Part shown: piece by piece, positions 1 to 64,000 of the stretch | How positions within the stretch are numbered: the stretch's first letter is position 1 | How the letters are laid out: each line of letters begins with the position of its first letter | Source: a virus | Taxonomy: Duplodnaviria > Caudoviricetes | Strand: one strand, 5' to 3' | DNA length: 64,000 bases | Virus record (IMG/VR): IMGVR_UViG_3300011008_000034 | Location: 96,001-160,000 of that record | Position numbers and translations under genes: made by a program | The notes under the pieces: generated by a model | What the model was told of the DNA's origin: nothing | Seen by the model: the letters and a program-made list of their open reading frames with translations, nothing else | Database searches by the model: none

Positions 1-259
1 TATTAATAGCATTATTAGCTTCTACTTTTGCATCTTCTGCATCCATAGAATAACAAAACCAATAAGCTGAAATGTCTCTAATTCCAATATCATAAGCTTT
101 TTGATATGCATATAAAAATGATTCATCTCGTTCTGGTGATACACCATAACCAAGACGTAGAATAATGAAATCCTTCCAATTAGAATTCTTTAATGTTTCC
201 CAAAAATCATCTAAATAAATAGCTTGATTGTTATTTTCTGATAAATCTATTCCTTGCAT
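1..259 (-). CDS. GH25-family muramidase (endolysin), runs off the window start
   Basis: Manual translation MQGIDLSENN...DFIILRLGYG...RDESF...SAYWFCYS...AKVEAN matches the GH25 N-terminus (GIDxS, ILRxGYG, YWFxY). AGGAGG lies upstream. Not in the ORF track. Confidence 0.8.
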   Translation of the reverse strand, partial: MQGIDLSENNNQAIYLDDFWETLKNSNWKDFIILRLGYGVSPERDESFLYAYQKAYDIGIRDISAYWFCYSMDAEDAKVEANNAIN

Positions 260-269
260 ATTTTCCTCC

Positions 270-1394
270 TTATACATGTACTACAATAAAAGAATTTGGT
301 AATGCTATACAAAAATTGTTTTGGCTTTTTAATTTGATATGATAAAAAGCTTCTTTTTTATTATATATCATAATATTGGACATAATAATCTTATGATTAT
401 AATGCTGAGATTGTGTAATAAAATCTTGTAAATCAGTAAAATACTGACTTAATTTAGAAAAACTAGGAGCTTTAGAATGCAAATATTTACGTTTTTCTTC
501 ATATGTTGTTTCTGATATTTGATTATTGTCATCTAAAATAGCTTTTCCAATTTTTAACATTTTATTTCGTTTTGCTGATTTTCTATCTTCAGGAGAACGA
601 GTAAGACTTTCATATTCATGTTGAGATAGAAATTGTTCGGCTTCATAAGATAAATTAAAAAATTCATCATAAGATACAAAGTATTTTTTAATTAAATAAT
701 CAGATAAAGGATATCGAAGAAATTGTTTTGCATAATGGGATTCTATTAAATCTTTTGTCAGATTAGTATATTTTTTGATTAAACATGCTCCAGATTTTGC
801 AATTAAATCTCGTTTCTGTTTATTTTGCATATTCATGTCTTTATCTTTATTAAATCGTAATTCTTTGGTTTTATCATGATATGCTTTATGCTTATTTTTA
901 TCTAACCACATTAAATTCGTGGGATTGTTGTCTCTATAATTTTCATTAATATGATGTATTTCAAATCCAGAAAAATCTGTTTTTGGTTCATAATAAAATT
1001 TCACCATATGATGTGTATACATATATGTATTTATCACAAAATCATAATACATCTCACGATCATAATTAAATTCATGATTTTTTGAATATTGAAATGACAT
1101 AGGAATAATGGAAGTATATGATAAAATATCTTCAGCATATAAAGAATAAAATTCTGGAGTAATGAAAATCTGATTCTTATCACATTCTAAAGAATCTCCA
1201 GTATCTAATTTCATCTTACATGCTTCTGTTAAATATTGTTTATTGATAGAAATAATTTCATCTGGTACTATTTCCATATCTGGAGTTATAGAATAACAAA
1301 AACATCTAACATGATTTTTTATCAAATGATTTAATTCTTCTAAAGTAGGCATAGTACCATTTAGTAATTTGATATGAGTACTATAATGAAGCAT
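270..1394 (-). CDS. Free-standing degenerate intein-like (Hint) protein with HNH endonuclease
   Basis: The N-terminus MLHYSTHIKLLNG resembles intein block A and the C-terminus NHKI...FYHIKL...NNF...IVVHV resembles blocks F/G. Central EIHHINENYRDNNPTNL is an HNH motif. Has its own RBS. Confidence 0.7.
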   Translation of the reverse strand: MLHYSTHIKLLNGTMPTLEELNHLIKNHVRCFCYSITPDMEIVPDEIISINKQYLTEACKMKLDTGDSLECDKNQIFITPEFYSLYAEDILSYTSIIPMSFQYSKNHEFNYDREMYYDFVINTYMYTHHMVKFYYEPKTDFSGFEIHHINENYRDNNPTNLMWLDKNKHKAYHDKTKELRFNKDKDMNMQNKQKRDLIAKSGACLIKKYTNLTKDLIESHYAKQFLRYPLSDYLIKKYFVSYDEFFNLSYEAEQFLSQHEYESLTRSPEDRKSAKRNKMLKIGKAILDDNNQISETTYEEKRKYLHSKAPSFSKLSQYFTDLQDFITQSQHYNHKIIMSNIMIYNKKEAFYHIKLKSQNNFCIALPNSFIVVHV

Positions 1395-1631
1395 TGATAT
1401 TTTCCTCCTTTAAAAATAGATAAAAAATGTACAGATAACGATAACCGGTTTAAAATAGAAATGGAGGTGAAAAAATGAAAAGTAAAAAATTGATTAAAAA
1501 TGCTTCAAGAGTAGAAATTGAACGGCCAATATCTAATAAGCCATTACCTACATTTAATCCCAGAAGATTAGATAAAATTAACTATATTTATCTAATAATG
1601 AAATAATAACAAAAAATATAATTCCATTCAT

Positions 1632-1660
1632 TTTACATTTGTTATTTAATATGATATAAT
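1632..1660 (+). promoter_or_regulatory. sigmaA-type promoter for tnpB
   Basis: TTTACA-17 nt-TATAAT with extended -10 TG. Confidence 0.7.
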
Positions 1661-1678
1661 ATTAATGAAGGTGATAAT

Positions 1679-3013
1679 TTGAAAAAGAATAATCATAAGA
1701 AAAAACACATAATTCAACATCCTATAGGTATTTCTTTTATTAGTAAGGATTTAAATAAAGAAAAATATGAGCAGATCAAGATTTTTACAAAAAGAATAGT
1801 AGAATGTAAAAATTATATGTCTGCTTATTATTATTGTATGTATCATTTTAAACGTACTATATCTAAAAATGATTTTTGTAAGGAAATGAAAAATAATAAA
1901 ATCGATCAAGCTTTTGATATTCCTAGCGGAATTTTTCAACAAGCTTGTTATGATGTTTGGTCTAAATATTTCAAGAAAAAACCTCCTAAAAAAATAGTGA
2001 CATTTAAAAAATTATCTTTTATAGGTGTAAATACCACTTCTATTCCTATGTTTATGAAATCTGATAACATTCATACTAATGGTATTATTAATTTTAATAT
2101 TCCTAAACAAGGGATTATAGCTATTCCTTTTAAATATTCTAAAAAATATCATGGGGATTTAACAAAAATTCATTATTCTATGAAAGGTAAAGGAGGATAT
2201 CAATATCAAAAATTATATCGATTAACTATAAATGAAGGTACTGAAACCATAAAAATTTCTATTACCGAAGAAAACAAAGATTATTATGAATTAGAATATG
2301 ATAAGCAAAAAATTTTAGGTGTAGATGTTAATATATCTAGAAATTTATTTGCTTGTAGTGATGGTTATTTTATAGAACACGATAAAAAATTGGTGCAAAA
2401 ATTAATTAATCATGATTTAAGAAATAGACAAACCATAAAGACAAAAAAGAAAAGGGGATTATCAGAAGAACATAGTAAGAAACAGAAAATTATAGATGAA
2501 CGAGATAAAAATAGAGCTAAATGGCATATTATTACTAAATTATTACAGCTTTTTAAATATGCAAAAAGAATGGGATATAACCATTTGGTATTTGAAGATT
2601 TATCTCCATTTTATGGAAAAAAGTATATAAAAAGCAAGTATAATGATGTTAATCAAAATGAATTAATGCATATCTTACATTTTTTTGATATAAAAAATGC
2701 AGCTATAGCATTAGGAAAAAAGTATGGTTTTTTAGTAAGCACAGTACCTGCAGCATATACATCAAAAGGTTGCCCGATTTGTAGTCATATTCATAATGAT
2801 AATAGAAAAACACAATCTCATTTTAAATGTATGTGTTGTGGACATACTTATGATGCAGATACTAATGCTGCTTTAAATATCAAACAAAGAGTTTCCTTAG
2901 AGGTTCTAAGGAATCAAATGGCTACCAAAAGAGAAAAGCAATGTTATGATGCTAAAGATTTAACATTGAAAGAAGTTAAACAAATCATAACAGATTATCA
3001 TTTAACGGCTTAA
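1679..3013 (+). CDS. tnpB: TnpB-family RNA-guided nuclease (divergent N-terminus, no tnpA)
   Basis: RuvC-I GVDVN, RuvC-II VFEDL, Zn finger CPIC...CMCC and RuvC-III DADTNAALNI. Confidence 0.85.
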   Translation: MKKNNHKKKHIIQHPIGISFISKDLNKEKYEQIKIFTKRIVECKNYMSAYYYCMYHFKRTISKNDFCKEMKNNKIDQAFDIPSGIFQQACYDVWSKYFKKKPPKKIVTFKKLSFIGVNTTSIPMFMKSDNIHTNGIINFNIPKQGIIAIPFKYSKKYHGDLTKIHYSMKGKGGYQYQKLYRLTINEGTETIKISITEENKDYYELEYDKQKILGVDVNISRNLFACSDGYFIEHDKKLVQKLINHDLRNRQTIKTKKKRGLSEEHSKKQKIIDERDKNRAKWHIITKLLQLFKYAKRMGYNHLVFEDLSPFYGKKYIKSKYNDVNQNELMHILHFFDIKNAAIALGKKYGFLVSTVPAAYTSKGCPICSHIHNDNRKTQSHFKCMCCGHTYDADTNAALNIKQRVSLEVLRNQMATKREKQCYDAKDLTLKEVKQIITDYHLTA

Positions 3014-3130
3014 AAAATCTTTTCAAGGAAGAAGAGTAGGTTCTGAAAATGTTACCTTTCAATTATATTGATAAAATAAAATAAAAATTGAATATAATGA
3101 ATCATATAATTTAATTTTTATACATTATAA

Positions 3131-3535
3131 ATGTTGTCAGAATATCAAAAGCCATTTATCGTAACCGCTACATTAGAAGCAATTTCCGATATGCACTATA
3201 CTTTTATTGATGTTAAACCATTTATAGAAAAAATAGATTCTTATAGAATTGGAAACCTATGTGACCATATTAATTTACAAATCAAAGACGTTTTGCAATA
3301 CATTGATATTAGTGAATTACAAATTGGAATGAATGTGTTTTTATTTTGTAATACTAAAATATATTACTCTAAATATAATGAAAAACGTTTTGGACTAGAA
3401 CTTAGTGATACAATCAAATGTCCAATTTTATTCACAAAAGAACAAGTATTAAATATACCGGAAAATTCATATATGCATTTTACAAATGATGTATTGACTA
3501 AACTAAAAATAAGAATCCAACCACCTAGTTTTTGA
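3131..3535 (+). CDS. Hypothetical protein, paralog of 36499-37224
   Basis: Shares a KP/RP...(L/I)CDH(I/L)N...DV..YI...C...Y.....RxG..L pattern. Confidence 0.6.
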   Translation: MLSEYQKPFIVTATLEAISDMHYTFIDVKPFIEKIDSYRIGNLCDHINLQIKDVLQYIDISELQIGMNVFLFCNTKIYYSKYNEKRFGLELSDTIKCPILFTKEQVLNIPENSYMHFTNDVLTKLKIRIQPPSF

Positions 3536-3543
3536 TTAAACTA

Positions 3544-3572
3544 TTTACATTATATTGAAATTGTGATATAAT
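3544..3572 (+). promoter_or_regulatory. sigmaA-type promoter
   Basis: AAACTA-TTTACA-17 nt-TATAAT with extended -10 TG. Confidence 0.7.
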
Positions 3573-3584
3573 TAAATTAAGGAG

Positions 3585-4655
3585 GTGGATGGATTGAAGA
3601 AAAAAGAATTGTACGAACGAATCAATGAAATGGCAATGGATTATATAGAGCATTGTGAAGGATTCAACGAAGAACTTAGCATTAAAGCAATGGAAAAAGT
3701 TTTATCAGATAAACAAATTCATATTAATTGTTGTACTGGATATCTTGGAATGTCGAGCTGGTTATATGCAAAAAATAAGAACATTTTATTCGGGCCTGTA
3801 TTTCATCAATGCTTACATTGGAATAAGACAAAAGTATTTTTCTCTTTTAATGAGCAATTAGAACAAGAAATTCAAAATAGTAATTGGGACTGTACGGCAA
3901 ATGTTCCTGCTATTTTATTAAATCAATGTCCATTTACTTCATTTTTTATTCAAACAAATACTAATTTTGTTAATTATAATTATGAAAATCAAATTGACGG
4001 AAAACCGGATATTGAAGGAAAAGGATTAGGATTTTTTGTCACAATTTCACCAGGAAGAAAACAAGATAAGGAAACGTATAAGTTTTCCTTTAATGGCGAT
4101 AAAGTTATGGATATAACCTTTTGTGCTAATTCAATTGATGATGTTGATTATATGAATACATTAACAGTATCACTTGAAATTCCTAGCAATAATCAAGCGG
4201 TACAAATAAAAGATGCGATTATTTTCTCTCAAGACTATGACAAAGTTTATAAAGATGACGAAAAGAAAATTTTATTATGCAAAAAAAATGATATGGAAAT
4301 GTTAATCAAAGCATTACAGTATATTTTACATTTATGCTCTAAAAATAGTGAAATTATACCTAGAATGCCTGTCAAAAAATCTTTTATGACAAAACGACAA
4401 AAAGCCAATGCAAAAGTGAAATGTTACGAAATTAATCTAAAACCATCTGAACGTAATTTTCCTATTCATCATAATTCTCAGCATAGTGGAAATCATACTG
4501 GAGAAACAAGAAAAAGTCATGTTAGACGAGCTCATTGGGCTTTTCGCTGGTGTGGAAGCAAAGCTGAACGTCACCTGGAAATACGTTGGATAAAAGAATG
4601 CATTATTCATCCAGAAATGCAAAATGCAGGAACAATTTTAAATGTTAGGAGATGA
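3585..4655 (+). CDS. Phage protein with AcrVA2-like C-terminal motif
   Basis: C-terminal HVRRAHW..RWCG......RWI motif and a size similar to the AcrVA2 family. Confidence 0.5.
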   Translation: MDGLKKKELYERINEMAMDYIEHCEGFNEELSIKAMEKVLSDKQIHINCCTGYLGMSSWLYAKNKNILFGPVFHQCLHWNKTKVFFSFNEQLEQEIQNSNWDCTANVPAILLNQCPFTSFFIQTNTNFVNYNYENQIDGKPDIEGKGLGFFVTISPGRKQDKETYKFSFNGDKVMDITFCANSIDDVDYMNTLTVSLEIPSNNQAVQIKDAIIFSQDYDKVYKDDEKKILLCKKNDMEMLIKALQYILHLCSKNSEIIPRMPVKKSFMTKRQKANAKVKCYEINLKPSERNFPIHHNSQHSGNHTGETRKSHVRRAHWAFRWCGSKAERHLEIRWIKECIIHPEMQNAGTILNVRR

Positions 4656-4840
4656 TTCATATCGGAGATTATTTTATTAATAATTTTTCCAATTTATTAG
4701 AAGCATTGAGCAAAAATTTAGAACATGATATGCTTATAAGTATATTTATAGCAGTTATATTTGTTATTATTATGATTATTAATATTTTCATTGGAGAAAA
4801 AAGGAGGAGAAAATATGAATCTAAACGACTTAAAAAATGA
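4652..4840 (+). CDS. Small membrane protein
   Basis: One hydrophobic segment followed by a basic tail; overlaps the upstream stop. Confidence 0.5.
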   Translation: MIHIGDYFINNFSNLLEALSKNLEHDMLISIFIAVIFVIIMIINIFIGEKRRRKYESKRLKK

Positions 4841-5777
4841 TAAAAACTATCATGATTTATTTGATAAAAATTTAAATATTAGTTATTTAACATTAGGCGG
4901 TTCAAAAGCATACGGGACAAATACTCCTCAATCAGATACAGATATTCGTGGATTTTTCTTAGAAACCAAACAAGATTTATTAGGATTAAATGAATTAAAA
5001 GAAGAATATGTTTTTCCTAATACAGATACTGTTGTTTATAGTTTTGGAAAATTTGTAAAATTATTAATTGCTTGTAATCCTAATATGATTGAATTAATTG
5101 GGACAAGAGATAGCGATATTATTTATGAATCCGATTTGAGTCAAGAAGTTAGAAATAATGCTTTTCGGTTTTTAAGTAAAAAATGTTTTTATAGTTTTGC
5201 TGGATACGCTACAGCACAGCTTAGACGTTTGGAAAATGCATTAGCTAGAGATTCTTATACTGAAATTGAAAAAGAACGTCATATTATGAAAAGTATTGAA
5301 GGACAATTTTTAGCTGAAAGAATGCCTGAAGGAATTCATCATGATTCTTTCCAATTTTCATTACATGATGATGAAATTCATGTATCTGTAGAATTAAATG
5401 ATGTTCCATTAAAAACATTATTAAATACTCAATCTGCAATTTCTAATACAATCAAAAATTTTGGAAAATTAAATCACCGTAATCACAAAAAAGACGAATT
5501 ACATTTGAATAAACATGCTATGCATTTAATTCGGTTATACTTAATGGCAATAGAAATTCTTGAAAAGCAAGAAATCCATACTTATCGTGATAAAGACCAT
5601 GACCTGTTGATGTCCATTCGTAATGGCGAAGTTCCTTATCCTGATATTTTTAAGTTACAACAAGAATTGGAAACAAAATTACATAAAGCTTATCAAAACA
5701 CCAAACTTCCAGAGCATCCTGATATGAATTGGATTAACAATTTTGTATATGAAATGAGGAATAAATATGCAGAATAA
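4815..5777 (+). CDS. Pol-beta superfamily nucleotidyltransferase (RlaP/YcgL-like)
   Basis: GGSKAYG...SDTDIRG (GS..YG, DxD), NPNxxE and KHAMHLIRL. Start placed at the ATG after AGGAGG. Confidence 0.85.
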   Translation: MNLNDLKNDKNYHDLFDKNLNISYLTLGGSKAYGTNTPQSDTDIRGFFLETKQDLLGLNELKEEYVFPNTDTVVYSFGKFVKLLIACNPNMIELIGTRDSDIIYESDLSQEVRNNAFRFLSKKCFYSFAGYATAQLRRLENALARDSYTEIEKERHIMKSIEGQFLAERMPEGIHHDSFQFSLHDDEIHVSVELNDVPLKTLLNTQSAISNTIKNFGKLNHRNHKKDELHLNKHAMHLIRLYLMAIEILEKQEIHTYRDKDHDLLMSIRNGEVPYPDIFKLQQELETKLHKAYQNTKLPEHPDMNWINNFVYEMRNKYAE

Positions 5778-5844
5778 TGTTATGTATACAATTTTTGGTT
5801 GTTTAAGTGCTATTATTGGTTTTCTCTTATTGGAGTGGTTGTAG

Positions 5845-6021
5845 GTGAAACGAATTAAAGTATTTTTTCATGGTCATGATGAAATGTTTGTAAGTGATGA
5901 AAAAGGGAAAGATTATGTTAGACATCCATACAAAATGCGCCAAGATTTAATAAAAAAGTATGGTGTAAAAGATGGAGATTTAATCATAAGCAATTTTGAG
6001 GAAATCAAAAAGGAGAAATGA
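5845..6021 (+). CDS. Hypothetical 58-aa protein
   Basis: GTG-start open frame filling the gap before the next gene; manually translated. Confidence 0.45.
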   Translation: MKRIKVFFHGHDEMFVSDEKGKDYVRHPYKMRQDLIKKYGVKDGDLIISNFEEIKKEK

Positions 6022-6024
6022 AAA

Positions 6025-6441
6025 ATGGATTTTAGAAACATTGCAAAGTTTTTAGAAGAACGTCGTGATGACAAACAATCGTTTACTTTATATTACGCAA
6101 GGATTTCAAAAGATAAAGAATTGTTATGCAGTCAATTTAAAATGCAGATTAAAAGTGACTATGGATGGCCAACCTTAGAATTTGTTGATAAAAAAGGCGC
6201 TAAAGATAAAGGATATGCATCTATTCGTATTTCCACGGGGAATAATAATAAAATCAACGATACTTTAGACTGTATTCCTAGAGCAATTGGAAGGACAAAA
6301 CAAGAAGCTTTGCAATGTTTAAAAAATTCATTACGATACAAAATTGAATTACGAAAAAAAGATATTGAAAAAGCAAATTTAATCATTAAAAATTCTGAAG
6401 ATGAATTAAAATTGATAGATGAACAATTAGAAACGGAATGA
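6025..6441 (+). CDS. Hypothetical protein
   Basis: ORF with AGGAG RBS and a coiled-coil C-terminus. Confidence 0.65.
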   Translation: MDFRNIAKFLEERRDDKQSFTLYYARISKDKELLCSQFKMQIKSDYGWPTLEFVDKKGAKDKGYASIRISTGNNNKINDTLDCIPRAIGRTKQEALQCLKNSLRYKIELRKKDIEKANLIIKNSEDELKLIDEQLETE

Positions 6442-6445
6442 TAAT

Positions 6446-6604
6446 GTGACATTAGATGAAGCGATAAAACATGCAGAAGAAGTAGCTAATTCAAAATGTG
6501 ATTCGTGTGGAGCAGAACATCGACAATTAGCCAATTGGTTAAAAGAATTAAAAGACTTAAGAGAAAGATTAATCAAACAAATAGACAAAAAAGAGTGGAA
6601 TTAA
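6446..6604 (+). CDS. Small phage protein (MTLDEAIKHAEEVA...EHRQLANWLKELK)
   Basis: Manual translation resembles a common small phage protein family; ends in the terminator. Confidence 0.65.
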   Translation: MTLDEAIKHAEEVANSKCDSCGAEHRQLANWLKELKDLRERLIKQIDKKEWN

Positions 6605-6615
6605 TCCACTCTTTT
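6587..6615. terminator. Bidirectional intrinsic terminator
   Basis: AAAAAAGAGTGGA-ATTAA-TCCACTCTTTT between convergent genes. Confidence 0.8.
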
Positions 6616-8041
6616 ATTTATAACGAATGCGATACCATGTTCTGCGTTTCTTTAATTGTAATCTTTTACATTTTCCACACAATATGAAATGCGGTAAATT
6701 ATTGAAATTTTCATTTAAATAAAAAAATTTATTTGCGCAAATTTCAATATTTTTATGACAAAAATCACATTCAAATTTTATTTTATTTATGAATTGACCA
6801 TTGTAAATTATTTTATATAATGAATTACTTGCATAAAAGTTATGAATAAATTTTATTTCATAATCATTAGTTGTTACTTTTTTCCAATGATTATTTACAT
6901 ATATTTCTCGTATATTCAGTGCTTCTTTTTTTTCTTTACTAAATTTATTTCTCTCATAAATATAAAAATTTGTTGATAAGTTATGTTTTACCAATAATGT
7001 ATTAATGTTTTCACGTTTTATATTAAGATTTTTCTCAATATATCCAATTGTTTTTCCATCTTCTAAATATTGAAGAATAATGTCAAAATATTTTTTTTCA
7101 ATATTTTCTAAATATTGTTGTTTTTCAATATCATTTTTACACTTTTTACAAATTGATTCTTTGTTATTTTTTATTCGTTTTTCAAAAAAATTTTGCCACG
7201 ATGTTTCACTTATATCATTACAATATTTACATGTATATTTTATTCGTTTTATATCTTCATTTTTATAAATAAGCTTTTTTACAATAACACCATTATGAGA
7301 TTTTGAAAAATAATAAGTATCATAAATCTCATATTCATCATGATTTACTTTTTCCCATTTATTGTGAAAATAAACTTCTGTAATATTGAAATATTGTTTT
7401 TGTTGTAATGACATTTTTGAATCAAAAATAATTCGATAATTTTCATGTCTAATTCCCTTTTTATATAAAACATCAAAAATTATACGATTCTGATAATAAT
7501 TGTTTCTAGATAATTGTCTTAAATTATATTTTTGATTTATTAAATCTGAAATTATTTCATCACTTTTCTTTTCAAATTTATCTTCAAAATATTGATAATA
7601 TTTTGTTTCCATTTCCATAGATGAAATATTTAATAAATTTGTCTTCTTACAAAAGTCACTAAATAAATTAAACCATTTGCCATCAATGAAATCGTCTTCA
7701 ATAAGATAAAATACATTTAATTTATTTTTTTGATAAATTTTTTCTCTTTGTATATCACCTAAAAACCATTTTCTTTGTAATTCATTTTTTTTTAATGTAA
7801 CTTTATGTCTTAATCTACAAATAAATAATTTGTGGTAATATGCTCCCAAATATTCAATAACTATTTTCATAGAAGGAATATAAATATCAAAAAAATATAT
7901 TTTTTCATCATATAAAAATGGATATTCGTCTTCTATTTGTAAATGTAATGCTTTTTGAAAAAATTCTTCAAGAATTATTTGAGGTTGCGTTTTTTTAGTT
8001 CTTAATGATTTTCTTATTCCATTAATTTTATTTTCTTCCAT
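6614..8041 (-). CDS. Putative homing endonuclease (Vsr/DUF559-like PD-(D/E)xK domain plus two repeated Zn-finger modules)
   Basis: N-terminal FDIYIP..KIVIEYLGAYYH, followed by two similar CxxC-containing repeats. Confidence 0.6.
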   Translation of the reverse strand: MEENKINGIRKSLRTKKTQPQIILEEFFQKALHLQIEDEYPFLYDEKIYFFDIYIPSMKIVIEYLGAYYHKLFICRLRHKVTLKKNELQRKWFLGDIQREKIYQKNKLNVFYLIEDDFIDGKWFNLFSDFCKKTNLLNISSMEMETKYYQYFEDKFEKKSDEIISDLINQKYNLRQLSRNNYYQNRIIFDVLYKKGIRHENYRIIFDSKMSLQQKQYFNITEVYFHNKWEKVNHDEYEIYDTYYFSKSHNGVIVKKLIYKNEDIKRIKYTCKYCNDISETSWQNFFEKRIKNNKESICKKCKNDIEKQQYLENIEKKYFDIILQYLEDGKTIGYIEKNLNIKRENINTLLVKHNLSTNFYIYERNKFSKEKKEALNIREIYVNNHWKKVTTNDYEIKFIHNFYASNSLYKIIYNGQFINKIKFECDFCHKNIEICANKFFYLNENFNNLPHFILCGKCKRLQLKKRRTWYRIRYK

Positions 8042-8070
8042 TAAATTCCCTCCTTTTTATTTTTTATATT

Positions 8071-8100
8071 AAAAAGAGTGGAATTTTCCACTCTTTTTTT
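8071..8100. terminator. Intrinsic terminator, near-copy of 6587-6615
   Basis: AAAAAGAGTGGAA-TT-TTCCACTCTTTTTTT. Confidence 0.8.
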
Positions 8101-8492
8101 TAATAATCACTTTCATCCCATCTTGCAGGATATCCTCTAATCCCAAAATGTATAAATCCAGAACTCTTATATGTCCCAATTGCTAATTCATTTGGGTCAA
8201 TAATACCATTATGATATACATACCATTCAAGTTGTTCAAACGAAAGGAATGACGGAACCAAAATGTCCGCAGCTTCTCCACGAACATGGTCAGAATTAGG
8301 TACTCCTCCGACATCTGCATTATGTTCTGGACATCTATAAGCACAAGATATTTCCAATGGACCACCCATCATTTCACGCATATTATCCAATGCAGCAACC
8401 AATCTATCATCTACTCCATTTTCATCTGGGAAACCACCACAGCAATGACAACTCAACTCCCATTCACTAAAAAATTTACCTGATCGGGACAT
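8100..8492 (-). CDS. Peptidase M15A (Zn peptidoglycan peptidase)
   Basis: F...ELSCHCCG, AYRCPEHN..VGG..NSDH..GEAADI and FIH. Confidence 0.9.
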   Translation of the reverse strand: MSRSGKFFSEWELSCHCCGGFPDENGVDDRLVAALDNMREMMGGPLEISCAYRCPEHNADVGGVPNSDHVRGEAADILVPSFLSFEQLEWYVYHNGIIDPNELAIGTYKSSGFIHFGIRGYPARWDESDY

Positions 8493-8633
8493 GAATTATT
8501 CACCTCTTTTATTTTACTTATTTTTATGTTTTTCGCAACTTTTAATTTTTAAAGTTTACAATTTTTAAAGTTTACAAAAACACCTCTTTAAAATAAAATA
8601 AATTTACCAATCAAATTGGAGGTGTAATTTTTT

Positions 8634-8981
8634 ATGGGAAAGAAAATAGCAGCGAATACTTGGCCATTTTATGACAGAATGAAAAACGAATGGAAAGTCA
8701 GAGTAGATGGACGAGTAGAACGGGGAGATTTAATGTATGTCTTATGTGAATTTTGTAAATCTGGATTATATTATCCATTTAAGATAAGAGAGAAAAAAAT
8801 TGATAATTACGATGACCATGAACACAGCTTTGATGGAGTGCTTCTAAATGTCATGAGATTCCCCGAGGTGTTTAGTATTGAAGATTATAAGGAATACTAT
8901 TCACAACAAGAAATTGACCTCATAGAAAAGGTTCGAGAACGTTCATTACAAATGAAAAACACTAAAAAAGACGAGAATTAA
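8634..8981 (+). CDS. Hypothetical protein
   Basis: ORF with GGAGG RBS. Confidence 0.6.
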   Translation: MGKKIAANTWPFYDRMKNEWKVRVDGRVERGDLMYVLCEFCKSGLYYPFKIREKKIDNYDDHEHSFDGVLLNVMRFPEVFSIEDYKEYYSQQEIDLIEKVRERSLQMKNTKKDEN

Positions 8982-8994
8982 TTCTCGTCTTTTT
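8965..8994. terminator. Bidirectional intrinsic terminator
   Basis: AAAAAAGACGAGAATTAATTCTCGTCTTTTT palindrome between convergent genes. Confidence 0.8.
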
Positions 8995-9448
8995 AAATAC
9001 CTATGTAAAAATCTTCCAATTTTTTATAAGATTGGCATAATTTTTTTACATTTACATCTTTTAAATAATTTTTTGAATATTTTATTTTTTGGTCAAATGA
9101 ATTCCATTTTCGTTCAAAAAATGTAGTAAAAAATGCTCTTTTATGATTATGATTGTCTCCATGAATAGTGTAAATAATTATATTGTCACCTTTTAATTCA
9201 ATAGCAAAATTTTTATCGCATATTAAGAAATTGTCATTACATTCAGGACATAGACATGGAGAATCCCAATGTGGAAATCCAAATGAAACAAAATCCATGT
9301 GATAGTAGTATTTTGTTTTATTATTTTTAGGAGATACCGATAATGGACATCCACACTTTTCGCATTTATCATTTACTACATAACGTTCGTTTATAAATTT
9401 TAAAAAACGATATTTTTCTTTTATCATTACGTCTTTAAAAGATTTCAT
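8993..9448 (-). CDS. Zn-finger protein, tandem paralog 4
   Basis: CEKCGCP...HMDFV...LCPEC. Confidence 0.7.
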   Translation of the reverse strand: MKSFKDVMIKEKYRFLKFINERYVVNDKCEKCGCPLSVSPKNNKTKYYYHMDFVSFGFPHWDSPCLCPECNDNFLICDKNFAIELKGDNIIIYTIHGDNHNHKRAFFTTFFERKWNSFDQKIKYSKNYLKDVNVKKLCQSYKKLEDFYIGI

Positions 9449-9451
9449 ATA

Positions 9452-9879
9452 TCAAACTCCTATACAAAATGTATTGATTTTGCAAAATTTATCATATACA
9501 TTTAAAAATTCTTTTTGAATTTTTGGTTCAATAGATTCAACTTTTTTAAAAAAATCATTTTCAAAAAATGAAGCATAAAAAAACGAATGAATTGAATGAT
9601 TTGGAACATAATCTATTTTTACATGGTCATAACTTAAAAGAACAATTCCTATTTTATTAGATTGAAAAACAATTCTATTTGTGCATTCTGGACAATACAA
9701 TTTATTCTCAGTAAAATCAAAAACAGTAAATTCCATGTAATACTTTTTTTAGATGTTTTTATCGATATAGGACATCCACATTTTGCACATGAACGATTAA
9801 TTTCATATGATTTTCGTTTTTGTAAGAATTTTAAAAATCCATATTTTTTAGATATTGCTTTTTCTTTATAACTGTTCAT
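9452..9879 (-). pseudogene. Zn-finger tandem paralog 3, frameshifted at an A7 run
   Basis: The 5' half (MNSYKEKAIS...CAKCGCP) and 3' half (YMEF...YCPEC) are in different frames. One extra A at 9744-9750 restores colinearity with 9881-10312. Confidence 0.8.
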
Positions 9880-9880
9880 T

Positions 9881-10312
9881 TTAAACTCCTGTACAAAAAG
9901 TATTAATTTTACAAAATTGTTTATACATTTTAGAAAGTTCTTCATAATCTTCATTTTTTATACGTTCTATAACTTCATGAAAATTGTTTTTAAAAAATGA
10001 AGGATAAAAAGAAGCTTGAACTGAACGTTTTGGAGCATAATCAATTTTAACATGATCGTGACTTAAAAGAATCATTGCAATTTTATTTGTATAGAAAACA
10101 ATATTTTCCGTACACTCTGGACAATATAATTTATTCTCAGTAAAATCAAAAACAACAAATTCCATGTAATGTCTTTTTGTAGGCGTTAAAACTGAAATTG
10201 GACATCCACATTTTGCACATTTTTGTTGAACTTGTTGATATGATTTCTGTTTGTGTAAAAATTTTAAAAATTTGTATTTTTCAGATATCGCTTTTTCTTT
10301 ATAAGTTTGCAT
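9881..10312 (-). CDS. Zn-finger protein, tandem paralog 2
   Basis: CAKCGCP...YMEFV...YCPEC...KINTFCTGV. Confidence 0.75.
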   Translation of the reverse strand: MQTYKEKAISEKYKFLKFLHKQKSYQQVQQKCAKCGCPISVLTPTKRHYMEFVVFDFTENKLYCPECTENIVFYTNKIAMILLSHDHVKIDYAPKRSVQASFYPSFFKNNFHEVIERIKNEDYEELSKMYKQFCKINTFCTGV

Positions 10313-10319
10313 ATTTCAC

Positions 10320-10775
10320 TTAGCTCCCTGTATAAAATGCATTTATTTTATGAAAATTATTTGATATACTTAAAAATTCATCATATTTGTTTAAATTAAA
10401 AGATTTAATTGTTTCACGAAAATCATTTTTTAAAAATGAAACATTACAAAAAAATGCGCATTTTTCTTTATTTGCATAACTAATTCTAACATTATCATTA
10501 TCTAAAATAGTAATCGCTATTTTATCATTATAGAAAACAGTGTTACTACATTCTGGACAAAACATATCACCATCACGATTATATGTAACAAATTCCATAT
10601 GATGAGTACCACTTTTTACAATTATAATCAAAGGACATTTACATTTTATACAAGAAGAAAGAACAATGAAATTTTTTTGTTGTTTTACAAAATTCAAAAA
10701 TTCTTCCTTCTTGCATAATGCATTTTCTAAATATGTCATATCATGCCTCTTGTACTGCACTTGCGATAATTTCAT
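10320..10775 (-). CDS. Zn-finger protein, tandem paralog 1
   Basis: CIKCKCP...HMEFV...FCPEC...KINAFYTG; true start may be the internal MTYLE. Confidence 0.7.
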   Translation of the reverse strand: MKLSQVQYKRHDMTYLENALCKKEEFLNFVKQQKNFIVLSSCIKCKCPLIIIVKSGTHHMEFVTYNRDGDMFCPECSNTVFYNDKIAITILDNDNVRISYANKEKCAFFCNVSFLKNDFRETIKSFNLNKYDEFLSISNNFHKINAFYTGS

Positions 10776-11505
10776 TCACTACATTTTCATTTAAAACATC
10801 ATAGATAGTCAAATTCTTAAAGCATGCCATTCCACAACGAGTTGCAATCGAATTCTGAACGCGTTTTGCAATGGTGAGATTATTTGTAGCATAGATTCGA
10901 TTAAGATGAATCTCAGGAACATTAATATACACAATATAAGTATTTCCGTCTTTATGCACATTTAAGAAAATGTCACAATTATCAATGAATCGTTTCTGAG
11001 AATGAATAATCGGAATATTCTTTAAAGAAAATTCATCATATTTTTTGACTGGATTCAAACCAAGTTCAAGTTGTCTCTGTTTTTTATTATCATAATGAGA
11101 AATTTCAATTTCTTTTTCAATTGCTTCTAATTCATTCATTGTTACTTTGGTAAAAGAAACACGATATTTATCAAATAAATCTCTATTTGCAAGTGGATAA
11201 CGATCTTCCATTTCCTGAAGTTTTGAAGAAAGTGCATAAGCAGTTGCATCTTGTTTTTTATTCAAAAGTTCATCTTGAATTCGCGCTTTTTCAGTTACTT
11301 CAATTTTTTCCTGAAGGCGTTTTTCTTCTTCGTACTGTCTAAATTTTTCATTTCTCCTTAGAATAGGTTTTAAGATAAGCTGATTAATTCCAAATCCTGT
11401 AAAGCAATAAACGATTTTCGCTGCTATCGTAATTAATCTAATTACCAATAATATTAATCCTATAATAAATAAAATCATACCAATTGCAAATAACATATTC
11501 AACAC
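10741..11505 (-). CDS. Membrane-anchored hypothetical protein
   Basis: N-terminal hydrophobic helix followed by a coiled coil. Confidence 0.65.
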   Translation of the reverse strand: MLNMLFAIGMILFIIGLILLVIRLITIAAKIVYCFTGFGINQLILKPILRRNEKFRQYEEEKRLQEKIEVTEKARIQDELLNKKQDATAYALSSKLQEMEDRYPLANRDLFDKYRVSFTKVTMNELEAIEKEIEISHYDNKKQRQLELGLNPVKKYDEFSLKNIPIIHSQKRFIDNCDIFLNVHKDGNTYIVYINVPEIHLNRIYATNNLTIAKRVQNSIATRCGMACFKNLTIYDVLNENVVNEIIASAVQEA

Positions 11506-11527
11506 TTCCTTTCCTTTATTTGATTTT

Positions 11528-11556
11528 ATTATACCATAGAATAACAGAAATGTAAA
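11528..11556 (-). promoter_or_regulatory. sigmaA-type promoter
   Basis: AAACTA-TTTACA-17 nt-TATAAT with TG, on the minus strand. Confidence 0.7.
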
Positions 11557-11679
11557 TAGTTTTTAATAAAAAAGAGGCAAAAATGCCTTCATTTATAAAT
11601 TTTGTACTTGGAAAATGCTAAACATAATTTTTAATTCTACTATTTACATCTTATCATTTAATAACATTTTTTCTTCTCT

Positions 11680-12090
11680 TTATAAATAAGGATTGTGTTT
11701 CATCAAATTAAAATAAATAGGACTTTGAACTCTAATAAAATCATCTTCTAACATTTTAATAACAATCTCGTATGTATTTTTAAATTGTTTTGATTTTTTT
11801 AAAATAATCGTATTATTTTTTGATTTTTTATGAATAAAAATAATTGATAAATCATAATTATCAATATTTGATAAATCTTTGTGACATTCCCAAAAAATAG
11901 TTTTCTCTTCATTCATGGGAACGCCCCAAACAACTTGTTGAAGATATGGTAAAATTTCCATAACTTTTTTATTTATGGAAGGGAGAAAAAATGCACCAAA
12001 TGATTTTTTAGTTTTACTTAATTGCATTATCTTTTTTCCAATCTTTTCTGCTTGAATTCCCATTTTTTCTTTTTCTTCAAATGTTAACAT
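11680..12090 (-). CDS. Hypothetical protein
   Basis: ORF with GAGGAG RBS. Confidence 0.6.
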   Translation of the reverse strand: MLTFEEKEKMGIQAEKIGKKIMQLSKTKKSFGAFFLPSINKKVMEILPYLQQVVWGVPMNEEKTIFWECHKDLSNIDNYDLSIIFIHKKSKNNTIILKKSKQFKNTYEIVIKMLEDDFIRVQSPIYFNLMKHNPYL

Positions 12091-12105
12091 TTTTTCTCCT
12101 CCTCT

Positions 12106-12567
12106 TTATTCGTTACTTTTCTTTATTGTAGCATCTAATGTTTCATCAATCATTTTTATTCTTGTATTATTATCAAAATCATATTCGCTTTTTAATGATG
12201 AATTTATTCCAAATGGATATCCATCAGCTCCAGGCTTTACATTAATATTACTAATAATGTTATTATTTTCATCAACTTCGCAATCTAAAAAAACATTTCT
12301 ATATTGAGTATTTTTTGTTTGTTTTCCTGGCGTTTGAAAAGAATGTAATTCTACATAATAATAATGAATTCCATCATTTTTTTTACAATATCCATACATT
12401 CCTTGTACACCTTGAAAATCTCCAGTTATAGGAAATCTTTGCCACTTAGTTTTGTCTAACAACTCTTCATCATATTGTTTTATTAATTCATCAGACTTTG
12501 ATTTGGAAATTAAGTCATTTCCTGGTGCATTTGATTTTCTAATTAAACGTTTTTTCACTATCATCAT
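12106..12567 (-). CDS. Hypothetical protein
   Basis: ORF with its own promoter and RBS. Confidence 0.6.
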   Translation of the reverse strand: MMIVKKRLIRKSNAPGNDLISKSKSDELIKQYDEELLDKTKWQRFPITGDFQGVQGMYGYCKKNDGIHYYYVELHSFQTPGKQTKNTQYRNVFLDCEVDENNNIISNINVKPGADGYPFGINSSLKSEYDFDNNTRIKMIDETLDATIKKSNE

Positions 12568-12584
12568 TCCTTTTTCTTAAATTT

Positions 12585-12613
12585 ATTATAACACATAACA
12601 TTGTATTTGTAAA
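12585..12613 (-). promoter_or_regulatory. sigmaA-type promoter
   Basis: AAACTA-TTTACA-17 nt-TATAAT with TG, on the minus strand. Confidence 0.7.
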
Positions 12614-12620
12614 TAGTTTT

Positions 12621-12863
12621 TCACTTTTTTTCCTGCAAATCATGTATCATTTGATAAAGTTCACTAATTGTTTTTGCTCTATCATCACATATTTGACGAT
12701 AATATTCCACGTCTCTTTCTAAACTACGAATTTCATTCCATTTTGTGCGTAATTCTCGTTTTACTTGTTCTAATTCCATTTTACAATGATTACGTTCTAT
12801 TTCGCTGTTTATCATCATGATAAAAATGACAAAAAACAACACAATGAATATCAGTACAATCAT
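12621..12863 (-). CDS. Small membrane-anchored coiled-coil protein
   Basis: N-terminal transmembrane segment and a heptad-like tail. Confidence 0.6.
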   Translation of the reverse strand: MIVLIFIVLFFVIFIMMINSEIERNHCKMELEQVKRELRTKWNEIRSLERDVEYYRQICDDRAKTISELYQMIHDLQEKK

Positions 12864-12866
12864 TTT

Positions 12867-13469
12867 TTACTCCTTTATAAAAGACTTTTTTCTATTAATT
12901 AACATTTTCTCTATATCACAAACAACATTTTGTAAATCAACAACTGGTGTCGAATAAAACAAATTATCAAGAGTTTCATAAACAGATTGAATATACTGAA
13001 ATTCTTTATCAAATAAATTTGGATAATTATCTCTTACATATATCAAATATTTTCTGCATGCACTAGACGTTTTAATATTAATCTCATCTAAAGACATAAT
13101 CGGAACTTCTTTTTTTGTATTTAATTTTTCTAAAATGGATTGTTCCCAGGAGGGAGGGACATATTTTATATTATATTTATCTTGAAAAAACTGAATGGTT
13201 TCATCATTAGATTTGTGATGTTCTATTCTTTTAATAAAATAAAATATATCTCCAGATGTATGACATCCAAAACAATACCAAGTATCATGGTCTTGTTTTC
13301 CAGTTTTTGTTTTATGACCAGTAGGATATACAGTAAAAGACGGTGTCCTTTCACTATGGAAAGGACATCTTGCTCTATATACATCTCCAGTTTTATGAAG
13401 TTTTACATAAGAATCAATTATTTCAACGCCGTTGCAATGCAATTGTATATATCTTTGAACATCATCCAT
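12867..13469 (-). CDS. CHC2 zinc-finger protein (primase Zn-binding domain without TOPRIM)
   Basis: CPFHSERTPSF...WYCFGC..SGDIF.F. Confidence 0.85.
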   Translation of the reverse strand: MDDVQRYIQLHCNGVEIIDSYVKLHKTGDVYRARCPFHSERTPSFTVYPTGHKTKTGKQDHDTWYCFGCHTSGDIFYFIKRIEHHKSNDETIQFFQDKYNIKYVPPSWEQSILEKLNTKKEVPIMSLDEINIKTSSACRKYLIYVRDNYPNLFDKEFQYIQSVYETLDNLFYSTPVVDLQNVVCDIEKMLINRKKSFIKE

Positions 13470-13483
13470 ACATTTCCCTTCTT

Positions 13484-14845
13484 TTACGAATCAGAATCTT
13501 CTTGTTTTTTCCATGCATCAAATTCTTGTTCTACTATATTCATCATATGAAATGCTTTTATAAAATGTAAATCACATGGTTCGCCATCACGTGTTTTAAA
13601 TGATTCAATAATACCATCATGATCAGATGTTGAACGAATTGCAAAACCAAAATCTAAATGGTCTGAAATCTGGTCTGACTCAGCTACGTGTTCAGTACCA
13701 GCACGTCCATTTTTCATTTGTGTTTCTGACTTACCTGCTCGAGTCATCTGTGCAGCTGAAATCACGATTTTCATTTTTCTTCGAGCAAACTGTTTTAATT
13801 CTAATGCAATATTACCTAAATTATCTCTTTTAACATCGGTTACAATATTAGGCTGCATAATCTGTGCATAGTCTATAATTACTGAATCAAATACTATTCC
13901 TAATTTTTGTTCTATTTCTTCAGTTTTTGTTTCAATCATTGCAGGCGTGCATTTTCCAGGAATATCAACAATATAAAATTCTCCCAACTGGTTTCCTTTT
14001 CTATCTTTTTTTGTTTTTATTTGGTCTAAGTAATCATTATATTTTTTCTCTTCAGCGTCTGTAAGTGTTCCCATTTTTAATCCTTTTATTGGGACACCAG
14101 CTGCACGAGAATCGAAACGTCTCATATAATCTTCTTTGGACATTTCCAATGAGAATAAAATAACATTTTTTCCTCTTCTCCAAAAATGATATCCAAAATT
14201 TAACATTAAAACAGATTTGCCGTCGCCTTTGCGTCCAATAACATAAATTAAATTTCCATACATAAATCCGCCAATGGATTTATCCAATTGTTTAAATCCA
14301 CTGGAAATAATATTTAATTTTTCCGGATGAAGTTTTCTGTCTTGATACATCATCCTACGTTCTTCTACATCATCTTGAATGCTTCCTTGTCTAATTGAAG
14401 AGTTCCCTATGGAATTTAACTTTGATAACCCCTGGGCCATGTCTGAAATTGTTTCTGTAATGGAATCTGCTTCTTTATTAATAACTTTATCTGCTCCAGC
14501 AGACAATATCTGTTTTGTAGATGCAACTTTATAATTATTTAAAACCCTGTTAGCCATTACTCGATAATTTGAGTAAGGGTCTGAAATATTTTGATTAAAA
14601 TCTTTTTCAGATAAAGTCAATCTATCCATCATAGGGAAATTAACTACATTCGCATTAACTCGCCCATTCACTTCATTAAATGCAGCTTTTAATCTTATAA
14701 ATAATGATTTTGTTTTAGGAGACGTAAAATAATCTTCTTGAAGCATTGACATAGCTTCTGGTAAAACACTTTGATTTTGCCAAATAAAGGATAATAAATC
14801 TAATTCTGTAGATTCATGATTTTCTTTTTTTACTTCATCCATCAA
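13484..14845 (-). CDS. dnaB: DnaB-like replicative helicase
   Basis: SGFKQLD..IGG, GRKGDGKS, FSLEM, IIDYAQ and AAQMTR. Confidence 0.9.
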   Translation of the reverse strand: MMDEVKKENHESTELDLLSFIWQNQSVLPEAMSMLQEDYFTSPKTKSLFIRLKAAFNEVNGRVNANVVNFPMMDRLTLSEKDFNQNISDPYSNYRVMANRVLNNYKVASTKQILSAGADKVINKEADSITETISDMAQGLSKLNSIGNSSIRQGSIQDDVEERRMMYQDRKLHPEKLNIISSGFKQLDKSIGGFMYGNLIYVIGRKGDGKSVLMLNFGYHFWRRGKNVILFSLEMSKEDYMRRFDSRAAGVPIKGLKMGTLTDAEEKKYNDYLDQIKTKKDRKGNQLGEFYIVDIPGKCTPAMIETKTEEIEQKLGIVFDSVIIDYAQIMQPNIVTDVKRDNLGNIALELKQFARRKMKIVISAAQMTRAGKSETQMKNGRAGTEHVAESDQISDHLDFGFAIRSTSDHDGIIESFKTRDGEPCDLHFIKAFHMMNIVEQEFDAWKKQEDSDS

Positions 14846-14946
14846 TATGCCTCCTTTTTTATTCTTTTTTTACTTCATCCATCAATATGCCTCCTTTTTT
14901 AATTAATCTTAAAATTCAGGTTGTTTACCTTAAAATTCAGGTTGTT
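14822..14946. repeat. Two local tandem duplications (40 bp x2; 18 bp x2)
   Basis: 14822-14861 equals 14862-14901; CTTAAAATTCAGGTTGTT occurs at 14908 and 14929. Confidence 0.9.
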
Positions 14947-15676
14947 CTATTATTCTATGATTTTCTCCTGAAATTTCCACAATATCATTTGTATATTCAA
15001 TAAATTCTTTTACTTCTTTTGAATATTCAATTCCAATATCACAAATGTTATATTTAGAACAAAGGATGACTGGTTTTTTGTCATTATCCCGTTGTCTAAT
15101 AATATTATCTAATGTCCTTTGAGAAAATTTATTGTCATTTCTTCCAAATTCTTCTCCAATATTATCAATAATTAGTAAATCTGGTTTTTGAATAAAATAA
15201 TTAGCTTTTTGTTTATCATGAATAATCAAAGACATAATATTATCCAACTGAGAATATGCTACTATGTATTTTATTTTTTGTTCAAATGAATATGGATTCA
15301 TTTTAGTAGCAACAAATTTTGCAATAATACAAGCTACCATAGATTTTCCGCGACCATGACTCCCACAGAGAAACAAACCTCTTCCTTTTAAATAATTATC
15401 ATCAAAATTCTTAATATAATTTTCAATCAAAGGATAATACTCTTCAGATTTAATTAAATCCATGCACCATTTAGAATCAAGGAATTTTCTTGGAAATCCC
15501 CAATCTAATAAAGAAATATTCCGTTCCATTTTTAAAATACATCTGCAAGGCGTTGAAGTTTGATATCCTTCATCGTCTTCATCTAGAAAATATCCTAAGC
15601 CATTACACTTGGGACATTTTTCTACTAATTCTTTCTTTTGTCTCTTTTCTTCTAATGAATAATCAGTTAAAAACAT
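14930..15676 (-). CDS. DnaC/IstB-like helicase loader ATPase
   Basis: CPKC...PCRC Zn site, GLFLCGSHGRGKS Walker A and DLLIIDNIGEE. Confidence 0.85.
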   Translation of the reverse strand: MFLTDYSLEEKRQKKELVEKCPKCNGLGYFLDEDDEGYQTSTPCRCILKMERNISLLDWGFPRKFLDSKWCMDLIKSEEYYPLIENYIKNFDDNYLKGRGLFLCGSHGRGKSMVACIIAKFVATKMNPYSFEQKIKYIVAYSQLDNIMSLIIHDKQKANYFIQKPDLLIIDNIGEEFGRNDNKFSQRTLDNIIRQRDNDKKPVILCSKYNICDIGIEYSKEVKEFIEYTNDIVEISGENHRIIEQPEF

Positions 15677-15688
15677 TTTTATGCCTCC

Positions 15689-16915
15689 TTAAAAATGATG
15701 ATTAAACTTCCACATAACATAACTTTCAATCATAGCATACGTTTTTTCTTCAAATAATGTACCTTCATATTGTTTCTTTAATGCATCAAATTTAGAATTC
15801 CGTTCAAAATCATGGTAATTAGCGAAATCAATTAATTCTTTATCAGGATTTAATTTAATCTTATACATAAATTCCGAATAATTATAAGATTCATCAAAAG
15901 CACCATTTAAGATAATATCTTTTATGTCAGAATAAAAAGAATCTACTACTTCTTGTGGATAATCACTAACTTTATTCTTAAACTGAATAATATTAGATAA
16001 AATAGTAGGAATATCATAATGAGGTTTGTTTTTAATAATATCATGAATATAATCTGGAAAAAAGTAGATAGAAGTAACATTCTTTTTTATCATATTATCA
16101 ATAACCATAACTGCATCATTATATGATAAATTATTATCTTTCATTGTGGTTTTAATTCTATCTACCTGAGCGACGAAACGTTTTTTATCAATTTTTAATC
16201 CAAGATTATTGTAAAACATTTTTACTAAATATGGAACTGAAGGCTGATTTAATTCCATAGCATATTGATAAAAACGTTGTGATTCTTCAATTAAATATTT
16301 AGCATCTGAGATTTTTGAATGCCCGGTTTCAGCTGTATATCTAAGCAAAAATTTAACTTGTTCTGGAGTCAATTGATATGTAAAATACAAAGATTTTATA
16401 CAAGCTGTAGCAATAATAAAATTAAATTCATATACGTCCCAGAATGAATAAAAATATTTTGCTAAATTCATAGGTTTATATTCTGAATCTAATTTTTGAA
16501 TAAATTCTTTTTCTTGTTTATTTTTAAATTGTCGCATTTCTATCATTTTTTGATATTCTAATGCTTTTTGTTTTTGTTTTTCTAAAGCTTCTGCAGCTTT
16601 TTGTTTACGTCTTTCTTCTTTTTCAGCTTCCAATTTAGCTTGTTTTTCTTGTTTTAAACGTTCTTTTTCTTGACGTTCTTTTTCTTTTTCTTGTTCAATT
16701 TGTTCTTTTAATTTCCCTTCAGCATCATATTTAGAAATAAAATTATCAAATAACTGAAAATTAGAATCATATACTTCCTGATATTCTTTTGATTTTTTCT
16801 TTAAGATTTTTATTGCTGAATATAAAAACTGATGTTTTTCATCAGATTTTTTTAAATGATTTGCTAATTTTAATGGAGTTTCAAATTCTTCTCCACAAAG
16901 TGGACATTTATCCAT
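15689..16915 (-). CDS. Hypothetical protein with N-terminal C2H2 finger and coiled coil (possible replisome organizer)
   Basis: CPLC...LANH.....H; lies upstream of the loader and helicase genes. Confidence 0.55.
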   Translation of the reverse strand: MDKCPLCGEEFETPLKLANHLKKSDEKHQFLYSAIKILKKKSKEYQEVYDSNFQLFDNFISKYDAEGKLKEQIEQEKEKERQEKERLKQEKQAKLEAEKEERRKQKAAEALEKQKQKALEYQKMIEMRQFKNKQEKEFIQKLDSEYKPMNLAKYFYSFWDVYEFNFIIATACIKSLYFTYQLTPEQVKFLLRYTAETGHSKISDAKYLIEESQRFYQYAMELNQPSVPYLVKMFYNNLGLKIDKKRFVAQVDRIKTTMKDNNLSYNDAVMVIDNMIKKNVTSIYFFPDYIHDIIKNKPHYDIPTILSNIIQFKNKVSDYPQEVVDSFYSDIKDIILNGAFDESYNYSEFMYKIKLNPDKELIDFANYHDFERNSKFDALKKQYEGTLFEEKTYAMIESYVMWKFNHHF

Positions 16916-16927
16916 ATTAATCCTCCT

Positions 16928-17185
16928 TTATCCTACAGGCCAGCATATTACTTTTCCATCATTTCTTTTTATAAAAACTTGATCGCCATCATATTCTGTA
17001 ATTTCACCAGTATCTATGATTTTTCGTTCTCCATCAAAAAATACAACAAAACCTTTATTAATTTCTAAAATCTTAGATTGATATCCACTTAATATCGCTA
17101 ATTCTAATCCTAATTCTTTTATATAATTTAACGGATTCTTTTGAACATCACTTGTTATTTCTTCTAAATTATGAAATTTTTGCAT
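16928..17185 (-). CDS. Hypothetical protein
   Basis: ORF with GAGGAG RBS. Confidence 0.6.
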   Translation of the reverse strand: MQKFHNLEEITSDVQKNPLNYIKELGLELAILSGYQSKILEINKGFVVFFDGERKIIDTGEITEYDGDQVFIKRNDGKVICWPVG

Positions 17186-17585
17186 GAATAATCTCCTCGC
17201 TTGGTATTGAGATTTTATTACTAAATAATAATGTTAAACATTCTGACATTGATTTATCAGAATAACCAAGTAATTTTCCTGTAATGTATTCAGAAATAAA
17301 TTGAGATTGCGGAGAATTGAAATCATGTTCAACAAAATCAATTAAAATTCTTTGATAATCATATCGATATACATAACAATGATATTATTTTAATTTAGAT
17401 TTAACATACATTACAATTTTTAAGTTGTATTGATTTGCAAAGGATTTAATCTGTCGAAAATCTTTACGAATATCCAATGATTTTTCATAATGATTCTCTA
17501 ATAAGGCGCAATTTCTTACGCCTTTATAGAGAAGATACATTTCGTTACAACACACATCAAATTCACTCGGAGACACATTCTTCAT
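17169..17585 (-). pseudogene. Paralog of 17756-18274 interrupted by an in-frame TAA
   Basis: KSKLK*YHCYVYRYDYQRILIDFV...YITGKLLGYSDKSM aligns with KKLKSADCYVYKYPFQRFLIDFV...YIQGKLLGYADFSM. Confidence 0.8.
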
Positions 17586-17591
17586 CCTCCT

Positions 17592-17777
17592 TTAAATTCC
17601 CATTTTTTCTGTCATTATCTTTGCAAGACATTCAAAAAAATTATTTGTATCTGATTCATTTAAATCATCTTCATCTTCGTTTTTAACTAAAAACTTATTT
17701 TGATTACGCAAATAATCAAATGATTTTGGCGCAACTTCATCAATATTTTCTTTTTTTAATTGTTCTGGCGTGCACAT
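17592..17777 (-). CDS. Small acidic hypothetical protein
   Basis: ORF with GGAGG RBS. Confidence 0.5.
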   Translation of the reverse strand: MCTPEQLKKENIDEVAPKSFDYLRNQNKFLVKNEDEDDLNESDTNNFFECLAKIMTEKMGI

Positions 17778-18274
17778 TCTTCATCCTCCATTTCTATATC
17801 TACATATTCCTTATCTAATTCTTCGCGAATATCTTCAAAATCATCACTATAAACAATTTCATGTTTTTGCGGATTAAAATCATCAAGAAAATATGGTTTT
17901 GATAAAAATTCATTCATGGAAAAATCCGCATAACCAAGTAATTTTCCCTGGATATAAGCAGATAACGTATTTAAGTGAAAATTATCTCTCCAATCAGAAG
18001 TAACAAAATCAATAAGAAAACGCTGGAACGGATATTTATAAACATAACAATCTGCTGATTTTAATTTCTTATAAACAATTAATAATGTATATAAGCCACG
18101 ATGTTTTGCATTTGTTTTGATTTCTTTATAACGTTCTACAACCACATCATCCATATGCGAATTCGTTTGAAAATCCTCATAATCAGCAACTTCAATTAAT
18201 GCACAACTTCTAACTCCTTTCTCAATAAGATATGATTCTTCACATACTCGAGCATAATCATATATAACTGACAT
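17756..18274 (-). CDS. Hypothetical protein
   Basis: ORF in the operon; intact member of the paralog pair. Confidence 0.7.
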   Translation of the reverse strand: MSVIYDYARVCEESYLIEKGVRSCALIEVADYEDFQTNSHMDDVVVERYKEIKTNAKHRGLYTLLIVYKKLKSADCYVYKYPFQRFLIDFVTSDWRDNFHLNTLSAYIQGKLLGYADFSMNEFLSKPYFLDDFNPQKHEIVYSDDFEDIREELDKEYVDIEMEDEECARQNN

Positions 18275-19218
18275 TAAATATCATCCTTTCCAAATAAAAT
18301 ATTACCTTTATCATCAGTAAACAATTCAAATCCTTTTCCATAAATACGATTATTATCATAGTCTATACGAACCCATTTATGTTTTGTATTTAACAAATGT
18401 TGTTTTGCAAAGTTAATAATTTTTATAACATTATCATCTGTAAAGGGTTCTTTTTTTACATTTGTATGATCGATAAAAATTAATTTCCATCCTTGTGATT
18501 TTAAAAAATAAGCACGTCTAATATCTTTTTTCTTTTTTTCTTTTAATGTTTCATATCCACATAAATAAGCAAAATAATGTCCTGTACCATTGTATTCCAA
18601 TCCTATCATTTCACTTGTAAATGCAATGTCAATAGCTGTTCTATCAACCGGAAAATTTAATTTTGAATCAATTAAAATATCATGTAAATGATACTGATAC
18701 TTAGATGTATTAATCGTTCCATTTTTACTTCTTGTTTTTATAGCTTTTATTTGAATTTGTTTTTGTATTTCTGGATTATCGAATGGATTTCTAAATCCTG
18801 TCTTTTTTTCATATGTATCACCACGAGCTTTTTGTACATTAGGGTCAGCTGATACACTTTTATACCCAGTCCTTTCAAAATGAGTTTGATTCTTTCTATC
18901 AGCTAATTCCTGATTTCCTTTTGGATTTTCTATTTTTCCATAATGCGATTTAAATGTTTTTATCCTTCTACATAAAGGACATAATTCAGCACCATGATCT
19001 CGTATTTTCCATCTTTCAGTTTCAAATTTTTTATTACAATTTTCACAAACACATTTTACTAATAAATTACTTGAAGGCTTTAAATCTTCATATGTAACTG
19101 TAAATTTTTGTCCCCAATTTGCTCCTAAATATTCATAACCTTTTTTTACATAATATTTATAAGTCATTGGGTGCCAAGAAATTTCAAATGTTTGATTAGG
19201 AATAATCAATAACATCAC
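18274..19218 (-). CDS. Putative free-standing homing endonuclease (Zn ribbon, repeats, Vsr/DUF559-like domain)
   Basis: KYY.KKGY...EDL..SS...V.C.CENC, TG..NP repeats and IDIAF....IGLEYNGTGH. Confidence 0.65.
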   Translation of the reverse strand: MMLLIIPNQTFEISWHPMTYKYYVKKGYEYLGANWGQKFTVTYEDLKPSSNLLVKCVCENCNKKFETERWKIRDHGAELCPLCRRIKTFKSHYGKIENPKGNQELADRKNQTHFERTGYKSVSADPNVQKARGDTYEKKTGFRNPFDNPEIQKQIQIKAIKTRSKNGTINTSKYQYHLHDILIDSKLNFPVDRTAIDIAFTSEMIGLEYNGTGHYFAYLCGYETLKEKKKKDIRRAYFLKSQGWKLIFIDHTNVKKEPFTDDNVIKIINFAKQHLLNTKHKWVRIDYDNNRIYGKGFELFTDDKGNILFGKDDI

Positions 19219-19219
19219 C

Positions 19220-22200
19220 TCATACTGTTACCTCAAAATCTTTTATCACAAATTCTTCTTCTTCCTCATATAATTTTCTTCTGCATCTTGCGTGACGATG
19301 AAAAATAGGAGTCTCATCGTCAAAATCAAAAACAAAACACTTGTTTTTCCCAGGATATAAACGCATTACACGTCCAATTCTTTGATATGCTTTACATGAC
19401 GATTTGCCTCCACCTGCTAAAATCAATGTATCAAGTTTTGGTAAATCCAATCCCTCGTCTGCTATTGTGGACGAAATAATCAATGTACAATACCCGCGTT
19501 TTACTCCTTCAAAAACAACTTGTCGTCTATATATGCTATCGTCTCCAGATAAAAATTCAATATTAGCTACTGTTTCTTCTACTTCAGTTCCATTATCATT
19601 ATAGATAAATTTTGTCTCTTTTTTCCCTAAAATATTACATAATTTCTCATACAAAAATTCGCCATGACGAACATATTTAATTAAAAGCAAAATTGTACGA
19701 TTACGTTTATACATCTGATAAGCAATTTTACAAATAATCTTATTCCGATTCATGTTATCTACAATTGCTTGTTCATATAATTTAGCATAATTTTTCCCTG
19801 AAAATCTTCCTGAAATAGGAACAAAATAAATATATGGACGAATTAAATATCCTAATTGGATTAATTTTGAAGCAGTAATAGCTTTACTGGGGTCACGTTT
19901 TGTCAATAATGCATCAATTAACATTGAGTCTCCAGAATCTCGCCAAGGCGTCGCGCTTACACCAATACGATAGTATGCATTAGTACATTCTGTAGCTACT
20001 TTTAAAAATGTATCTGCAGGAACATGATGACAATTACTCACCACTGCATCATTGGTCACAAAATTATGGTTATCTGCTACAGTAATATCATATACATATT
20101 CAGTATCATCATCATGAACATATTGAAAATCATATACTTTTCCAACAATTGGTTCAATTATAGTATAATAATCTTTTGCTCTAGTAGCTTTATATAAATC
20201 GTGATATGTTTGATAAATAGTATCTCCTGATTTATAAGAAATTTTAGTAGTAATAATATCTTCACCATATAAAATCCAATCAGCTCTAATATATTCTTGA
20301 CGATTATCTACCCAAATTTTATGATTATTTGTACACGTAATAATAGTCTTTTCATGATTAGCTGTTTTTACAAAAATCTTGCACATTTTCCTATCACCAA
20401 TAGGGATTTTAGAATAATTAGTAATAGGTTTAGATTCAAAAAATTTACGAGTAGTATTATATGTAATAACATCAAAATGGTCGCCTTTTTCCATTCTTTC
20501 TACAATATTCCCAATTGTAGTATAAGTTCCATTTGCCAATAATACTGTAGCATAATATGGGCAACATTCATCAAATAAAATCATATTAGCTTGTTTAGCT
20601 ATATCAATATCTGCAGATTGGATTGACATAACAGTAATATCTTTTGGTTCATAAATTCCATCACCAATGAATCCAATTTCTCTGCCTAGGAATTTTTGAA
20701 ATTCTTGTTTTAATTGTACACAAAGAGAAATTTTATCAGCAAATACACAAACTGGAGATACTTTAAACTTAGCTATTAAAGCGGCCATAATTAAAGTATT
20801 ATGCGTTACAATAAAATCATTGCAAATAAATGTATGGTCTTCACTATCCACAGCAATACATTTCATTTCTGAAAATTTTCCCGTTTTCTCAACATTAACA
20901 ATTTTTAATAAATCATAATAATGTCCTTTTGTTTGAGGTGCTTTTGCAAAACGTTCATTATGTTTTTTAGAAGAAAACAACTTATTATCTTTTCCACATA
21001 CACGAACAGAACAATCATCGGTCGTTACATTTCTATCTTTATAAAAACGCTTGCCAATTTTTAAACTTGCACGATATCCTAAACTAAGAATTAAATAATA
21101 AACATCTTTTGCAAGTTGTACACTAGTAGTACCAAAACTTACATGACCTTTTTCATCAACGTGACCATCTGTATCAATCAACCCGCGTAATAATTCGAGA
21201 CGGTCTTCTTCTGAAGCAGTCAAATATTCTTGTGGAATAAATTTTTCACCTGATTTTGTGCCTTTGAACGTATTCCAAATATAATTAGTTAATGGATTGT
21301 TACGACCACCAACAAAATGTTTTTGAATATGAGTAGTATCTTTACGACGTTTAAAGAATCCAAATTCTTTTACAGATTCATTAAGTTTATCAAGAATATC
21401 ATCTTCAGGATTTGTGAATGTAATTACTCTACCAGTAAATCCCCCATCACCAAGCAACACTCCTAATGCATAAGGTGGAATTGGTAATTCTTTTTTAGGA
21501 AATTGTATTGGCTTACAAACTGGAATAGATAAAGTATATCCATGACCAGGAACTTTTACACGATATTTTGATACCATTTCTTCAATAGTAGCTACTCGCC
21601 ATTGTGCACTATGTTCTCTTATTCCATTTGACATAAATTTCCATAAATGGTCTTTACAACATTTTACAGTAGAACCATCACGAAAAGTTATTAACCATTC
21701 TTCTTTTTTTCCTTGAGGATATTCGCCAATTACTTTTGTTGGTTTTCCAAAACCATCAAACACAGTATCTCCTACATGAATATCTGAAAGAGGGACAAAT
21801 CCATTTGGCGTTAAAATTGGAGTATCTAATGGCATAGCCTTGCCCGCTCCAGTGGCTGCTTGAATTACCTCACGAGGATTGCATATATCTATAACTTCTT
21901 TTTGATAATCTCTTATCTTTAATGGATTTCCATTAATCTCTTTTACTAAAGAATAATCTGCATCAGAAATTGGTTTTATTCTTGTATCGATTAATTTATA
22001 AGCAATATGACATTCTTTACAATAATCAATAACATCTTGTAAAAGACCGGCATATGTCTTTTTTGTTTTACGATTAAATAAATGACGATATCTTACTTCC
22101 ATGCTTCCAAATTCTTCTACTGGAAAAGATAATTTTGCCCATAAATTATACATTTGATCTTTGGTCATATTATTAACTTTTAAATAAACATTATCTAAAA

Positions 22201-22288
22201 TTAATTCTACTGGAGCATCTTCACCTAAATCATCTAATGATAATGACTTTGTTTTAATTTTAGGGGGTGTAATATTTTGTAGCTTCAT
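19220..22288 (-). CDS. SF2 DNA helicase (UvsW-like) containing two inteins
   Basis: RDYQ, ATGAGK/T, FDE/CHH, SATPWR, EGLDLP and QRIGRVMR, after removing the two inteins. Confidence 0.9.
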   Translation of the reverse strand: MKLQNITPPKIKTKSLSLDDLGEDAPVELILDNVYLKVNNMTKDQMYNLWAKLSFPVEEFGSMEVRYRHLFNRKTKKTYAGLLQDVIDYCKECHIAYKLIDTRIKPISDADYSLVKEINGNPLKIRDYQKEVIDICNPREVIQAATGAGKAMPLDTPILTPNGFVPLSDIHVGDTVFDGFGKPTKVIGEYPQGKKEEWLITFRDGSTVKCCKDHLWKFMSNGIREHSAQWRVATIEEMVSKYRVKVPGHGYTLSIPVCKPIQFPKKELPIPPYALGVLLGDGGFTGRVITFTNPEDDILDKLNESVKEFGFFKRRKDTTHIQKHFVGGRNNPLTNYIWNTFKGTKSGEKFIPQEYLTASEEDRLELLRGLIDTDGHVDEKGHVSFGTTSVQLAKDVYYLILSLGYRASLKIGKRFYKDRNVTTDDCSVRVCGKDNKLFSSKKHNERFAKAPQTKGHYYDLLKIVNVEKTGKFSEMKCIAVDSEDHTFICNDFIVTHNTLIMAALIAKFKVSPVCVFADKISLCVQLKQEFQKFLGREIGFIGDGIYEPKDITVMSIQSADIDIAKQANMILFDECCPYYATVLLANGTYTTIGNIVERMEKGDHFDVITYNTTRKFFESKPITNYSKIPIGDRKMCKIFVKTANHEKTIITCTNNHKIWVDNRQEYIRADWILYGEDIITTKISYKSGDTIYQTYHDLYKATRAKDYYTIIEPIVGKVYDFQYVHDDDTEYVYDITVADNHNFVTNDAVVSNCHHVPADTFLKVATECTNAYYRIGVSATPWRDSGDSMLIDALLTKRDPSKAITASKLIQLGYLIRPYIYFVPISGRFSGKNYAKLYEQAIVDNMNRNKIICKIAYQMYKRNRTILLLIKYVRHGEFLYEKLCNILGKKETKFIYNDNGTEVEETVANIEFLSGDDSIYRRQVVFEGVKRGYCTLIISSTIADEGLDLPKLDTLILAGGGKSSCKAYQRIGRVMRLYPGKNKCFVFDFDDETPIFHRHARCRRKLYEEEEEFVIKDFEVTV
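20033..20566 (-). mobile_element. Mini-intein (178 aa) in the DExH motif
   Basis: FDE|CCPYYATVLLANG...TCTNNH...VYDITVADNHNF...VVSN|CHH. Confidence 0.88.
20798..21838 (-). mobile_element. Ala-start class 3 intein with LAGLIDADG endonuclease, in Walker A
   Basis: GAGK|AMPLDT...VTHN|T. WCT triplet present (DHLW, MKCI, VTHN), plus LGVLLGDG and LRGLIDTDG. Confidence 0.88.
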
Positions 22289-22560
22289 TTATCTCCCTCC
22301 AATGGAATTATTCCAGTAAAATAATCTTGTTCTGTATCTATCCAACCAATTTGTTTCAATGTAGATTTATCTATAGAATTACAAAGAGTGGGGATATTAG
22401 GTAATCCCCAGTCTGTTGTACGATAAGAACATAAACAAGAAATAACTTTTATAGGTCCATCGCTTTTAAATGCATATGTTGTTTCTGGATATTCAAAATA
22501 AAATCCTTCTACTTCTCTTTTCGTTTCTTTGTCTATGGCTTTATAATATGGAATTCTCAT
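22285..22560 (-). CDS. YopX-like phage protein
   Basis: YKAID.ET...VEGFY...IDKSTLKQ.G pattern. Confidence 0.5.
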   Translation of the reverse strand: MRIPYYKAIDKETKREVEGFYFEYPETTYAFKSDGPIKVISCLCSYRTTDWGLPNIPTLCNSIDKSTLKQIGWIDTEQDYFTGIIPLEGDK

Positions 22561-22832
22561 TATTCCTCCATAGCTTTTTTAGCTTCATCAAATAATTTAT
22601 TAAAATGGTCTTGTAAACGTTCTAATTCAAATTCATCTTGAATAGTTAAACGAAAACCATTTTTAGTAGGGCCAGAATAAGATTCAGTATTTTTAAATTG
22701 ACGAACATTTAAATAATAACATTGTTTTTGAACATCATGCTGAAAAGTAAATTGAAAATACATAGATGGATTCTGTTCCATTTGAAAATCTACTAATTTA
22801 TTATCATTAAAACCAAACTGTTGAATCTTCAT
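22560..22832 (-). CDS. PC4-like ssDNA-binding protein
   Basis: YLNVRQF.......PTKNGFRL resembles the PC4/YdbC signature. Confidence 0.55.
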   Translation of the reverse strand: MKIQQFGFNDNKLVDFQMEQNPSMYFQFTFQHDVQKQCYYLNVRQFKNTESYSGPTKNGFRLTIQDEFELERLQDHFNKLFDEAKKAMEE

Positions 22833-23170
22833 TATGCATTCTCCTTTTCTAAATCTTCAATGCGAATTATTTTACCTCTATATGTAGAAATATCATCAGC
22901 TTTCACAATATCTAATAATAAATCTTCTAAAACTTTTTCAGGATTATTTACTCTTACTCGATAAACATCTTTTCCTACAATCATAGACAATTCATTTAAT
23001 GTACCTGTACTACTAGTACAAAAAGCATCAATTGAATGTACTGGTAATGAACATAATGACTTTAAGTCCATATCTTTAAAAGTTAAAAAAATCATATTTG
23101 CACCTTCTTTAGAATAAATGTTCTTCAGCATATCCATCGTCTGTAGTATAAAAAATAGTACGAATCCCAA
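22832..23170 (-). CDS. Hypothetical protein
   Basis: Real start is probably the internal MIFLTF after GAAGG. Confidence 0.55.
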   Translation of the reverse strand: MGFVLFFILQTMDMLKNIYSKEGANMIFLTFKDMDLKSLCSLPVHSIDAFCTSSTGTLNELSMIVGKDVYRVRVNNPEKVLEDLLLDIVKADDISTYRGKIIRIEDLEKENA

Positions 23171-23528
23171 AATCTTTTATAGCTTGCATGCATGATGGAC
23201 ATGGTCTTGCCATACCAAATTCTTTTGTTTTTCTTATTCGATAAACATATAAACACATTTTTCTAGGGTCTAAAGTTTTATCTTTTATATGCAATAATGC
23301 AGCTATTTCTGCATGACATTTCGCATCATAATCATCTGGTGAGTCTATTCGATATTTGTTGTATTCTTTTTGCATAGGATGTGTTTTATCTGAATTAACG
23401 CCGGTAGCAATGACCATTCCTTTATATGTAATCACACAACCTATATGAAATTTAAAATATTTTGATTGCTGAGCTACTTGTTTTGCCATTTCAAATGCTA
23501 ATTCCGCGCGTTTATTCAAAAAAATCAC
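23109..23528 (-). CDS. Cytidine/dCMP deaminase-family protein
   Basis: HAE...PCPSC zinc deaminase motif. Confidence 0.85.
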   Translation of the reverse strand: MIFLNKRAELAFEMAKQVAQQSKYFKFHIGCVITYKGMVIATGVNSDKTHPMQKEYNKYRIDSPDDYDAKCHAEIAALLHIKDKTLDPRKMCLYVYRIRKTKEFGMARPCPSCMQAIKDFGIRTIFYTTDDGYAEEHLF

Positions 23529-23717
23529 CTACCCTTGCAAAATAATTGAATCATTTTTTATAATAACACAACTTACTGGTTTTGCTTTTAATTCTAAATT
23601 TTCCATTGTACGATAATCTGCAATCAATACAACATCATCATCGTCAGCATTTTTTAACATATTTTTTAATATTTTTACTGTCAAATCACAGCGATTAGAT
23701 GGATTCATTTTAATCAT
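23529..23717 (-). CDS. Hypothetical protein
   Basis: ORF with AGGAGG RBS. Confidence 0.55.
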   Translation of the reverse strand: MIKMNPSNRCDLTVKILKNMLKNADDDDVVLIADYRTMENLELKAKPVSCVIIKNDSIILQG

Positions 23718-23718
23718 C

Positions 23719-23922
23719 TTATTCCTCCTTTACAAAATGATAAAAACATGTATGAGAGCCATAATCCCATATAATAGGATTCTCTCCATAGCTACGAATA
23801 TAAGGTGGAGTAAAATGATTTTGTTTCCACCACGCTAATACAGAATCTTGGGCTTCTTTTAAAGAATTGAATTTCCCATGACATTTAATTTGTCCTAAAC
23901 CATGCCACTGAACTTCGTACAT
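23719..23922 (-). CDS. Hypothetical phage protein
   Basis: YIR.......DYGSHT.F motif; has an RBS. Confidence 0.65.
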   Translation of the reverse strand: MYEVQWHGLGQIKCHGKFNSLKEAQDSVLAWWKQNHFTPPYIRSYGENPIIWDYGSHTCFYHFVKEE

Positions 23923-23999
23923 TATCTCACCTTCTTAATTTTATTTTAAAAGAAAAAAGCAAAAATGCATTTACATCTAACTGTAAATGCACTATGCTA

Positions 24000-24182
24000 T
24001 TAATCTTCATCAGCGTATTCTAATGATGATGCTTTGATATTCGTATAACTAACTTTTCCATTATCAATAAAATAAGTATTATCAGAAAATGTTTGAGTAA
24101 TTGTATATATGCTATCATCGAAAGGATTTTTAGTAAATCTTACTTTATCAAATAAGTAAAAACGTTTTGCTAATCTTTTCAT
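24000..24182 (-). CDS. Small hypothetical protein
   Basis: Overlaps the stop of the tail gene; has a GGAG RBS. Confidence 0.55.
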   Translation of the reverse strand: MKRLAKRFYLFDKVRFTKNPFDDSIYTITQTFSDNTYFIDNGKVSYTNIKASSLEYADED

Positions 24183-27100
24183 TTTTCAATCAATCTCCCT
24201 TTTACATAGAACAAATCTCCATATACAGGATTTAGATGATTAATTACCGTGGTATTATAATTAATATTACTTACTACTAACAGCATAACTTCTCCACGTT
24301 CATTAATGACTAGACAATATCCACAAACATATTTTTTAATAGGATTTACACAATCATTAAAATATAAATTAAAATCTATATTAGCAAAAGTAATTTTTCC
24401 GTCTTGGAAATAACTTGAATCTTTGGATATTTTATATGTATTAACCAAATTACAATATCCTTCATTAATTCCCTTTAACATAAAATCATTCATGAATACT
24501 AATTTTTTATTAACATTTTCATTATTTAATGCATAAGACATATCATTAAAAATATCTTTTAAAATAATATCTTGATTATCTATTTGATATCCATTATACA
24601 TTCCACCAGGAAGTTCATTTACTAAATTTAAAATAATATTTTCATTATTTGGTTTTCCAGTAGATAATGTTGTAATAAAATATGTCCAAGGGGTTACACG
24701 TGTAACTTCTTTTGTTTTAGTAGTCATAACACCTTGATAAGGAATATGATTATACCAAATTGATAATAGCTCATCACTTGACATTTGATACGATATCATA
24801 ATAGGAATTTGAATCGACACACCATTTCTTGGTTTTGATGATTCATCAAATATAATAGTAATAAATGGTGTTCCAAAAGAATCTTCAGTTATATGAACAG
24901 GAATAGTATTCCAAATTCGTTTATTTGTAGCTTGTCCATATTCATCATAAAAAATTTCACCATCATGATATCCTAAAATCTCAGTATCATACTGTCCTGT
25001 AATATTTCCATTTTCATCTAAAATATTATTATTAAACGTATAAACAGACTTTAAAATTCCTCCGCGGATTTCTCCATCATGAATAATATCCATACATGGT
25101 AAAGTATAAACGTTATCTACACCATTAGCTGTAAATTCTAATAATTTACATTTATGCATATTTGTAAAAATGGTTTTAGAATTTAAGTCATAATCAAAAC
25201 TATATCCCGAACAACCTAATTCCAACGTCAATGTATCGCCAATATTTAAGGGATATTCTAATTTAATTGTATAATTTAAATCTTCTTCGCCAATTATTGT
25301 TGATGGTGTTTTAGTAATTGAAGTAATTCTATTTGTATGAGTTCCTACTATAGAAATAATTTTATAGCCATACATTTCCATAGGAATATCATATTGATTC
25401 GTACCATTACCAGAAATATTATAATAAATCAAACGGGCATAACATTGTGATTTAGTACGAGTACTATTAGCAAAATCATATGCTTCATCTTCATTGCCAA
25501 ATACTTTTCTTGGTTTTAGATATGGTACTTTCCTTGGATATTCTGAATCTTTTTTATGGAAAGATACTTCTTCAATAATATCTAATGGATAATCATAATT
25601 AGAATCAGGCATATCTAAATCATACTTTACTATGCCTGCAGCTAATATTTCTGTAGGCATATCCAATCCACCACAACCTGCTGGGAAGCAAACTTTACAA
25701 TGTATGACTACTTTTTCTAATGACTGGTCATAAGGTTTAAACTGAACAATATTAGTTCCTAATCCTTCACATTTACCATAAATAGAATCCGTGAGATTGT
25801 TTCCTGACATATCATAAATAGCATTTATTTCGGATATATACCGGTCTGAATTTAATGAAATTGTAAATGTTTTTAAACTAACATCTTTATCATATTCTCG
25901 ATAAAAAACTGTATCTTCTTGTTCAAATTCATTATCACTCAAGTTATTGATTATTGAATCAAAGCTTGGAGCTAATAATGTATCTGATTCAAGAAAATCA
26001 TGAGGAAGCATTGGCCAGAAATTATTGACCATATAACTATATCCAGTTCCGGAACCCATTACAACTTCAAAACAACGATTATACATCAAAACTTCTTCAA
26101 TAACAAATCCAGGATTAGTAGTATTTCTTAAATCTCCAATCTTAAATCTATATGGAGTCAAATAAGACACAGAACAATTACTTTGAGCAATTAGACTTCC
26201 ATTTAAATAAACATAAATCTGTCCAATTACCGGGGAAGGATTTTCATTATAAGACAACCTGACATGATAATATCTTCCTGAAATCATTAATGTTTCAGAT
26301 AAATTAGCTATCGCTTTATTTTCAATATAATTATCATTAGATACTTCATAATTATACTGAGCGAAGATTAATAAATTCTTTTCTTTACGTAATTGTATAA
26401 TGGGAGAATTACTTTCATTTACAATGGATAATATGATTTGAGATGTTTCATCGCATCCATTCCAATTCGGTTTAATAAAGAAATCTATAGTCCCTCTATC
26501 TTTTTCTACTAAATCATTAATGGTATAAGATAATTCTGTATTATTATCAATAACAGCACCAAGATGATTTAATGAAGATTCATAATAAATTGATTTTTCA
26601 TAAATTCTTGGAGCCAATGGATCGTTTGTGGGATATTCTTGAATAATACTTCCGTTAAATGGGATATGAAAAATTGTTGAAGATACATTTGTGTAATCAA
26701 ATGGTTTATTTCCAATCTGAACACGACGCATTTTTTTGGTCTGACTTGTTTCTAGGTTATTATTAAAAATATCTCGTATGGTATCATCTGCTATAGCGTT
26801 ATATCTTATACTGGAAAATGTAATAGTTTTTCTTAAATCAATAATATCAGATTTTGATATAGAATCATATGCCTTCATATCCGGTCTCATATTATTTTTT
26901 AAGTCTCCTTTTAAAGAGGAATCATTAGAGACCAGCATAGCATTATATGATGGAGCACCATTATAATTATTGAAACTATATTTAGTAGTATTCCGTCTTC
27001 TTACTCTAAACATAGGAATAGCAAAGACATATCTTCCTTTTAAAGTAGATGACTGGATATCATAATTAGGACGGCCAGCTACATAAAGATTTTTATCTCC

Positions 27101-27808
27101 ATAAAATGGTTCATCTATAAACAAATCATTTTCAGCAGAACAATAACAAAGATTGACGTTAGGAGATGTAGTAAACTGTCCATTACATTTTGGGAATACT
27201 GCAGAATAATGAAGCATATCACTATATCCAAACCCTTCTGGATATGTATCAAAATCACATTCTTGTTTAGTTTGAATATTCCAGTACGTTACTACCCTTC
27301 TAGAAGTCTCCTCATTCACTCTAGAGTCCATCGCCAGCGTTCCTAAGGAATTACCATTGGCATACCCGTATGCCTTAATCTCGCTATCGCCAGTGACAAA
27401 TTCCTGCCAGACTTCTAAATATACTAATTCATCTAACGTGGATTTTGTCTGAGATACCCCTAAATCTATAAGAATATAATTTGGAATATTATTATATGAA
27501 AAATTCCCTTGACAGTTTAATGTTATTCCATTTACTATGCATTTAAAAGGAGCTATGGCTAATCTATTCTTTAAAATCAATCCATTAGAAGAAGGATTCA
27601 AAATCATACTATCACCAGTAAATTCTGATGATACTAATTCAGTAAATCCACTATATACACTTTTTCTGATTATATCTTTTCTTGCCTCTTCTTGGATTTC
27701 CTGCATTTCATTTTGCTCTACGTCAAGTAAAGGACGATCAAAACCGAATTTTATTTCAGAAAATCCAGAACGAGGGTCATAATTTGAGTGTTTTTCAAAA
27801 TAATTCAA
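24179..27808 (-). CDS. Large tail fibre/baseplate protein with LamG-like domain
   Basis: N-terminal YDP..GF..I.FG.DRPL...EQNEMQ and central GTIDFFIKPNW...YYHVRLSY...YLNG LamG-like region; paralogous to 41653-43629. Confidence 0.7.
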   Translation of the reverse strand: MNYFEKHSNYDPRSGFSEIKFGFDRPLLDVEQNEMQEIQEEARKDIIRKSVYSGFTELVSSEFTGDSMILNPSSNGLILKNRLAIAPFKCIVNGITLNCQGNFSYNNIPNYILIDLGVSQTKSTLDELVYLEVWQEFVTGDSEIKAYGYANGNSLGTLAMDSRVNEETSRRVVTYWNIQTKQECDFDTYPEGFGYSDMLHYSAVFPKCNGQFTTSPNVNLCYCSAENDLFIDEPFYGDKNLYVAGRPNYDIQSSTLKGRYVFAIPMFRVRRRNTTKYSFNNYNGAPSYNAMLVSNDSSLKGDLKNNMRPDMKAYDSISKSDIIDLRKTITFSSIRYNAIADDTIRDIFNNNLETSQTKKMRRVQIGNKPFDYTNVSSTIFHIPFNGSIIQEYPTNDPLAPRIYEKSIYYESSLNHLGAVIDNNTELSYTINDLVEKDRGTIDFFIKPNWNGCDETSQIILSIVNESNSPIIQLRKEKNLLIFAQYNYEVSNDNYIENKAIANLSETLMISGRYYHVRLSYNENPSPVIGQIYVYLNGSLIAQSNCSVSYLTPYRFKIGDLRNTTNPGFVIEEVLMYNRCFEVVMGSGTGYSYMVNNFWPMLPHDFLESDTLLAPSFDSIINNLSDNEFEQEDTVFYREYDKDVSLKTFTISLNSDRYISEINAIYDMSGNNLTDSIYGKCEGLGTNIVQFKPYDQSLEKVVIHCKVCFPAGCGGLDMPTEILAAGIVKYDLDMPDSNYDYPLDIIEEVSFHKKDSEYPRKVPYLKPRKVFGNEDEAYDFANSTRTKSQCYARLIYYNISGNGTNQYDIPMEMYGYKIISIVGTHTNRITSITKTPSTIIGEEDLNYTIKLEYPLNIGDTLTLELGCSGYSFDYDLNSKTIFTNMHKCKLLEFTANGVDNVYTLPCMDIIHDGEIRGGILKSVYTFNNNILDENGNITGQYDTEILGYHDGEIFYDEYGQATNKRIWNTIPVHITEDSFGTPFITIIFDESSKPRNGVSIQIPIMISYQMSSDELLSIWYNHIPYQGVMTTKTKEVTRVTPWTYFITTLSTGKPNNENIILNLVNELPGGMYNGYQIDNQDIILKDIFNDMSYALNNENVNKKLVFMNDFMLKGINEGYCNLVNTYKISKDSSYFQDGKITFANIDFNLYFNDCVNPIKKYVCGYCLVINERGEVMLLVVSNINYNTTVINHLNPVYGDLFYVKGRLIEK

Positions 27809-27880
27809 ACATATTCACCTGCCTCTTTTAAATAAAATAGTAAATATCATAATGAGGTAAAACACCACTATAAATGAAAT

Positions 27881-27913
27881 GTGGAGAAGACAACTGGTGA
27901 ATGTCTTCTCCAC
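27881..27913 (-). terminator. Hairpin downstream of the primase-like gene
   Basis: GTGGAGAAGACA-9 nt-TGTCTTCTCCAC. Confidence 0.6.
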
Positions 27914-27976
27914 GAAGGTTAATTTGTGTATAATAGAATTAATATTAATATACCTCTTTGAAGACATTTTATTTCT

Positions 27977-30900
27977 TTAGTTTTTAAATTTTCCTAATTC
28001 ACTTGTTATTAATCCTTTTGCAGCTGCTCTTTCATATGATAAAAATTGACTAAAACTTACATCAAATTTATTTGCATCATAATATTTACTGCATACGTCA
28101 TATAATCCACTTTTAGTTTTATACAATTTTGTAATTAACCTTACATCTACATTATCATTTTCAAATCCGGAAATAAATTTACTAATTAATTTCCGAGCTT
28201 CAGGCGTATACAAATATGTTAAACGATATGTTTCAAAATCTCTATATCCACAATCGTTAATACAATAATCAGTCCTAGTATTAAAGAAACGTTTATTCAA
28301 TAAAGCCATTTTTGTTTCTAATAAATTGAATTTTATTGCTTCATAATAGCTTTTTAATTCTGTTTTTGAAAAATACGATTTTTTCTTAATGAATGTACCA
28401 TTAGCGCTTGTATAATGATCAAGCATATGTCTATTAAATTCCGAATAAATATTATTGAAAATAACATCAAATTTCACCGATAATTCAACAATTTTTTTTC
28501 TTAATTCTTCAATTCCTGTTTCTGTTTTTCTTAATTCATTGAATATATTATTTGATAATTCTTCATCAACTATATAAACCATAACACTAGACAACATTTT
28601 CATAAATGCCTTTTTCGGATTACTTATTTTTTGATGAGTAAAATAATCACTAATATCGCAAGCCAATAATGTTTCTTTATCAGCTACAATCCCATCAGTC
28701 TTTGTAACTTTAATTATAGCATGACTATTGTATATATCCTTATAGAACATCTTTAATTGTTTATCGGTATATCTTGTAGTAAAAATATTTTCAACATAAT
28801 CATATCTGCATAATTTTGAAATATTCTCAACTTTTTTCATAATCTCATCTGTATTAAACGTTGATTTTAAATTAATGCATGTATATCCCTTTACAAATTT
28901 ATTATAATTCATTTGAGGAATACCAAATTCCTTACTATCAATGTAATAAAGATTAAATAAATTTAAATATTGATAAATCATCATATATTGATATCCCAAT
29001 TTTTCTTGACAACCAAATATAATTTCATTTACTGTATCAATCAAATTTGCATTTATGACAAAATATCCATTTCGGACAATATTTTGATAATTACTATGGA
29101 AATTCAAAAATATTGTAATGGCTAATACGCGAATTGCTTGAGCACAATATTCAAATACATTTTTATTTTTCCGATTTTTTTCCTCAAATTTTTCTACCAA
29201 TTTATATAGAGATAAAATATAATTATCAACTTCTTTATTTCTAAGACCATAATAGAAAATCTTATCGCATTTATCATTACGAAAAGCTTTATTAAAGAAT
29301 GCAACACATTTTGATTCAGAAATTCCACGTTCGTTAAACGTCTCAAAAACATTTCCTACGGTTTTATTTTCGCCCTTTATTCTAAGTGGATCACTAGAAA
29401 AATTGTGTCTACCATTAGGAAATTTTTTCTCCGTTTCACTCACTTTTTCAAATGGAATAAATCCTTTAAAATGAGCTAGATTAATACATTTTCCTTTTAA
29501 TGGATTATCTCCATGACGTTCATAATCTGATAATTCGGCTAATTCATTTAATGATTTTTTTAAAGAAAATCCACGATCTTTAGCATAAAACAATTTTAAG
29601 ATATAATCCTTCCCACCTTCATAATCATTTTTTACAATATAATCACATAACTTATTTTGTGATTCAACGTAAGGAGCATTTTTATGATGATGGAATTCTT
29701 TTCTAAATGACTTAAATGCTTGATAATCTTCAGGTTTATCAGAATAGAAACACCATGAATTTTTTAAAGAATACGTATCTTCATGTTTTGTCAAAATGGT
29801 CTGAAGTTTCTCCATAAGTTCTCCAGGAGAATGAAGACATGCTAAATTTTTAGGATCTTTTAAATCCTTTATATATCTCAAAACAGATACAGGAAAATCT
29901 TTATTGTCATGTTTCATATGAACGCTATACGGAAATCTAAAAATACGCACAGGTGTAAAAGTGGCATTCATATCTATAGGAATTTCATATCCCAATGCAA
30001 TGCCTAAAAAGTAAAATAACTCTTCTAAATGTTCATAAGACAAATAACCACAATCTTCTTTTAAAATATTATGATGATATTCATAATCTGCTTTGTTTAA
30101 ATAATACGTTTTATCCAATGACAAAACAATCTGAAAACCATTACATGATTCAATCTTAGCTGTTAAATTCAAACCATATTTCATCATAACATGTTCAATT
30201 TCAAGATTCATCTGTTTTTTCAATTCATCTTTCTTTTCTTTGGAGGAAAAGTGAATCTTTTGTTCTACATTCTCAAATAAATCAATATCGAACATCAATG
30301 TACGAATAAATTTCATTGAATTCTTATCACGATAAATTTTTAAATCTGTTAAAATAAATTTTGAAAAATCTTCACTCTTATGTTTTTTTCTTAACTGATG
30401 AAAATACTTCTTTTTCTCATCATCAGTCATTGTGTTTATATGATTAATTAAATCAAGTTTCGCGTTAGTGTCATTAACATAAAATTTATATGTATTATTT
30501 TTATGAACATCGTGAACTGCTTGAGCTGTATAAATATTACAAATCTGAAAAGCTCCCTCAATATCGCCATTTTGCATTCTTTCATAAGATTGTTTTGCCT
30601 TGTCAAGATATTGGTCTATATTATAATAGTACACATCTTTAAAAGACTGATATGCAAGAACATATTTTTCACCCTTGAATTTACGATATTCTTTCATCGA
30701 AACTTTTTTCTTTTCATGATCGTTTATTTTAATATAGAATTCAGCATTAATAATCCCTTGAGAAAGACAAAGACCATTTTTGAATGTATCTCCATATACA
30801 GCATATGCATAATCCTCTAATTGCTTTTTAACTTTCCCGTTTTCAATATCATCAAGAGAATTCTGAATACTTTTTTGCGAATTTCTAAGACCATTATCAC

Positions 30901-31702
30901 AAAATTCAATAAAACTATCTCCCTTGAAAAGTGTTTTCCGCTCTTTATTTACTAACTCTTCATTAGGATAAAAATCACCATTAAACGATTCAATGATTAC
31001 AGAATTATTTTTTTTGTGTTTCGCACGTGGCTCATCTTTAGCAGTAAGAATATAATGTTCCTCAGTAAATGACTTGTTATTACGTTCATTAGTATAATAT
31101 ACTTCATTACAATATTGACGAATAGATGGTATTTTTTCAACAACTTTTTTAAATTCTTTCTGAAATTTTTGCGTAGCTTCAATTTTATTACATTGACTTA
31201 ATTTAATTTTTTCTCGAGACACATCTTTTGAATTATCTTGATTTTCTTTAACATCTTGTAATGAAATGTTATTTGATTGAATAACTTCAGGTTGAACAAC
31301 TTCTACTTCTACTTGTTTAGGTTGAATATTCTGAATATTCTTCTTTTTATTTAACTGAGGATTTAATTCTTCGTGAACAAATACCAATTTATATTTAGAA
31401 TCAAAATATTCCGTGCTTTTCATATTATTGTATGTTTCAATAACACCTTGTTCTTCTTCAGGTTTTACGAACCATTTCTCTCTTGTATCTAAAGATTTTC
31501 CTTGATGTGATTTATAAATTGCATCGAAATCTTCATTAATATCTTGACATAATATCTTTGCGGCCTTATCATCTAACTCAAGACCATATTGATTATCTGG
31601 ATTAATGTATATATCATAAATCATTTCACCAGTATAATGATTTTTCAACTTATATTTTGTCTGCTGAATCTGAGCATAGGTTTTATCAATTCTATTATAC
31701 AT
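27977..31702 (-). CDS. 1241-aa protein with central AEP/RepB-primase-like domain
   Basis: MFDIDL, IESCNGFQIV and IDMNA...RIFRFPYSVHMK resemble AEP motifs I-III, with Q in place of the usual His. Confidence 0.55.
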   Translation of the reverse strand: MYNRIDKTYAQIQQTKYKLKNHYTGEMIYDIYINPDNQYGLELDDKAAKILCQDINEDFDAIYKSHQGKSLDTREKWFVKPEEEQGVIETYNNMKSTEYFDSKYKLVFVHEELNPQLNKKKNIQNIQPKQVEVEVVQPEVIQSNNISLQDVKENQDNSKDVSREKIKLSQCNKIEATQKFQKEFKKVVEKIPSIRQYCNEVYYTNERNNKSFTEEHYILTAKDEPRAKHKKNNSVIIESFNGDFYPNEELVNKERKTLFKGDSFIEFCDNGLRNSQKSIQNSLDDIENGKVKKQLEDYAYAVYGDTFKNGLCLSQGIINAEFYIKINDHEKKKVSMKEYRKFKGEKYVLAYQSFKDVYYYNIDQYLDKAKQSYERMQNGDIEGAFQICNIYTAQAVHDVHKNNTYKFYVNDTNAKLDLINHINTMTDDEKKKYFHQLRKKHKSEDFSKFILTDLKIYRDKNSMKFIRTLMFDIDLFENVEQKIHFSSKEKKDELKKQMNLEIEHVMMKYGLNLTAKIESCNGFQIVLSLDKTYYLNKADYEYHHNILKEDCGYLSYEHLEELFYFLGIALGYEIPIDMNATFTPVRIFRFPYSVHMKHDNKDFPVSVLRYIKDLKDPKNLACLHSPGELMEKLQTILTKHEDTYSLKNSWCFYSDKPEDYQAFKSFRKEFHHHKNAPYVESQNKLCDYIVKNDYEGGKDYILKLFYAKDRGFSLKKSLNELAELSDYERHGDNPLKGKCINLAHFKGFIPFEKVSETEKKFPNGRHNFSSDPLRIKGENKTVGNVFETFNERGISESKCVAFFNKAFRNDKCDKIFYYGLRNKEVDNYILSLYKLVEKFEEKNRKNKNVFEYCAQAIRVLAITIFLNFHSNYQNIVRNGYFVINANLIDTVNEIIFGCQEKLGYQYMMIYQYLNLFNLYYIDSKEFGIPQMNYNKFVKGYTCINLKSTFNTDEIMKKVENISKLCRYDYVENIFTTRYTDKQLKMFYKDIYNSHAIIKVTKTDGIVADKETLLACDISDYFTHQKISNPKKAFMKMLSSVMVYIVDEELSNNIFNELRKTETGIEELRKKIVELSVKFDVIFNNIYSEFNRHMLDHYTSANGTFIKKKSYFSKTELKSYYEAIKFNLLETKMALLNKRFFNTRTDYCINDCGYRDFETYRLTYLYTPEARKLISKFISGFENDNVDVRLITKLYKTKSGLYDVCSKYYDANKFDVSFSQFLSYERAAAKGLITSELGKFKN

Positions 31703-31863
31703 AAAATCGACCTTCCTTTCTTATTTAATTTTAAAAAAATTACGAACTAGCACAACTTTAATTTATTATAAAAATCAACGCTAAAAATTTTTTTCATAAA
31801 ATAAAGTTTTTTCTCTATAAAAAAATAATATGCTATGAATAAAAAATAACAAAAGTGACTGTT

Positions 31864-32463
31864 TTATTCACAGTCACTAAATAAAGGAACTAACATTTTT
31901 TCAATCATCTTAACACTTTTTTTCATCATTGAATCAGTTATAGGATTATATAAAATAATTTGACTTTGGGTCTTAAATTTCCCTTCACGTTTACATTTAT
32001 AAAAATCCAAAGCAAATTGTGCAAACGAATCTTTATCAATTTTTTGTCTTGAACATTTTACTAAAATAACATATTTATGTGAAAAATATGTAAAATAATC
32101 TTCTTGTGTACATTTTATTTCAAATACTGGATTCAACAAATCAATATACAATAAAAATTTCATTAAACTAAGATATGGGAATGTAGCAACTAAATTATAT
32201 TCACAATCTAATTCTGAATCTGACAAAAATTGCCTGTACTCTTGTTCAAATTTATCTTTATCTTCTTGTTTATCCCAATTTTCTTTTTGATGATTCAAAA
32301 AAAAGTCAATTAATTGCAATGCCAAATCATAATGTTCGTTAGATAAATTTAATTTTCCTCCAAATGATTTCATTTTTACATCAAATAAATTTTCATACAT
32401 AGGATTCGTTAAGACTTCATTAAGTACATCTTTCATAATATGAACTCCTTCTTTATTAGACAT
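31864..32463 (-). CDS. Hypothetical protein, possibly a degenerate PD-(D/E)xK nuclease fold
   Basis: D.......VILVKCS.......AQ..L....IILYNP pattern. Confidence 0.45.
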   Translation of the reverse strand: MSNKEGVHIMKDVLNEVLTNPMYENLFDVKMKSFGGKLNLSNEHYDLALQLIDFFLNHQKENWDKQEDKDKFEQEYRQFLSDSELDCEYNLVATFPYLSLMKFLLYIDLLNPVFEIKCTQEDYFTYFSHKYVILVKCSRQKIDKDSFAQFALDFYKCKREGKFKTQSQIILYNPITDSMMKKSVKMIEKMLVPLFSDCE

Positions 32464-32544
32464 TTATTATCACCTAAATTAATTTTAGATAAAAAGGCTT
32501 TTCTATTTATCTTTTGTTTCTATAGTTTTCCTTATATTTTTCAT

Positions 32545-33792
32545 ATGCAAAAAAGCGTGCAAAATCAATGGTTATCCGGATAAGGTCTCATGATTGTTTC
32601 TTAATTTAAAATAATTTCACTACTACTAGCATATGTATGATATGTTTAGGCATTTTCGCCTCGGTGTCGGAAGTGAATACAGTGAACTTATTTCTCTAAA
32701 GTACTTTAAATACTTTTCTTTAGTAAATTAAATTAGTTAATTAATTTAGTAAAAAATATTTACTCATAACAGCATGCTTTAGCATGCATGAAATTATTAG
32801 AAACTAAAGAGAAAGTAAATTAACTTTAGTATATTAATTTTATCTTAGATTAGTAAAGAAAACTAGAATCTAATCTCATAAGCATGCTTTAGCATGCATG
32901 ATAAAAGATAGTAAAACTATTAAAAAAAAAAAGTTTAGTACCAGGTACTAATTTTTTTTAAAGAATTAATTTCTTATAAAGTAAATTTAGTAGAGAGTAT
33001 TTATTCATAGTAGCATGCTGAAAGCATGCATGAATTTACTAGAAACTAAAAAAAATATAATTAATTTAAGTACTTATCTTAAAATTATTTTTTAGTAAAG
33101 AAAGTTAAAGTCTAGTTTCATAGACATGCTTCAGCATGTATGATAAAAGACAGTAAAAATAACTAAAATAAATTTTAGTATTAAATTCTTTTTTAAGAAA
33201 ATTAATTTTTAGTACCTAGTACTAATAAAGTAAATTTCATAAGCATGCTTCAGCATGCATGATAAAGACTAATTTTAGTTTACTTAATAAAAATAAGTTA
33301 ATAGAGCGCTCCAGAGAGCGCATAAAAGAAAATAAAAAATAAATTAAGACTAAAAGTTATTTTTAATAAGTTAATCTATTTCATGAAGGCTTTCAACCTT
33401 CTATTATGAAATTTATTTTCTATTAGATAAAATTTTAACTACAGTTAGTTTTTTAGTATTTCATTTAATTTCTAGTAATTTCATGCATGCTAAGCATGCA
33501 GTTATGAATAGATACTTTCTATTAGATTTACTTTAGTAAAATTAATCTACTTAAAGAAAGTTAATTTACTTAAAGAAAGTTAGTCTACTTTAAGAAAGTT
33601 AATCTATTTTTAGAAAGTTAGTACTAAAAGTACTTCTAAAGGAATTAAGTAAAGTAAGTACTCTTAGTACAGTGAGGCACCAATATGCGTGTACTACTAA
33701 TCATACATGCTAGTAGTAGTAAATTATGTTAAATTAGGAAACGGCTGTCAAGCCTTATCCAGATAACTAGAATTTTGCACGCTTTTTTGCAT
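32545..33792. repeat. Non-coding locus bounded by ~95-bp imperfect inverted repeats, with seven TCAT..GCATGC-loop-GCATGC-ATGA-type hairpins (candidate origin or structured RNA locus)
   Basis: Arms at 32545-32640 and 33701-33792. Hairpins at 32764, 32876, 33005, 33118, 33237 (forward) and 33381, 33481 (reverse). Confidence 0.85.
33542..33617. repeat. Four tandem 19-bp iteron-like repeats
   Basis: TTAATCTACTTAAAGAAAG consensus x4. Confidence 0.85.
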
Positions 33793-34023
33793 TCATACTT
33801 AAGACTCTTAGTTCACTGTAGAGACATTTTTCTGAAATGCGTTATAACTTCTATTCTTTAGAGACTTTTATTCATTAGATCGCCTCTCATGAGGCGACTT
33901 AAAGAGAAATAAAAGGAAATTTATTTTAGTAAAAGAACTAAGATAAATAAGGACTAAGTTCATATGTTTGCACTATTAAAAAAAAGACTAAATAGTCAAA
34001 AAGTCAAACTTATAAAAAAACTA

Positions 34024-34052
34024 TGTACATCTTTGTATTTTTATGGTAAAAT
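34024..34052 (+). promoter_or_regulatory. Promoter for the ligase operon
   Basis: AAACTA-TGTACA-17 nt-TAAAAT with TG, a variant of the shared promoter. Confidence 0.55.
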
Positions 34053-34069
34053 AATCTAAGTAAAGGAGT

Positions 34070-35965
34070 GTGATTGACATGATTAGAGAAGCACATTTGC
34101 AGTTAATTAAACAATATGATCACGAATATTATGATTTAGATAATCCAAGTATTAGTGATTTAGAATATGATAAACTAAGAAAAGATTACATTAATTTATA
34201 TGGAAGCAAAGATTTAAATTACACTCCAGGAAATGTTAAAGCAGATTTTGAGAAATTCAAACATCCTACACCTGTAGTTAGCTTAGATAAATGGACTAAA
34301 GATGTAGATGATAAAAAAGTTTTTATTAAGAAATGCAATGAATTTTGGCCTGTAGAAATACAGCCAAAGTATGACGGGCTTACGGTCGTGGTTTATCCGA
34401 ATTCTGATGGCACTGGTAAGTTTGTTACTCGTGGTGGAGGAGATGTAGGAGAATTACTTCCTAATTTTATTCCTCAGTATGAGGGCAAGGTTTATTTAGG
34501 AGAAAAGTTTCCTATTCGTGGTGAAGTTTTTATTTCACCTGAGAACTTTATTACTTTAAATAAAAGATTAGAAGCTGCTGGGGAGAAATTGATGAAAAAT
34601 CCTCGTAATGCAGCTGCAGGATTATTGCGGAGAAAAGAACGCAGTACTAATCTTGATTTGTTAAGCTTTATTACATATGATATTCCAGGCAGTGAAATGA
34701 CTCCGGAAGAAATGAGACAGTATATTAAAGAAAATACTGTTTTTCATTTTACTAAAGGCTATACTTTTGATAAAGATACCATTTATGATGATATCTGGGG
34801 ATTATATGACAAGATTAAAAATGAATATCCTATTGATGGATTGGTTATGAAATCTTGTCAGGAAAATAGTTTGACTAAATTTGGTAGTACACAACATCAT
34901 CCAAATAATGCTCTAGCCATTAAACCAAGTAAAGTTACTTATCGTACTGTGATTAAAGATGTTATTTGGACTAATGGCAGAAAAAAGGTTACTCCTGTAG
35001 CTATTGTAGAACCAGTAGAAATTGATGGAACGACAGTATGTAAAGCTTCTTTGCATAATATGGATATGATTAAAAAATTAGGGATTAAAATTGGAGCAGA
35101 AGTAGAGATTTATAAGGCTAATGAAATTATTCCTCAGATTGACAGAGTAATTAAGAATGGATATAAAGAAATTGAGATTCCATTATGTCCTTCCTGTGGT
35201 CATGTATTAGAAAATATTAATGGTCAACAGTTTTGTACAAATCCTAAATGTAAAGAGAAGATTTGTCAAAATATGGCATTCTTAGGACAGAAAAATGTTT
35301 TGAATATTGAAGGATTGAGTAACGAAACTGCTCGGAAAATCGTGGAAAAATTTGGATGTAAAAACCAAAATGATATCTTCGATTTAGATGAAGATGATTT
35401 AATGACACTTCCAGGATTTGCTGAAAAATCTGCTAAAAAGTTATTTAATAATATTCAAAACAGCAGGCAGACTACGTTTATCAAATTTATCAAAGCTTGT
35501 TGCTGTGATGGAATTGGAGAAAATGTAGGAAAGATTTTATATGAGCGCTATAATGGGTTAGATAATTTTAGAAATGCAATATTTAAACAAAGTAAAATCA
35601 AAGTCGAAACTGAATTATCTGAACTAAAAGGATTAGGACAAGTAGCGATTAAAAAACTGATGTCCAATGAATTCTGGGACGCGGTTGACCATTTAGCACA
35701 TTATATTGAGATTATTGAAGAAAAGAAAAATGAAGGAAAATTTGCTGGTCAGGTATTTGTATTAACTGGAAAAATGGAACATCCTAGAAGTTATTACATT
35801 GATTTAATAGAACGTAATGGAGCTAAAGAAGGAAAATCCGTTTCTAATAGTACTAATTATTTGGTTATTGCAGATATTAATAGTACAAGCAGTAAAGCTA
35901 AAAAAGCTAGAGAATTAGGAACGGTTTTGATTTCTCCAGAACAATTGGAAGAAATGATGAGGTGA
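34070..35965 (+). CDS. ligA: NAD-dependent DNA ligase
   Basis: YY....P.ISD.EYD, KYDG, RGEV, NPRNAAAG, DGLV.K, C4 Zn finger, HhH and C-terminal BRCT. Confidence 0.95.
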   Translation: MIDMIREAHLQLIKQYDHEYYDLDNPSISDLEYDKLRKDYINLYGSKDLNYTPGNVKADFEKFKHPTPVVSLDKWTKDVDDKKVFIKKCNEFWPVEIQPKYDGLTVVVYPNSDGTGKFVTRGGGDVGELLPNFIPQYEGKVYLGEKFPIRGEVFISPENFITLNKRLEAAGEKLMKNPRNAAAGLLRRKERSTNLDLLSFITYDIPGSEMTPEEMRQYIKENTVFHFTKGYTFDKDTIYDDIWGLYDKIKNEYPIDGLVMKSCQENSLTKFGSTQHHPNNALAIKPSKVTYRTVIKDVIWTNGRKKVTPVAIVEPVEIDGTTVCKASLHNMDMIKKLGIKIGAEVEIYKANEIIPQIDRVIKNGYKEIEIPLCPSCGHVLENINGQQFCTNPKCKEKICQNMAFLGQKNVLNIEGLSNETARKIVEKFGCKNQNDIFDLDEDDLMTLPGFAEKSAKKLFNNIQNSRQTTFIKFIKACCCDGIGENVGKILYERYNGLDNFRNAIFKQSKIKVETELSELKGLGQVAIKKLMSNEFWDAVDHLAHYIEIIEEKKNEGKFAGQVFVLTGKMEHPRSYYIDLIERNGAKEGKSVSNSTNYLVIADINSTSSKAKKARELGTVLISPEQLEEMMR

Positions 35966-35972
35966 TTGAATT

Positions 35973-36197
35973 TTGATAATGGTTGCTAAAAATGATAAAG
36001 ATGATAATTATATAGTTAATTGGTTGAATAGATTGGAAAATATTTCTAATACAATTTTAGTATTTGATGGAAATACGTGTGAAAGAGCGTTTTTATATTC
36101 TTACGATAAGAATACTGACAGATTTTTACAATTGCATCATCAAAAGGATTTATGGGTTCTTTTGGATGATGATTATGTTAAGGAAGTTAAAAAGTGA
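35973..36197 (+). CDS. Hypothetical protein
   Basis: ORF in the operon. Confidence 0.5.
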   Translation: MIMVAKNDKDDNYIVNWLNRLENISNTILVFDGNTCERAFLYSYDKNTDRFLQLHHQKDLWVLLDDDYVKEVKK

Positions 36198-36242
36198 TTT
36201 TATAGTTAAGTTGTGTTTTGATGTATTTACTGAGGGATTGAC

Positions 36243-36521
36243 GTGAAAGATTTAATAACGGATGAAGCCGCTTTAATGTTAAAAAATAATGATTTAAATG
36301 AAAAAGTAAAAAAGATTAAAGAAACATTTTCTCTTTATTTACCTGTAGAAAGTTATTTACTAGAAGTTATTTTTGACCCTGAAGATGGGAGCAAAGTATT
36401 TAACATAACTGCATTAACAAAAGTAGAATTGACAAGAGCATTGGATATTTTGGAATGTTTTTGTCAAGATAATGAAATGGATTCTAATATCATTTTAGAT
36501 GTATCAATTTTGGAGTGTTAG
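36243..36521 (+). CDS. Hypothetical protein
   Basis: ORF with GAGG RBS. Confidence 0.55.
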   Translation: MKDLITDEAALMLKNNDLNEKVKKIKETFSLYLPVESYLLEVIFDPEDGSKVFNITALTKVELTRALDILECFCQDNEMDSNIILDVSILEC

Positions 36522-37224
36522 GATGAACGGGAGAAATTATCTAAGAAATACAATATTGGCTTTGGAAAAGTTAAATAAACCATTTATTCTTCAAGGCCAA
36601 TATTGTTCACATCTTAATTGTAACTACATTACTTATATTAAAATTCGTCCTTATATGTTCAATGGAGCTTCTACGAATAAAATTTGTGACCACTTAAATG
36701 TTCTATATCCTGATGTTAAAAAATACATAGAAGTAAATTACGATTATAACGGAATAGATGTGTTTGTTTGTAGAGCTAGAACATATCAAGATAGTGAAGG
36801 CGTTTTACGTGGAGGAATTTATTTAACTGAGGAATTAGGAATTCCTCCGGTTATGGAACGAAAATTTGCTAAACGATATGTTAGAAGATTAGATAAGAGT
36901 GAATATGTTGATTTTTTAAAATTTGCAGAAGGTAGATATGCTTATTTTGGCGAAAATCTTTGGAAACATGGACATAAGAAAAGAGAAATTAAAGAAGTAA
37001 AAACACATAAAAAACATAATGTGGTAGATTTTTCTGTAGATGTATTTATGGAAATGCATAAGGAGCAAAATCCATTATGGATTCCACCGCCAATTTCATT
37101 AAAGTATAAGAATGAACGTAAGTGGTTGTATATGGCAGTTCCACAACGGTCTTTAAGAAAAATTTTAGACAAAAGTCCTTCATTAAGAAGGAAAGTTGTT
37201 GATGAATTGTCAAAAAAAATGTAA
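36499..37224 (+). CDS. Hypothetical protein, paralog of 3131-3535
   Basis: ICDHLN motif region; start is probably MNGRN after GGAG. Confidence 0.65.
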   Translation: MYQFWSVRMNGRNYLRNTILALEKLNKPFILQGQYCSHLNCNYITYIKIRPYMFNGASTNKICDHLNVLYPDVKKYIEVNYDYNGIDVFVCRARTYQDSEGVLRGGIYLTEELGIPPVMERKFAKRYVRRLDKSEYVDFLKFAEGRYAYFGENLWKHGHKKREIKEVKTHKKHNVVDFSVDVFMEMHKEQNPLWIPPPISLKYKNERKWLYMAVPQRSLRKILDKSPSLRRKVVDELSKKM

Positions 37225-37345
37225 AGGAGAATGTAATGAGTTCTGACCAAATAATGCTATTAATGATTTTTATCCCATTGTTACTTTTGTTTTCTCTTGG
37301 AGTTTGGACATTGAATGAATTATGTAATTTTTTGGAGGGAAAATC

Positions 37346-39715
37346 ATGAAATTGCCAATTTATCAGGTCAAAGATGAAATTATAGAAGCAGTAAAAAATC
37401 ATAATGTTATCATTATTGAAGCGGAAACTGGAAGTGGCAAATCTACTCAGGTTCCGCAGATTTTATTGGGAGAATTAGGATTAAGTAGTATTTCTACTCA
37501 GCCACGAAGATTGGCTTGTGTATCATTATTTGATAGAGTAAAACAAGAAATTGGTGATGACAAAATTGTAGGATATAAAACCGCATTTGAAGAAGAATAT
37601 GACCATAACTATAATCGTATTTTGTTTGTCACCGATGGATTATTAGTGGCCGCAGGAATCCAGTGTGATTATGATTGTATTATTATAGATGAAGTTCATG
37701 AACAATCATTAAATATAGAAACATTAATTGCCTGGTCAAAACATCATTTAATGAATAGTGGAAAAAAGATTATTTTAATGTCTGCTACATTGAATATTGG
37801 GAAATTGGAATACTTCTTTAAAGAGTATGACCCAGTTACGGTAAAATGTCCAAACTCTCCTTATCATGTCGATGTATTATTTAATGATAAAATCAAACAT
37901 GAGTTGTTAGCAGTAGATTATGCTATTCAAGGTAAGAATGTTATGATGTTTTTACCAGGGAAAAAAGAAATCGAAGATATGGAATATGCTATTAGAAAAA
38001 ATCTTCCTTCTCAAGATAGATACGTTATTTATCAAGTTCATGGTGACCAGACAATAGACGAACAACGTCCAATATTTGATGATATTTCTCCAAAAGTAAA
38101 AATCATATTATGTACTAATATTTGTCAAACATCTATTACAATAAGTGATATAGATGTTGTAATAGATACAGGAAAAGCAAAAATTAGTGAAATTGAAGAT
38201 GGAATGAAAGCTTTGGTTTTACAAGATATTTCTCAAAGTGATTGTTTACAAAGAAAAGGAAGAGTAGGAAGAACCAAACCTGGAATTTACATATTAAGTA
38301 GTAAAGTTCCTTTGAAAAAAAGACCACTATATCCAGTTCCAGAAATTAAACGAATGTTTTTATCTGAAATTATTTTGAGATTAGCCAGTTATGGAATTGA
38401 TATTAGTGAATTAGAATTTTTGCATCAGCCACCAAAAAAATTGATTGAATTAGCAAAACAAGAATGTATTCAATTAAACGCATTATCTGATAATCAAATA
38501 ACTGATTTAGGAATGCGTATGTCATTATTACCATTAAATGTAAAAACCGCCAAGATGTTAATCGAAGCAGAAAGTTATAATAAAGATGTATTAGATGCAG
38601 TAATGAAAGTATCAGCTATTCAACAAATTGGTGGATTAATTTATCATGGTAAAAATGGTACTTATTACGGAAAATTCACTGATGAACATAAATCTGATTT
38701 ATTAGCAGAGATGGACATCTTTGATTATATTCAAACAAATCACGTTAATTTTAAGAATGAAGGATTAAATGAACGGAATTATATAAAAGCTGAAGAATAC
38801 TATAGAAAATTAAAAAGTATGTCTTGGAATCCCGGAAATAAAAAATGTGATACAAGAAAAGCTGTAATTGAATGCATTATTAAATCTGCTGTAAAAGATG
38901 ATATATTCGATTTTCGTTATTACAATATGACTTGTGATTTAAATAAAGACCGGGAAAGTTGCGTCCGTGGAAATTTGGTTATTGGAACGCCAAGAGTAAT
39001 TCATTTTGAAAAGGAAGTGGAATGTAATTGGTATTCTGATAAAGAAGAAGACGATTATATAGAAGACGAAAAATCTTTACCTGAAGTATATCATGGAGAA
39101 TTAAAATTAGTAGTTAATTTAACGGCTATTAGTGAAAAAGATTTGACAAAATATTTTGGTAAATGTATCAAAGAACATATGGATTCAACGTTTAACATAT
39201 TTAATGATTCATTTGATATTATGTCGTATAGTAGAATGATTCATACCAATTATATGGATATTGTGTTTGAAAAGAATCCTATTAAAACAGCTACTAAAAA
39301 TAGTAAGTTATATCAATTAGCATATCAAACAGCATATAATCATGATGTTAAAAAATTAGGAAAAGATTTTTTAAAGAAAAGAAAAATTTCTATATATGGA
39401 AAAGAATTCTTTATTCATCATTTATATGTTATGAATAAGAATCGTCCATTGAAAAAAACATTTTCTAAAGTATTGGATATGAGATTAAAAGTAAAAGATA
39501 TTCAATTTTTAACGTCTTTGGATAAGAAAAGATTTTTACATATTCCTCCCACAATAAAAGATAAGATATTTCCTGTAATAGTATTACACAACGATGATTT
39601 GACTGATGATTTTATTAAACAAGCAAAATTATACGAACAGATTTTAATTGATGATGAGCCTTTGGTATTTGTAAAAGGAAATTGTTATAGTAGAGATTTA
39701 AAGAATTTTATATGA
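37346..39715 (+). CDS. HrpA/HrpB-like DEAH-box RNA helicase
   Basis: ETGSGKSTQVPQ, TQPRR, TDG, DEVH, SAT, FLPG, QRKGRVGR and an HA2-like region. Confidence 0.9.
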   Translation: MKLPIYQVKDEIIEAVKNHNVIIIEAETGSGKSTQVPQILLGELGLSSISTQPRRLACVSLFDRVKQEIGDDKIVGYKTAFEEEYDHNYNRILFVTDGLLVAAGIQCDYDCIIIDEVHEQSLNIETLIAWSKHHLMNSGKKIILMSATLNIGKLEYFFKEYDPVTVKCPNSPYHVDVLFNDKIKHELLAVDYAIQGKNVMMFLPGKKEIEDMEYAIRKNLPSQDRYVIYQVHGDQTIDEQRPIFDDISPKVKIILCTNICQTSITISDIDVVIDTGKAKISEIEDGMKALVLQDISQSDCLQRKGRVGRTKPGIYILSSKVPLKKRPLYPVPEIKRMFLSEIILRLASYGIDISELEFLHQPPKKLIELAKQECIQLNALSDNQITDLGMRMSLLPLNVKTAKMLIEAESYNKDVLDAVMKVSAIQQIGGLIYHGKNGTYYGKFTDEHKSDLLAEMDIFDYIQTNHVNFKNEGLNERNYIKAEEYYRKLKSMSWNPGNKKCDTRKAVIECIIKSAVKDDIFDFRYYNMTCDLNKDRESCVRGNLVIGTPRVIHFEKEVECNWYSDKEEDDYIEDEKSLPEVYHGELKLVVNLTAISEKDLTKYFGKCIKEHMDSTFNIFNDSFDIMSYSRMIHTNYMDIVFEKNPIKTATKNSKLYQLAYQTAYNHDVKKLGKDFLKKRKISIYGKEFFIHHLYVMNKNRPLKKTFSKVLDMRLKVKDIQFLTSLDKKRFLHIPPTIKDKIFPVIVLHNDDLTDDFIKQAKLYEQILIDDEPLVFVKGNCYSRDLKNFI

Positions 39716-39716
39716 T

Positions 39717-39746
39717 AAAAAGGACAGATTAGTTTCTGTCCTTTTT
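39717..39746. terminator. Bidirectional intrinsic terminator
   Basis: AAAAAGGACAGA-loop-TCTGTCCTTTTT between convergent genes. Confidence 0.8.
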
Positions 39747-39759
39747 AATGAATAAAATC

Positions 39760-41052
39760 TTATTGGATTATTCCGTTTTCATCAAAAATAGCAAATATAT
39801 TTTCCGAATCATGAATGCATAATGAATCAACATTAATGTATATTAAATCGTAATTTTTTAAACATTCATAACAAAAATCAAATAAAGATAAAAGTTCTTT
39901 ATCTTCAAATATGATATCATATGTTGTTACATAACGAATAATCTTATATCCTTGTTTAATGATTGATTGATTTCGTTTTTCTTCATAATTAGTTGTATCA
40001 AAATTTTTATAATACAAGTGTCCTCCACCATCATATTCAATGTCATATTTTTGATTATTTTTCTCTATTACCATATCTAAAAGATAACGTTTTGCTATAA
40101 TGTGTTGTTCTGCGTTTAAAATTTGTGCTAATAAATCTTGTTCTTTTGATGATTGACACGTGCCGTTTTCTTTTTTACCAATAAGCATTTTTTCCATAAT
40201 TTTATCATTTTGATACATATACTCAACACCATAACGTTCAAATGTAGTTGCTTTTATTTTTTCAAGTATTTCCGGATGTTCTTGATATGCTTTTTTATGA
40301 CTTTCAGAACTTTTTTTCTTTATTTCAGGATTTTTACTAACATTATCATATTGGTATTTTTCTATACATGTTTTCTTTCGTTTTTCTTGAATTTGTTCTT
40401 TTTTCTCAGAAGAAAAATTTTGTATTGTTTGTTTTTGTTTTTCTTTTGCTCCAGGAACTTCCATTGGATTAGTTGTATTATATCTTTCTAGCATAGTGTT
40501 GTTAAATTTGTTTTTTACATTAGGATTTTGCCATGGATAGTCACATCCATATCTTTCTCTACTAGTAGCTTTTAATTTTTCTTGTAGCTGTTGATATCCT
40601 TCAGGATTTATCTCTTTATCATAATGATTTTTATATGTATTTAACGCTTTTTCTTTAAATTGTGAACATTGCATTGGTTTTTCGCATCCGTATTTTTTTA
40701 AATTTGTTATTTTTGATAGCTTATTTCCACATTTTCTTCCACAAGAAAATGGTAAATTATTTTTTACACGGTAAGCTATTCTTCCAAATGGAACTGAAAA
40801 TTCTCTATAACATACATCACATTTACAATCAACAATTGCAGTACAACAATCACTTAAATCCTCAATTTTTACAGGAAATTTATCGTTAAACTTTGTAAAT
40901 ATATATCCTTTTGATTCATAATATTTTTTATTTACTCCATTCCATGTTACCGTAGCAAATTTACTTAATAGCATTTTATCACCCCATAAAAAATAATGGT
41001 AAAAATTCTTTACCATTATTTTATAAAAATTATTTAGAATGTTAATCTCCAA
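39760..41052 (-). CDS. Putative free-standing homing endonuclease (same family as 18274-19218)
   Basis: KKYYESKGY...EDL...C.CDVC, repeated T..(E/K)(R/K)YG...P motifs and LDM...DIEYDGGGH; start is probably MLLSK. Confidence 0.65.
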   Translation of the reverse strand: MEINILNNFYKIMVKNFYHYFLWGDKMLLSKFATVTWNGVNKKYYESKGYIFTKFNDKFPVKIEDLSDCCTAIVDCKCDVCYREFSVPFGRIAYRVKNNLPFSCGRKCGNKLSKITNLKKYGCEKPMQCSQFKEKALNTYKNHYDKEINPEGYQQLQEKLKATSRERYGCDYPWQNPNVKNKFNNTMLERYNTTNPMEVPGAKEKQKQTIQNFSSEKKEQIQEKRKKTCIEKYQYDNVSKNPEIKKKSSESHKKAYQEHPEILEKIKATTFERYGVEYMYQNDKIMEKMLIGKKENGTCQSSKEQDLLAQILNAEQHIIAKRYLLDMVIEKNNQKYDIEYDGGGHLYYKNFDTTNYEEKRNQSIIKQGYKIIRYVTTYDIIFEDKELLSLFDFCYECLKNYDLIYINVDSLCIHDSENIFAIFDENGIIQ

Positions 41053-41639
41053 ATTATAGAAATCCTATGGTTGTTTGTCTTAGATATACATTCGAAACTT
41101 TTCATATTGAACATGATACCTGATCCTTTTTCACTAGTAGCGTTTCCCCCGAATAATGCTACTTCATTTAATGGGGCATTCGCTTCGTCTTCAGTTAGTG
41201 TAGTACTAATTTGAAGAATATTTGTAGCTACATCAGATATTGACCCATCAGGATTTAAGAAATTCCAAGAAGTAAATTGTTTTCTAAAAATTTCATTGGT
41301 TAATTGTGTTCTATCTAATGTTGGTTCTGGAGGATTTAAAATATCATATGCATCTCTATCTACAGGATTTGTTTCTTTATCATATTCTCTAGTAGAGTCT
41401 GTTAATATTCCTGTTCCTACGGCTAGGTATTGAAGTCCATGGTCAAAATAATCTCCTTCAAAACTTTCTTCTTCACCACCTGTAATAGCGCCGGGAGCCA
41501 TTCGACCAGCCATTAACGTACTTGCTGCAGAAACAATGAGGTTATGGTCTTCTATTTCTCGTACGACTTTATCTTTTTCATACATTGTGATTTTTATCTC
41601 ACCATGAGGTTTTTTATATTTTTTTTCAATTAAAATCAA
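41034..41639 (-). CDS. Baseplate/tail-collar structural protein
   Basis: HNLIV...YLAVGTG...T.L.NEIFRK...EAN..L.E.ALFGG...I.W.LTF. Confidence 0.7.
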   Translation of the reverse strand: MILIEKKYKKPHGEIKITMYEKDKVVREIEDHNLIVSAASTLMAGRMAPGAITGGEEESFEGDYFDHGLQYLAVGTGILTDSTREYDKETNPVDRDAYDILNPPEPTLDRTQLTNEIFRKQFTSWNFLNPDGSISDVATNILQISTTLTEDEANAPLNEVALFGGNATSEKGSGIMFNMKSFECISKTNNHRISIIWRLTF

Positions 41640-41652
41640 AATGATTCACTCC

Positions 41653-43629
41653 TTAATCTATATCAATCTTATTCATGGGAATAGTTTTACGTACTGGTGT
41701 TACATCATATAAATCATGATGAGGTACTTCGCAGAATACTAAGCAATTAATAAATAATTCAGTATCTATACTGCCAGATTGATATACAGTAAATTTATTT
41801 TCTTCTTCAGTATCAACAAATGTTTCACCAATTTGTCCAGTTTCATCTATTTCACCAGAGGAAATTAACCATGGCGTACTTAAACATACACTATAATTTT
41901 CCCCAAATGATAGTGATTCTTTTGTAATGCCTTCAGGACCATTTAAATTTAATGAAAACATTTCAAGATTACGAATTGTACTATCTGAAATATCAATTAA
42001 TACCCAAGTAAATTCATTGTCAGTGGTAGAAACAGTTTCACCAGTATCATCAGTTGTTAAACCAGTATTGAATACTGTAAATGATGTTTGATTTAATCTG
42101 ATATAAATATCGCCATTACGTCCATTAGTATCTTCATTTGGAATAATAGAAATAAAATGTATATCGTTATTTATGTCAAATCCGACATCAATTTCAGTTC
42201 CATCTGTACCATTAAATACATCTGTGCCAGACATAACATATTTATCATTTGCATTAAAAGTAGCAAAATTCATTTGTAAGTCTTTAGCACCAGTATTATT
42301 AAAGATGAAATATTTTTTACCTTTAGTGATAAAATAATCGCCAAGTTCACCCTTTTCATCATAATTATATTCATACAATGTCGGGATTACTACATAATCT
42401 TCTTCTTCAAATTGATTTCCGACATAGTATTTATTTTTACGATAAATAATTAATGAATCATCATCATGAGGGATTAAATACCCACCAGACGTAATACCAT
42501 TTTGACGATAGCAATCTATTCCATAAATTTTTTTATCATATATAGAAGGAATTGAATATCCAAGATTATGTAAAATTGTATCACATGCTTTTAAATCAAT
42601 AGATAAGTGATTGATTTTATTTTTTAGCATGGTTTGATATTTATAAGCATCTTCTAATTTAGCATAAATTTTATTATATTGTGCTTCGCCTAATGCTGAT
42701 AAATGTCGTAAATCTACAATTTGGTCTTCATAAATAATATTAGAAAATTTATTATCCGGACGGTCAGATATTGAAGATTCATTGATATAATCAATTCCAC
42801 CATATGGATTCATTTCAGCAGAATATCCAGAATTATTTAATCGTCTAATAGTAAATAATGGAATTGCATAAATATACCCGTCAACCGTTGGGATTCTAGA
42901 AGTATTTCCTTCACCAGCAATATATAATCCTTCATCAGTTGTTGAGGGAATGAAATAATAATCTGTATAATATAAACCATTTAATCCTGTCGGATGAATT
43001 CTAGGATTAGGATTATTATCATCATCAATAAATCCCGTATTTGTCTTGTCTTCATAATCTTCGTAAACATTTATTCTCCATTGGAATTGTAATCTTCTAC
43101 TCGTTTCAATTCCGCATCTGTCATCAATAATAGAATAAGCAAGAACATCATTATCTTCATATCCATAACAATGTACTTGGTCATTTTGCTTTAATTCTTT
43201 AATCCAACATTGTAAGAATATAAAATCATTTCTTGTTCCAGCAACCGGAGGATTAGAAAGACGTACATCAATATTTTTTTCTACATTGTCTTCTATATAT
43301 TTTACATTAATAATATCTCCATTTACTACACATTTAAATGGGGGAAATGTAACTGTATTTGGTTTTCCTAATATAGGAAGAAAACATTTACTACAATTAT
43401 GAATATTGTTTTCATCGTCTAATTCCGGATTTTCTGTAATAACTCCAGAATTGGTGATTTCTCGAATTAAATTAGATGTTTGTTCTGAATTAATAAACTG
43501 CATTTCATTTAATTCTTGTTCTGTTACGTATGCATCAGAGCCAATATTTAAAGACTTAAAACTGGCTTTTTGATTATATTTTCCTTTATATGGATATGTA
43601 AAAGTGGGATTTGAGTCTATCAGGGACAT
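41653..43629 (-). CDS. Tail fibre/baseplate protein
   Basis: Shares the ELNEMQ, ETSRR, YAIP.F..RR.N and RPD...DLR blocks with 24179-27808. Confidence 0.7.
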   Translation of the reverse strand: MSLIDSNPTFTYPYKGKYNQKASFKSLNIGSDAYVTEQELNEMQFINSEQTSNLIREITNSGVITENPELDDENNIHNCSKCFLPILGKPNTVTFPPFKCVVNGDIINVKYIEDNVEKNIDVRLSNPPVAGTRNDFIFLQCWIKELKQNDQVHCYGYEDNDVLAYSIIDDRCGIETSRRLQFQWRINVYEDYEDKTNTGFIDDDNNPNPRIHPTGLNGLYYTDYYFIPSTTDEGLYIAGEGNTSRIPTVDGYIYAIPLFTIRRLNNSGYSAEMNPYGGIDYINESSISDRPDNKFSNIIYEDQIVDLRHLSALGEAQYNKIYAKLEDAYKYQTMLKNKINHLSIDLKACDTILHNLGYSIPSIYDKKIYGIDCYRQNGITSGGYLIPHDDDSLIIYRKNKYYVGNQFEEEDYVVIPTLYEYNYDEKGELGDYFITKGKKYFIFNNTGAKDLQMNFATFNANDKYVMSGTDVFNGTDGTEIDVGFDINNDIHFISIIPNEDTNGRNGDIYIRLNQTSFTVFNTGLTTDDTGETVSTTDNEFTWVLIDISDSTIRNLEMFSLNLNGPEGITKESLSFGENYSVCLSTPWLISSGEIDETGQIGETFVDTEEENKFTVYQSGSIDTELFINCLVFCEVPHHDLYDVTPVRKTIPMNKIDID

Positions 43630-43643
43630 CCTATCACGCTCCT

Positions 43644-44297
43644 TTATGATTTGATTAAAATTTGATAATCATAAATTGTGTTTTCTTCATTTGTTTGATT
43701 TTTAAATTTAATATATAAAGGAGCTTTTTTATTCTTAAAAGTATCTCCTTTTTTATAATTTTTATTATCATAGCTATACAATACTGATATTGGTTTATCA
43801 CTATGCACTTGTACTGAAATTGTTTTTCCTTCTAATTTTAAGGGAAGTAATGAAATAATTCCATTACGTTGTAATTTAATGGTATTTACTCCTGCATCGC
43901 AATTATCACTTTCATTAATATCCATGTATTTATTTAAATTAAATTCATATAATCTGGCGTCATCATAGCCTTGATTAATATAAATTTGTTTCTTGCAAAT
44001 CATGACATCATATAATGAAAAATATTTAGGATAATGTGCAAAATCAACTATATTAAATGAAGTATTTTTTTGTGTTAATTTCTTTCCAATTTTATTGGTT
44101 GAAATAACATGATTTTTATCAATATATAATTGACGGCCTTGTTCATCTAAAATATCAGAAATTGTTTCTTTTTCTACAATTTTCTTTAGCTCATTTAAAT
44201 CATTTACATATACGCCTACAGTAAATGGCTTTATATAATTTGAACAGCCGATAGATTTTGAATTAATATCCATATCTTTCGAAAATAGTATATACAT
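43644..44297 (-). CDS. Hypothetical virion-module protein
   Basis: ORF within the tail operon. Confidence 0.6.
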   Translation of the reverse strand: MYILFSKDMDINSKSIGCSNYIKPFTVGVYVNDLNELKKIVEKETISDILDEQGRQLYIDKNHVISTNKIGKKLTQKNTSFNIVDFAHYPKYFSLYDVMICKKQIYINQGYDDARLYEFNLNKYMDINESDNCDAGVNTIKLQRNGIISLLPLKLEGKTISVQVHSDKPISVLYSYDNKNYKKGDTFKNKKAPLYIKFKNQTNEENTIYDYQILIKS

Positions 44298-47287
44298 TAA
44301 AAATCCTCCTCATTAACGAGTACTTCAACACCGTCAATTATTTCATATACTTTTATTGAACAAGCATCATGCATTTTTATAGGAAAACAAGTAGTTGATT
44401 GATTTGTAATAGAATGGTTTGTAATAAGCATACTTGGTTTTTCCACAAAATTATATGGTGCTTCTATAATTGGCATAGATTGAGATATAAGATTAAATTC
44501 TTCTGGTTTTGGAAATTGTTCTTGATGAATAATATCCAAAGATGTTTTTGATTCAATTTTTGGTTTAGGGAATTGTTCTTTTAAAATAAAATCTGTATTT
44601 ATTTCTAATACATCATCCATTTTCTCAACAAATCCGGTTTTATAGGAATTTGTCTTTAATCCCGTTTTTAAGACTTTATCTAATTTTATTCTATAAGGAA
44701 GTTCAGAAAAAGATAATTGTGAATTGAATAAATAATCATCTGATTTAGGTTCATAATTATCTTGATGATATAATTCTACAGTTAAAAGTAATTCATCTAA
44801 TGGTTTGGGTACATCATCACTTAATGTCATAGATAATTCAAATGTACAATCATCAGACAACATATATTTAAATCCAGTTACAAAATTATTTGTAGTTAAG
44901 CCTGTTCTTAATACTCTATCTTTATAATTCCGATATCCAAAACGTTGTTCAATTAATAGCATTTCTATATTTAATAAATCAAATTCTTCAGGCGTTTTTT
45001 CATATACTTCATTATAATTGGCATATACATCAAATTCATCTAATTCATGAGGAGTTTGATAATATTCTTTATGATTAATTACAGAAATATAATTATCTCT
45101 ATCATGCAAAGTATATTTAGGCCCTAAAACATATGCAGAATTTAAGTTGTGAACATTTGGATGAAATACTAGAGGATATTGTAATGACTTCCAGCCATAT
45201 TGGTTTGATTCTTCAAAATCATATACTATAACTTCATTTTTATCAGAATTTTTCCATTCTTCACCATGAATGGTTTCATATTGTGATTGATAATCTTCTT
45301 CACCAACATATGAAATAATAATGATGGGAATTGTATGAGCTGGTTTTGTAATATCTATAACTAAATGAATGTCTTTAATTAATAAATCTAAATCCCCACT
45401 AGCATCAAAACTTTTTTCGACATCTACATAAAACCGGTACTGATTTTCAAAACTCATATCTTCAGTCATGCCATATCGTTCATAATCTTTATACATTTCA
45501 TAAATATGGACCGTAAATCCTGTACATGTCATTAAAGCTTTTTCTATACTTGGTTTGGTTGCGCCGTGGAGCAATGATTCTATAATTGCAGATACTACAG
45601 AACGATATTTTTCTTCATCCCAGTCTCTGCGCTGTTCAACTTGAATCATACATCCGAAGTTATTATAAATCATATCTCCATGGGCGGTTTTTAAGTAATA
45701 ATTATCTTCTAATATGGTTCGTTCGTATTCTAAATCACCTAATTCCATAGCTAATGCACGTAAGAATTTAGGATAATTTAATCCATCATATGTTTCTTTA
45801 GGATAATCATTAGGAACGTCATCCAATAAAACTCGTGCATAATTTCGATAAATTTGCATTCGTTTTTCTGCTTCTGCATAAACACTGTCATCTACTTTCG
45901 CATCTAAAGATACTTCTTCTTCTACAAAAATAAAATCATAAGTCTTAAAGACAATATCTAATGGATTTAATAACATTCCATTAGTTTTATCAGGCAAATA
46001 ATAATATCTATTTGCTGCAGGCTTTAATGTTACTTTAGTATAAACAGGATTTTTTACTAATACTTGACGTTCTTTTGTTGGAAAAATAATCGTACCTAAT
46101 AATGATTTATCACTATTCATTAACATAATGCTGGTGACATCATCACTAATAACATATGGACGTTTATTTGCTAAATGATAGGTGTTATCTGCTAATTGAG
46201 TATATTGCTCTATTTTATTTAATATGAAATTAAATTGGTCATAAGCAGGTTTTTTAGTATTCCCTAAAAAATAGTAAAGTAAGCCATAACAATTTTTTTC
46301 TAAATCAGAATCTTCATTATAAAATTCATCTACTAGTTGTGTCTTAAAAGGAATAACATCACATGAATAAGCATTAATGATTTCTCTTAAATCTCTAAAT
46401 GCTTGAGTCTGTAAATCTGAAAAATTACCTTGTTCAGCTTGATGTCCTTGATATGTAGAATAATAAATAAATTGTTTAGATAAATTATTTCGTCTTAATT
46501 GAGTATTGATTCCATCTTTTAAATTTTTTATGATTTCAGGATATGATTCATATTTTAAGTCTTCAAAATCTTGTCTTCCTTGAAAAGCAAAAAAATCAAT
46601 ATAAGATAAAAATCCTGCAGGTTCGTCTACATCAGTATATTGATTCGTTCCATAATATTCTCCAATTGCTTCAGCTAACCAGCCTAAATGATAAGTATCA
46701 TTATCTGGAGTTTGATATGCAGACTTTACATAATTAGCAATTCCATGACTACATCCTGGACCACCAATTTGTATGTCTGGATATTTAATAGAAATAACTT
46801 CTTTAACATATTTTAAAATTTTGACATATAAATGTGCTGGACATTTTATTTTTCCCGCAGAATCTAAACTATCTGGTTCTGTACAAATTTGCCAGTATTT
46901 TACCCAAGAATAATTATTAATAATGTTTGCTGTAAATTGAGCATATGCCATATAATTTTGTTGAGTAACTACTGTGGGAAAATCTATTTCTAAAAATAGA
47001 TTTAATTTATAGTGTTGACATAAGTCTTTATATGTTTTTAATCTTTCAACAAAAGGCCATAATTCGCCATTAATTCCTGAATTAGCAATATATAATTGAT
47101 TATAATTATCTTTAGCAATGGGAATACTGTCAATGACTTCAGTAAAATTTAATTTTGATATATAAAGGAATAAATCTTCTAATTTTTGTTGTACTGCTTC
47201 TACTCCAGATAAGTCTTTATAATTCCAAACTTCTCCTAATAATGAATCACCATTTTTTAAAGCAGTCAGTCTTACGCCAGTTCTCAA
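44297..47287 (-). CDS. Baseplate wedge-like protein fused to an N-terminal clan GH-A-like domain
   Basis: VKYWQICTEPD, IGGPG and IDFFAF, then NFG......E.YR...L.G.T...I and KPAHT wedge motifs; follows the baseplate J gene. Confidence 0.6.
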   Translation of the reverse strand: MRTGVRLTALKNGDSLLGEVWNYKDLSGVEAVQQKLEDLFLYISKLNFTEVIDSIPIAKDNYNQLYIANSGINGELWPFVERLKTYKDLCQHYKLNLFLEIDFPTVVTQQNYMAYAQFTANIINNYSWVKYWQICTEPDSLDSAGKIKCPAHLYVKILKYVKEVISIKYPDIQIGGPGCSHGIANYVKSAYQTPDNDTYHLGWLAEAIGEYYGTNQYTDVDEPAGFLSYIDFFAFQGRQDFEDLKYESYPEIIKNLKDGINTQLRRNNLSKQFIYYSTYQGHQAEQGNFSDLQTQAFRDLREIINAYSCDVIPFKTQLVDEFYNEDSDLEKNCYGLLYYFLGNTKKPAYDQFNFILNKIEQYTQLADNTYHLANKRPYVISDDVTSIMLMNSDKSLLGTIIFPTKERQVLVKNPVYTKVTLKPAANRYYYLPDKTNGMLLNPLDIVFKTYDFIFVEEEVSLDAKVDDSVYAEAEKRMQIYRNYARVLLDDVPNDYPKETYDGLNYPKFLRALAMELGDLEYERTILEDNYYLKTAHGDMIYNNFGCMIQVEQRRDWDEEKYRSVVSAIIESLLHGATKPSIEKALMTCTGFTVHIYEMYKDYERYGMTEDMSFENQYRFYVDVEKSFDASGDLDLLIKDIHLVIDITKPAHTIPIIIISYVGEEDYQSQYETIHGEEWKNSDKNEVIVYDFEESNQYGWKSLQYPLVFHPNVHNLNSAYVLGPKYTLHDRDNYISVINHKEYYQTPHELDEFDVYANYNEVYEKTPEEFDLLNIEMLLIEQRFGYRNYKDRVLRTGLTTNNFVTGFKYMLSDDCTFELSMTLSDDVPKPLDELLLTVELYHQDNYEPKSDDYLFNSQLSFSELPYRIKLDKVLKTGLKTNSYKTGFVEKMDDVLEINTDFILKEQFPKPKIESKTSLDIIHQEQFPKPEEFNLISQSMPIIEAPYNFVEKPSMLITNHSITNQSTTCFPIKMHDACSIKVYEIIDGVEVLVNEEDF

Positions 47288-47303
47288 AAGATTTCACCTT
47301 CCT

Positions 47304-49232
47304 TTATATTACAATTTCTGACTCAGAAATAACTTTGATTTCTATATTTTTGATTCTAAAATATTCGTTTGCTTCTAACTGGATTTTAGCTACTTCACTA
47401 TGATTAATAATAGATAATGATACTTTGTCTAAATCAACCTGAGTAATTCCATAAGTATCTCTTGCAAATGCTACTAAAGTAGATTCTTCTAAGACGTCAC
47501 CCATTCTTAATAAATTATTGACATAATTTGATATTTTTGTTGTTATAGTTCCTGATACTACAGACGAATCTACATTTTCAGTACAATAACAAGTCATTAA
47601 TATTTGCACAGGTACTTCGTAAGCTTCTCTCATTAAAATATCTGCAGTTAAGATTTTTATAGAATTCATATCTTGTTGCAATAAATAAATTAATGTATTA
47701 TATGTGTAACTAATATTTAATGAATCTCCTTCTTGCAAGATATTATCTTTTAGCCAATGAATACGATTAGTAGCAAATACGCTGCCGCCTAAATCTTCAT
47801 TAATTAATGATTCATATTTTTGTCCTGAATAATCATTTTTTAGTAATATGTAATCAGGTGTATCGTAATACCGAAGGAATATGCGGTCATCACGCTTCAC
47901 GAATGTTCTCCCGTTTAATCGTTTATCAACAGCTATAATTTTATATGGAATACCATTGAAATACACTTTCTGGAACATCGGAGGAACTTCGTATTGTGAT
48001 ATGTCTTCATAAGTAACAAGACTCCAATTGATATTATAATTAATATTTTCCAAATAATTTAAAGCGTCTTTTAATTCTTCATCTAATTGCTTTTTCAAAA
48101 TTTCGACTTCAGTTGCGTCTTGAATATCTAATGGATATAAATCTACATCAGGGAATGTGTCAGTAATAGAAAAATCCCATAAAATATCTTTAAAATATGT
48201 TTCTTGTTCAACATTATCTAATACACCATATTCAACTTCATATTTATCAGCATTTTCATATACATATCCAGATGTATTAGAAGTAATTGATGTAATTGAA
48301 TAAACCGGCTGATTATATAATGTAATATCTTTATCTTCACGAGATAAATATTCTGTGGTGATTTGATGTTGGTAAGTAGATTCCATTAATTGTCTTCCGC
48401 GAATCCAAATATCTACCATGCCGCCACGTCCAAAAACATATTCGCCAGCAACATTTAGATATCCACCATCACGAAACATAATCTGATCTCCACCACCAAC
48501 AACCAATGCATCTTCTACATAATCTTGTTGAATAACATATTTTAGATATCCATTTTTAGTACAAATACTGGCTCCTAAAACTGACAACATAATCCTGAAA
48601 CGAAGAGATATGTCATTTTCCATATCTTCTCCGCCTTGTGTAGCAGAGACATTAGCCACACTGTCAATTCCTTCAATTGGAGATGTAGCAATTAATATTG
48701 TACCAGATGATACATTAGAATCCTGTCCTGCTTCAACTGCTTCTATGGGAACTTCAATATATTTATAATTATTCGTATAATCAGTTAAAAGACTTAGTAT
48801 TTCATTACGTGTAATAAATACAGATTCTGTAGTAATGAATTCTACATAAGGAACGACACTTGTTTCTACTGTAGCTACTCTAAAATTTAATGGAATATAA
48901 ATAGATGCAGGCAAATCTTCTGTTTTAACATCTTGTTTATTTGTATTAGTAACGTAAAATCTTATTGTTCCAGTAGATTTTGTAGCGGTTTTTCTCATTG
49001 CAAAATAATTTCCTGCTATTCTATCTAAATCTTGTCCAGAAGCAGTTAAAACAGATTGATTGATTTCCATAATCTTTAAATCTGCATATGTTGCTCCAAG
49101 TTCATCAGATACTGGCATAATAATTACATCTGATGTCCAAGTACCAGGTTTTGTATCTGCACTAGGTAATCGGTCATTTACTCCATTTCTTAAACTTTGA
49201 GAGATTTCATCAAACATTTTTTGTCTAATCAA
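47304..49232 (-). CDS. Baseplate J-like protein
   Basis: TASGQDLD.IA.NY...RK.AT..TG, A..AG..SNV, GG.D.E.D..LR.R and GG.VDIWI.G. Confidence 0.85.
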   Translation of the reverse strand: MIRQKMFDEISQSLRNGVNDRLPSADTKPGTWTSDVIIMPVSDELGATYADLKIMEINQSVLTASGQDLDRIAGNYFAMRKTATKSTGTIRFYVTNTNKQDVKTEDLPASIYIPLNFRVATVETSVVPYVEFITTESVFITRNEILSLLTDYTNNYKYIEVPIEAVEAGQDSNVSSGTILIATSPIEGIDSVANVSATQGGEDMENDISLRFRIMLSVLGASICTKNGYLKYVIQQDYVEDALVVGGGDQIMFRDGGYLNVAGEYVFGRGGMVDIWIRGRQLMESTYQHQITTEYLSREDKDITLYNQPVYSITSITSNTSGYVYENADKYEVEYGVLDNVEQETYFKDILWDFSITDTFPDVDLYPLDIQDATEVEILKKQLDEELKDALNYLENINYNINWSLVTYEDISQYEVPPMFQKVYFNGIPYKIIAVDKRLNGRTFVKRDDRIFLRYYDTPDYILLKNDYSGQKYESLINEDLGGSVFATNRIHWLKDNILQEGDSLNISYTYNTLIYLLQQDMNSIKILTADILMREAYEVPVQILMTCYCTENVDSSVVSGTITTKISNYVNNLLRMGDVLEESTLVAFARDTYGITQVDLDKVSLSIINHSEVAKIQLEANEYFRIKNIEIKVISESEIVI

Positions 49233-49245
49233 ACATATTCACCTC

Positions 49246-49734
49246 CTATCCTGTATAAATAGTTTGGTCATAAATTTCATTGCTTTGATTTTTTATTGTT
49301 ACATTTATATCGTATCCACGAGAAAATTGTGTTGTTTGAATAGATTCTACATCTAATAGAATTTCATCACTAGTCATATTATCATATGATGCATTTTGAG
49401 ATTGTTGTAACATTTTTAGATAATCTAATGACATACGTATAGCCATTTCACATTTTGCTACAGGCATATTAGTCATTTTTGTACCAATGATATTATGAAT
49501 TGTTGAACCCCATCTATCAAAAAATAAATTATTCCCTCGTTCATCATTAATTATTTTTAATACTTCTTGTTGAAGTTTTATTGTTCCTGTTGCTAATACT
49601 GGATTTCCAGTAGGGTCAAATGATATATCATAATAATACCCTTTCCCTAAACATTTAGGACATAAATCGTAAGTATATTGTTTTCCATTTGAATAATGGT
49701 CACATTGACAAAACATTTTAATATCTGTCGACAT
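49246..49734 (-). CDS. gp25/gpW-like baseplate wedge protein
   Basis: KLQQ.V.KII....G.N.F...WGS.I..IIG; lies upstream of baseplate J. Confidence 0.7.
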   Translation of the reverse strand: MSTDIKMFCQCDHYSNGKQYTYDLCPKCLGKGYYYDISFDPTGNPVLATGTIKLQQEVLKIINDERGNNLFFDRWGSTIHNIIGTKMTNMPVAKCEMAIRMSLDYLKMLQQSQNASYDNMTSDEILLDVESIQTTQFSRGYDINVTIKNQSNEIYDQTIYTG

Positions 49735-49757
49735 AAAATCCCCTCCAAATATGGAGA

Positions 49758-50654
49758 TTAATTATTCTTCTGGCTTGCAGTATTTTCGTTCATAGCACCA
49801 ACGTTACTCTGTACAGCACCAGCGGTTCTATTGATTCCATCATGAGTTAATTCTAATGATGTTTTACCACCAGTAAGCATACTAATTCCTTGTGGTGTTA
49901 TTCTTAAACCAGAACGCTGTTCTTTTGATGCACCTTGTGCTGAGATTTCTATAAATCCATTATCTGCATCCATTCTAATCCATAATTCACAAGATGCTTT
50001 AACTTTTTGGTCTCCTTCTTTCGCATCACGGTCTTGGTCGCCTGCATTTGCAGCTGCAAATATATCTAATTTATTACTCCAACGAGTATGAATATAGTTA
50101 TTTCCTGCACCTTTTATCATGATTTCACCAGGTTTTAAATATGGTTTGCATGATTTAAAATCTGGATTCAAATATCCTAAAATATAAACATCATGACGTC
50201 GTCCAAAACCTACAATAACTTCAGAATTTAAGGGAGGAATATAATTAATTCCTGCCCAAGTATCTTGTCCTACCCACATGAATGGATATGATAATGGAAT
50301 TTTTTCTTCATTTGATTTATTTGTTACTTCATCTAATACTCTATCTTCAGGATTATAACTAATATCTTTATAATCTGTCATATTACTTTGTCTAGGAGAT
50401 ATATATCCAGCAATTTCCATCGTTAAAATAACTTTTCCAGTTGTTTCATTAACAGCTGTTTTTACATCCAACATGTTATATGTTGTTGGAGATAAGTTGT
50501 TTAATTGCGGATTCCAAATCCTAGCGGAACGGATAAACATGATTGTATTATCATCTAATTTATTATCTTTCGTTTGTCCATATTCAATATGAGCATCGGT
50601 CGGCTCTACATAAGTAAACGAACCATCGTGATATAAATAAGGCATTAATATCAC
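49758..50654 (-). CDS. Baseplate spike/gpV-like protein
   Basis: GI.YIP..NSEV.VGF...YILGY...LKPGE OB-fold pattern with a beta-rich C-terminus. Confidence 0.6.
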   Translation of the reverse strand: MILMPYLYHDGSFTYVEPTDAHIEYGQTKDNKLDDNTIMFIRSARIWNPQLNNLSPTTYNMLDVKTAVNETTGKVILTMEIAGYISPRQSNMTDYKDISYNPEDRVLDEVTNKSNEEKIPLSYPFMWVGQDTWAGINYIPPLNSEVIVGFGRRHDVYILGYLNPDFKSCKPYLKPGEIMIKGAGNNYIHTRWSNKLDIFAAANAGDQDRDAKEGDQKVKASCELWIRMDADNGFIEISAQGASKEQRSGLRITPQGISMLTGGKTSLELTHDGINRTAGAVQSNVGAMNENTASQKNN

Positions 50655-50702
50655 TCCTTTCTAAAAAAAATATACCTCGAAATGAATCAAGGTATATCAA
50701 TT

Positions 50703-51308
50703 TTAAAAATTTGTTGGACCACTTAATCCTCCACCAATTGTATATGATTTTCCGGAAACTTTTCCAATTATTGGACTACTTCCAATATCTGTATTTAATT
50801 TTCCCGCTGATATTCCATTAACAGTTTGTTGCCCAGATATTGTTGAAGTAGCTGTTGAAATATTTGTTGAATTTGTCGAATTTTTTGCTTTTTCAGTAGC
50901 TGCATTTTTTGCTTCATTTAATTTATCCATGGCTCCAGCTTTTGCCGAATCAGTACTGGGAATACCAGATTTTGCATCACCAATTGATTTTGCTTTTGAT
51001 ACCATTTTTGTAATGTTTTCAGCTATTTTTAAAATCTTTTGAGCACCTCTTAATTTTCCAGCTAAATCAGGTAACAATGCATCAGGAGTAGCCATAGCTA
51101 ATACTCCTGCAGCGTCACCTAATTTTCCCATTAATCCACCTAAATTAAAAACATTAGATAAATTGCTCATGTTTTTTAAATTATCAGCCATAGATTTCAT
51201 TTCATCTAATTTTCCTGTAACTGATGATGCTGCATTTTTTGCAGAAGTCGTTGCTCCGGAAACTGCATTTGAAGCTTGAGCTTTTGCTCCTGAAATTGGA
51301 TTAGCCAT
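50703..51308 (-). CDS. Ala/Ser/Gly-rich virion protein
   Basis: Low-complexity ORF in the tail operon. Confidence 0.6.
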   Translation of the reverse strand: MANPISGAKAQASNAVSGATTSAKNAASSVTGKLDEMKSMADNLKNMSNLSNVFNLGGLMGKLGDAAGVLAMATPDALLPDLAGKLRGAQKILKIAENITKMVSKAKSIGDAKSGIPSTDSAKAGAMDKLNEAKNAATEKAKNSTNSTNISTATSTISGQQTVNGISAGKLNTDIGSSPIIGKVSGKSYTIGGGLSGPTNF

Positions 51309-51364
51309 TTATTTTTTCACCTCTTCAATTGATTATGACGAAGTTTTGTTAAAATTTCTGAATC

Positions 51365-53386
51365 TTATACATTTTTTTCTATTCTTTTTCGTTCAGCATT
51401 AACATCATCTTTGTTTTGAATGTTATTATTATTTCGTTGTATTTCCTTTTTATTTCCTTCACTTGAAATTCCAGTAATTGTTCCTTTGCTATTATTTATG
51501 CATCTATAATTATTATCAAATTCTTGTTCTGTAATTACATCCTTGATTTCACCGTCACGACCCGTTATGGTTTCCGTTTTTGTTCTTTTTATTTCTGGTT
51601 CTTGAGCTTGTGATTGACGACCTTCCGTTGTTTTTGAATCTGTTGTTTCTCCTTTTGAAGGGACTTTATATTCACCTAATACTAAGTTTTTAGGGATAAT
51701 TATTGCCGCATCAATATAATTAGTCAAAACAATATTAATTTGTTCTTCTATTTGCGCAAGAGAATTTCCAAATTTTCCTTCATTTAATGCTATAATAGCA
51801 TATTTTAATTCATCAAATTGTTGTTGTATATTACTTTGTTCTAATACATCTTTAAATGCTTCTATGGTTTCATATGTTTTTAAATCTAGGTCTGATTTCC
51901 ATTTTATTTGTGTTCCAGCTTTATCTGATGTCATTGTTACGTTTGTAGCAGATGATTTTACGCCTGCGCTATTTGCTAAATTATCTGCTATATTTTTTAC
52001 ATATGTTCCGTAATCTCTTCCATCTTGTTTATTTATTTCACCATTATTTATTTCACCATTAATATTTGTAACGCCTTTATATACAAATTTTGTTCTATCA
52101 AAATCATAAATAAAGATTTCAAAATCACCAATTTTTTGTGGCGTTTCTTGAATTTGGCCATTAGGTAAACGTGTTTGTTGGACTTTATAAAATTCTCCCG
52201 TACTTTTTCCAGTTCTACGATTCCATTTTAAATTATATGTTTCTGAATCCCAAGGCTCATTAGCATTATTTGCTTCTTTTAATGCTAATGTTGTCCATTT
52301 ATCTGCTCGTTTTTCTTCATCGGATTTTTCTTGAGCAGCTTTCATTGCTGGTTGTGAAATATCTATTCCATATTCTTTTATAGCAATAGATTTTACAGTG
52401 TCTCCAGCAAGTACAGTGTATTCTTTAAAATTATTAGTATCTCGATATTTTTTTGATTCAGATACAATATCAGCCAATTGCGGACAATACCCAGTATTAA
52501 CATCATAATATGTTTTGTATAATAATAACATCTGATCAATTGCTGAGGGTTCGCCCATCATACGTCCAAATGTCAATGATAATGTCATTGTTGATTCTTT
52601 GTTTGTATTAATATTTCTTCTTATTGCAGATACATAATAAATACTTTGCGCGTCTGTTTTTTGTGCTGCGTAACTTGCTCGTAATCCTTTATACGATGAA
52701 CTAGTTCTTATTCCTCCAATAGTACCATTTAAATCACTACCAGATATTTCTTTTGAATCACTAACTGCTTCGGCTGCTTTTTCTTCAGTTCCGTTATTTG
52801 CTGAAACGTTGTCTTTTGTTTTTTCAGCACTTTGCACTTGTGCTTTATCTCCCATTACTTCTGGAGAACTATCTTTTTTATTACTTTGTTCTTCTGTTTT
52901 TACAGTTAATTTTGGAAGTTCTATATTTACCACATCTTTTCCCATTGATGAAAATGCTGAGACTATTCCTCCATTTACTGCATTTTGAGCATTTTGTAAT
53001 GATTGATAATTATGTTGATTTGACATATTTCCCCATGCAGAAGGAGCACTAGACCCATTTTCTTGAGAAGCTAATGGCTTATGAGGATGTTCATCATATG
53101 CAAAAAATCTTACAGGATTTCCAATTTTTATAGCACTATCATCTATCATACTTAATGTACCTGAATAACGTTCAGCTACAGATTTTGCACACATCATATA
53201 TCCTAATACATGCGCATTTTCTTTATTTCCCATATGAGGAATATTAAAAGTTCGTGGAGACGGACGACATCCAAAACGAATCATAGAATTAATATCAGGA
53301 AATACTCGACGAATTTTTCCCAATGGACCTGCTTGTTCATAAGGAGAATGATCTCCAATAATTTCGACTTCATACATATTGTAAAA
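51365..53386 (-). CDS. Baseplate hub/tail protein, exon 2 (LysM-like)
   Basis: In frame with exon 1 after intron removal (SDEN|FYNMYEV); YTVLAGDTVKSIA..YG LysM-like motif. Confidence 0.8.
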   Translation of the reverse strand, partial: FYNMYEVEIIGDHSPYEQAGPLGKIRRVFPDINSMIRFGCRPSPRTFNIPHMGNKENAHVLGYMMCAKSVAERYSGTLSMIDDSAIKIGNPVRFFAYDEHPHKPLASQENGSSAPSAWGNMSNQHNYQSLQNAQNAVNGGIVSAFSSMGKDVVNIELPKLTVKTEEQSNKKDSSPEVMGDKAQVQSAEKTKDNVSANNGTEEKAAEAVSDSKEISGSDLNGTIGGIRTSSSYKGLRASYAAQKTDAQSIYYVSAIRRNINTNKESTMTLSLTFGRMMGEPSAIDQMLLLYKTYYDVNTGYCPQLADIVSESKKYRDTNNFKEYTVLAGDTVKSIAIKEYGIDISQPAMKAAQEKSDEEKRADKWTTLALKEANNANEPWDSETYNLKWNRRTGKSTGEFYKVQQTRLPNGQIQETPQKIGDFEIFIYDFDRTKFVYKGVTNINGEINNGEINKQDGRDYGTYVKNIADNLANSAGVKSSATNVTMTSDKAGTQIKWKSDLDLKTYETIEAFKDVLEQSNIQQQFDELKYAIIALNEGKFGNSLAQIEEQINIVLTNYIDAAIIIPKNLVLGEYKVPSKGETTDSKTTEGRQSQAQEPEIKRTKTETITGRDGEIKDVITEQEFDNNYRCINNSKGTITGISSEGNKKEIQRNNNNIQNKDDVNAERKRIEKNV

Positions 53387-53514
53387 CTGTTATATTTAAC
53401 TAAAAGTTAAATTTGCTATTTCATCGAACCCCATTTTGTCGAAACTAATTTGGTTTGTATAGTTCTCAATAGCTTAAAGTTGTAACAACAACTCTAAAGT
53501 TAATACTTTTCTTA
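53387..53514 (-). ncRNA. Putative omegaRNA scaffold (5' boundary uncertain)
   Basis: Structured region between the tnpB stop and the intron end: GCUAUU...AAUAGC long stem, GAAC/GUUC inner stem and a terminal AUUUAACU-UUU-AGUUAAAU hairpin. Confidence 0.65.
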
Positions 53515-54669
53515 TTAAGTATTATACTTTTCTAAATTTTTAGCTGCATTTAAATCTCGATCTATTATTAATTTACAAATTGGACATTTATATATTCTAA
53601 CATTTAATTTTAAATTCTTTTTTATATGTCCACAGTTTGAACATGTTTTTGAGCTAGGATAAAATCTATCAGCTAATACAAATTCAATTCCTTCAAATTT
53701 ACATTTGTATTTTATTTGTCGCTTAAATTCATAAAATTTTTGTTCAGATATACTTTTTGCAAGATATTTATTTTTCATCATTCCTCTAACATTTAAATCT
53801 TCCATCACAATTCGTTTTGGATGTTGATTAATTAAAAACCTTGTTATTTGATGAATATAATTATTACGTATGTTAGTTTGTTTTGCACATAATCTTTGAT
53901 ATTTTTGAACTTCTTTAAAATATCTATTTGAACAACGTATTTTATTTTTTTTATTTATACGATATTTTCTAGCCAAATTTCTTTGAACATGTTTTATTTG
54001 TGATTCTAATTTTTTCATTTTTTTAGATCGATTAATATTATTAAATGCGAATTGTTTATTTCCAAAAGAAACAACAGCTAATTTTTTTACTCCAAGGTCA
54101 ATACCCATACTATCGTTATTTGCATTATTATTATTATTTACTTGGTTATCGTATTTTAATGCAAATGATAAAATCCATTTTCCATTTTTTAATGATATTC
54201 TAGGATTAATTGCGTGTAATTTAAATCTTCCCAATGGAAAATTAAATTTTGTTTTACATTTTACTTTTCCGCATTTTTCAATATTTACTAAATTTTTTGT
54301 TCGAAAATAAACATTCGTTTGACATGTAGGAAAAGATAACTTTGTTTTATGCTTACTTTTAAATTTAGGATATCCTTGATTTCCATTGAAAAAATTTTGA
54401 AATGCAAAATGCATATCGGTACATATTATTTGTAATGATGCATTGGCTATTTCTTGAAGCCAATCATGTTGACCATCATATTTTAAATTTTTTGTTATTT
54501 CCATCATGTCAAATCTTGATATATGTTTATTGTTTAATTTATATTCATTATTTTGACATTCAAGTAAATAATTATATATATACCTGCAACATCCTATATG
54601 TTTTAAAAATAATTCTTCTTGTTCTTTTGTTGGATATAACCTTATTTTATAACCTTTTATTATTGTCAC
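53515..54669 (-). CDS. tnpB: TnpB RNA-guided nuclease (intron-encoded)
   Basis: KGYKIRLYPTKEQ N-terminus, GIDLG, VMEDL, CSNC/CPIC and DRDLNAAKNL; GTG start after AGGAGG. Confidence 0.95.
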   Translation of the reverse strand: MTIIKGYKIRLYPTKEQEELFLKHIGCCRYIYNYLLECQNNEYKLNNKHISRFDMMEITKNLKYDGQHDWLQEIANASLQIICTDMHFAFQNFFNGNQGYPKFKSKHKTKLSFPTCQTNVYFRTKNLVNIEKCGKVKCKTKFNFPLGRFKLHAINPRISLKNGKWILSFALKYDNQVNNNNNANNDSMGIDLGVKKLAVVSFGNKQFAFNNINRSKKMKKLESQIKHVQRNLARKYRINKKNKIRCSNRYFKEVQKYQRLCAKQTNIRNNYIHQITRFLINQHPKRIVMEDLNVRGMMKNKYLAKSISEQKFYEFKRQIKYKCKFEGIEFVLADRFYPSSKTCSNCGHIKKNLKLNVRIYKCPICKLIIDRDLNAAKNLEKYNT

Positions 54670-54699
54670 AATTTTCACCTCCTTTATAATTAAATAAAA

Positions 54700-55105
54700 G
54701 AAATGAATAAATTTAACTACCGTTCGTTAGACGTGTTAGCTATTTTATAGCTCTCTTATTTTCATAAGAGCATAGACTATATCATTCTCACCATATCATT
54801 TCATTTTATAAAACGAAATGACTTAGGTTTTGTCCCCCACTTCCCAGTCACTTGACCAGTACGAGCATTTCAGCTACATAGTCGTTGAACCTTCCTCTTT
54901 AATAAAAGGAGGATTGGCTGCGGATTGCCCAATTCTTAATGTTTTTACCATACATGAGTAATTAATTCATCCATAATAATATCACTATTATTATTTGGTA
55001 ATTAAGACTCTAAGGGGTTTCCCGCAATTCGAGGGAATACATATAATACGTTTCCATATTATACGAACTATTTCATATTAGAAAGTCGATATCTAATATG
55101 ATTTA
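54700..55105 (-). ncRNA. Group I ribozyme core
   Basis: P at 55018-55029, Q at 54917-54926, R at 54879-54890, S at 54775-54786 and P9 at 54753-54770. Confidence 0.9.
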
Positions 55106-57595
55106 ATTTTCGTCACTTTCTTGTGTAGTAAAAGAAATAATATATTCTTGTGGAATTTCGGGAATTAATGCATCTGTTAATTCAGATAATGTACAATCAT
55201 ACCATTGACGTTTTGCACGTTCCAATTTAGCTTTTGAAATATTTTTTCCAGTATCTACATATTCATATGTTTCTTTTCCCTTTTTCTCAGCTTCTTCGGC
55301 TAATACTTTTGAAGCTGAGCTTGCATTTTCTACTGCTTTTTCATATGATGTATTAATATTTAATGCTTCGCCATTTAATTTATATAAATCATTTGGGTCA
55401 ACATCTTTAAATTTGTCAGGATTTTGTGCTATAATTTCTTTATATTTATTTCCGTCTCCCAACCATTTTTCAGCAAGACTAACTAATGTATCTCCTTGTT
55501 GTACTCTAATAGTTGTAGTATTATTTGCTAATCTATTTGCTAATCCCGCAGTATTTGCGGACCCCGATGTACCTAATCTTACGTTTTCATCTTTTGCGTT
55601 TATTCCTTGTCTTCGTGTTTGTTCATAAAAACTTTCTTGAGCAGATGCATTCATAGACTCCTTTTGAGCTTGACTCATATGAACAATTTTCTGTTTATCT
55701 GGGTCTCGAACATATAATCCATCACTACCTTTAACTTGACCTTTTTTGGGGTCTGGTACTGAATCTTTATTTGTTCCAGGTATTTTCATCATGCCATTTT
55801 TTAGCATTTCTTCATCTTTACCAATTAAATCATTTTGGATTGGAAGTTCTTCATCATGTCTAGCCCAATATCCATTAATCATGTTTTTTGTATTAATCTC
55901 TTCTGAATCCAATAATCCATCTTTTAATTGTTCATATCCCATATTATTTTTTACAAGACGATTTGCTCCAAGTGCATAATTAGGCGCTTTTAATACAATA
56001 TTTCCTTCTTCATCTGCAAAAAATTCTAATAATAAATCTTGAGCAGCGCGTTTACAAACAGATAATCTTGTTTCAGCTGAAGCGGACATAAGTTGGTCAG
56101 ATGCTGCTTGTTTGATATTAAAAGTAAAAGGTGGAAATTCAATTGGTTCTATTCTTTCTCTTAAATACCATGTTGGAATACCAGCATCTAAACATAATTG
56201 CGTTACTATTTCTACTAATCTTAATCCTGCAAAAATATTTTGCATTGTCATGCTTTTCCATGCAGCATGTAATGCACGTTCTTCTTCTTTATTAGCACTG
56301 GAAATATTTTTTTCCTTCATAATTGCTAATACTTCAAATGGATTAAAAATTTCTACAGTACCAAAATTTTTATTATCAATATTTCCCCATCTTAAGTCTA
56401 ATCCTGTATTTCCCATCGATGCACCGGCAATCATGGTAGGATTTGTAGAAACATAACTCAATTCAAGCATTTTTAATTGGTCTTGTGCTGTTATCATAAT
56501 TTGACATCCAGCATTTGCTCCTGAAGTATGTGTCTTTTTGACCGAATTAATATATCCGAAGAATATTTGATTCATTTTAAAATCATTAGTTTGTTCATCA
56601 CGTTCAAAATTTGATTTACCAAATACCCATACTTCATCCATACTTTCCCAATCACATTTTTCAGCAAACTTCCAACCAGATGTAGGACCAGGAGTATCAT
56701 CAACGTTTTTTACTTTTTCATATGCCATTGGATATTCAGTTGGAAGGTTTAACGTAACTGTTTTTCCGTTTCCGTAATCAAATGTTGCTTCAGTTGTAGT
56801 AGCTTTTTCATTATCAAATGTAGTTTTTTCAGTAATTTTTGTCGTTTTGTTAATTGCAGTAAAAGTACGATTTCCTACTTTTGTTTTAGATATATCTCCA
56901 TCTTTTGTTTCATTTGTTGCTGCAAATTTAGTTGCTCCACCTTGTTCAGTGTTACTATCAATTCTATTTTGGTCGGTTTTTGCCCCATTTCTTTGACCCA
57001 TAGAATTATTTCCATCGCGATAAATATCTGCATATCCAGGATTTTCCATTCCATTTATCATTCTATTCATAGATGGAATTCCCGTTTCAACGAATGTATC
57101 TTGTTCATAACACATTACTCTTTCTGCACCTTGAATGGTTAATGAACATGTTCCTGACGATAATATTGAAGTTGAAATAGATACATTGACAAAATTATCT
57201 ATTTTATAAGTGCGCATATAATTTCCTTTACTTGCTTTGTCTTTATCTATTTCACCAACAGACATTCTTTGATTTGCTGCATTAGCTGCATAAAATAATT
57301 TTTTTCTAATAAATACAACGTAATCTTGTTTAAAATTAACAATTTTTTTAGAACCAGCTCGTTGTTTATATTGTTCTTGTATGCCCTCTAAATGTTGAGG
57401 TTGGTCATACATTTTATATTTAGAACCTTGTAAAATATCATCACTAGCACTTAATTCAATGGTGCCAGCATCAACATTATAGCCTACTCGTTGATCGCTT
57501 TCAGGAGTAGAATAAGGGTCTTTTCCAGATTTTCCATCATTTTGATTTGTACTTTGTATAGCATTTGTTTCTTTAGTCTTATCGTTTTCTGACAT
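55106..57595 (-). CDS. Baseplate hub/tail protein, exon 1 (LysM)
   Basis: IFFGYI..V, LEFFADEEGNIVLKAP.Y hub-like motifs and VQQGDTL..LA.K.LGDG.KY.EI...N LysM; the apparent stop is the first codon of the intron. Confidence 0.8.
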
Positions 57596-57616
57596 ATCAT
57601 CACGCCTTTATATTAA

Positions 57617-59323
57617 TTAAAAAGAAATATCTCCAAGATAATTTTTTTTGCGAGGATCGTCATATGGTTGCCTTCCCCAATTCAATTGACTATTAGCTGG
57701 ATTTCCAAAAAGATTTACATTTGCTCCACCGCTATATGTTGTACCAGAATTAACCATTCCAGTAAATCCATTTGTTAATGTGTCTATATTTTTTCCTCCA
57801 GACCATGATGTTCCTGCTTTTGTATTAGTAGAACCAGAAAATAATCCGCCTACAGCTCCACCTAATAATCCAATTCCTACACCTGTCAAAACTCCACCTA
57901 GGCCTCCTCCAAATAATCCACCGCCACCGCTATTTCCATATACAAATCCTTGTTGATTTCTTTGTACAATTACTTGACGACATACGGTGAATTTCATATC
58001 ATAAGAAATTGATTTTGTAGTAGCTTGACGAGTCCAGTTAAAAGAATCAAAATGTCCAATAAATACTCGATCATCAAAATAAATAAAGATTTGCCGTGGA
58101 CGATAGAGGTCCGTATAATGATCTTCCATATCACTCCAATTACTAGCTACACGCTGATGGTCAATAAGATTGTTTTTATTTACTGCTTGAACGCTATTAA
58201 CAATTAAATTTAAATTACTGGCACTTAAATGACCTAATACATAAAAATTACCCTGTGTAGATTTTCTTTGATATGTAGATAAATTACTTAATGGCGTGTT
58301 TGAATTATTTCCAGATAATAGATCTGATATTGCTCCAATAGCATTATCCAAGTTAAATCCTAATTGTTGCGTATAAGGATCGCCACCTCCGCCTAATCCT
58401 CCTAATACAATTTCTGCTGCGAGATTTCCAATAGTATTTTTATCAAATCCTTGCATTAAAGTCCCCAATGCATTTTTAGTATTATCCATATTTGTTTTAA
58501 AAGATTTTCCAGTATCTACTCCAAGATTTCCAAAACTACTACTTATAGCTCCTTGAGCAAAAGTTCCTAACATTGATGATGTAATACCACCAATTAAATT
58601 ATTATTTGCTGCATTATTTGAATTACCACCAAAACAATCTCCACCTTTTAGTGATATGCCTAAACTTTTGTTGTCAAAACCAAATTTATCTTTCATGGTT
58701 CCCACAACTTTATCGTTTAAATATTTTGTAACAGATTCGCCAAATCCGCCTAAACCAATTCCACCTAACAATCCTCCAAATAATCCACTATTATCATTAC
58801 TATTACTTTGAGACATATTTCCAATATTATTAGTATGTACTGTTTGTTGAGTAATTCCTTGATATTTTAATAATGCGCCGGAGTAATGATATACTTCTTC
58901 TAAAGCTTCTATTCCTTTCATATTAGATAAACCAGTTTCTCCGGTTATTGTCATATTCCAGATGTCATCACCATAATGATGGAAATAAATTCCACCACGA
59001 GTAACAACTTTTGCTTTTAATTTTTGAGTATTTATAGATATTTTATTCGGGTTGATATACAATACTACTTCCTTTTTTTCTTTTGGTGTTAAGTAATATT
59101 CTATTGACATAGGAATGCGTTCCTTTAATGTCATATATCTATCAGAAGCTTCTTGTGCAGCACCATAATTACTTATTAAATAATTATTATAACGCTGAAC
59201 ATTTTGTAAGTACTGGTTTGTTGCAGCTACGTCTTTTAATGTTCCTACGATTGTTCCAGGGATATTAATTGACTCTGAATATCCTCCCACAACGCCAGTA
59301 TTTCCTGTCATATTATAATTCAA
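57617..59323 (-). CDS. Gly-rich tail/baseplate-associated protein
   Basis: LYINP..I......K...TRGG....H.GD......I.GETG and F.GHF.SF...Y...F.V motifs; lies next to the tape measure gene. Confidence 0.6.
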   Translation of the reverse strand: MNYNMTGNTGVVGGYSESINIPGTIVGTLKDVAATNQYLQNVQRYNNYLISNYGAAQEASDRYMTLKERIPMSIEYYLTPKEKKEVVLYINPNKISINTQKLKAKVVTRGGIYFHHYGDDIWNMTITGETGLSNMKGIEALEEVYHYSGALLKYQGITQQTVHTNNIGNMSQSNSNDNSGLFGGLLGGIGLGGFGESVTKYLNDKVVGTMKDKFGFDNKSLGISLKGGDCFGGNSNNAANNNLIGGITSSMLGTFAQGAISSSFGNLGVDTGKSFKTNMDNTKNALGTLMQGFDKNTIGNLAAEIVLGGLGGGGDPYTQQLGFNLDNAIGAISDLLSGNNSNTPLSNLSTYQRKSTQGNFYVLGHLSASNLNLIVNSVQAVNKNNLIDHQRVASNWSDMEDHYTDLYRPRQIFIYFDDRVFIGHFDSFNWTRQATTKSISYDMKFTVCRQVIVQRNQQGFVYGNSGGGGLFGGGLGGVLTGVGIGLLGGAVGGLFSGSTNTKAGTSWSGGKNIDTLTNGFTGMVNSGTTYSGGANVNLFGNPANSQLNWGRQPYDDPRKKNYLGDISF

Positions 59324-62300
59324 GCTTTTGCACCTCCTAATTCTACTCCAGTATCTTCAATCATTGAAATATCTTTCGTCCATTTATGGGTTTTTAATGT
59401 AGAATATATTTCTTGTAACATATCATCGGAAGACATTTTTTCTTTCATAAATCCTTTTATGATAATTAATGCTATATTCTTTTTATCAGCTTCTGCCTTC
59501 TGTTTTTGAATTTCTTTTAATTCTTCTTGTTCTTTTGAAAGAAGTTGTTGATGTTCTAATATATCTTCACTTAATTTTATTGCCGATTGTTCTTCAGCTA
59601 TTTGTTGATAATATGTGTTAACATTATAATTTATTTTTGAAGCCTTTGCTTTTCGTTCTTCCAAACTTTCCGGTTTTTGATTTTTATCTACAAATACTCC
59701 ATCAATTAATCGTCCAGTATAAGAACTAAATGCTAATTTTTTCATTAATGCATTTGCATCAGCCATTTCTTGTTGAAATGTTTTTGGAGGCTTTGGCGTA
59801 TAACCTCCTCCTATTAAAGGAATTCCAGCAGCTACGCCTGTTATGCCATGTTTTTGAAGTGTTTGTACTATATTTACCATACTTTTTCGATAACTTTCTT
59901 CTGTAGTAGTAAAATATCCAGCTTCTTTCATAACATGTACATATTCAGCTACATCATTTTTTGCTGCGGCCGCTAATAATCGACTTTTATATTGCGGATC
60001 ATTAATTGCTATTACTTTTCTTACCCAATAATCTGCATATTGTTCATCACTAGCAAAAATTGTATGGTCTTTACTTCTTTTTCCCCATAATCCATATCCA
60101 ATATCTCCAGCTTTTAATCCACCATAATTATGATATGCTCCTCCAGCTTCATCATCTGTCCAACCAGATTCTTTTATCATTTGAGCTAATATATACTCTA
60201 CTGGAATTCCAGTCCTTTGAGAAATGATTTGAGCAGTACGCAATTTTCCTAATCCTACACCTAATTTTGCTGCAGCCGTTTCAAATCCACTATTACTTTG
60301 TGTGGGAGTAGTTGGAGTTGAAGGCGGTGGGCCACCACTTCCTCCACGAGGTTTTGTTGTAGGTTTAAAATTAGCACGACTATCATAACCAGAAGCATTG
60401 GCGTCTACATGAGCATTTCTAGAACCGGCATCTTCAATTCCAGCTGCGTAACCATGTTCTCTTAACCATTTAGCTACCCATTCCATATCATTTGCGACAA
60501 TATCTACTTTCCAACCGGAATGATGAGAATATTCGCCAGGTTGATGTACAGGACGACCATCGCTACCTATTTTTTCAGCTGCACCAGTAAGTGTAATTTT
60601 TTCCCCACCATGAGATTGCATATATGCTAAAGCTACAGCATTTGTCATTTCTATTGCTTCAGGACGTAATTTTTCATGGTCTGTATATTTAGGGTCCCAA
60701 TTCCAATTATGTTCCATAATATTTCTGTCTAATTGGGTTTTACTTACATCAAAATGATTTTGTGAATCTAATTGGGATTTTGCCCATGACTGAAATGCTG
60801 AAAATGTTTCTGGCGAATCTTTGGCATTTTTTGCGAGTCTTGCCATGGTTTCAGTAGCTGCATCTGCGTTAAAATCTTCAAAAGCATATTCAAAAATTAA
60901 ATCATCAGAAACTTCTGTATCATCACTGTCGGCATATGAACTGGTACTTGACATTGCTTTTGCGCGTTGCTCATATATTTGCCATTTTCCAGTTTGCATT
61001 AAATAATCTTTATAATTATTTCTTACTCTTTTTCCTAATTCACTTAAATTTTTTTGTCCTTCTTCTTTTAATTGATATGCTTCATTTTCCCAATATTCTT
61101 TATCGTCACTACCCGCATTAGGATGATAATAATAATTTGCAATATGTGTATAAACTTGTTTATATTGAGGATTATCTTCTTGTTCTGACATATATTCAAA
61201 GAACTTTCCTAATTGGGTATTGTCATTCATCATTTCTTCTATTTTCGGATTATTTTGATTGTTTATTCCTAATCCTTGAGTATTATTTAATACAATTTGA
61301 TTCATTAACTGTGCTAATGTCATATGTTCTTTAGAAAATCTATCTAACATTTCAGACATAATTTTATTTTGAATGTCAGTCATATTTTCTACATCTATGC
61401 CATTTTCTTTTAAAAATTGTCTTAAATCTTGACCTAATTTGGTTTCAGATTTAATCAATTCTTCTATATTTTTTCCAAACATATCTGAGTTCTCAGTTAA
61501 TGAATATGCCCATTGTCTTGTTCCTTCGCTTAATTTTTCTCCCATTCCTAATTTTTCTAATACCCAGTCTGCAGTTTTTGACCCAGCATAGGAACCAACC
61601 ATCATGCCTGCAAATGAACCAACACCTGCTGCTGGAGCAGTTAAAACACCACCAGCAATACCACCAACAACAGCTCCTGTGGTTTCGAGTCCACCTCTAA
61701 TAAGTACACGCATTAAACGTTCTTCATCTGAACGAATATTACCCATTTCATAGTCAGCATATTCTGATATTCCAGCTGTTGCAAAAGAAAATGCTCCTAT
61801 GAATTTTGTTCCACCTTTTACTTCTTTTACTACATTAGATAATTTTGCAGCTTCTTGTGCATTCGCATTATATACAGAACGAAATTCTTGAAATGTTTTT
61901 ATTTTTGTGTCTACATTATATTTAAATTGTGTTTTTAATCCTTGTTTTTTATTTGCAATGTTACTGGTAATTCTATGAGTAAATCTTCCAATTCTACTCA
62001 TTTTAGGAGGTTTAGGTGGTTTTGGAGGACGTGTAAGTTTTGCATTATGTCTTCTTATTGCTTTTGCATTTATTTTTTGTTGTGCAATATTTAGTTTCGC
62101 TTGTTTATAAGCTTGATACATTGGATTTAAAAGTTTATATGTTAATATTCCTCCGAATAGAAGATTTCCTGCAAATGATTGAACATCTTCTATTTCTTCA
62201 TTATCTTGTTCATACTCAATTAATTGTTCTCCAGGCGCCATTAATTTTATATGAGCATTTCCTGATTCAGACATTTTTATAACATCCTGAGAAGATTTCC

Positions 62301-64000
62301 CAATTTGATTACTTTGGTCAATAATTTTATCTTCTATATTTTCATTTTTAATACTTGAAGTTTCTGCGCTAGATGTCATAAATGATATAAGTCCTCCTAC
62401 CGCAGCTGCACCCAGTGCTATCTTTCCACCGCCCTTTGCTAAACTTTTTATAGTATTAGCATTAAGAAGTCTTCTTGGAGCATGATTATTTCCTAAAAAT
62501 TGAGATTTAATTGCACTTCTTGCTAATTGAACGCCAGCTCCTGCAACACCAGCAGTGGCAATTGCTCCAGCTATTGAAGTTTTAGGATTTTCTTGTGCCC
62601 ATGATAATCCTTTTTGAACAAATTTGCTATCATATAAATTCATTAGAAAATCATAAATTTGCATTATAATGTCAGCAGCTGCACGTAAAAATCCTTCAAT
62701 TAATTTTCCAAGCATATCATATAATGGACCGAATGCATCTTCCCATGCTTGTGCTAATTGTAATGTTGCGTCTTTTCTATCTGCTAATATTTTTTGTATT
62801 TCCGATAATTGACTTCCATTTGCTTCAATAGCAACATTTGCTCCAGCTATGGCATTTGCTAAATCTTCTTTCTTTTTTAATTCTCGATCATTTTTCCCAC
62901 CTAAGAATTTTTCTAAATCTTCTATTTTTCCTTCTTTTTTCATGGACATAGCCATACTTACTTCTTTATCGTTATAGCCATCTTCTTTTAACATTTTACC
63001 AAAATAAGCTAATGTTAGATTTGAATCTCCAGAACCACCTAGAAAATCTTCATACATAGAATATTTTGTTAACATAATTTTTCCCATATTACGTTGAAAA
63101 TCTTCTATATTATTCCCAAATCTATCTACCGAAATACGTCCTAACATCATGTTAGCAAACATATCTCCACCAAATCCAGCCATTCCTCCAAAGTAAGCTG
63201 TTTGAGATGCATTTTTTCCAAAATCAGCTCTAATTTGAGCAGAATGCTTTACAAATGAAGTAACATCTTCAATTAAATATCCTTTATTGGTAAAATGTGC
63301 TGTAATATCCATAGCATCTTCAGCAGACATTGATAATTCATATACTGAAGATACCATTCCACCAACTTGTTGTAGATATGCTTTTACAGGTACATTTGAA
63401 GATTTTGCATTTGCTATAGTAGTAGCAATTAATCGCGATGTTGTTTCTACATCATAATTAGAATCCTTATATAATGTTTTTATTAATGGATTAAAAGAAC
63501 TATCATCTAATCCATGAGCTTCTTTTATGGCAAATAGATTAGTAGAAAATTCGAACATATCTCTTTGATTTTGATTAGGATTTTGTCCATATCGTCCACC
63601 AATACTATTTGTTAATGCACCAAAGAATTTTGCCGGCGCTTCTTTTGAAATATTCATTCCTGAAATATGATGATAATATCTTCCCATTTCAGTAAATGTG
63701 CGTCCATAAGCAGGATTAATATCTGCACCAGATTGAACTTGATTTCTTGCTACATTATATCTAATTTGTCCTAACTGTTTTTGTTGTTCAGGAACATCTT
63801 TTAATAATTTATATAATGAAAATATTCCACCAAGACCTAACATAGCAGCTACGCTATTTAAAAATCCCCAGGGACCTTTCAAATAACTGAGAATTTTATT
63901 TCCTATAGATTCATCGTTATTTGTATTTTTTGCTCGTTCAAGTTTTTGTTTTCGTTCAACTAATTCTCTATTTAATTGTTTAACATGGTCAACAACTTCA
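59320..64000 (-). CDS. Tape measure protein with peptidoglycan hydrolase domains (5' end beyond the window)
   Basis: Long helical Ala/Gly-rich ORF, open to the window edge, with SHHSGWKVDI...HVD (M15-like) and LAQMIKESGW...NYGGLK...GYFT (GH73-like) motifs. Confidence 0.8.
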   Translation of the reverse strand, partial: EVVDHVKQLNRELVERKQKLERAKNTNNDESIGNKILSYLKGPWGFLNSVAAMLGLGGIFSLYKLLKDVPEQQKQLGQIRYNVARNQVQSGADINPAYGRTFTEMGRYYHHISGMNISKEAPAKFFGALTNSIGGRYGQNPNQNQRDMFEFSTNLFAIKEAHGLDDSSFNPLIKTLYKDSNYDVETTSRLIATTIANAKSSNVPVKAYLQQVGGMVSSVYELSMSAEDAMDITAHFTNKGYLIEDVTSFVKHSAQIRADFGKNASQTAYFGGMAGFGGDMFANMMLGRISVDRFGNNIEDFQRNMGKIMLTKYSMYEDFLGGSGDSNLTLAYFGKMLKEDGYNDKEVSMAMSMKKEGKIEDLEKFLGGKNDRELKKKEDLANAIAGANVAIEANGSQLSEIQKILADRKDATLQLAQAWEDAFGPLYDMLGKLIEGFLRAAADIIMQIYDFLMNLYDSKFVQKGLSWAQENPKTSIAGAIATAGVAGAGVQLARSAIKSQFLGNNHAPRRLLNANTIKSLAKGGGKIALGAAAVGGLISFMTSSAETSSIKNENIEDKIIDQSNQIGKSSQDVIKMSESGNAHIKLMAPGEQLIEYEQDNEEIEDVQSFAGNLLFGGILTYKLLNPMYQAYKQAKLNIAQQKINAKAIRRHNAKLTRPPKPPKPPKMSRIGRFTHRITSNIANKKQGLKTQFKYNVDTKIKTFQEFRSVYNANAQEAAKLSNVVKEVKGGTKFIGAFSFATAGISEYADYEMGNIRSDEERLMRVLIRGGLETTGAVVGGIAGGVLTAPAAGVGSFAGMMVGSYAGSKTADWVLEKLGMGEKLSEGTRQWAYSLTENSDMFGKNIEELIKSETKLGQDLRQFLKENGIDVENMTDIQNKIMSEMLDRFSKEHMTLAQLMNQIVLNNTQGLGINNQNNPKIEEMMNDNTQLGKFFEYMSEQEDNPQYKQVYTHIANYYYHPNAGSDDKEYWENEAYQLKEEGQKNLSELGKRVRNNYKDYLMQTGKWQIYEQRAKAMSSTSSYADSDDTEVSDDLIFEYAFEDFNADAATETMARLAKNAKDSPETFSAFQSWAKSQLDSQNHFDVSKTQLDRNIMEHNWNWDPKYTDHEKLRPEAIEMTNAVALAYMQSHGGEKITLTGAAEKIGSDGRPVHQPGEYSHHSGWKVDIVANDMEWVAKWLREHGYAAGIEDAGSRNAHVDANASGYDSRANFKPTTKPRGGSGGPPPSTPTTPTQSNSGFETAAAKLGVGLGKLRTAQIISQRTGIPVEYILAQMIKESGWTDDEAGGAYHNYGGLKAGDIGYGLWGKRSKDHTIFASDEQYADYWVRKVIAINDPQYKSRLLAAAAKNDVAEYVHVMKEAGYFTTTEESYRKSMVNIVQTLQKHGITGVAAGIPLIGGGYTPKPPKTFQQEMADANALMKKLAFSSYTGRLIDGVFVDKNQKPESLEERKAKASKINYNVNTYYQQIAEEQSAIKLSEDILEHQQLLSKEQEELKEIQKQKAEADKKNIALIIIKGFMKEKMSSDDMLQEIYSTLKTHKWTKDISMIEDTGVELGGAKA

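Follow-up and report, generated by a model that had tools for sequence, protein, structure and literature searches.

Strand-polar hairpins and 19-bp tandem repeats form a candidate replication-origin-type element in a phage-G-like giant phage

Several described systems offer points of comparison for a non-coding locus of this kind. The oriV of the IncQ plasmid RSF1010/R1162 combines iterons with the ssiA and ssiB hairpins, which are primed by the RepB' primase, and both lambda ori and P1 oriR carry four or five 19-bp iterons beside an AT-rich region. In the SaPIs the iterons are arranged mirror-wise around an AT-rich core, whilst the ori and crr of P4 are two separate cis loci with common iterons. 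The sso of rolling-circle plasmids, the G4- and phiX-type priming hairpins and the promoters of the N4 virion RNA polymerase are imperfect hairpins, orientation-specific and active only in single-stranded DNA, those of N4 having 5-7-bp stems and 3-nt loops. The sopC locus of the F plasmid comprises 12 units of 43 bp with one inverted repeat in each. To our knowledge, how replication starts in phage-G-like giant phages (400-560 kb) has yet to be elucidated.

The window analysed here, a stretch of 64,000 nucleotides, belongs to an IMG/VR phage contig of 177.6 kb and 28% GC. The contig represents ~36% of the roughly 490-kb genome of an uncultured phage-G-like giant phage whose closest cultured relative is Bacillus phage G. 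Positions 32545-33792 of the window (1.25 kb; 128.5-129.8 kb of the contig), referred to as locus A, are gene-free and comprise seven examples of one conserved hairpin, a series of 19-bp tandem repeats and ends that match each other in inverted orientation. No open reading frame wholly within the locus exceeds 32 aa, and the largest one overlapping it (47 aa, 32440-32583) has its start upstream. Locus A was also present, in the same orientation and with one mismatch over 2.4 kb, in an independent ENA assembly (L172), and because the two independent assemblies agree its structure is considered genuine. The contig of a 97% relative, L009 (sample ENA ERZ28612963), ends within the left part of locus A; an origin or an RNA-encoding function would each also explain the assembly breaks of these phages at this locus.

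Locus A lies between genes that diverge from it, as originally predicted, inside a DNA-metabolism block with a primase, a DnaB-like helicase, a DnaC-like loader and an SF2 helicase on its left side and an NAD ligase and a DEAH helicase on its right. The genes nearest to it are:

27977..31702, minus strand: 1241-aa orphan gene with DxD, SCNGFQ and RIFRFP motifs
31864..32463, minus strand: left-flank gene of 199 aa, directed away from locus A, no family match
34070..35965, plus strand: right-flank gene for NAD-dependent DNA ligase, directed away from locus A

The hairpins were found to exceed their earlier description, each consisting of three tiers over ~45 nt, with compensatory changes in both the upper and the outer tiers:

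32755..32798, plus strand: hairpin F1, type A, with outer AATA/TATT, TCAT/ATGA, a 4-nt 5' bulge and GCATGCT/AGCATGC
32868..32909, plus strand: hairpin F2, type B, with outer ATCT/AGAT, TCAT/ATGA, a 2-nt bulge and a GCATGC stem
32996..33040, plus strand: hairpin F3, type A, with outer AGTA/TACT and a GAA loop
33110..33151, plus strand: hairpin F4, type B, with outer GTCT/AGAC and upper stem ACATGC/GCATGT
33229..33270, plus strand: hairpin F5, type B, with outer AGT/ACT
33306..33321, unstranded: GC hairpin GCGCTC-CAGA-GAGCGC, meeting point of the forward and reverse units
33374..33418, minus strand: hairpin R1, with the foot TTTCAT/ATGAAA and the 4-nt bulge retained and upper stem GAAGGTT/AGCCTTC
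33474..33516, minus strand: hairpin R2, type A, 89-93% complementary to F1 and F3

The original prediction had described five forward hairpins in alternating A/B units with a superperiod of ~240 bp, two reverse copies, a compensatory change in one forward copy, a rewritten stem in one reverse copy and the GC hairpin, all of which were recovered. The forward motif TCAT..GCATGC-loop-GCATGC..ATGA occurs at 32764, 32876, 33005, 33118 and 33237 (spacings of 112, 129, 113 and 119 bp), the superperiod measures 241-242 bp with 80-84% identity, and the reverse copies occupy 33381-33409 and 33481-33507. The copy at 33118 (F4) carries ACATGCT/AGCATGT and differs from F2 by compensatory changes in both helices, whilst the copy at 33381 (R1) reads GAAGGTT-GAA-AGCCTTC, with 3/7 upper-stem positions rewritten through two compensatory pairs and a T.G wobble on the minus strand. 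Both the asymmetric 5' bulge and the unit orientation swap strand between the locus halves. Mirror symmetry converging on the GC hairpin had also been proposed; the centre of the inverted arms, however, lies near 33168 rather than at the GC hairpin, and the halves are unequal (five versus two units).

GCATGC sites were enriched 166-fold in locus A, which holds 10 of the 18 found in 177 kb, and 7/10 of the plus-strand TCAT-stem-ATGA hairpins on the contig fall within it, against 0-5 per shuffle. Across the seven units, 49/49 cells of the upper stem were paired with three pairs changed on both sides, which 0/500 shuffles reached; pairing over the three tiers was 95% in type A units and 97.6% in type B units, the latter with four double-sided changes (reached by 5/500 shuffles), the sample for covariation being only these seven paralogous units of one genome. 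All three helices pair through double-sided changes, which supports the proposed selection on single-strand structure, and the hairpins appear from this comparison to have been kept as structures. Compensatory-looking changes in quasi-palindromes can come from intrastrand template switching without selection.

Beyond the hairpins, locus A contains tandem repeats, further palindromes, inverted arms and a promoter-like match:

32545..32641, plus strand: left inverted arm, with the 21-nt terminal repeat, the palindrome TTATCCGGATAA (32572-32583) and the conserved ACTACTACTAGCAT
32922..32958, unstranded: A11 - TTAGTAC-CAG-GTACTAA - T8, between F2 and F3, resembling a two-way intrinsic terminator
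33208..33226, unstranded: second TTAGTAC-N3-GTACTAA palindrome, without a T run
33526..33620, plus strand: iteron-like tandem array, 19-bp period, 4.4-5 copies, consensus AAAGTTAATCTACTTAAAG
33700..33792, minus strand: right inverted arm, with the 21-nt terminal repeat (33772-33792), TTATCCAGATAA (33755-33766) and ACTACTACTAGCAT
33723..33751, minus strand: sigma-70-like promoter match TTGACA-17-CATAAT, 11/12, best in the region

The tandem repeat was delimited at 33538-33620 (19 bp, 4.4 copies, 87% matches), with five copies in register, and falls within the range of iterons, taken as direct repeats of ~17-22 bp in at least three copies. The inverted arms, put at ~95 bp in the original prediction, measure 93-97 nt and are 81% identical (E 5e-18), their outermost 21 nt (32545-32565 and 33772-33792) forming a perfect inverted repeat. 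The left arm is retained in L009 with 93.8% identity.

A second palindromic non-coding locus, locus B, was located 98 kb from locus A, at contig positions 29.5-31.2 kb, with RuvC/SbcD/SbcC on one side and Pol III alpha on the other. The two loci have 9-11-mers in common that occur nowhere else on the contig: 5/5 copies of the iteron core TCTACTTAAA in 177 kb fall within locus A or B, as do 3/3 copies each of AAGTTAATCTA and CCTTATCCG. These motifs occur in both orientations, with a spacing of 18 bp in locus B, and fit double-strand protein-binding sites. In a syntenic 65% relative locus B is absent, 53 bp standing in place of the 1671 bp found here, and in an 82% relative it is replaced by an unrelated 387-bp spacer; the element is therefore not the core origin of the clade. 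The original prediction had stressed neither the 19-bp array nor the terminator-like site at 32922-32958, and the array and locus B, both missed in it, offer the best arguments for a role at the DNA level.

We tentatively read locus A as a cis-acting, replication-origin-type accessory element that combines double-strand iterons with single-strand hairpins, an assignment that its sequence makes plausible rather than probable. This reading is based on the 19-bp iteron-type array, the motifs confined to loci A and B, the structure-conserved hairpins, the DNA-metabolism context, the low local duplex stability (the least stable 200-bp window, at 33036, ranks about 12th on the contig, within its top 0.4%) and the agreement of two assemblies, and an origin with single-strand signals is favoured because it alone uses both the iterons and the hairpins. 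The five forward and two reverse units, with 95-100% pairing, correspond to ssi-type signals, that is, conserved hairpins on opposite strands that are kept as structures. In such an origin, a sequence-specific protein would bind the duplex 19-bp iterons and the shared arm motifs, and the adjoining, easily melted AT-rich body would open, possibly aided by transcription from the inward arm promoter. The three-tier hairpins would then fold on the exposed strands, the forward units on the plus strand in the left half and the reverse units on the minus strand in the right, and would serve as loading or priming signals from which synthesis departs both ways. Locus B, 98 kb away with the iteron core and other motifs in common, would be bound by the same protein or proteins.

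Some observations weigh against an origin. Low duplex stability of this degree is neither unique to locus A nor exceptional on the contig, and comparisons of the 1241-aa gene and of locus B revealed no conservation of the element. No DnaA-box cluster was found, nor could an initiator be recognised, the adjoining 199-aa and 1241-aa proteins having no family match. Cumulative GC skew, which had been proposed as a check, lacked an origin-type extreme over a contig of ~36% of the genome, and its local switch follows gene strand. Of the two functions originally proposed, a bidirectional origin and a pair of structured ncRNAs, both remain the best readings, whilst the associated link to a primase was not supported.

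It is possible, albeit unlikely, that locus A instead encodes convergent ncRNAs starting near 33715 (minus strand) and possibly 32625 (plus strand), each with several sense-oriented three-tier hairpins that bind or titrate an RNA-binding protein of phage or host, or are processed by it (as a sponge, decoy or small-RNA precursor). The promoter match at 33723..33751 lies in the conserved right arm, points into locus A in the same direction as the left-flank genes and is followed by the conserved ACTACTACTAGCAT, and the unit orientation agrees with the direction of each putative transcript. However, about 0.13 such 11/12 matches are expected in locus A by chance (a surprise of only ~8-fold), the match differs from the phage's own promoter type (AAAACTATTTACA-N14-TGnTATAAT), and the left arm has only a weak promoter-like stretch with a -10 of AATAAT and no good -35, the latter also missing in L009. 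Compared with shuffled sequences, both putative RNAs fold much more stably (z of -7.8 and -5.6), but these low scores are partly due to the inverted repeats themselves, and the energies of the sense and antisense hairpins are equal. The wobble of R1 is a G.U on the sense strand (G.T in DNA, only on the strand matching the unit orientation) and a C.A on the other, and mismatches between the arms and between the halves lean to G.U on the plus strand (15 versus 6-8). In a test for rod-like RNA based on G.U versus A.C asymmetry, this lean was weak in locus A and the counts were 22 versus 24 in locus B.

Terminator-like sites at 32922-32958 and 33306-33321 would also suit transcripts. Set against the seven GCATGC hairpins, all of which lack the T run of an intrinsic terminator, only the separate site at 32922-32958 resembles one; it has only two G-C pairs and a minus-strand fold of -5.4 kcal/mol followed by a T run, and was missed by a stricter terminator scan. 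After the GC hairpin at 33306-33321 there is only a weak U tract on the minus strand and none on the plus strand. An anti-defence role of such RNAs would fit a lineage-specific, fast-changing accessory locus. Against this, the Rfam 15 covariance models had no match in locus A at the gathering score or even at E<=1, and ncRNAs leave unexplained both the 19-bp array and the motifs that occur in both orientations and are common with locus B.

We consider it improbable that locus A is a duplex binding-site array for a dimeric DNA-binding protein without a replication role, serving for instance in centromere-like partition, as a regulatory sink or as a replication fork trap of opposed polarity, with the hairpins as inverted-repeat operators. 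The regularly spaced inverted repeats within longer units resemble the sopC centromere, the GCATGC half-sites within a hairpin lie 9-11 bp apart (about one helical turn), the opposed polarity of the halves looks like a fork trap, and the motifs in common with locus B would suit such a protein. R1, however, keeps its pairing and foot yet rewrites three of seven upper-stem positions, which a sequence-reading dimer would not tolerate, and the conserved asymmetric bulge and the outer helix, which covaries across non-complementary internal loops, are features of a folded single strand.

Very improbable is a selfish or switchable segment, either MITE-like with 21-bp terminal inverted repeats or an inverton, for which the perfect terminal repeats, the TCAT at either outer flank (conceivably a target duplication of 4 bp, though it could be chance), the insertion-like behaviour of the related locus B (53 versus 1671 bp), the TnpB-like genes carried by the contig genome and an inward promoter that after inversion would read toward one or other flanking gene could be cited, but the dispersed copies of a MITE are absent (terminal repeat and hairpins at one locus only in 177 kb, no matches in phage, viral-contig and species-genome collections), 1.25 kb with elaborate internal repeats is untypical of MITEs, neighbouring genes include no recombinase or transposase, the orientation is the same in both assemblies and the 97% relative shares the left junction.

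A CRISPR array or an RNA anti-CRISPR repeat mimic was rejected, the intervals between hairpins being 85-100 nt and mutually similar rather than unique spacers of 26-72 nt. When the hairpin pattern was sought in 185,579 species genomes, 34 single chance matches and no CRISPR array were retrieved. No match to locus A or to the surrounding 8 kb was retrieved by BLASTN from 50,697 phage records, and pattern scans of IMG/VR (with the hairpin, the CTCTTAGT..TGAGGCA box and the arm palindrome) gave no match either, whilst a metagenome scan for the hairpin returned 120 stretches, all of them single chance matches or unrelated GCATGC-rich DNA. In IMG/VR no relatives were identified through the ligase, the DnaB-like helicase or the protein of 199 aa. 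Ligase homologues of 55-59% identity lie on 200-340-kb contigs without synteny. A crude scan of the intergenic gaps of phage G revealed no comparable hairpin array.

The 1241-aa protein (27977-31702), which the original prediction had linked to priming, had no match in Pfam, PHROGs or PDB, nor to the AEP models PF16793, PF22548 and PF09250 searched on the contig, and the link was not supported. Besides motif resemblance, a language-model similarity of 0.92 was the only score pointing to AEP; a single-sequence AlphaFold2 model of residues 430-730 was unusable (pLDDT 39), and an exhaustive HMMER search with the first 1200 residues returned nothing useful. The protein may be an AEP-like primase, as a candidate only. 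It has a single homologue, at 97%, with none below 97% among 1.8 billion cluster representatives and none in phage G. Locus B and the 1241-aa neighbour are lineage-specific, as presumably is locus A, which probably belongs to a lineage-specific accessory cassette with the adjoining orphan genes. Going further, it is rather doubtful that the 1241-aa and 199-aa genes and locus A make up a new self-contained replicator, with a giant, highly diverged AEP-like enzyme recognising three-tier single-strand hairpin arrays on both strands, or else that the hairpin arrays represent a new class of phage ncRNA decoys, locus B being a second site either way.

Loci A and B are concrete, testable candidates for the start of replication in phage-G-like giant phages. 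Should they prove to be origins, a giant phage would be shown to harbour an exchangeable, accessory origin cassette, and two large orphan proteins would gain a suggested function; should they encode RNAs, a new class of repeated-hairpin RNA would be indicated.

Amongst the systems introduced above, sopC likewise has longer tandem units with one short inverted repeat in each, but the unit here is ~120 bp rather than 43 bp, polarity reverses within the array, and the stem covariation argues for a folded strand and not a duplex binding site. The sso, G4, phiX and N4 hairpins are also orientation-specific and imperfect, yet occur singly or in threes rather than in a seven-unit array; none of their defining motifs was recognised in locus A, and there are no genes downstream of its hairpins for an N4-like promoter role. 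As in lambda ori and P1 oriR, a 19-bp period is present in four to five copies next to AT-rich DNA, but in lambda the origin is embedded in the initiator gene and lacks both a hairpin array and large inverted arms, whereas here the 408-aa gene in the initiator position (15689-16915), beside the DnaC-like loader, is 16 kb from locus A. The SaPI/PICI elements and P4 are similar in being accessory cassettes with a replication gene adjoining a non-coding origin, and the two loci of P4 resemble A and B; their origins, however, are <300 bp without conserved multi-tier hairpins, whilst 98 kb separate locus A from locus B and no primase-helicase is recognisable here. RSF1010 oriV differs in having one hairpin per strand, against seven in two opposed arrays, within ~400 bp rather than 1.25 kb and on a small plasmid rather than in a ~490-kb phage; there is no sequence similarity, and the neighbouring protein fails the RepB_primase model. 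It is nonetheless like locus A in its ~20-bp tandem iterons, AT-rich stretch and ~40-nt hairpins inverted on opposite strands, and a candidate primase gene adjoins locus A. Loci A and B join double-strand iterons with an unusually large strand-polar hairpin array.

Locus A, the gene-free region at 32545-33792, contained no ORF of more than 32 amino acids lying wholly inside it, and a 47-aa ORF (32440-32583) overlapped its left edge. The inverted arms, hairpin units, alternating unit types and divergent flanking genes described in the original prediction were all recovered. The central GC hairpin was also present, but it is not the centre of symmetry, as the arms are centred near 33168; the true hairpins were likewise longer than first described, with an additional outer helix. 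Two further elements, a tandem array and a terminator-like site, had been overlooked.

Features of locus A and its right flank (window positions)
32545-32641 and 33700-33792: inverted arms, 81% identity (E 5e-18), outer 21 nt perfect
32764, 32876, 33005, 33118 and 33237 (starts): five forward hairpins (F1-F5), TCAT-bulge-GCATGC(T)-loop-(A)GCATGC-ATGA; two alternating types, superperiod 241-242 bp, 80-84% identity
32922-32958: A11-hairpin-T8 site, two-way terminator-like
33306-33321: GC hairpin
33381-33409 and 33481-33507: two reverse units (R1, R2)
33538-33620: tandem array, 19 bp x 4.4
33805-33818: extra copy of the shared box CTCTTAGTTCACTG, outside the right arm, identical to the locus B copy
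~33881-33900: 7-bp GC hairpin TCGCCTC-TCAT-GAGGCGA, outside the right arm

The left half of the locus is enlarged by one extra 242-bp double unit. Given the CTCTTAGTTCACTG copy and the GC hairpin within 33793-34069, the functional region may reach up to the ligase gene. The contig has 18 GCATGC sites, ten of them in locus A, and the generic TCAT-stem-ATGA architecture occurred seven times there, once in locus B (a second gene-free region) and twice elsewhere, compared with 0-5 occurrences per shuffled genome; these features are not due to chance. Nor is the locus an assembly artefact, since a separately assembled ENA contig (L172, 66.8 kb) differed from it by a single base in 2.4 kb.

Each hairpin comprised an outer helix of 3-4 bp around a small internal loop (AATA/TATT or AGTA/TACT in type A; ATCT/AGAT, GTCT/AGAC or AGT/ACT in type B), an invariant TCAT/ATGA helix inside it, a bulge confined to the 5' side (2 nt in type B, 4 nt in type A) and an upper stem of 6-7 bp. 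Covariation was judged among the paralogous units of this one genome. In the upper stem of the seven units, 100% of cells (49/49) were paired with three both-side changes, which none of 500 shuffles reached. The three tiers of type A were 95% paired, also with three both-side changes (reached in 2/500 shuffles for cells paired and covariation score, and 15/500 for double-sided changes), and type B was 97.6% paired with four (5/500). Shifting the 3' partners by 1-3 columns reduced pairing to 7-48% in these sets. R1 retained the foot and bulge, with its upper stem rewritten to GAAGGTT/AGCCTTC through two compensatory pairs and a T.G that forms a wobble on the minus strand only, the strand predicted by the orientation of R1. 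Template switching in quasi-palindromes can give apparently compensatory changes without selection.

Locus B (contig 29507-31177) is a gene-free region of ~1.6 kb located 65 kb upstream of the window, flanked by RuvC/SbcD/SbcC on one side and by two uncharacterised genes and then Pol III alpha on the other. The region is an imperfect palindrome on a large scale: its arms match at 89% over 80 nt and over 53 nt, and a longer alignment of 480 nt reaches 70%. Its plus strand had no excess of G.T (22 against 24). When exclusivity was scored over the entire 177 kb, all contig copies of TCTACTTAAA (5/5), AAGTTAATCTA, CCTTATCCG and ATGTATGATA (3/3 each) lay within the two loci, to which CTAAAGGAATTAAGT and CTCTTAGTwCAsTGAGGCA were likewise common. 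The iteron core recurred in locus B at 18-bp spacing in both orientations, together with three CCTT-N7-AAGG hairpins on TCAT/ATGA-like feet; the outer parts were GC-richer and contained strong local hairpins as well as repeats of the GGAATGGAA / GAAGGATG motifs. Inteins affect two genes: that for Pol III alpha (contig ~36-39.5 kb) is split and carries a fragment of one, and the SF2 helicase gene of the window (19220-22288) is interrupted by intein and LAGLIDADG domains.

The source contig from IMG/VR (177,647 bp, 28% GC), of which the window is bases 96001-160000, was 36% complete by CheckV, hence a genome of ~490 kb. Its SbcD-like protein shared 35.6% identity with gp356 of Bacillus phage G (497.5 kb) and its RuvC 50% with gp349, and a graded series of RuvC relatives occurred on 420-560-kb contigs; the source is therefore taken to be an uncultured phage-G-like giant phage. 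A sharply defined promoter class, AAAACTATTTACA-N14-TGnTATAAT, had 18 exact-core copies on the whole contig (for instance at window 1632, 3544, 11556 (-) and 12613 (-)), each with a GGAGG ribosome-binding site and a start codon downstream. This pattern is typical of low-GC Gram-positive hosts and suggests a Bacillota host. Other elements of the window included a TnpB-like ORF with a Cas12f1-like TNB domain (1679-3013) and, between two large tail-region ORFs, a group I intron (Rfam, 78 bits) adjoining a RAGATH-18 RNA (55 bits; 53413-55084, minus strand).

The 1241-aa neighbour of locus A had a sole relative, 97% identical, on a contig (L009) whose end falls 275 nt inside the non-coding DNA. Over this stretch the contig matched the window at 93.8% identity, compared with 86-92% for third codon positions in the adjacent genes, which hints at mild constraint at most. 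Locus B was missing from one syntenic relative (65% RuvC identity), where its flanking genes lie 53 bp apart, and was replaced by an unrelated 387-bp spacer in an 82% relative; locus B and the 1241-aa neighbour are therefore lineage-specific accessories. By inference, locus A may be one too. No Rfam family or CRISPR repeat was found in locus A, nor any similar DNA in phage, viral-contig, metagenome and species-genome collections. Two unrelated metagenome fragments of 39-42% GC, L025 and L052 (Ga0194129_10207811, 1184 bp), were crowded with repeats of GCATGC/CATGCATG and with GGGCC-loop-GGCCC hairpins, and represent non-coding DNA of a different hairpin-rich kind. An ENA contig in the size range of giant phages (k141_59853, 253.8 kb; L136:11952-17675), on which a 59% homologue of the ligase is encoded, carried type IV CRISPR-Cas-like genes (Csf1, Csf3, Cas6, DinG-like helicase) and then a gene-free stretch of 1.8 kb, probably an array.

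On one side of locus A lie a primase, a DnaB-like helicase, a DnaC-like loader, the intein-bearing SF2 helicase and two ~1200-aa orphans, and on the other a NAD ligase and a DEAH helicase. The 1241-aa neighbour displayed DxD, SCNGFQ and RIFRFP motifs and scored 0.92 to AEP clusters in a language-model search; it gave no HMM hit, and this identity is unconfirmed. Directly upstream of the loader and DnaB-like helicase, a 408-aa protein of unassigned family (15689-16915) occupies the slot of the origin-binding initiator in lambda and SPP1; the TTCTTTTTCTTG-type repeats inside its gene (16505-16720) may mark an internal origin or may just reflect coding sequence for a charged segment of low complexity. 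At the loader/helicase gene junction, a perfect 40-bp tandem duplication (14822-14901; 2.0 copies, 100% identical) appears to double the region that holds the helicase start and its ribosome-binding site.

The iterons, together with the motifs that loci A and B share in both orientations, indicate putative double-strand protein-binding sites. The three-tier hairpins indicate a folded single strand, since they are asymmetric, covary and have a polarity specific to each strand. We tentatively favour a putative element of the origin type, in which signals for loading or priming would act as single strands, a function read from its anatomy, because only this model needs both kinds of feature and because the DNA-metabolism gene context fits. 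In the textbook case, RSF1010 oriV, iterons are combined with ssiA/ssiB. Counting against an origin, locus A lacked an origin-type GC-skew turn, a DnaA-box cluster and a recognisable initiator, its duplex instability was only moderate, the neighbour is unconfirmed as an AEP and conservation was missing.

The main rival, convergent non-coding RNAs with repeated hairpins, is doubtful yet deserves consideration. The right arm contains the region's best sigma-70-like match (TTGACA-17-CATAAT; chance expectation ~0.13 per locus), which points inward, and the unit orientation logic, the R1 wobble on the sense strand and the very stable predicted folds agree with such transcripts. This match differs from the phage's own promoter type, however, and no -35 element was found in the left arm, either here or in L009; the RNA model also leaves the iterons without explanation, and hairpin stability had no strand preference. 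The origin and RNA readings are compatible, since transcription can activate an origin. A purely double-strand binding array is improbable, because R1 with its rewritten stem does not fit it, and neither does an outer helix that covaries. A MITE or inverton is very unlikely. It would suit the perfect terminal 21 nt, the TCAT that may be a duplication and the way in which locus B behaves like an insertion, but locus A is present in a single copy, has the same orientation in both assemblies and has no recombinase nearby.

Assuming that the origin-type reading holds, locus A might be regarded as a variant of the iteron origins with ssi hairpins, which it most resembles, differing from them in its 1.25 kb scale, its seven hairpins in two opposed arrays, its hairpin architecture and its motif-sharing partner locus.

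Follow-up and report, generated by a model that had tools for sequence, protein, structure and literature searches.

What could a TnpB nuclease and its guide RNA be doing inside a group I intron of a phage virion gene, when no transposase accompanies them? The question was raised by an element of 1719 nt at 53387..55105 of the window, the whole stretch of 64,000 nucleotides that was analysed (bases 96001-160000 of a 177,647-bp IMG/VR virus record). The element lies on the minus strand, as do all features described below, and combines a group I intron with TnpB and omegaRNA as cargo. Such composites, the IStrons, have been known since 2000. The initial annotation proposed that this one spreads by RNA-guided intron homing, and treated the arrangement as novel. 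However, TnpB-only and phage IStrons were already described in 2014 (PMC4227781), and a 2026 review suggested that tnpA-less IStrons with an active TnpB could spread via intron homing, a proposal "awaiting experimental validation" (PMC13565253). The novelty was thus overstated, and given the published homing proposal the mechanism is the standard expectation rather than a new idea.

The intron itself had been recognised from canonical P/Q/R/S elements and a P9 GAAA hairpin, and a search with group I models had been suggested as a check. Our search confirmed that 55105..53387 is a group I intron: the Rfam model Intron_gpI (RF00028) matched the ribozyme core P2-P9 (54753..55084) at 78 bits against a gathering score of 50 (E 4e-18), the match covered the full model (positions 1-253), and the core has the P4/P6 (P, Q) and P7 (R, S) elements as well as the P9 GAAA hairpin. 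Folding of the first 86 nt gave one dominant structure in which the minimum-energy and centroid structures were the same (shuffle z-score -3.4), comprising P1, a 10-bp P1 extension and the P2 GAAA hairpin (55040..55108). [quoted passage not shown] From this we infer excision by splicing after U 55106 and after G 53387, in agreement with the U and the G to which the initial annotation had pointed.

Exon 1 (55106..57595) has 830 codons and ends in ...GACGAAAAT; the TAA stop of its 830-aa frame (55105-55103) is made of the first three bases of the intron. Exon 2 (51365..53386) has 673 codons and a stop. Excising 53387-55105 joins the two frames, as had been claimed, into an open frame of 1503 aa (...ESDEN/FYNMYEV..., with the slash at the junction). 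When the fused product was aligned with ten uninterrupted homologs of ~1500 aa, no gap was found at the junction, which lies within a conserved block (...IPEIPQEYI.SF..T.SD.N/.YNMYEVNI.GDF...). Whether the homologs might naturally be two genes was answered by 13 database homologs of 1465-1950 aa, all of them single genes spanning both exon halves. Furthermore, both halves match one PHROG family, phrog_14367, in collinear profile order, and the products of exon 1 and exon 2 gave collinear matches to a single gene, gp185, of Bacillus phage G, the one named phage in which similarity to the interrupted gene was found. The closest uninterrupted homolog is carried on a 504-kb contig. Our results suggest that the source is a relative of Bacillus phage G with a jumbo genome, and the jumbo size is also suggested by the CheckV completeness of the record, which is only 36%. 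The host gene is flanked by a tape-measure-like protein and a baseplate-wedge homolog, which is the setting of gp185 in phage G. A Pfam search with the host gene and PDB sequence searches with both exons gave no match, so the tail/baseplate label is taken from synteny and PHROG neighbours only. The interrupted gene is therefore described as a conserved virion gene of ~1500 aa, belonging by context to the tail/baseplate module and probably essential.

The tnpB gene (53515..54669) encodes 384 aa from GTG 54669, or 387 aa from GTG 54678, and begins 84 nt past P9, which agrees with its earlier placement in the P9 periphery. Its product has the Pfam domains HTH_OrfB_IS605, OrfB_IS605 and Cas12f1-like_TNB. 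The three RuvC acidic residues noted before were found as D194/E293/D375 (387-aa numbering), all intact, and so are the four cysteines of the zinc finger CxxC...CxxC. The best solved relative is the IS607 TnpB of ISFba1 (PDB 8iaz, E 3e-61), while ISDra2 (IS605) scored weaker (E 6e-33). The initial annotation had assigned the element to the IStrons with IS605/IS607 cargo; the assignment to the IStrons stood, and the cargo, which had been left unspecified, is IS607-type, with a RAGATH-18 motif at 55 bits. This motif (53413..53473; Rfam, 55 bits against 44.9) lies downstream of the tnpB ORF without overlapping it. RAGATH-18 is the core of the IS607 TnpB reRNA and co-occurs with those TnpBs only (PMC11061315). 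It forms part of an omegaRNA (reRNA) scaffold at 53387..53514, in which RAGATH-18 is preceded by a 5' hairpin and followed by a 3' hairpin and the final UAACAG. The stretch after RAGATH-18 measures only 26 nt, compared with 64 nt in ISFba1; a truncated omegaRNA was considered and rejected, as the short form with the same end point is found throughout the clade. Taken together, the signals of the intron, the exon fusion and the cargo are much stronger than chance would give.

We aligned 28 scaffold sequences, among them those of the four closest relatives, which share ~60% aa identity and all lie on phage-like contigs, and of some 23 other viral elements. The conservation stops at the column of 53387 (...AAC(G/A)G), in the window and in the 27 related elements, which would make the beginning of exon 2 the guide. 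Guide and target are accordingly predicted to be 20 nt long, namely the first 20 bases of exon 2 (53367..53386, TTTTACAATATGTATGAAGT), placed by homology to the reRNA of IS607 TnpB (PMC11061315) and to CboIStron (10.1101/2023.11.20.567912); the predicted target occurs once in the window. The last six bases of the element, UAACAG at 53387..53392, which include the terminal G 53387, pair as a pseudoknot with UUGUUA at 53483..53488 in the loop of the 5' hairpin. Since the terminal G belongs to the pseudoknot, splicing and guide formation would compete for the same bases, a conflict described for Clostridium IStrons (10.1101/2023.11.20.567912; PMC13521648).

Relatives of the element were gathered by an alignment-based scan, as a search with the single protein gave none. 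The intron R and S strands were found just upstream of tnpB in ~40 of the best 80 TnpB relatives on viral contigs. The Rfam intron model did not detect the compact introns of the relatives even at E 1; their cores were recognised by alignment and R/S motifs instead, and their 5' splice sites were placed by the P1 wobble beside P2 and by reading-frame continuity. For example, one element (L007) splits nrdG, and its sole frame-compatible canonical junction is ...ATGGAT/TAG...CGG/AGACC; removing the element rebuilds a NrdG of 151 aa. The close relatives end in CGG, yet have T at -1, indicating that the 5' exons of this phage lineage end in T, unlike those of published group B IStrons, which end in G. 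The relatives occupy many unrelated phage genes. The L006 junction was compared with phage homologs: its upstream half matched none, and its downstream half gave no information on the junction; L114 showed no intron signal. A pattern search for right ends returned chance coding matches only and was discarded.

Known IS607 TnpBs use G-rich TAMs (TGGG, AGGAG, GAGGG). The window does not have such a flank: its element is preceded by GAAAAT and ends in ACAG, and the predicted TAM is AAAAT (55106..55110), of which the last three bases double as the exon strand of P1. Among the relatives, the flank was found to follow position 119 in the TID loop of TnpB. In raw element counts, not phylogenetically corrected, GG lies within the last five flank bases (GGAT, GGCT, GGAAT and similar) in 12 of the 12 relatives with Arg or Lys at this position (loop consensus FPxRxD), and is absent from them in all six elements with another residue there, namely the window, L044, L010, L038, L051 and L062. 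Cys119 is shared by the window (loop FPTCQT, flank GAAAAT), L044 (FPVCNE, AGAAAT) and L010 (FPICID, CAAGAT). In the TnpB tree the six elements are scattered, and the window clusters with L006 and L007, which have GG flanks, and with L010; the scattering over several branches means that the association of position 119 with the flank arose more than once. Furthermore, position 121 aligns with N121 of ISFba1, which reads G(-4) (PMC11061315), and is Thr in the window, as in ISDra2 (T123). Gln83, present in 25 of 42 aligned TnpBs, is the equivalent of ISDra2 Gln80, which reads T(-1) (PMC11061315). These patterns support that TnpB reads the 5' flank and that the TAM of the window is AAAAT-like. The internal guide pairs with the same flank bases, and this double constraint means that splicing, not TnpB, may account for part of the flank pattern. 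With the scaffold end at 53387 and the covariation of TID loop and flank, the earlier suggestion that exon 2 supplies the guide and the end of exon 1 the TAM still holds.

On these grounds we consider it plausible, and on balance probable, that the element is a TnpB-only IStron performing RNA-guided intron homing or retention. Given the anatomy, the junction, the intact TnpB under selection and the compensated scaffold described here, splicing, TAM recognition, cleavage and homing would proceed as follows. The late transcript would have two fates: most copies would self-splice and restore the 1503-aa frame, and some unspliced copies would be bound by TnpB, which would retain the scaffold and ~20 bases of exon 2 as guide. 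The RNP would recognise AAAAT, the end of exon 1, abutting TTTTACAAT..., the start of exon 2, i.e. the allele without intron that a co-infecting or recombining relative would carry. TnpB would cut this allele, and repair from the intron-bearing genome would copy the element in. Self-cleavage would be avoided, since in the phage's own copy the target follows the scaffold end AACAG in place of a TAM.

It is also conceivable, though in our view unlikely, that the intron splices and is inherited vertically only, TnpB and its RNA no longer driving mobility and owing their persistence either to a recent origin or to tuning of host-transcript splicing by TnpB binding. In the record the element occurs once and no transposase was detected, no empty target site was found in IMG/VR or JGI contigs, and the GG core that IS607 elements have is missing from the termini. 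The window also has no counterpart of the sigma-70-like promoter situated between P9 and tnpB in close relatives, so expression of TnpB would depend on read-through; and TnpB is known to repress IStron splicing (10.1101/2023.11.20.567912). However, three comparative results support that TnpB and the guide form a working nuclease system. A second assembly was 100% identical over 9.2 kb, and a 1.3-kb contig from another sample (L113) was 97% identical, its codon differences being 20 synonymous and 11 non-synonymous; the resulting pN/pS of 0.12 indicates that TnpB is under purifying selection, and its catalytic residues are intact. In the alignment of 28 scaffolds, standard pairs occupy 96% of cells and 24 of 31 pairs show a compensatory change; none of 500 shuffles reached the observed pairing values, and slid controls dropped to ~40% paired. 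The pseudoknot is 100% paired, i.e. in every sequence, with UCGUUR/YAACGG in most elements, UUGUUR/YAACAG in the window, L027 and L058, and UCAUUA/UAAUGG in L051. In the window, the G-to-A change at 53388 in the terminus is offset by a C-to-U change at 53487 in its pseudoknot partner, so the unusual CAG terminus is not decay. In CboIStron, the pseudoknot is needed for DNA cleavage and dispensable for splicing (10.1101/2023.11.20.567912; PMC13521648); its upkeep here by a double compensatory change thus argues for selection on TnpB function. Finally, the TID loop tracks the flank, which again speaks against a nuclease that has lost its role.

A further possibility, which we regard as rather improbable, is that the element is a transposon mobilised in trans by an IS607 serine transposase from the host or from the unsequenced 64% of the phage, with TnpB only restoring the element after excision. 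The initial annotation had found no tnpA in the element or the window, and this extends to the whole 177-kb record, where neither a Resolvase nor a Y1_Tnp domain was detected. That record represents 36% of the phage genome, so a tnpA could lie elsewhere; the spread of the relatives over many unrelated phage genes implies some ectopic mobility, and trans-mobilisation has been discussed (PMC13565253). However, IS607 TnpA requires matching core dinucleotides (10.1101/2023.11.20.567912; PMC13521648), and the flank dinucleotide of the window, AT, differs from the terminal dinucleotide, AG. The in-frame junction of L007 likewise follows GGAT, not GG. Furthermore, the spacing from the intron P4 strand to tnpB is 270-512 nt in ~35 phage relatives, leaving no room in any of them for a tnpA between intron and tnpB.

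We also give little weight to the reading that the RNP cuts the gene of co-infecting relatives mainly to exclude them, with little or no gene conversion. Competitor-killing homing endonucleases are known in phages (PMC13565253), and the NMYEV stretch in which the predicted target falls is highly conserved, in a virion gene that is probably essential. Distant homologs have retained the TAM-like AAAAT as well: L110 and L111, which are the closest of the uninterrupted homologs with ~49% and ~41% aa identity to exon 1, have (G/A)AAAAT at this position, within GATGAAAAT and GATAAAAAT, respectively. However, in the first six target bases L110 has mismatches to the guide at four and L111 at two, and the characterised IS607 TnpB tolerates such seed mismatches poorly (PMC11061315). 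Exclusion and homing also overlap, and sequence cannot separate the two. As for the search for an uninterrupted allele that the initial annotation had suggested, these homologs are uninterrupted and carry AAAAT; an exact empty site with TAM and matching target was not found in IMG/VR or JGI metagenome contigs by degenerate-codon searches, and this, like the seed mismatches, weighs against homing as well. An in-frame ATG at 53377 in exon 2 speaks for the absence of any splicing, with the ORFs as naturally separate genes on either side of a TnpB insertion sequence. This reading is scarcely credible against the 13 homologs that cover both halves, the gap-free junction within a conserved block and the full-length ribozyme flanking the insert, with its correct P1 wobble and terminal G.

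Among known systems, the element with its group I ribozyme, IS607 cargo and IS right end at the 3' splice site is an IStron, although it has no tnpA as autonomous IStrons do. It comes closest to the group B (IS607-family) IStrons, i.e. BcISt1, CboIStron and CbISt3/4 (PMC4227781; 10.1101/2023.11.20.567912), of which CbISt3/4 are from the Clostridium botulinum phages c-st and D-1873 (PMC4227781). The shared features are a 5'-terminal group I ribozyme of IA2 type, a tnpB downstream of P9, an omegaRNA scaffold forming the right end, a 3' splice site that coincides with the scaffold-guide junction, and a pseudoknot that uses the terminal bases. Group B, too, has TnpB-only members and copies borne by phages; TnpB-only IStrons are a recognised subclass, and the 2014 survey also lists two IStrons in C. 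botulinum phages (PMC4227781). However, group B IStrons follow GG, have a 5' exon G paired to C and end in CGG, and the element of the window shares none of these: it follows AAAAT, its exon ends in U (canonical U-G wobble), its terminus is CAG with a compensated pseudoknot, and it has neither tnpA nor a tnpA remnant and only the 26 nt of scaffold after RAGATH-18. Like ISFba1 (PDB 8iaz; PMC11061315), it has a TnpB of 387 aa and a non-overlapping downstream RAGATH-18, and its guide is likewise predicted to come from beyond the right end. ISFba1 has no intron and a 64-nt motif after RAGATH-18, and its TAM, AGGAG or GAGGG, is read by K80, K83, N121 and N122 (PMC11061315), where the window has an intron, the shorter 26-nt motif, A80, Q83, T121 and N122, and an AAAAT flank.

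The T-ending exon after an AT-rich pentanucleotide and the ...CAG end recall group A (IS200/IS605) IStrons, e.g. CdISt1 (PMC4227781), which have TTGAT, ATTAT or TTTAT as target and end in TCAG. However, group A IStrons carry a tyrosine (HUH) TnpA, an IS605-type TnpB, an ORF-overlapping omegaRNA and subterminal palindromes (PMC4227781), whereas TnpB and RNA of the window are IS607-type; it is not a group A element, and the AAAAT/ACAG likeness is superficial. The paired pseudoknot change implies that its CAG derives from CGG, not from group A ancestry. With the introns of T4 (td/I-TevI), Twort and SPO1, which carry protein homing endonucleases, splice themselves and lie in essential phage genes, the element would share self-splicing and, probably, an essential host gene; a peripheral nuclease ORF and presumed homing on co-infection are further points in common. 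It differs from them in that recognition is predicted to be by guide RNA and short TAM instead of protein-DNA contacts, and in that guide and 3' splice site would be the same nucleotides, so that splicing and guide production would compete. The element departs from what is known by uniting IS607-type cargo with a U-ending exon, a presumptive TAM that is AT-rich, a CAG terminus with its compensating change, and a place in a jumbo-phage structural gene.

More broadly, and only tentatively, since we hold it somewhat doubtful, these elements may form a large lineage of phage IStrons that is free of transposase and whose IS607-type TnpB is now a true RNA-guided homing endonuclease, with TAM loop, internal guide and flank co-evolving. 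Within such a lineage, the 5' exon ends in U in all members examined, with GGAT or GGCT in most and ARAT in the window. The pseudoknot is retained even where the recombinase core dinucleotide is lost. As the guide would be whatever follows the 3' splice site, an ectopic insertion would retarget the nuclease automatically, which, if true, would explain the presence of the lineage in many unrelated phage genes.

Our results leave the established picture of IStron function unchanged. They offer a clean natural test case for RNA-guided intron homing: a single copy in a conserved, probably essential gene, no transposase, an unambiguous junction, a nuclease under selection and a compensated scaffold. 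Comparatively, introns of this kind, largely missed by the Rfam model, house about half of the nearest phage TnpBs, and the lineage appears to be abundant and transposase-free in phages. In a single clade, the specificity for the TAM appears to have changed several times, and TID residue 119 co-varies with it, a covariation that could aid in predicting or re-engineering the TAMs of compact IS607 TnpB editors.

In the loci of four close TnpB relatives on phage-like contigs (L006, L007, L008 and L010), the interval between the P9 hairpin of the group I intron and tnpB carried a near-consensus sigma-70 promoter, TTGACA-17 nt-TAAAAT, at approximately 3440-3490 of each locus. At the corresponding place in the window, a deletion was found (54690-54720). 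The tnpB of the window IStron is therefore probably reliant on the transcript of its host gene. One of these four relatives, L007, also showed a further disrupted gene on the same phage contig: the IStron that splits nrdG lay directly downstream of nrdD, which occurred at 1-3200 in several pieces separated by HNH_3 ORFs. From its layout, the broken nrdD looks like a gene interrupted by several HNH-bearing introns.

Two further TnpB-like genes with a Cas12f1-like_TNB domain were present in the phage that carries the window IStron. A gene of 444 aa was located on the plus strand at 1679-3013 of the window, adjoined by an HNH_3 ORF on the minus strand (270-1394), and Rfam models detected neither RAGATH-18 nor a group I intron beside this TnpB-like gene. 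Another, of about 455 aa, was found shortly ahead of the window, at 95200-95403 of the whole record (G000:C1). When the entire record was searched with Rfam at an E-value of 0.01, which overlooks compact introns, the group I intron of the window IStron was the sole intron recovered. In another phage (locus L114), a TnpB broken by a frameshift into 316 and 68 aa (167-1327) was situated immediately 5' of a homolog of the interrupted gene; the 676-nt gap 3' of this homolog had no Rfam match.

TnpB and RAGATH-18 were also found together in cultured phages. The genes annotated as 'transposase' in Staphylococcus phages Romulus (L004) and S25-3 (L005) and in Fusobacterium phage Fnu1 (L003) were TnpBs, each followed on its 3' side by a RAGATH-18 motif (64-65 bits), and no Rfam match to an intron was obtained upstream of them. 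The TnpB of S25-3 was located within a region of tail-lysin and structural genes.

Among the 80 best viral-contig relatives of the window TnpB in IMG/VR (L026-L105), a single 92.8-kb contig harbored two IStron copies (L026 and L087), whose upstream flanks were identical whereas the downstream flanks differed; this pattern may stem from a repeat, or the DNA may have been rearranged where the element lies. The R/S core strands of a group I intron were observed immediately 5' of tnpB in about half of the 80, yet the Rfam model Intron_gpI matched none of the four relatives tested, even at an E-value of 1, indicating that compact phage IStrons are probably under-annotated.

Follow-up and report, generated by a model that had tools for sequence, protein, structure and literature searches.

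The question raised by this locus is how a single transcript can be apportioned between two fates, a self-splicing intron and the guide of a nuclease, when both appear to draw on the same few nucleotides. To our knowledge, IStrons are the one known case in which a single RNA chooses between these fates, and IStron experiments to date concern two clostridial elements. The window analysed here (64,000 nt of the IMG/VR record IMGVR_UViG_3300011008_000034; all features below lie on its (-) strand) contains an element of 1719 nt (53387..55105; GC content 25%) that we assign, from its sequence, as a TnpA-less IStron, i.e. an IStron-type group I intron with tnpB and an omegaRNA inside and no tnpA, its splicing being presumed from the junction alignment. 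The boundaries at 55105 and 53387 follow from a gapless junction alignment, the P1 pairing U55106.G55068 and an in-frame test. The last nucleotide of exon 1, U55106, marks the 5′ splice site and is able to form a U.G wobble with G55068 of the internal guide sequence AAAUAGUU, whereas at the 3′ splice site the terminal G is G53387, preceded by the AACA nucleotides of PK-2/P9.0 (53387..53391 together; triple covariation, junction alignment), and exon 2 begins at 53386. The joined exons (...TTQESDEN|FYNMYEVEIIGD...) align without a gap across the junction with intact homologues of 1266-1513 aa (P0121-P0125), and the intron-less junction reads ...GACGAAAAU|UUUUACAAUAUG...

The group I ribozyme core, from the P1 3′ side to P9, occupies 54753..55084 (Rfam RF00028, 78 bits, E = 4e-18) and is followed by a weak P9.2 hairpin (54721..54733; CGU-CUAACGA-ACG) that was read from the sequence and is clearer in relatives, where the loop is UAGCGA. 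The GAACGG at 54726-54721 corresponds to the motif of GAACG type found ahead of the IS part of IStrons (PMC4227781). Further downstream, tnpB (53515..54678; 387 aa; Pfam PF12323, PF01385 and PF07282; PHROG 506) encodes a protein with the RuvC D/E/D motifs and zinc-finger cysteines, and its alignment with PDB 8iaz (E = 3e-61) covers GIDLG, EDLN, DRDLNAA and CxxC...CxxC. The omegaRNA scaffold core lies at 53413..53473 (Rfam RF03064, RAGATH-18, 55.1 bits, E = 4e-8), and the putative guide of ~16-20 nt would be the start of exon 2 (53367..53386), as suggested by TnpB omegaRNA/IStron architecture (10.1101/2023.11.20.567912). In four DNA gut-metagenome runs, intron-containing contigs span both splice sites (region 53250-55250); none of the listed differences falls within 54709-54718 or 53394-53414, and in none of the contigs is 55106 followed directly by 53386, i.e. 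these runs showed no intron-less allele.

The interrupted gene is a large conserved virion-module gene in a jumbo-phage-like genome. Exon 1 (55106..57595; 830 codons) is defined by its ORF and by the gapless joined alignment, matches profile positions 253-479 of PHROG 14367 and also matches Bacillus phage G gp185, and exon 2 (51365..53386) matches profile positions 654-730 of the same PHROG, which is the sole PHROG match of the gene, is of unknown function and lies within a tail module. That the fold of the RNA might tune the output of a tail protein, as the initial annotation had put forward, is a conjecture.

Directly behind P9.2 lies a segment, X5 (54709..54718; AGUUAAAUUU/AGTTAAATTT), that would form the 5′ strand of an intron-closing helix (‘IR stem’) with X′ (53405..53414; AAAUUUAACU/AAATTTAACT). 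This complementarity had been claimed in the initial annotation and its coordinates and sequences are exact, with 10/10 Watson-Crick pairs, but X5 had been placed just after P9.1, whereas it actually follows the weak P9.2 (54733-54721). X′ is a shared strand: over 53412-53405 (ATTTAACT/AUUUAACU) it may pair instead, across a UUU loop (TTT in the DNA), with X3 (53401-53394; AGTTAAAT/AGUUAAAU). The result is a terminal omegaRNA stem-loop (53394..53412; 8 bp, predicted ΔG -4.0 kcal/mol) that is the equivalent of SL5 of CboIStron, with A53414 and A53413 remaining outside of it, where they could serve as a toehold for strand invasion. As X5:X′ and X′:X3 use the same nucleotides, the two cannot coexist.

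Taken by itself, the window offers weak evidence for the long-range helix, since the whole 1719-nt intron contains 14 perfect inverted 10-mers against 11.4 expected from shuffles. This count, together with the negligible probability predicted for the helix, would suit a functionless chance match in AT-rich sequence, although the chance of a complement of at least 10 nt between the two end regions alone (48 nt and 44 nt, dinucleotide shuffles) is only 2%. When the full transcript (1779 nt) is folded as a nearest-neighbour ensemble, the local hairpin attains P = 0.80-0.99 and the long-range helix P ~0.001, which is weak evidence against the helix because tertiary contacts are outside the model. 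Two further pairings were considered and rejected: a partner for the 3′ strand, UAUUUAAUU (~54690-54680) with AGUUAAAUA (53401-53393), is unconserved and coincides with a promoter in relatives, and the same lack of conservation holds for the pairs (AUUUC:GAAAU) that would carry the long-range helix on into the basal stem of RAGATH-18. Only duplex folds of the L017 type placed X3 opposite the 5′ half of P9.2.

Support for the long-range helix thus comes from homologues and not from the window by itself. A protein-based TnpB scan of viral contigs returned no relatives, two DNA patterns run against viral contigs returned unrelated introns or nothing, and one metagenome-contig scan gave 11 matches, with L030 as the sole true family member. 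The compact ribozymes of L017-L023 were missed at the Rfam gathering threshold and were identified by their P7/J7-9 motif. TnpB relatives from genome contigs (L002-L014; 39-45% identity over full length), most of them IS elements that lack an intron or IStrons of the Cbo-like type, were used for topology comparison only. The family comprises 23 non-redundant elements of phage or metagenomic origin (that of the window and 22 relatives), all TnpA-less, with a common layout of ribozyme, P9.2, X5, tnpB, RAGATH-18, hairpin and AACGG.

Across this family, the terminal omegaRNA hairpin has a 5′ strand that can pair over 5-11 bp with the segment behind P9.2, and in 16 of the 23 members a helix of 7-11 bp is found whose segment lies 1-6 nt past P9.2. 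The helix sequences vary (for example AGUUAAAU:AUUUAACU, AAUUGGAUUU:AAAUUCAAUU, AACUAAAUUUA:UAAAUUUAGUU, AACUAAAC:GUUUAGUU, UAAACUUACU:AGUAAGUUUA and UGGAACU:AGUUCCG). The helix is displaced beyond an inserted hairpin in L042 and L101, and shorter or less clear cases are seen in L039 (5 bp), L049 (6 bp), L021 (shifted register) and L048 (ambiguous). With respect to the window, L023 carries compensatory G-C to A-U and A-U to G-C changes, and L040 carries a G-C to C-G change together with one pair lost on both sides. An RNAduplex energy matrix did not separate cognate from non-cognate ends, as accidental GC-containing pairs dominate it, and helix-length permutation tests were therefore used instead. 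Over 13 sequence types, cognate partners pair better than permuted ones with P = 0.001, and over the seven abutting types, with the first 20 nt after P9.2 only, P = 0.003. The covariation that the initial annotation had asked for across homologous introns is thus present, both as cognate-specific pairing (P ~0.001) and as compensatory changes. The permutation test already disfavours the chance match, and in view of the conserved position directly behind P9.2, the cognate specificity and the compensatory substitutions we regard that explanation as very improbable.

The terminal hairpin, proposed in the same annotation as the last omegaRNA fold, is conserved: a weak hairpin is kept in 23/23 members with differing sequences, and its predicted ΔG lies between -3.1 and -6.6 kcal/mol in 21 of the 23. 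In the subgroup of the window itself X5 is identical to X3, so that covariation there cannot distinguish RNA pairing from homogenisation of a repeat. An explanation at the level of DNA must be weighed, in which X5 is a direct repeat of X3 (a fusion relic, a recombinase-binding site or a recombination-homogenised copy), whose complementarity to X′ mirrors X′:X3 and forms no RNA helix. The identity of X5 and X3 over 7-8 nt in the window, L017, L020 and L030 agrees with such an origin, as do the short direct repeats at IS607 ends and the loss of the BcISt1 ORFs by recombination between such repeats (PMC4227781). Nevertheless, the position of X5, 387-396 nt in from the left end, is beyond the minimal LE/RE for TnpA of ~60 bp or less (10.1101/2023.11.20.567912; PMC13521648), and no family member encodes tnpA; on position and the absence of tnpA we reject X5 as a TnpA-binding repeat. 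Moreover, X5 of L103 and L145 (UAAACUUACU) is no copy of X3 (CCAAAC or CUAAAC) and pairs partly upstream of the hairpin, and where X5 and X3 differ internally (L018, L022, L023) the differences are A/G opposite U, so that pairing is preserved. In L112 and L145 one and the same 3′ region is matched by 5′ segments that are unlike each other and differ in pairing register, which argues for selection on pairing and not on identity with X3. On these grounds a DNA repeat without an RNA helix appears improbable, and we lean slightly towards a conserved long-range helix that would close the intron and compete with the last omegaRNA hairpin.

A second exclusive pairing concerns the 3′ splice site itself. 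The initial annotation had proposed that the UG after P7 pairs with the CA before the terminal G as P9.0, and a compensatory change unique to the window supports this. The omegaRNA PK-1 hairpin (53479..53492) has a stem that is paired 5/5 in all 21 members scored, and its loop UGUU (53487-53484) can pair with AACA (53391-53388) as the pseudoknot. UGUU occurs only in the window; all 20 scored relatives carry CGUU instead. The same nucleotides are faced on the intron side by the J7/9 dinucleotide UG (54771..54772), the partner of C53389 and A53388 in P9.0, which lies within GUCUAUGC in the window and within GUCU(A/G)CGC in all 22 relatives; the window thus has CAG with AUGC where the 22 relatives have CGG with ACGC/GCGC. 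In sum, A53388, U53487 and U54772 of the window are replaced by G, C and C, respectively, in all relatives scored, and the change at 53388 is accompanied by one in the PK-1 loop (53487) as well as by one in J7/9 (54772). This covariation indicates that the PK-2 nucleotides are also those that would be recognized at the 3′ splice site, and supports an arrangement in which the CA before the terminal G would pair exclusively with either the J7/9 UG (P9.0) or the omegaRNA pseudoknot loop.

Combining the two contests, we propose two folds for the RNA. In the guide fold, AUUUAACU (53412-53405) would pair with AGUUAAAU (53401-53394) as the terminal omegaRNA hairpin and AACA (53391-53388) would sit on the PK-1 loop UGUU (53487-53484), yielding a TnpB-competent scaffold attached to the exon-2 guide. 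In the splicing fold, the segment behind P9.2 (54718-54709) would capture AAAUUUAACU (53414-53405), invading the weak hairpin (~-4 kcal/mol) via the two unpaired A's at its base, and would thereby close the 1.3-kb tnpB loop and free an 18-nt tail, of which CA (53389-53388) would pair with UG (54772-54771) as P9.0 while G53387 docks as the terminal guanosine. Each transcript would then give rise to spliced host mRNA or to guide RNA, never to both. We infer that the long-range helix would be required for splicing, that invasion would start at the toehold and that protein output might respond. The initial annotation had read the mutually exclusive pairing as a switch; its exclusivity stands, as both helices are conserved and occupy the same nucleotides, whereas a dynamic switch finds no support in the predicted ensemble. 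Intrinsic stabilities and the binding of TnpB, and not a regulated switch, probably account for most of the partitioning.

The same ensemble, in which the hairpin is strongly favoured, would also be expected if the helix is real and simply an ordinary ORF-closing helix, its overlap with the hairpin a by-product of compaction, so that a fixed thermodynamic split leaves the structural protein untuned. Helix register and position drift among relatives, as expected of a generic closing helix, and for IStrons a fixed thermodynamic partitioning, governed by intrinsic omegaRNA stability, is favoured over toggling (Mortman and Sternberg, PMC13521648). However, the overlap with the 5′ strand of the hairpin is retained in every sequence type despite the differences in register, and hairpin stability is kept low in 21/23 members. 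In addition, TnpB binding represses splicing in CboIStron (10.1101/2023.11.20.567912), i.e. at least one trans-acting input exists. We therefore give limited credence to an incidental overlap, and retain competition between helix and hairpin as the preferred reading.

The principle of competition between splicing and guide production is already published. An IR stem enclosing the ORFs with a direct repeat able to pair with the 3′ IR was described by Tourasse (2014, PMC4227781), the overlap of the pseudoknot with the 3′ splice site by Zedaveinyte (2023, 10.1101/2023.11.20.567912) and the role of SL5 stability in RNA fate by Mortman and Sternberg (2026, PMC13521648). In CboIStron and CseIStron-1, SL5 and PK-2 overlap splicing determinants, disruption of PK-1 increases splicing 7-fold, and GC pairs added at the base of SL5 abolish splicing (10.1101/2023.11.20.567912; PMC13521648). 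What is new here is the mirror-image topology, in which the 5′ strand of the hairpin, and not the 3′ strand, would be captured.

In its general organization the element resembles the group B (IS607-type) IStrons CboIStron, CseIStron-1 and BcISt1: a 5′-terminal group I ribozyme of IA2-like type, an IS part that follows P9.2 and a GAACG-type motif and lies within an IR stem, tnpB and then a RAGATH-18-type omegaRNA that extends to a 3′ boundary shared with the intron, and, in the relatives of the window, a terminal AACGG (CGG). Shared as well are a PK-1/PK-2 pseudoknot over nucleotides of the 3′ splice site, a final stem-loop (SL5) over splicing determinants, and an AU-rich helix around the ORF with a repeat that could fold into a local stem instead. 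In contrast to group B, the intron-side strand would pair on the 5′ side of the terminal hairpin, at a distance of 19-28 nt from the 3′ splice site, and leave an 18-nt tail, whereas in the Cbo-like L004, L008 and L045, and in the description of Tourasse (3′ DR upstream of 3′ IR), the 5′ IR pairs with the 3′-most strand abutting AACGG. The helix is 5-11 bp (10 bp in the window) instead of the 15-34 bp of group B; there is no tnpA, and no ORF separates X5 from tnpB in the window. [quoted passage not shown]

Resemblance to group A (IS200/IS605-type; CdISt1 of Clostridioides difficile) is found in the 5′ exon ending in U, the ...CAG end of the window (TCAG in group A), the short IR stem (6-10 bp in group A) and the lack of TnpA, TnpB-only derivatives being common in that group. 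However, the relatives end in AACGG and the window itself in ACAG, the 5′ flanks of the family are AAAAT, AGAAT and TAGAT (AAAAU in the window) instead of TTGAT/ATTAT/TTTAT, and an IR direct repeat is present, which is described only for group B. The element also recalls phage homing-endonuclease group I introns (Twort, SPO1, T4 td type) in that it hits a conserved phage gene and that its ORF would be looped out by a closing helix, and over ~150 nt its ribozyme core shares 73-78% identity with introns from crAss-like, Enterococcus and Bacillus phages. It differs from these introns in that the ORF product is an RNA-guided nuclease and that some nucleotides of the guide RNA also belong to the intron's 3′ end, so that nuclease function and splicing would compete on one RNA.

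These affinities allow a tentative reading, one that we think less probable than not on present data, in which the window and its 22 relatives form a phage-borne third IStron lineage that moves by RNA-guided homing and in which a mirror-image competitor sets mRNA against guide. Such a lineage could be marked by a canonical U.G 5′ splice site with a CGG/CAG 3′ end, by the absence of a transposase and often by an internal tnpB promoter; its passage from phage to phage during co-infection could rest on RNA-guided intron homing and not on transposition, and its competitor could consist of three strands, X5 and X3 contending for X′, with entry via a toehold at the hairpin base. If this reading is true, the CAG/UGUU/AUGC triple change would be natural proof that one nucleotide serves in both the pseudoknot and P9.0.

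For IStrons more generally, the family names intron-side partners for both contested omegaRNA segments, i.e. the strand behind P9.2 for the hairpin and J7/9 for PK-2, and natural compensatory variation supports both partners. The published failure of PK-1 + PK-2 compensatory mutants to splice could find its explanation here, as the P9.0 partner would have been left unchanged in them. The practical value is modest and lies in rules for designing compact TnpB systems in which guide and intron roles are kept apart. In the cultured Bacillus phage vB_BceH_LBC2, for example, an IStron interrupts the portal gene. IStrons of this kind occupy conserved phage virion, portal and nucleotide-metabolism genes and do so without a transposase, which points to RNA-guided homing in phage populations.

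Both ORFs flanking the IStron, at 57595-55103 and 53377-51365 (minus strand), match Bacillus phage G gp185 and PHROG 14367, the latter at successive profile positions, and are two halves of a single gene, with tail-module genes as neighbours. The joined translation (...QESDEN/FYNMYEV...) aligns without gaps to intact homologues of 1266-1513 aa, encoded on contigs as long as 504 kb, which places the intron at 55105-53387 (1719 nt, 25% GC). On the same strand lie the group I ribozyme core (55084-54753; RF00028, 78 bits), a tnpB of 387 aa (54678-53515; Pfam HTH_OrfB_IS605, OrfB_IS605 and Cas12f1-like TNB domains) and, 3′ of tnpB, a RAGATH-18 omegaRNA core (53473-53413). Solved TnpB structures (8iaz, E = 3e-61) align to the whole length of the protein, in which the RuvC motifs GIDLG, EDLN and DRDLNAA and both CxxC pairs are all retained. 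The P1 wobble is possible between U55106 and G55068 of the IGS AAAUAGUU. The window belongs to a 177.6-kb IMG/VR virus record (CheckV completeness estimate 36%), and in DNA contigs from four gut metagenomes the intron-containing allele is the only one seen.

The complementarity between the intron ends and its local hairpin alternative are real. On re-reading of the sequence, the 5′ segment AGUUAAAUUU (54718-54709) is perfectly complementary to the shared strand AAAUUUAACU (53414-53405), as the initial annotation had claimed, and the alternative hairpin proposed at 53394-53412 folds across a UUU loop from AUUUAACU (53412-53405) and the hairpin 3′ strand AGUUAAAU (53401-53394), with a dG of -4.0. 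The 5′ segment, originally placed just after P9.1, actually lies directly after the weak P9.2 hairpin (54733-54721, minus strand). The 5′ segment, shared strand and hairpin 3′ strand show no variation among the contigs of the four metagenomes. Dinucleotide shuffling of the two end regions produces a complement of at least 10 nt between them in 2% of cases, and 14 perfect inverted 10-mers occur in the intron as a whole, where 11.4 would be expected; on its own, the 10-nt match in the window is only marginal. In a secondary-structure partition function of the full 1779-nt transcript, which ignores tertiary structure, the local hairpin attains P = 0.80-0.99, against about 0.001 for the long-range helix, a modelled result that agrees with published evidence for the guide fold as the default.

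The nearest TnpB proteins are 51-61% identical to that of the window and come from phage-like contigs, within tail-fibre, nrdD/nrdG, SPbeta-like virion and other genes. With further members gained by a pattern scan of IMG/VR, the comparison set comprises 23 unique members (the window and 22 relatives) that share the order ribozyme, P9.2 (UAGCGA-type loop), 5′ segment, tnpB, PK-1 hairpin, RAGATH-18, terminal hairpin and AACGG; TnpA is encoded by none of the 23. Two IStrons of this family adjoin other selfish elements, one near an HNH_3 gene inside nrdD (L020) and one near an intein and an HNH_3 gene (L022), at what look like mobile-element hot spots in phage genes. A sigma70-like promoter (TTGACA, 17 nt, TAtAAT, extended TG) at L017:1905-1945, and at equivalent positions in L018-L023 and L030, follows the long-range helix strand and precedes the tnpB Shine-Dalgarno, so that tnpB and omegaRNA could be transcribed without the ribozyme in these relatives; this promoter is absent from the window. 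In L023, the 3′ end of the TnpB IStron is followed, after about 250 nt, by a HEARO RNA (IscB-type OMEGA RNA, RF02033, 114 bits; 3512-3732), and two different OMEGA-type RNAs therefore adjoin. In a human faecal phage contig (L043, MT837385.1), a ROOL RNA (80-677; RF03087, 271 bits) precedes an intron-less tnpB/RAGATH-18 unit and two tRNA genes by about 220 nt.

Covariation across the homologous introns, by which the initial annotation proposed to judge the pairing, speaks in its favour. In 16 of the 23 members, a segment 1-6 nt past P9.2 forms a 7-11 bp helix with the terminal hairpin's 5′ strand, in some cases including nucleotides beside it, and the helix sequences vary by lineage (AGUUAAAU, AAUUGGAUUU, AACUAAAUUUA, AACUAAAC, UAAACUUACU, UGGAACU). 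The register is shifted in L021, the helix is displaced by about 50 nt past an inserted hairpin in L042 and L101, and it reaches just 5-6 bp in L039 and L049. Relative to the window, L023 shows two double compensatory changes and one wobble, and L040 a G-C to C-G flip and one pair lost on both strands. The summed helix length is greater for cognate than for permuted partners (P = 0.001, 13 sequence types; P = 0.003 for the 7 abutting types within the first 20 nt after P9.2 only). The 3′ region is identical in L112 and L145 and is reached by differing 5′ segments in differing registers, and the 5′ segments of L103 and L145 are no copy of the hairpin 3′ strand, which argues for selection on pairing rather than on identity of the repeats. 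The terminal hairpin is kept across the family with unrelated sequences and is weak in 21 of 23 members (-3.1 to -6.6 kcal/mol). In L049 and L138 the terminal stem-loop is long and GC-rich (about -13 kcal/mol), and its bulge-separated base, GUUC:GAAC, is the exact target of the 5′ segment UGGAAC(U).

AACGG is the terminus of all 22 relatives, which carry GUCU(A/G)CGC after P7, and the loop of PK-1, the omegaRNA hairpin that pairs with PK-2 near the intron 3′ end, reads CGUU in 20/20 where scorable. The window alone among the 23 has an AACAG terminus (CAG, not CGG, at the 3′ end), UGUU in the PK-1 loop and GUCUAUGC after P7, with U replacing C in both the PK-1 loop (53487) and J7/9 (54772). Given these joint differences, A53388 could pair with either U53487 (pseudoknot) or U54772 (P9.0, the J7/9 pairing with nucleotides before the terminal G), both partners having changed alongside it. 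The joint change at 53388 and 54772 supports the claimed P9.0 pairing of UG after P7 with CA before the terminal G. The pattern resembles a natural triple compensation at the nucleotide common to pseudoknot and P9.0. It also shows that selection has continued to act on both intron and omegaRNA in the window copy.

The class of mechanism is already known from published IStrons. [quoted passage not shown] 2014, PMC4227781). The structure of the omegaRNA is sufficient to repress splicing, which also requires SL5, and PK-2 and the 3′ splice site have nucleotides in common (Zedaveinyte et al., 10.1101/2023.11.20.567912); GC pairs at the SL5 base abolish splicing, and excision, cleavage and splicing jointly constrain the terminal CGG (Mortman and Sternberg 2026, PMC13521648). 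P9.0 and the IR stem go unnamed as competitor in both experimental papers, where a search for 'P9.0' gave no match. In the predicted long-range pairing of the window family, the intron-side strand captures the hairpin 5′ strand and frees an 18-nt tail with the splice site; its counterpart in the Cbo-like L004, L008 and L045 loci captures the 3′-most strand, beside AACGG. The splice-site grammar of the family is mixed: the 5′ splice site has U.G, and the 3′ end has CGG or CAG. In the window (AAAAU, 55106/55105), L039 (UAGAU), and L042 and L145 (both AGAAU) the 5′ exon ends in U, and these four introns start UA(A/G) with the P1 geometry AU/UA : UAGU; the exon end they share could double as the TAM. 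Their 5′ grammar resembles group A and their 3′ end group B. L045 is the cultured Bacillus phage vB_BceH_LBC2 (PV449003.1:3039-5954), with a portal gene annotated as two CDS around a 'transposase'; the gene is split by an unannotated IStron (Intron_gpI 85 bits, tnpB, RAGATH-18) with a long Cbo-like AU-rich closing helix.

The mutually exclusive pairing first put forward for splicing versus guide function is supported as structure, by conservation and covariation, and is not novel in principle, the principle having been published. Comparative data support this exclusive-pairing reading structurally; in function, splicing may require the long-range helix, something may switch that helix, and the output of the structural protein may be tuned by the pairing.
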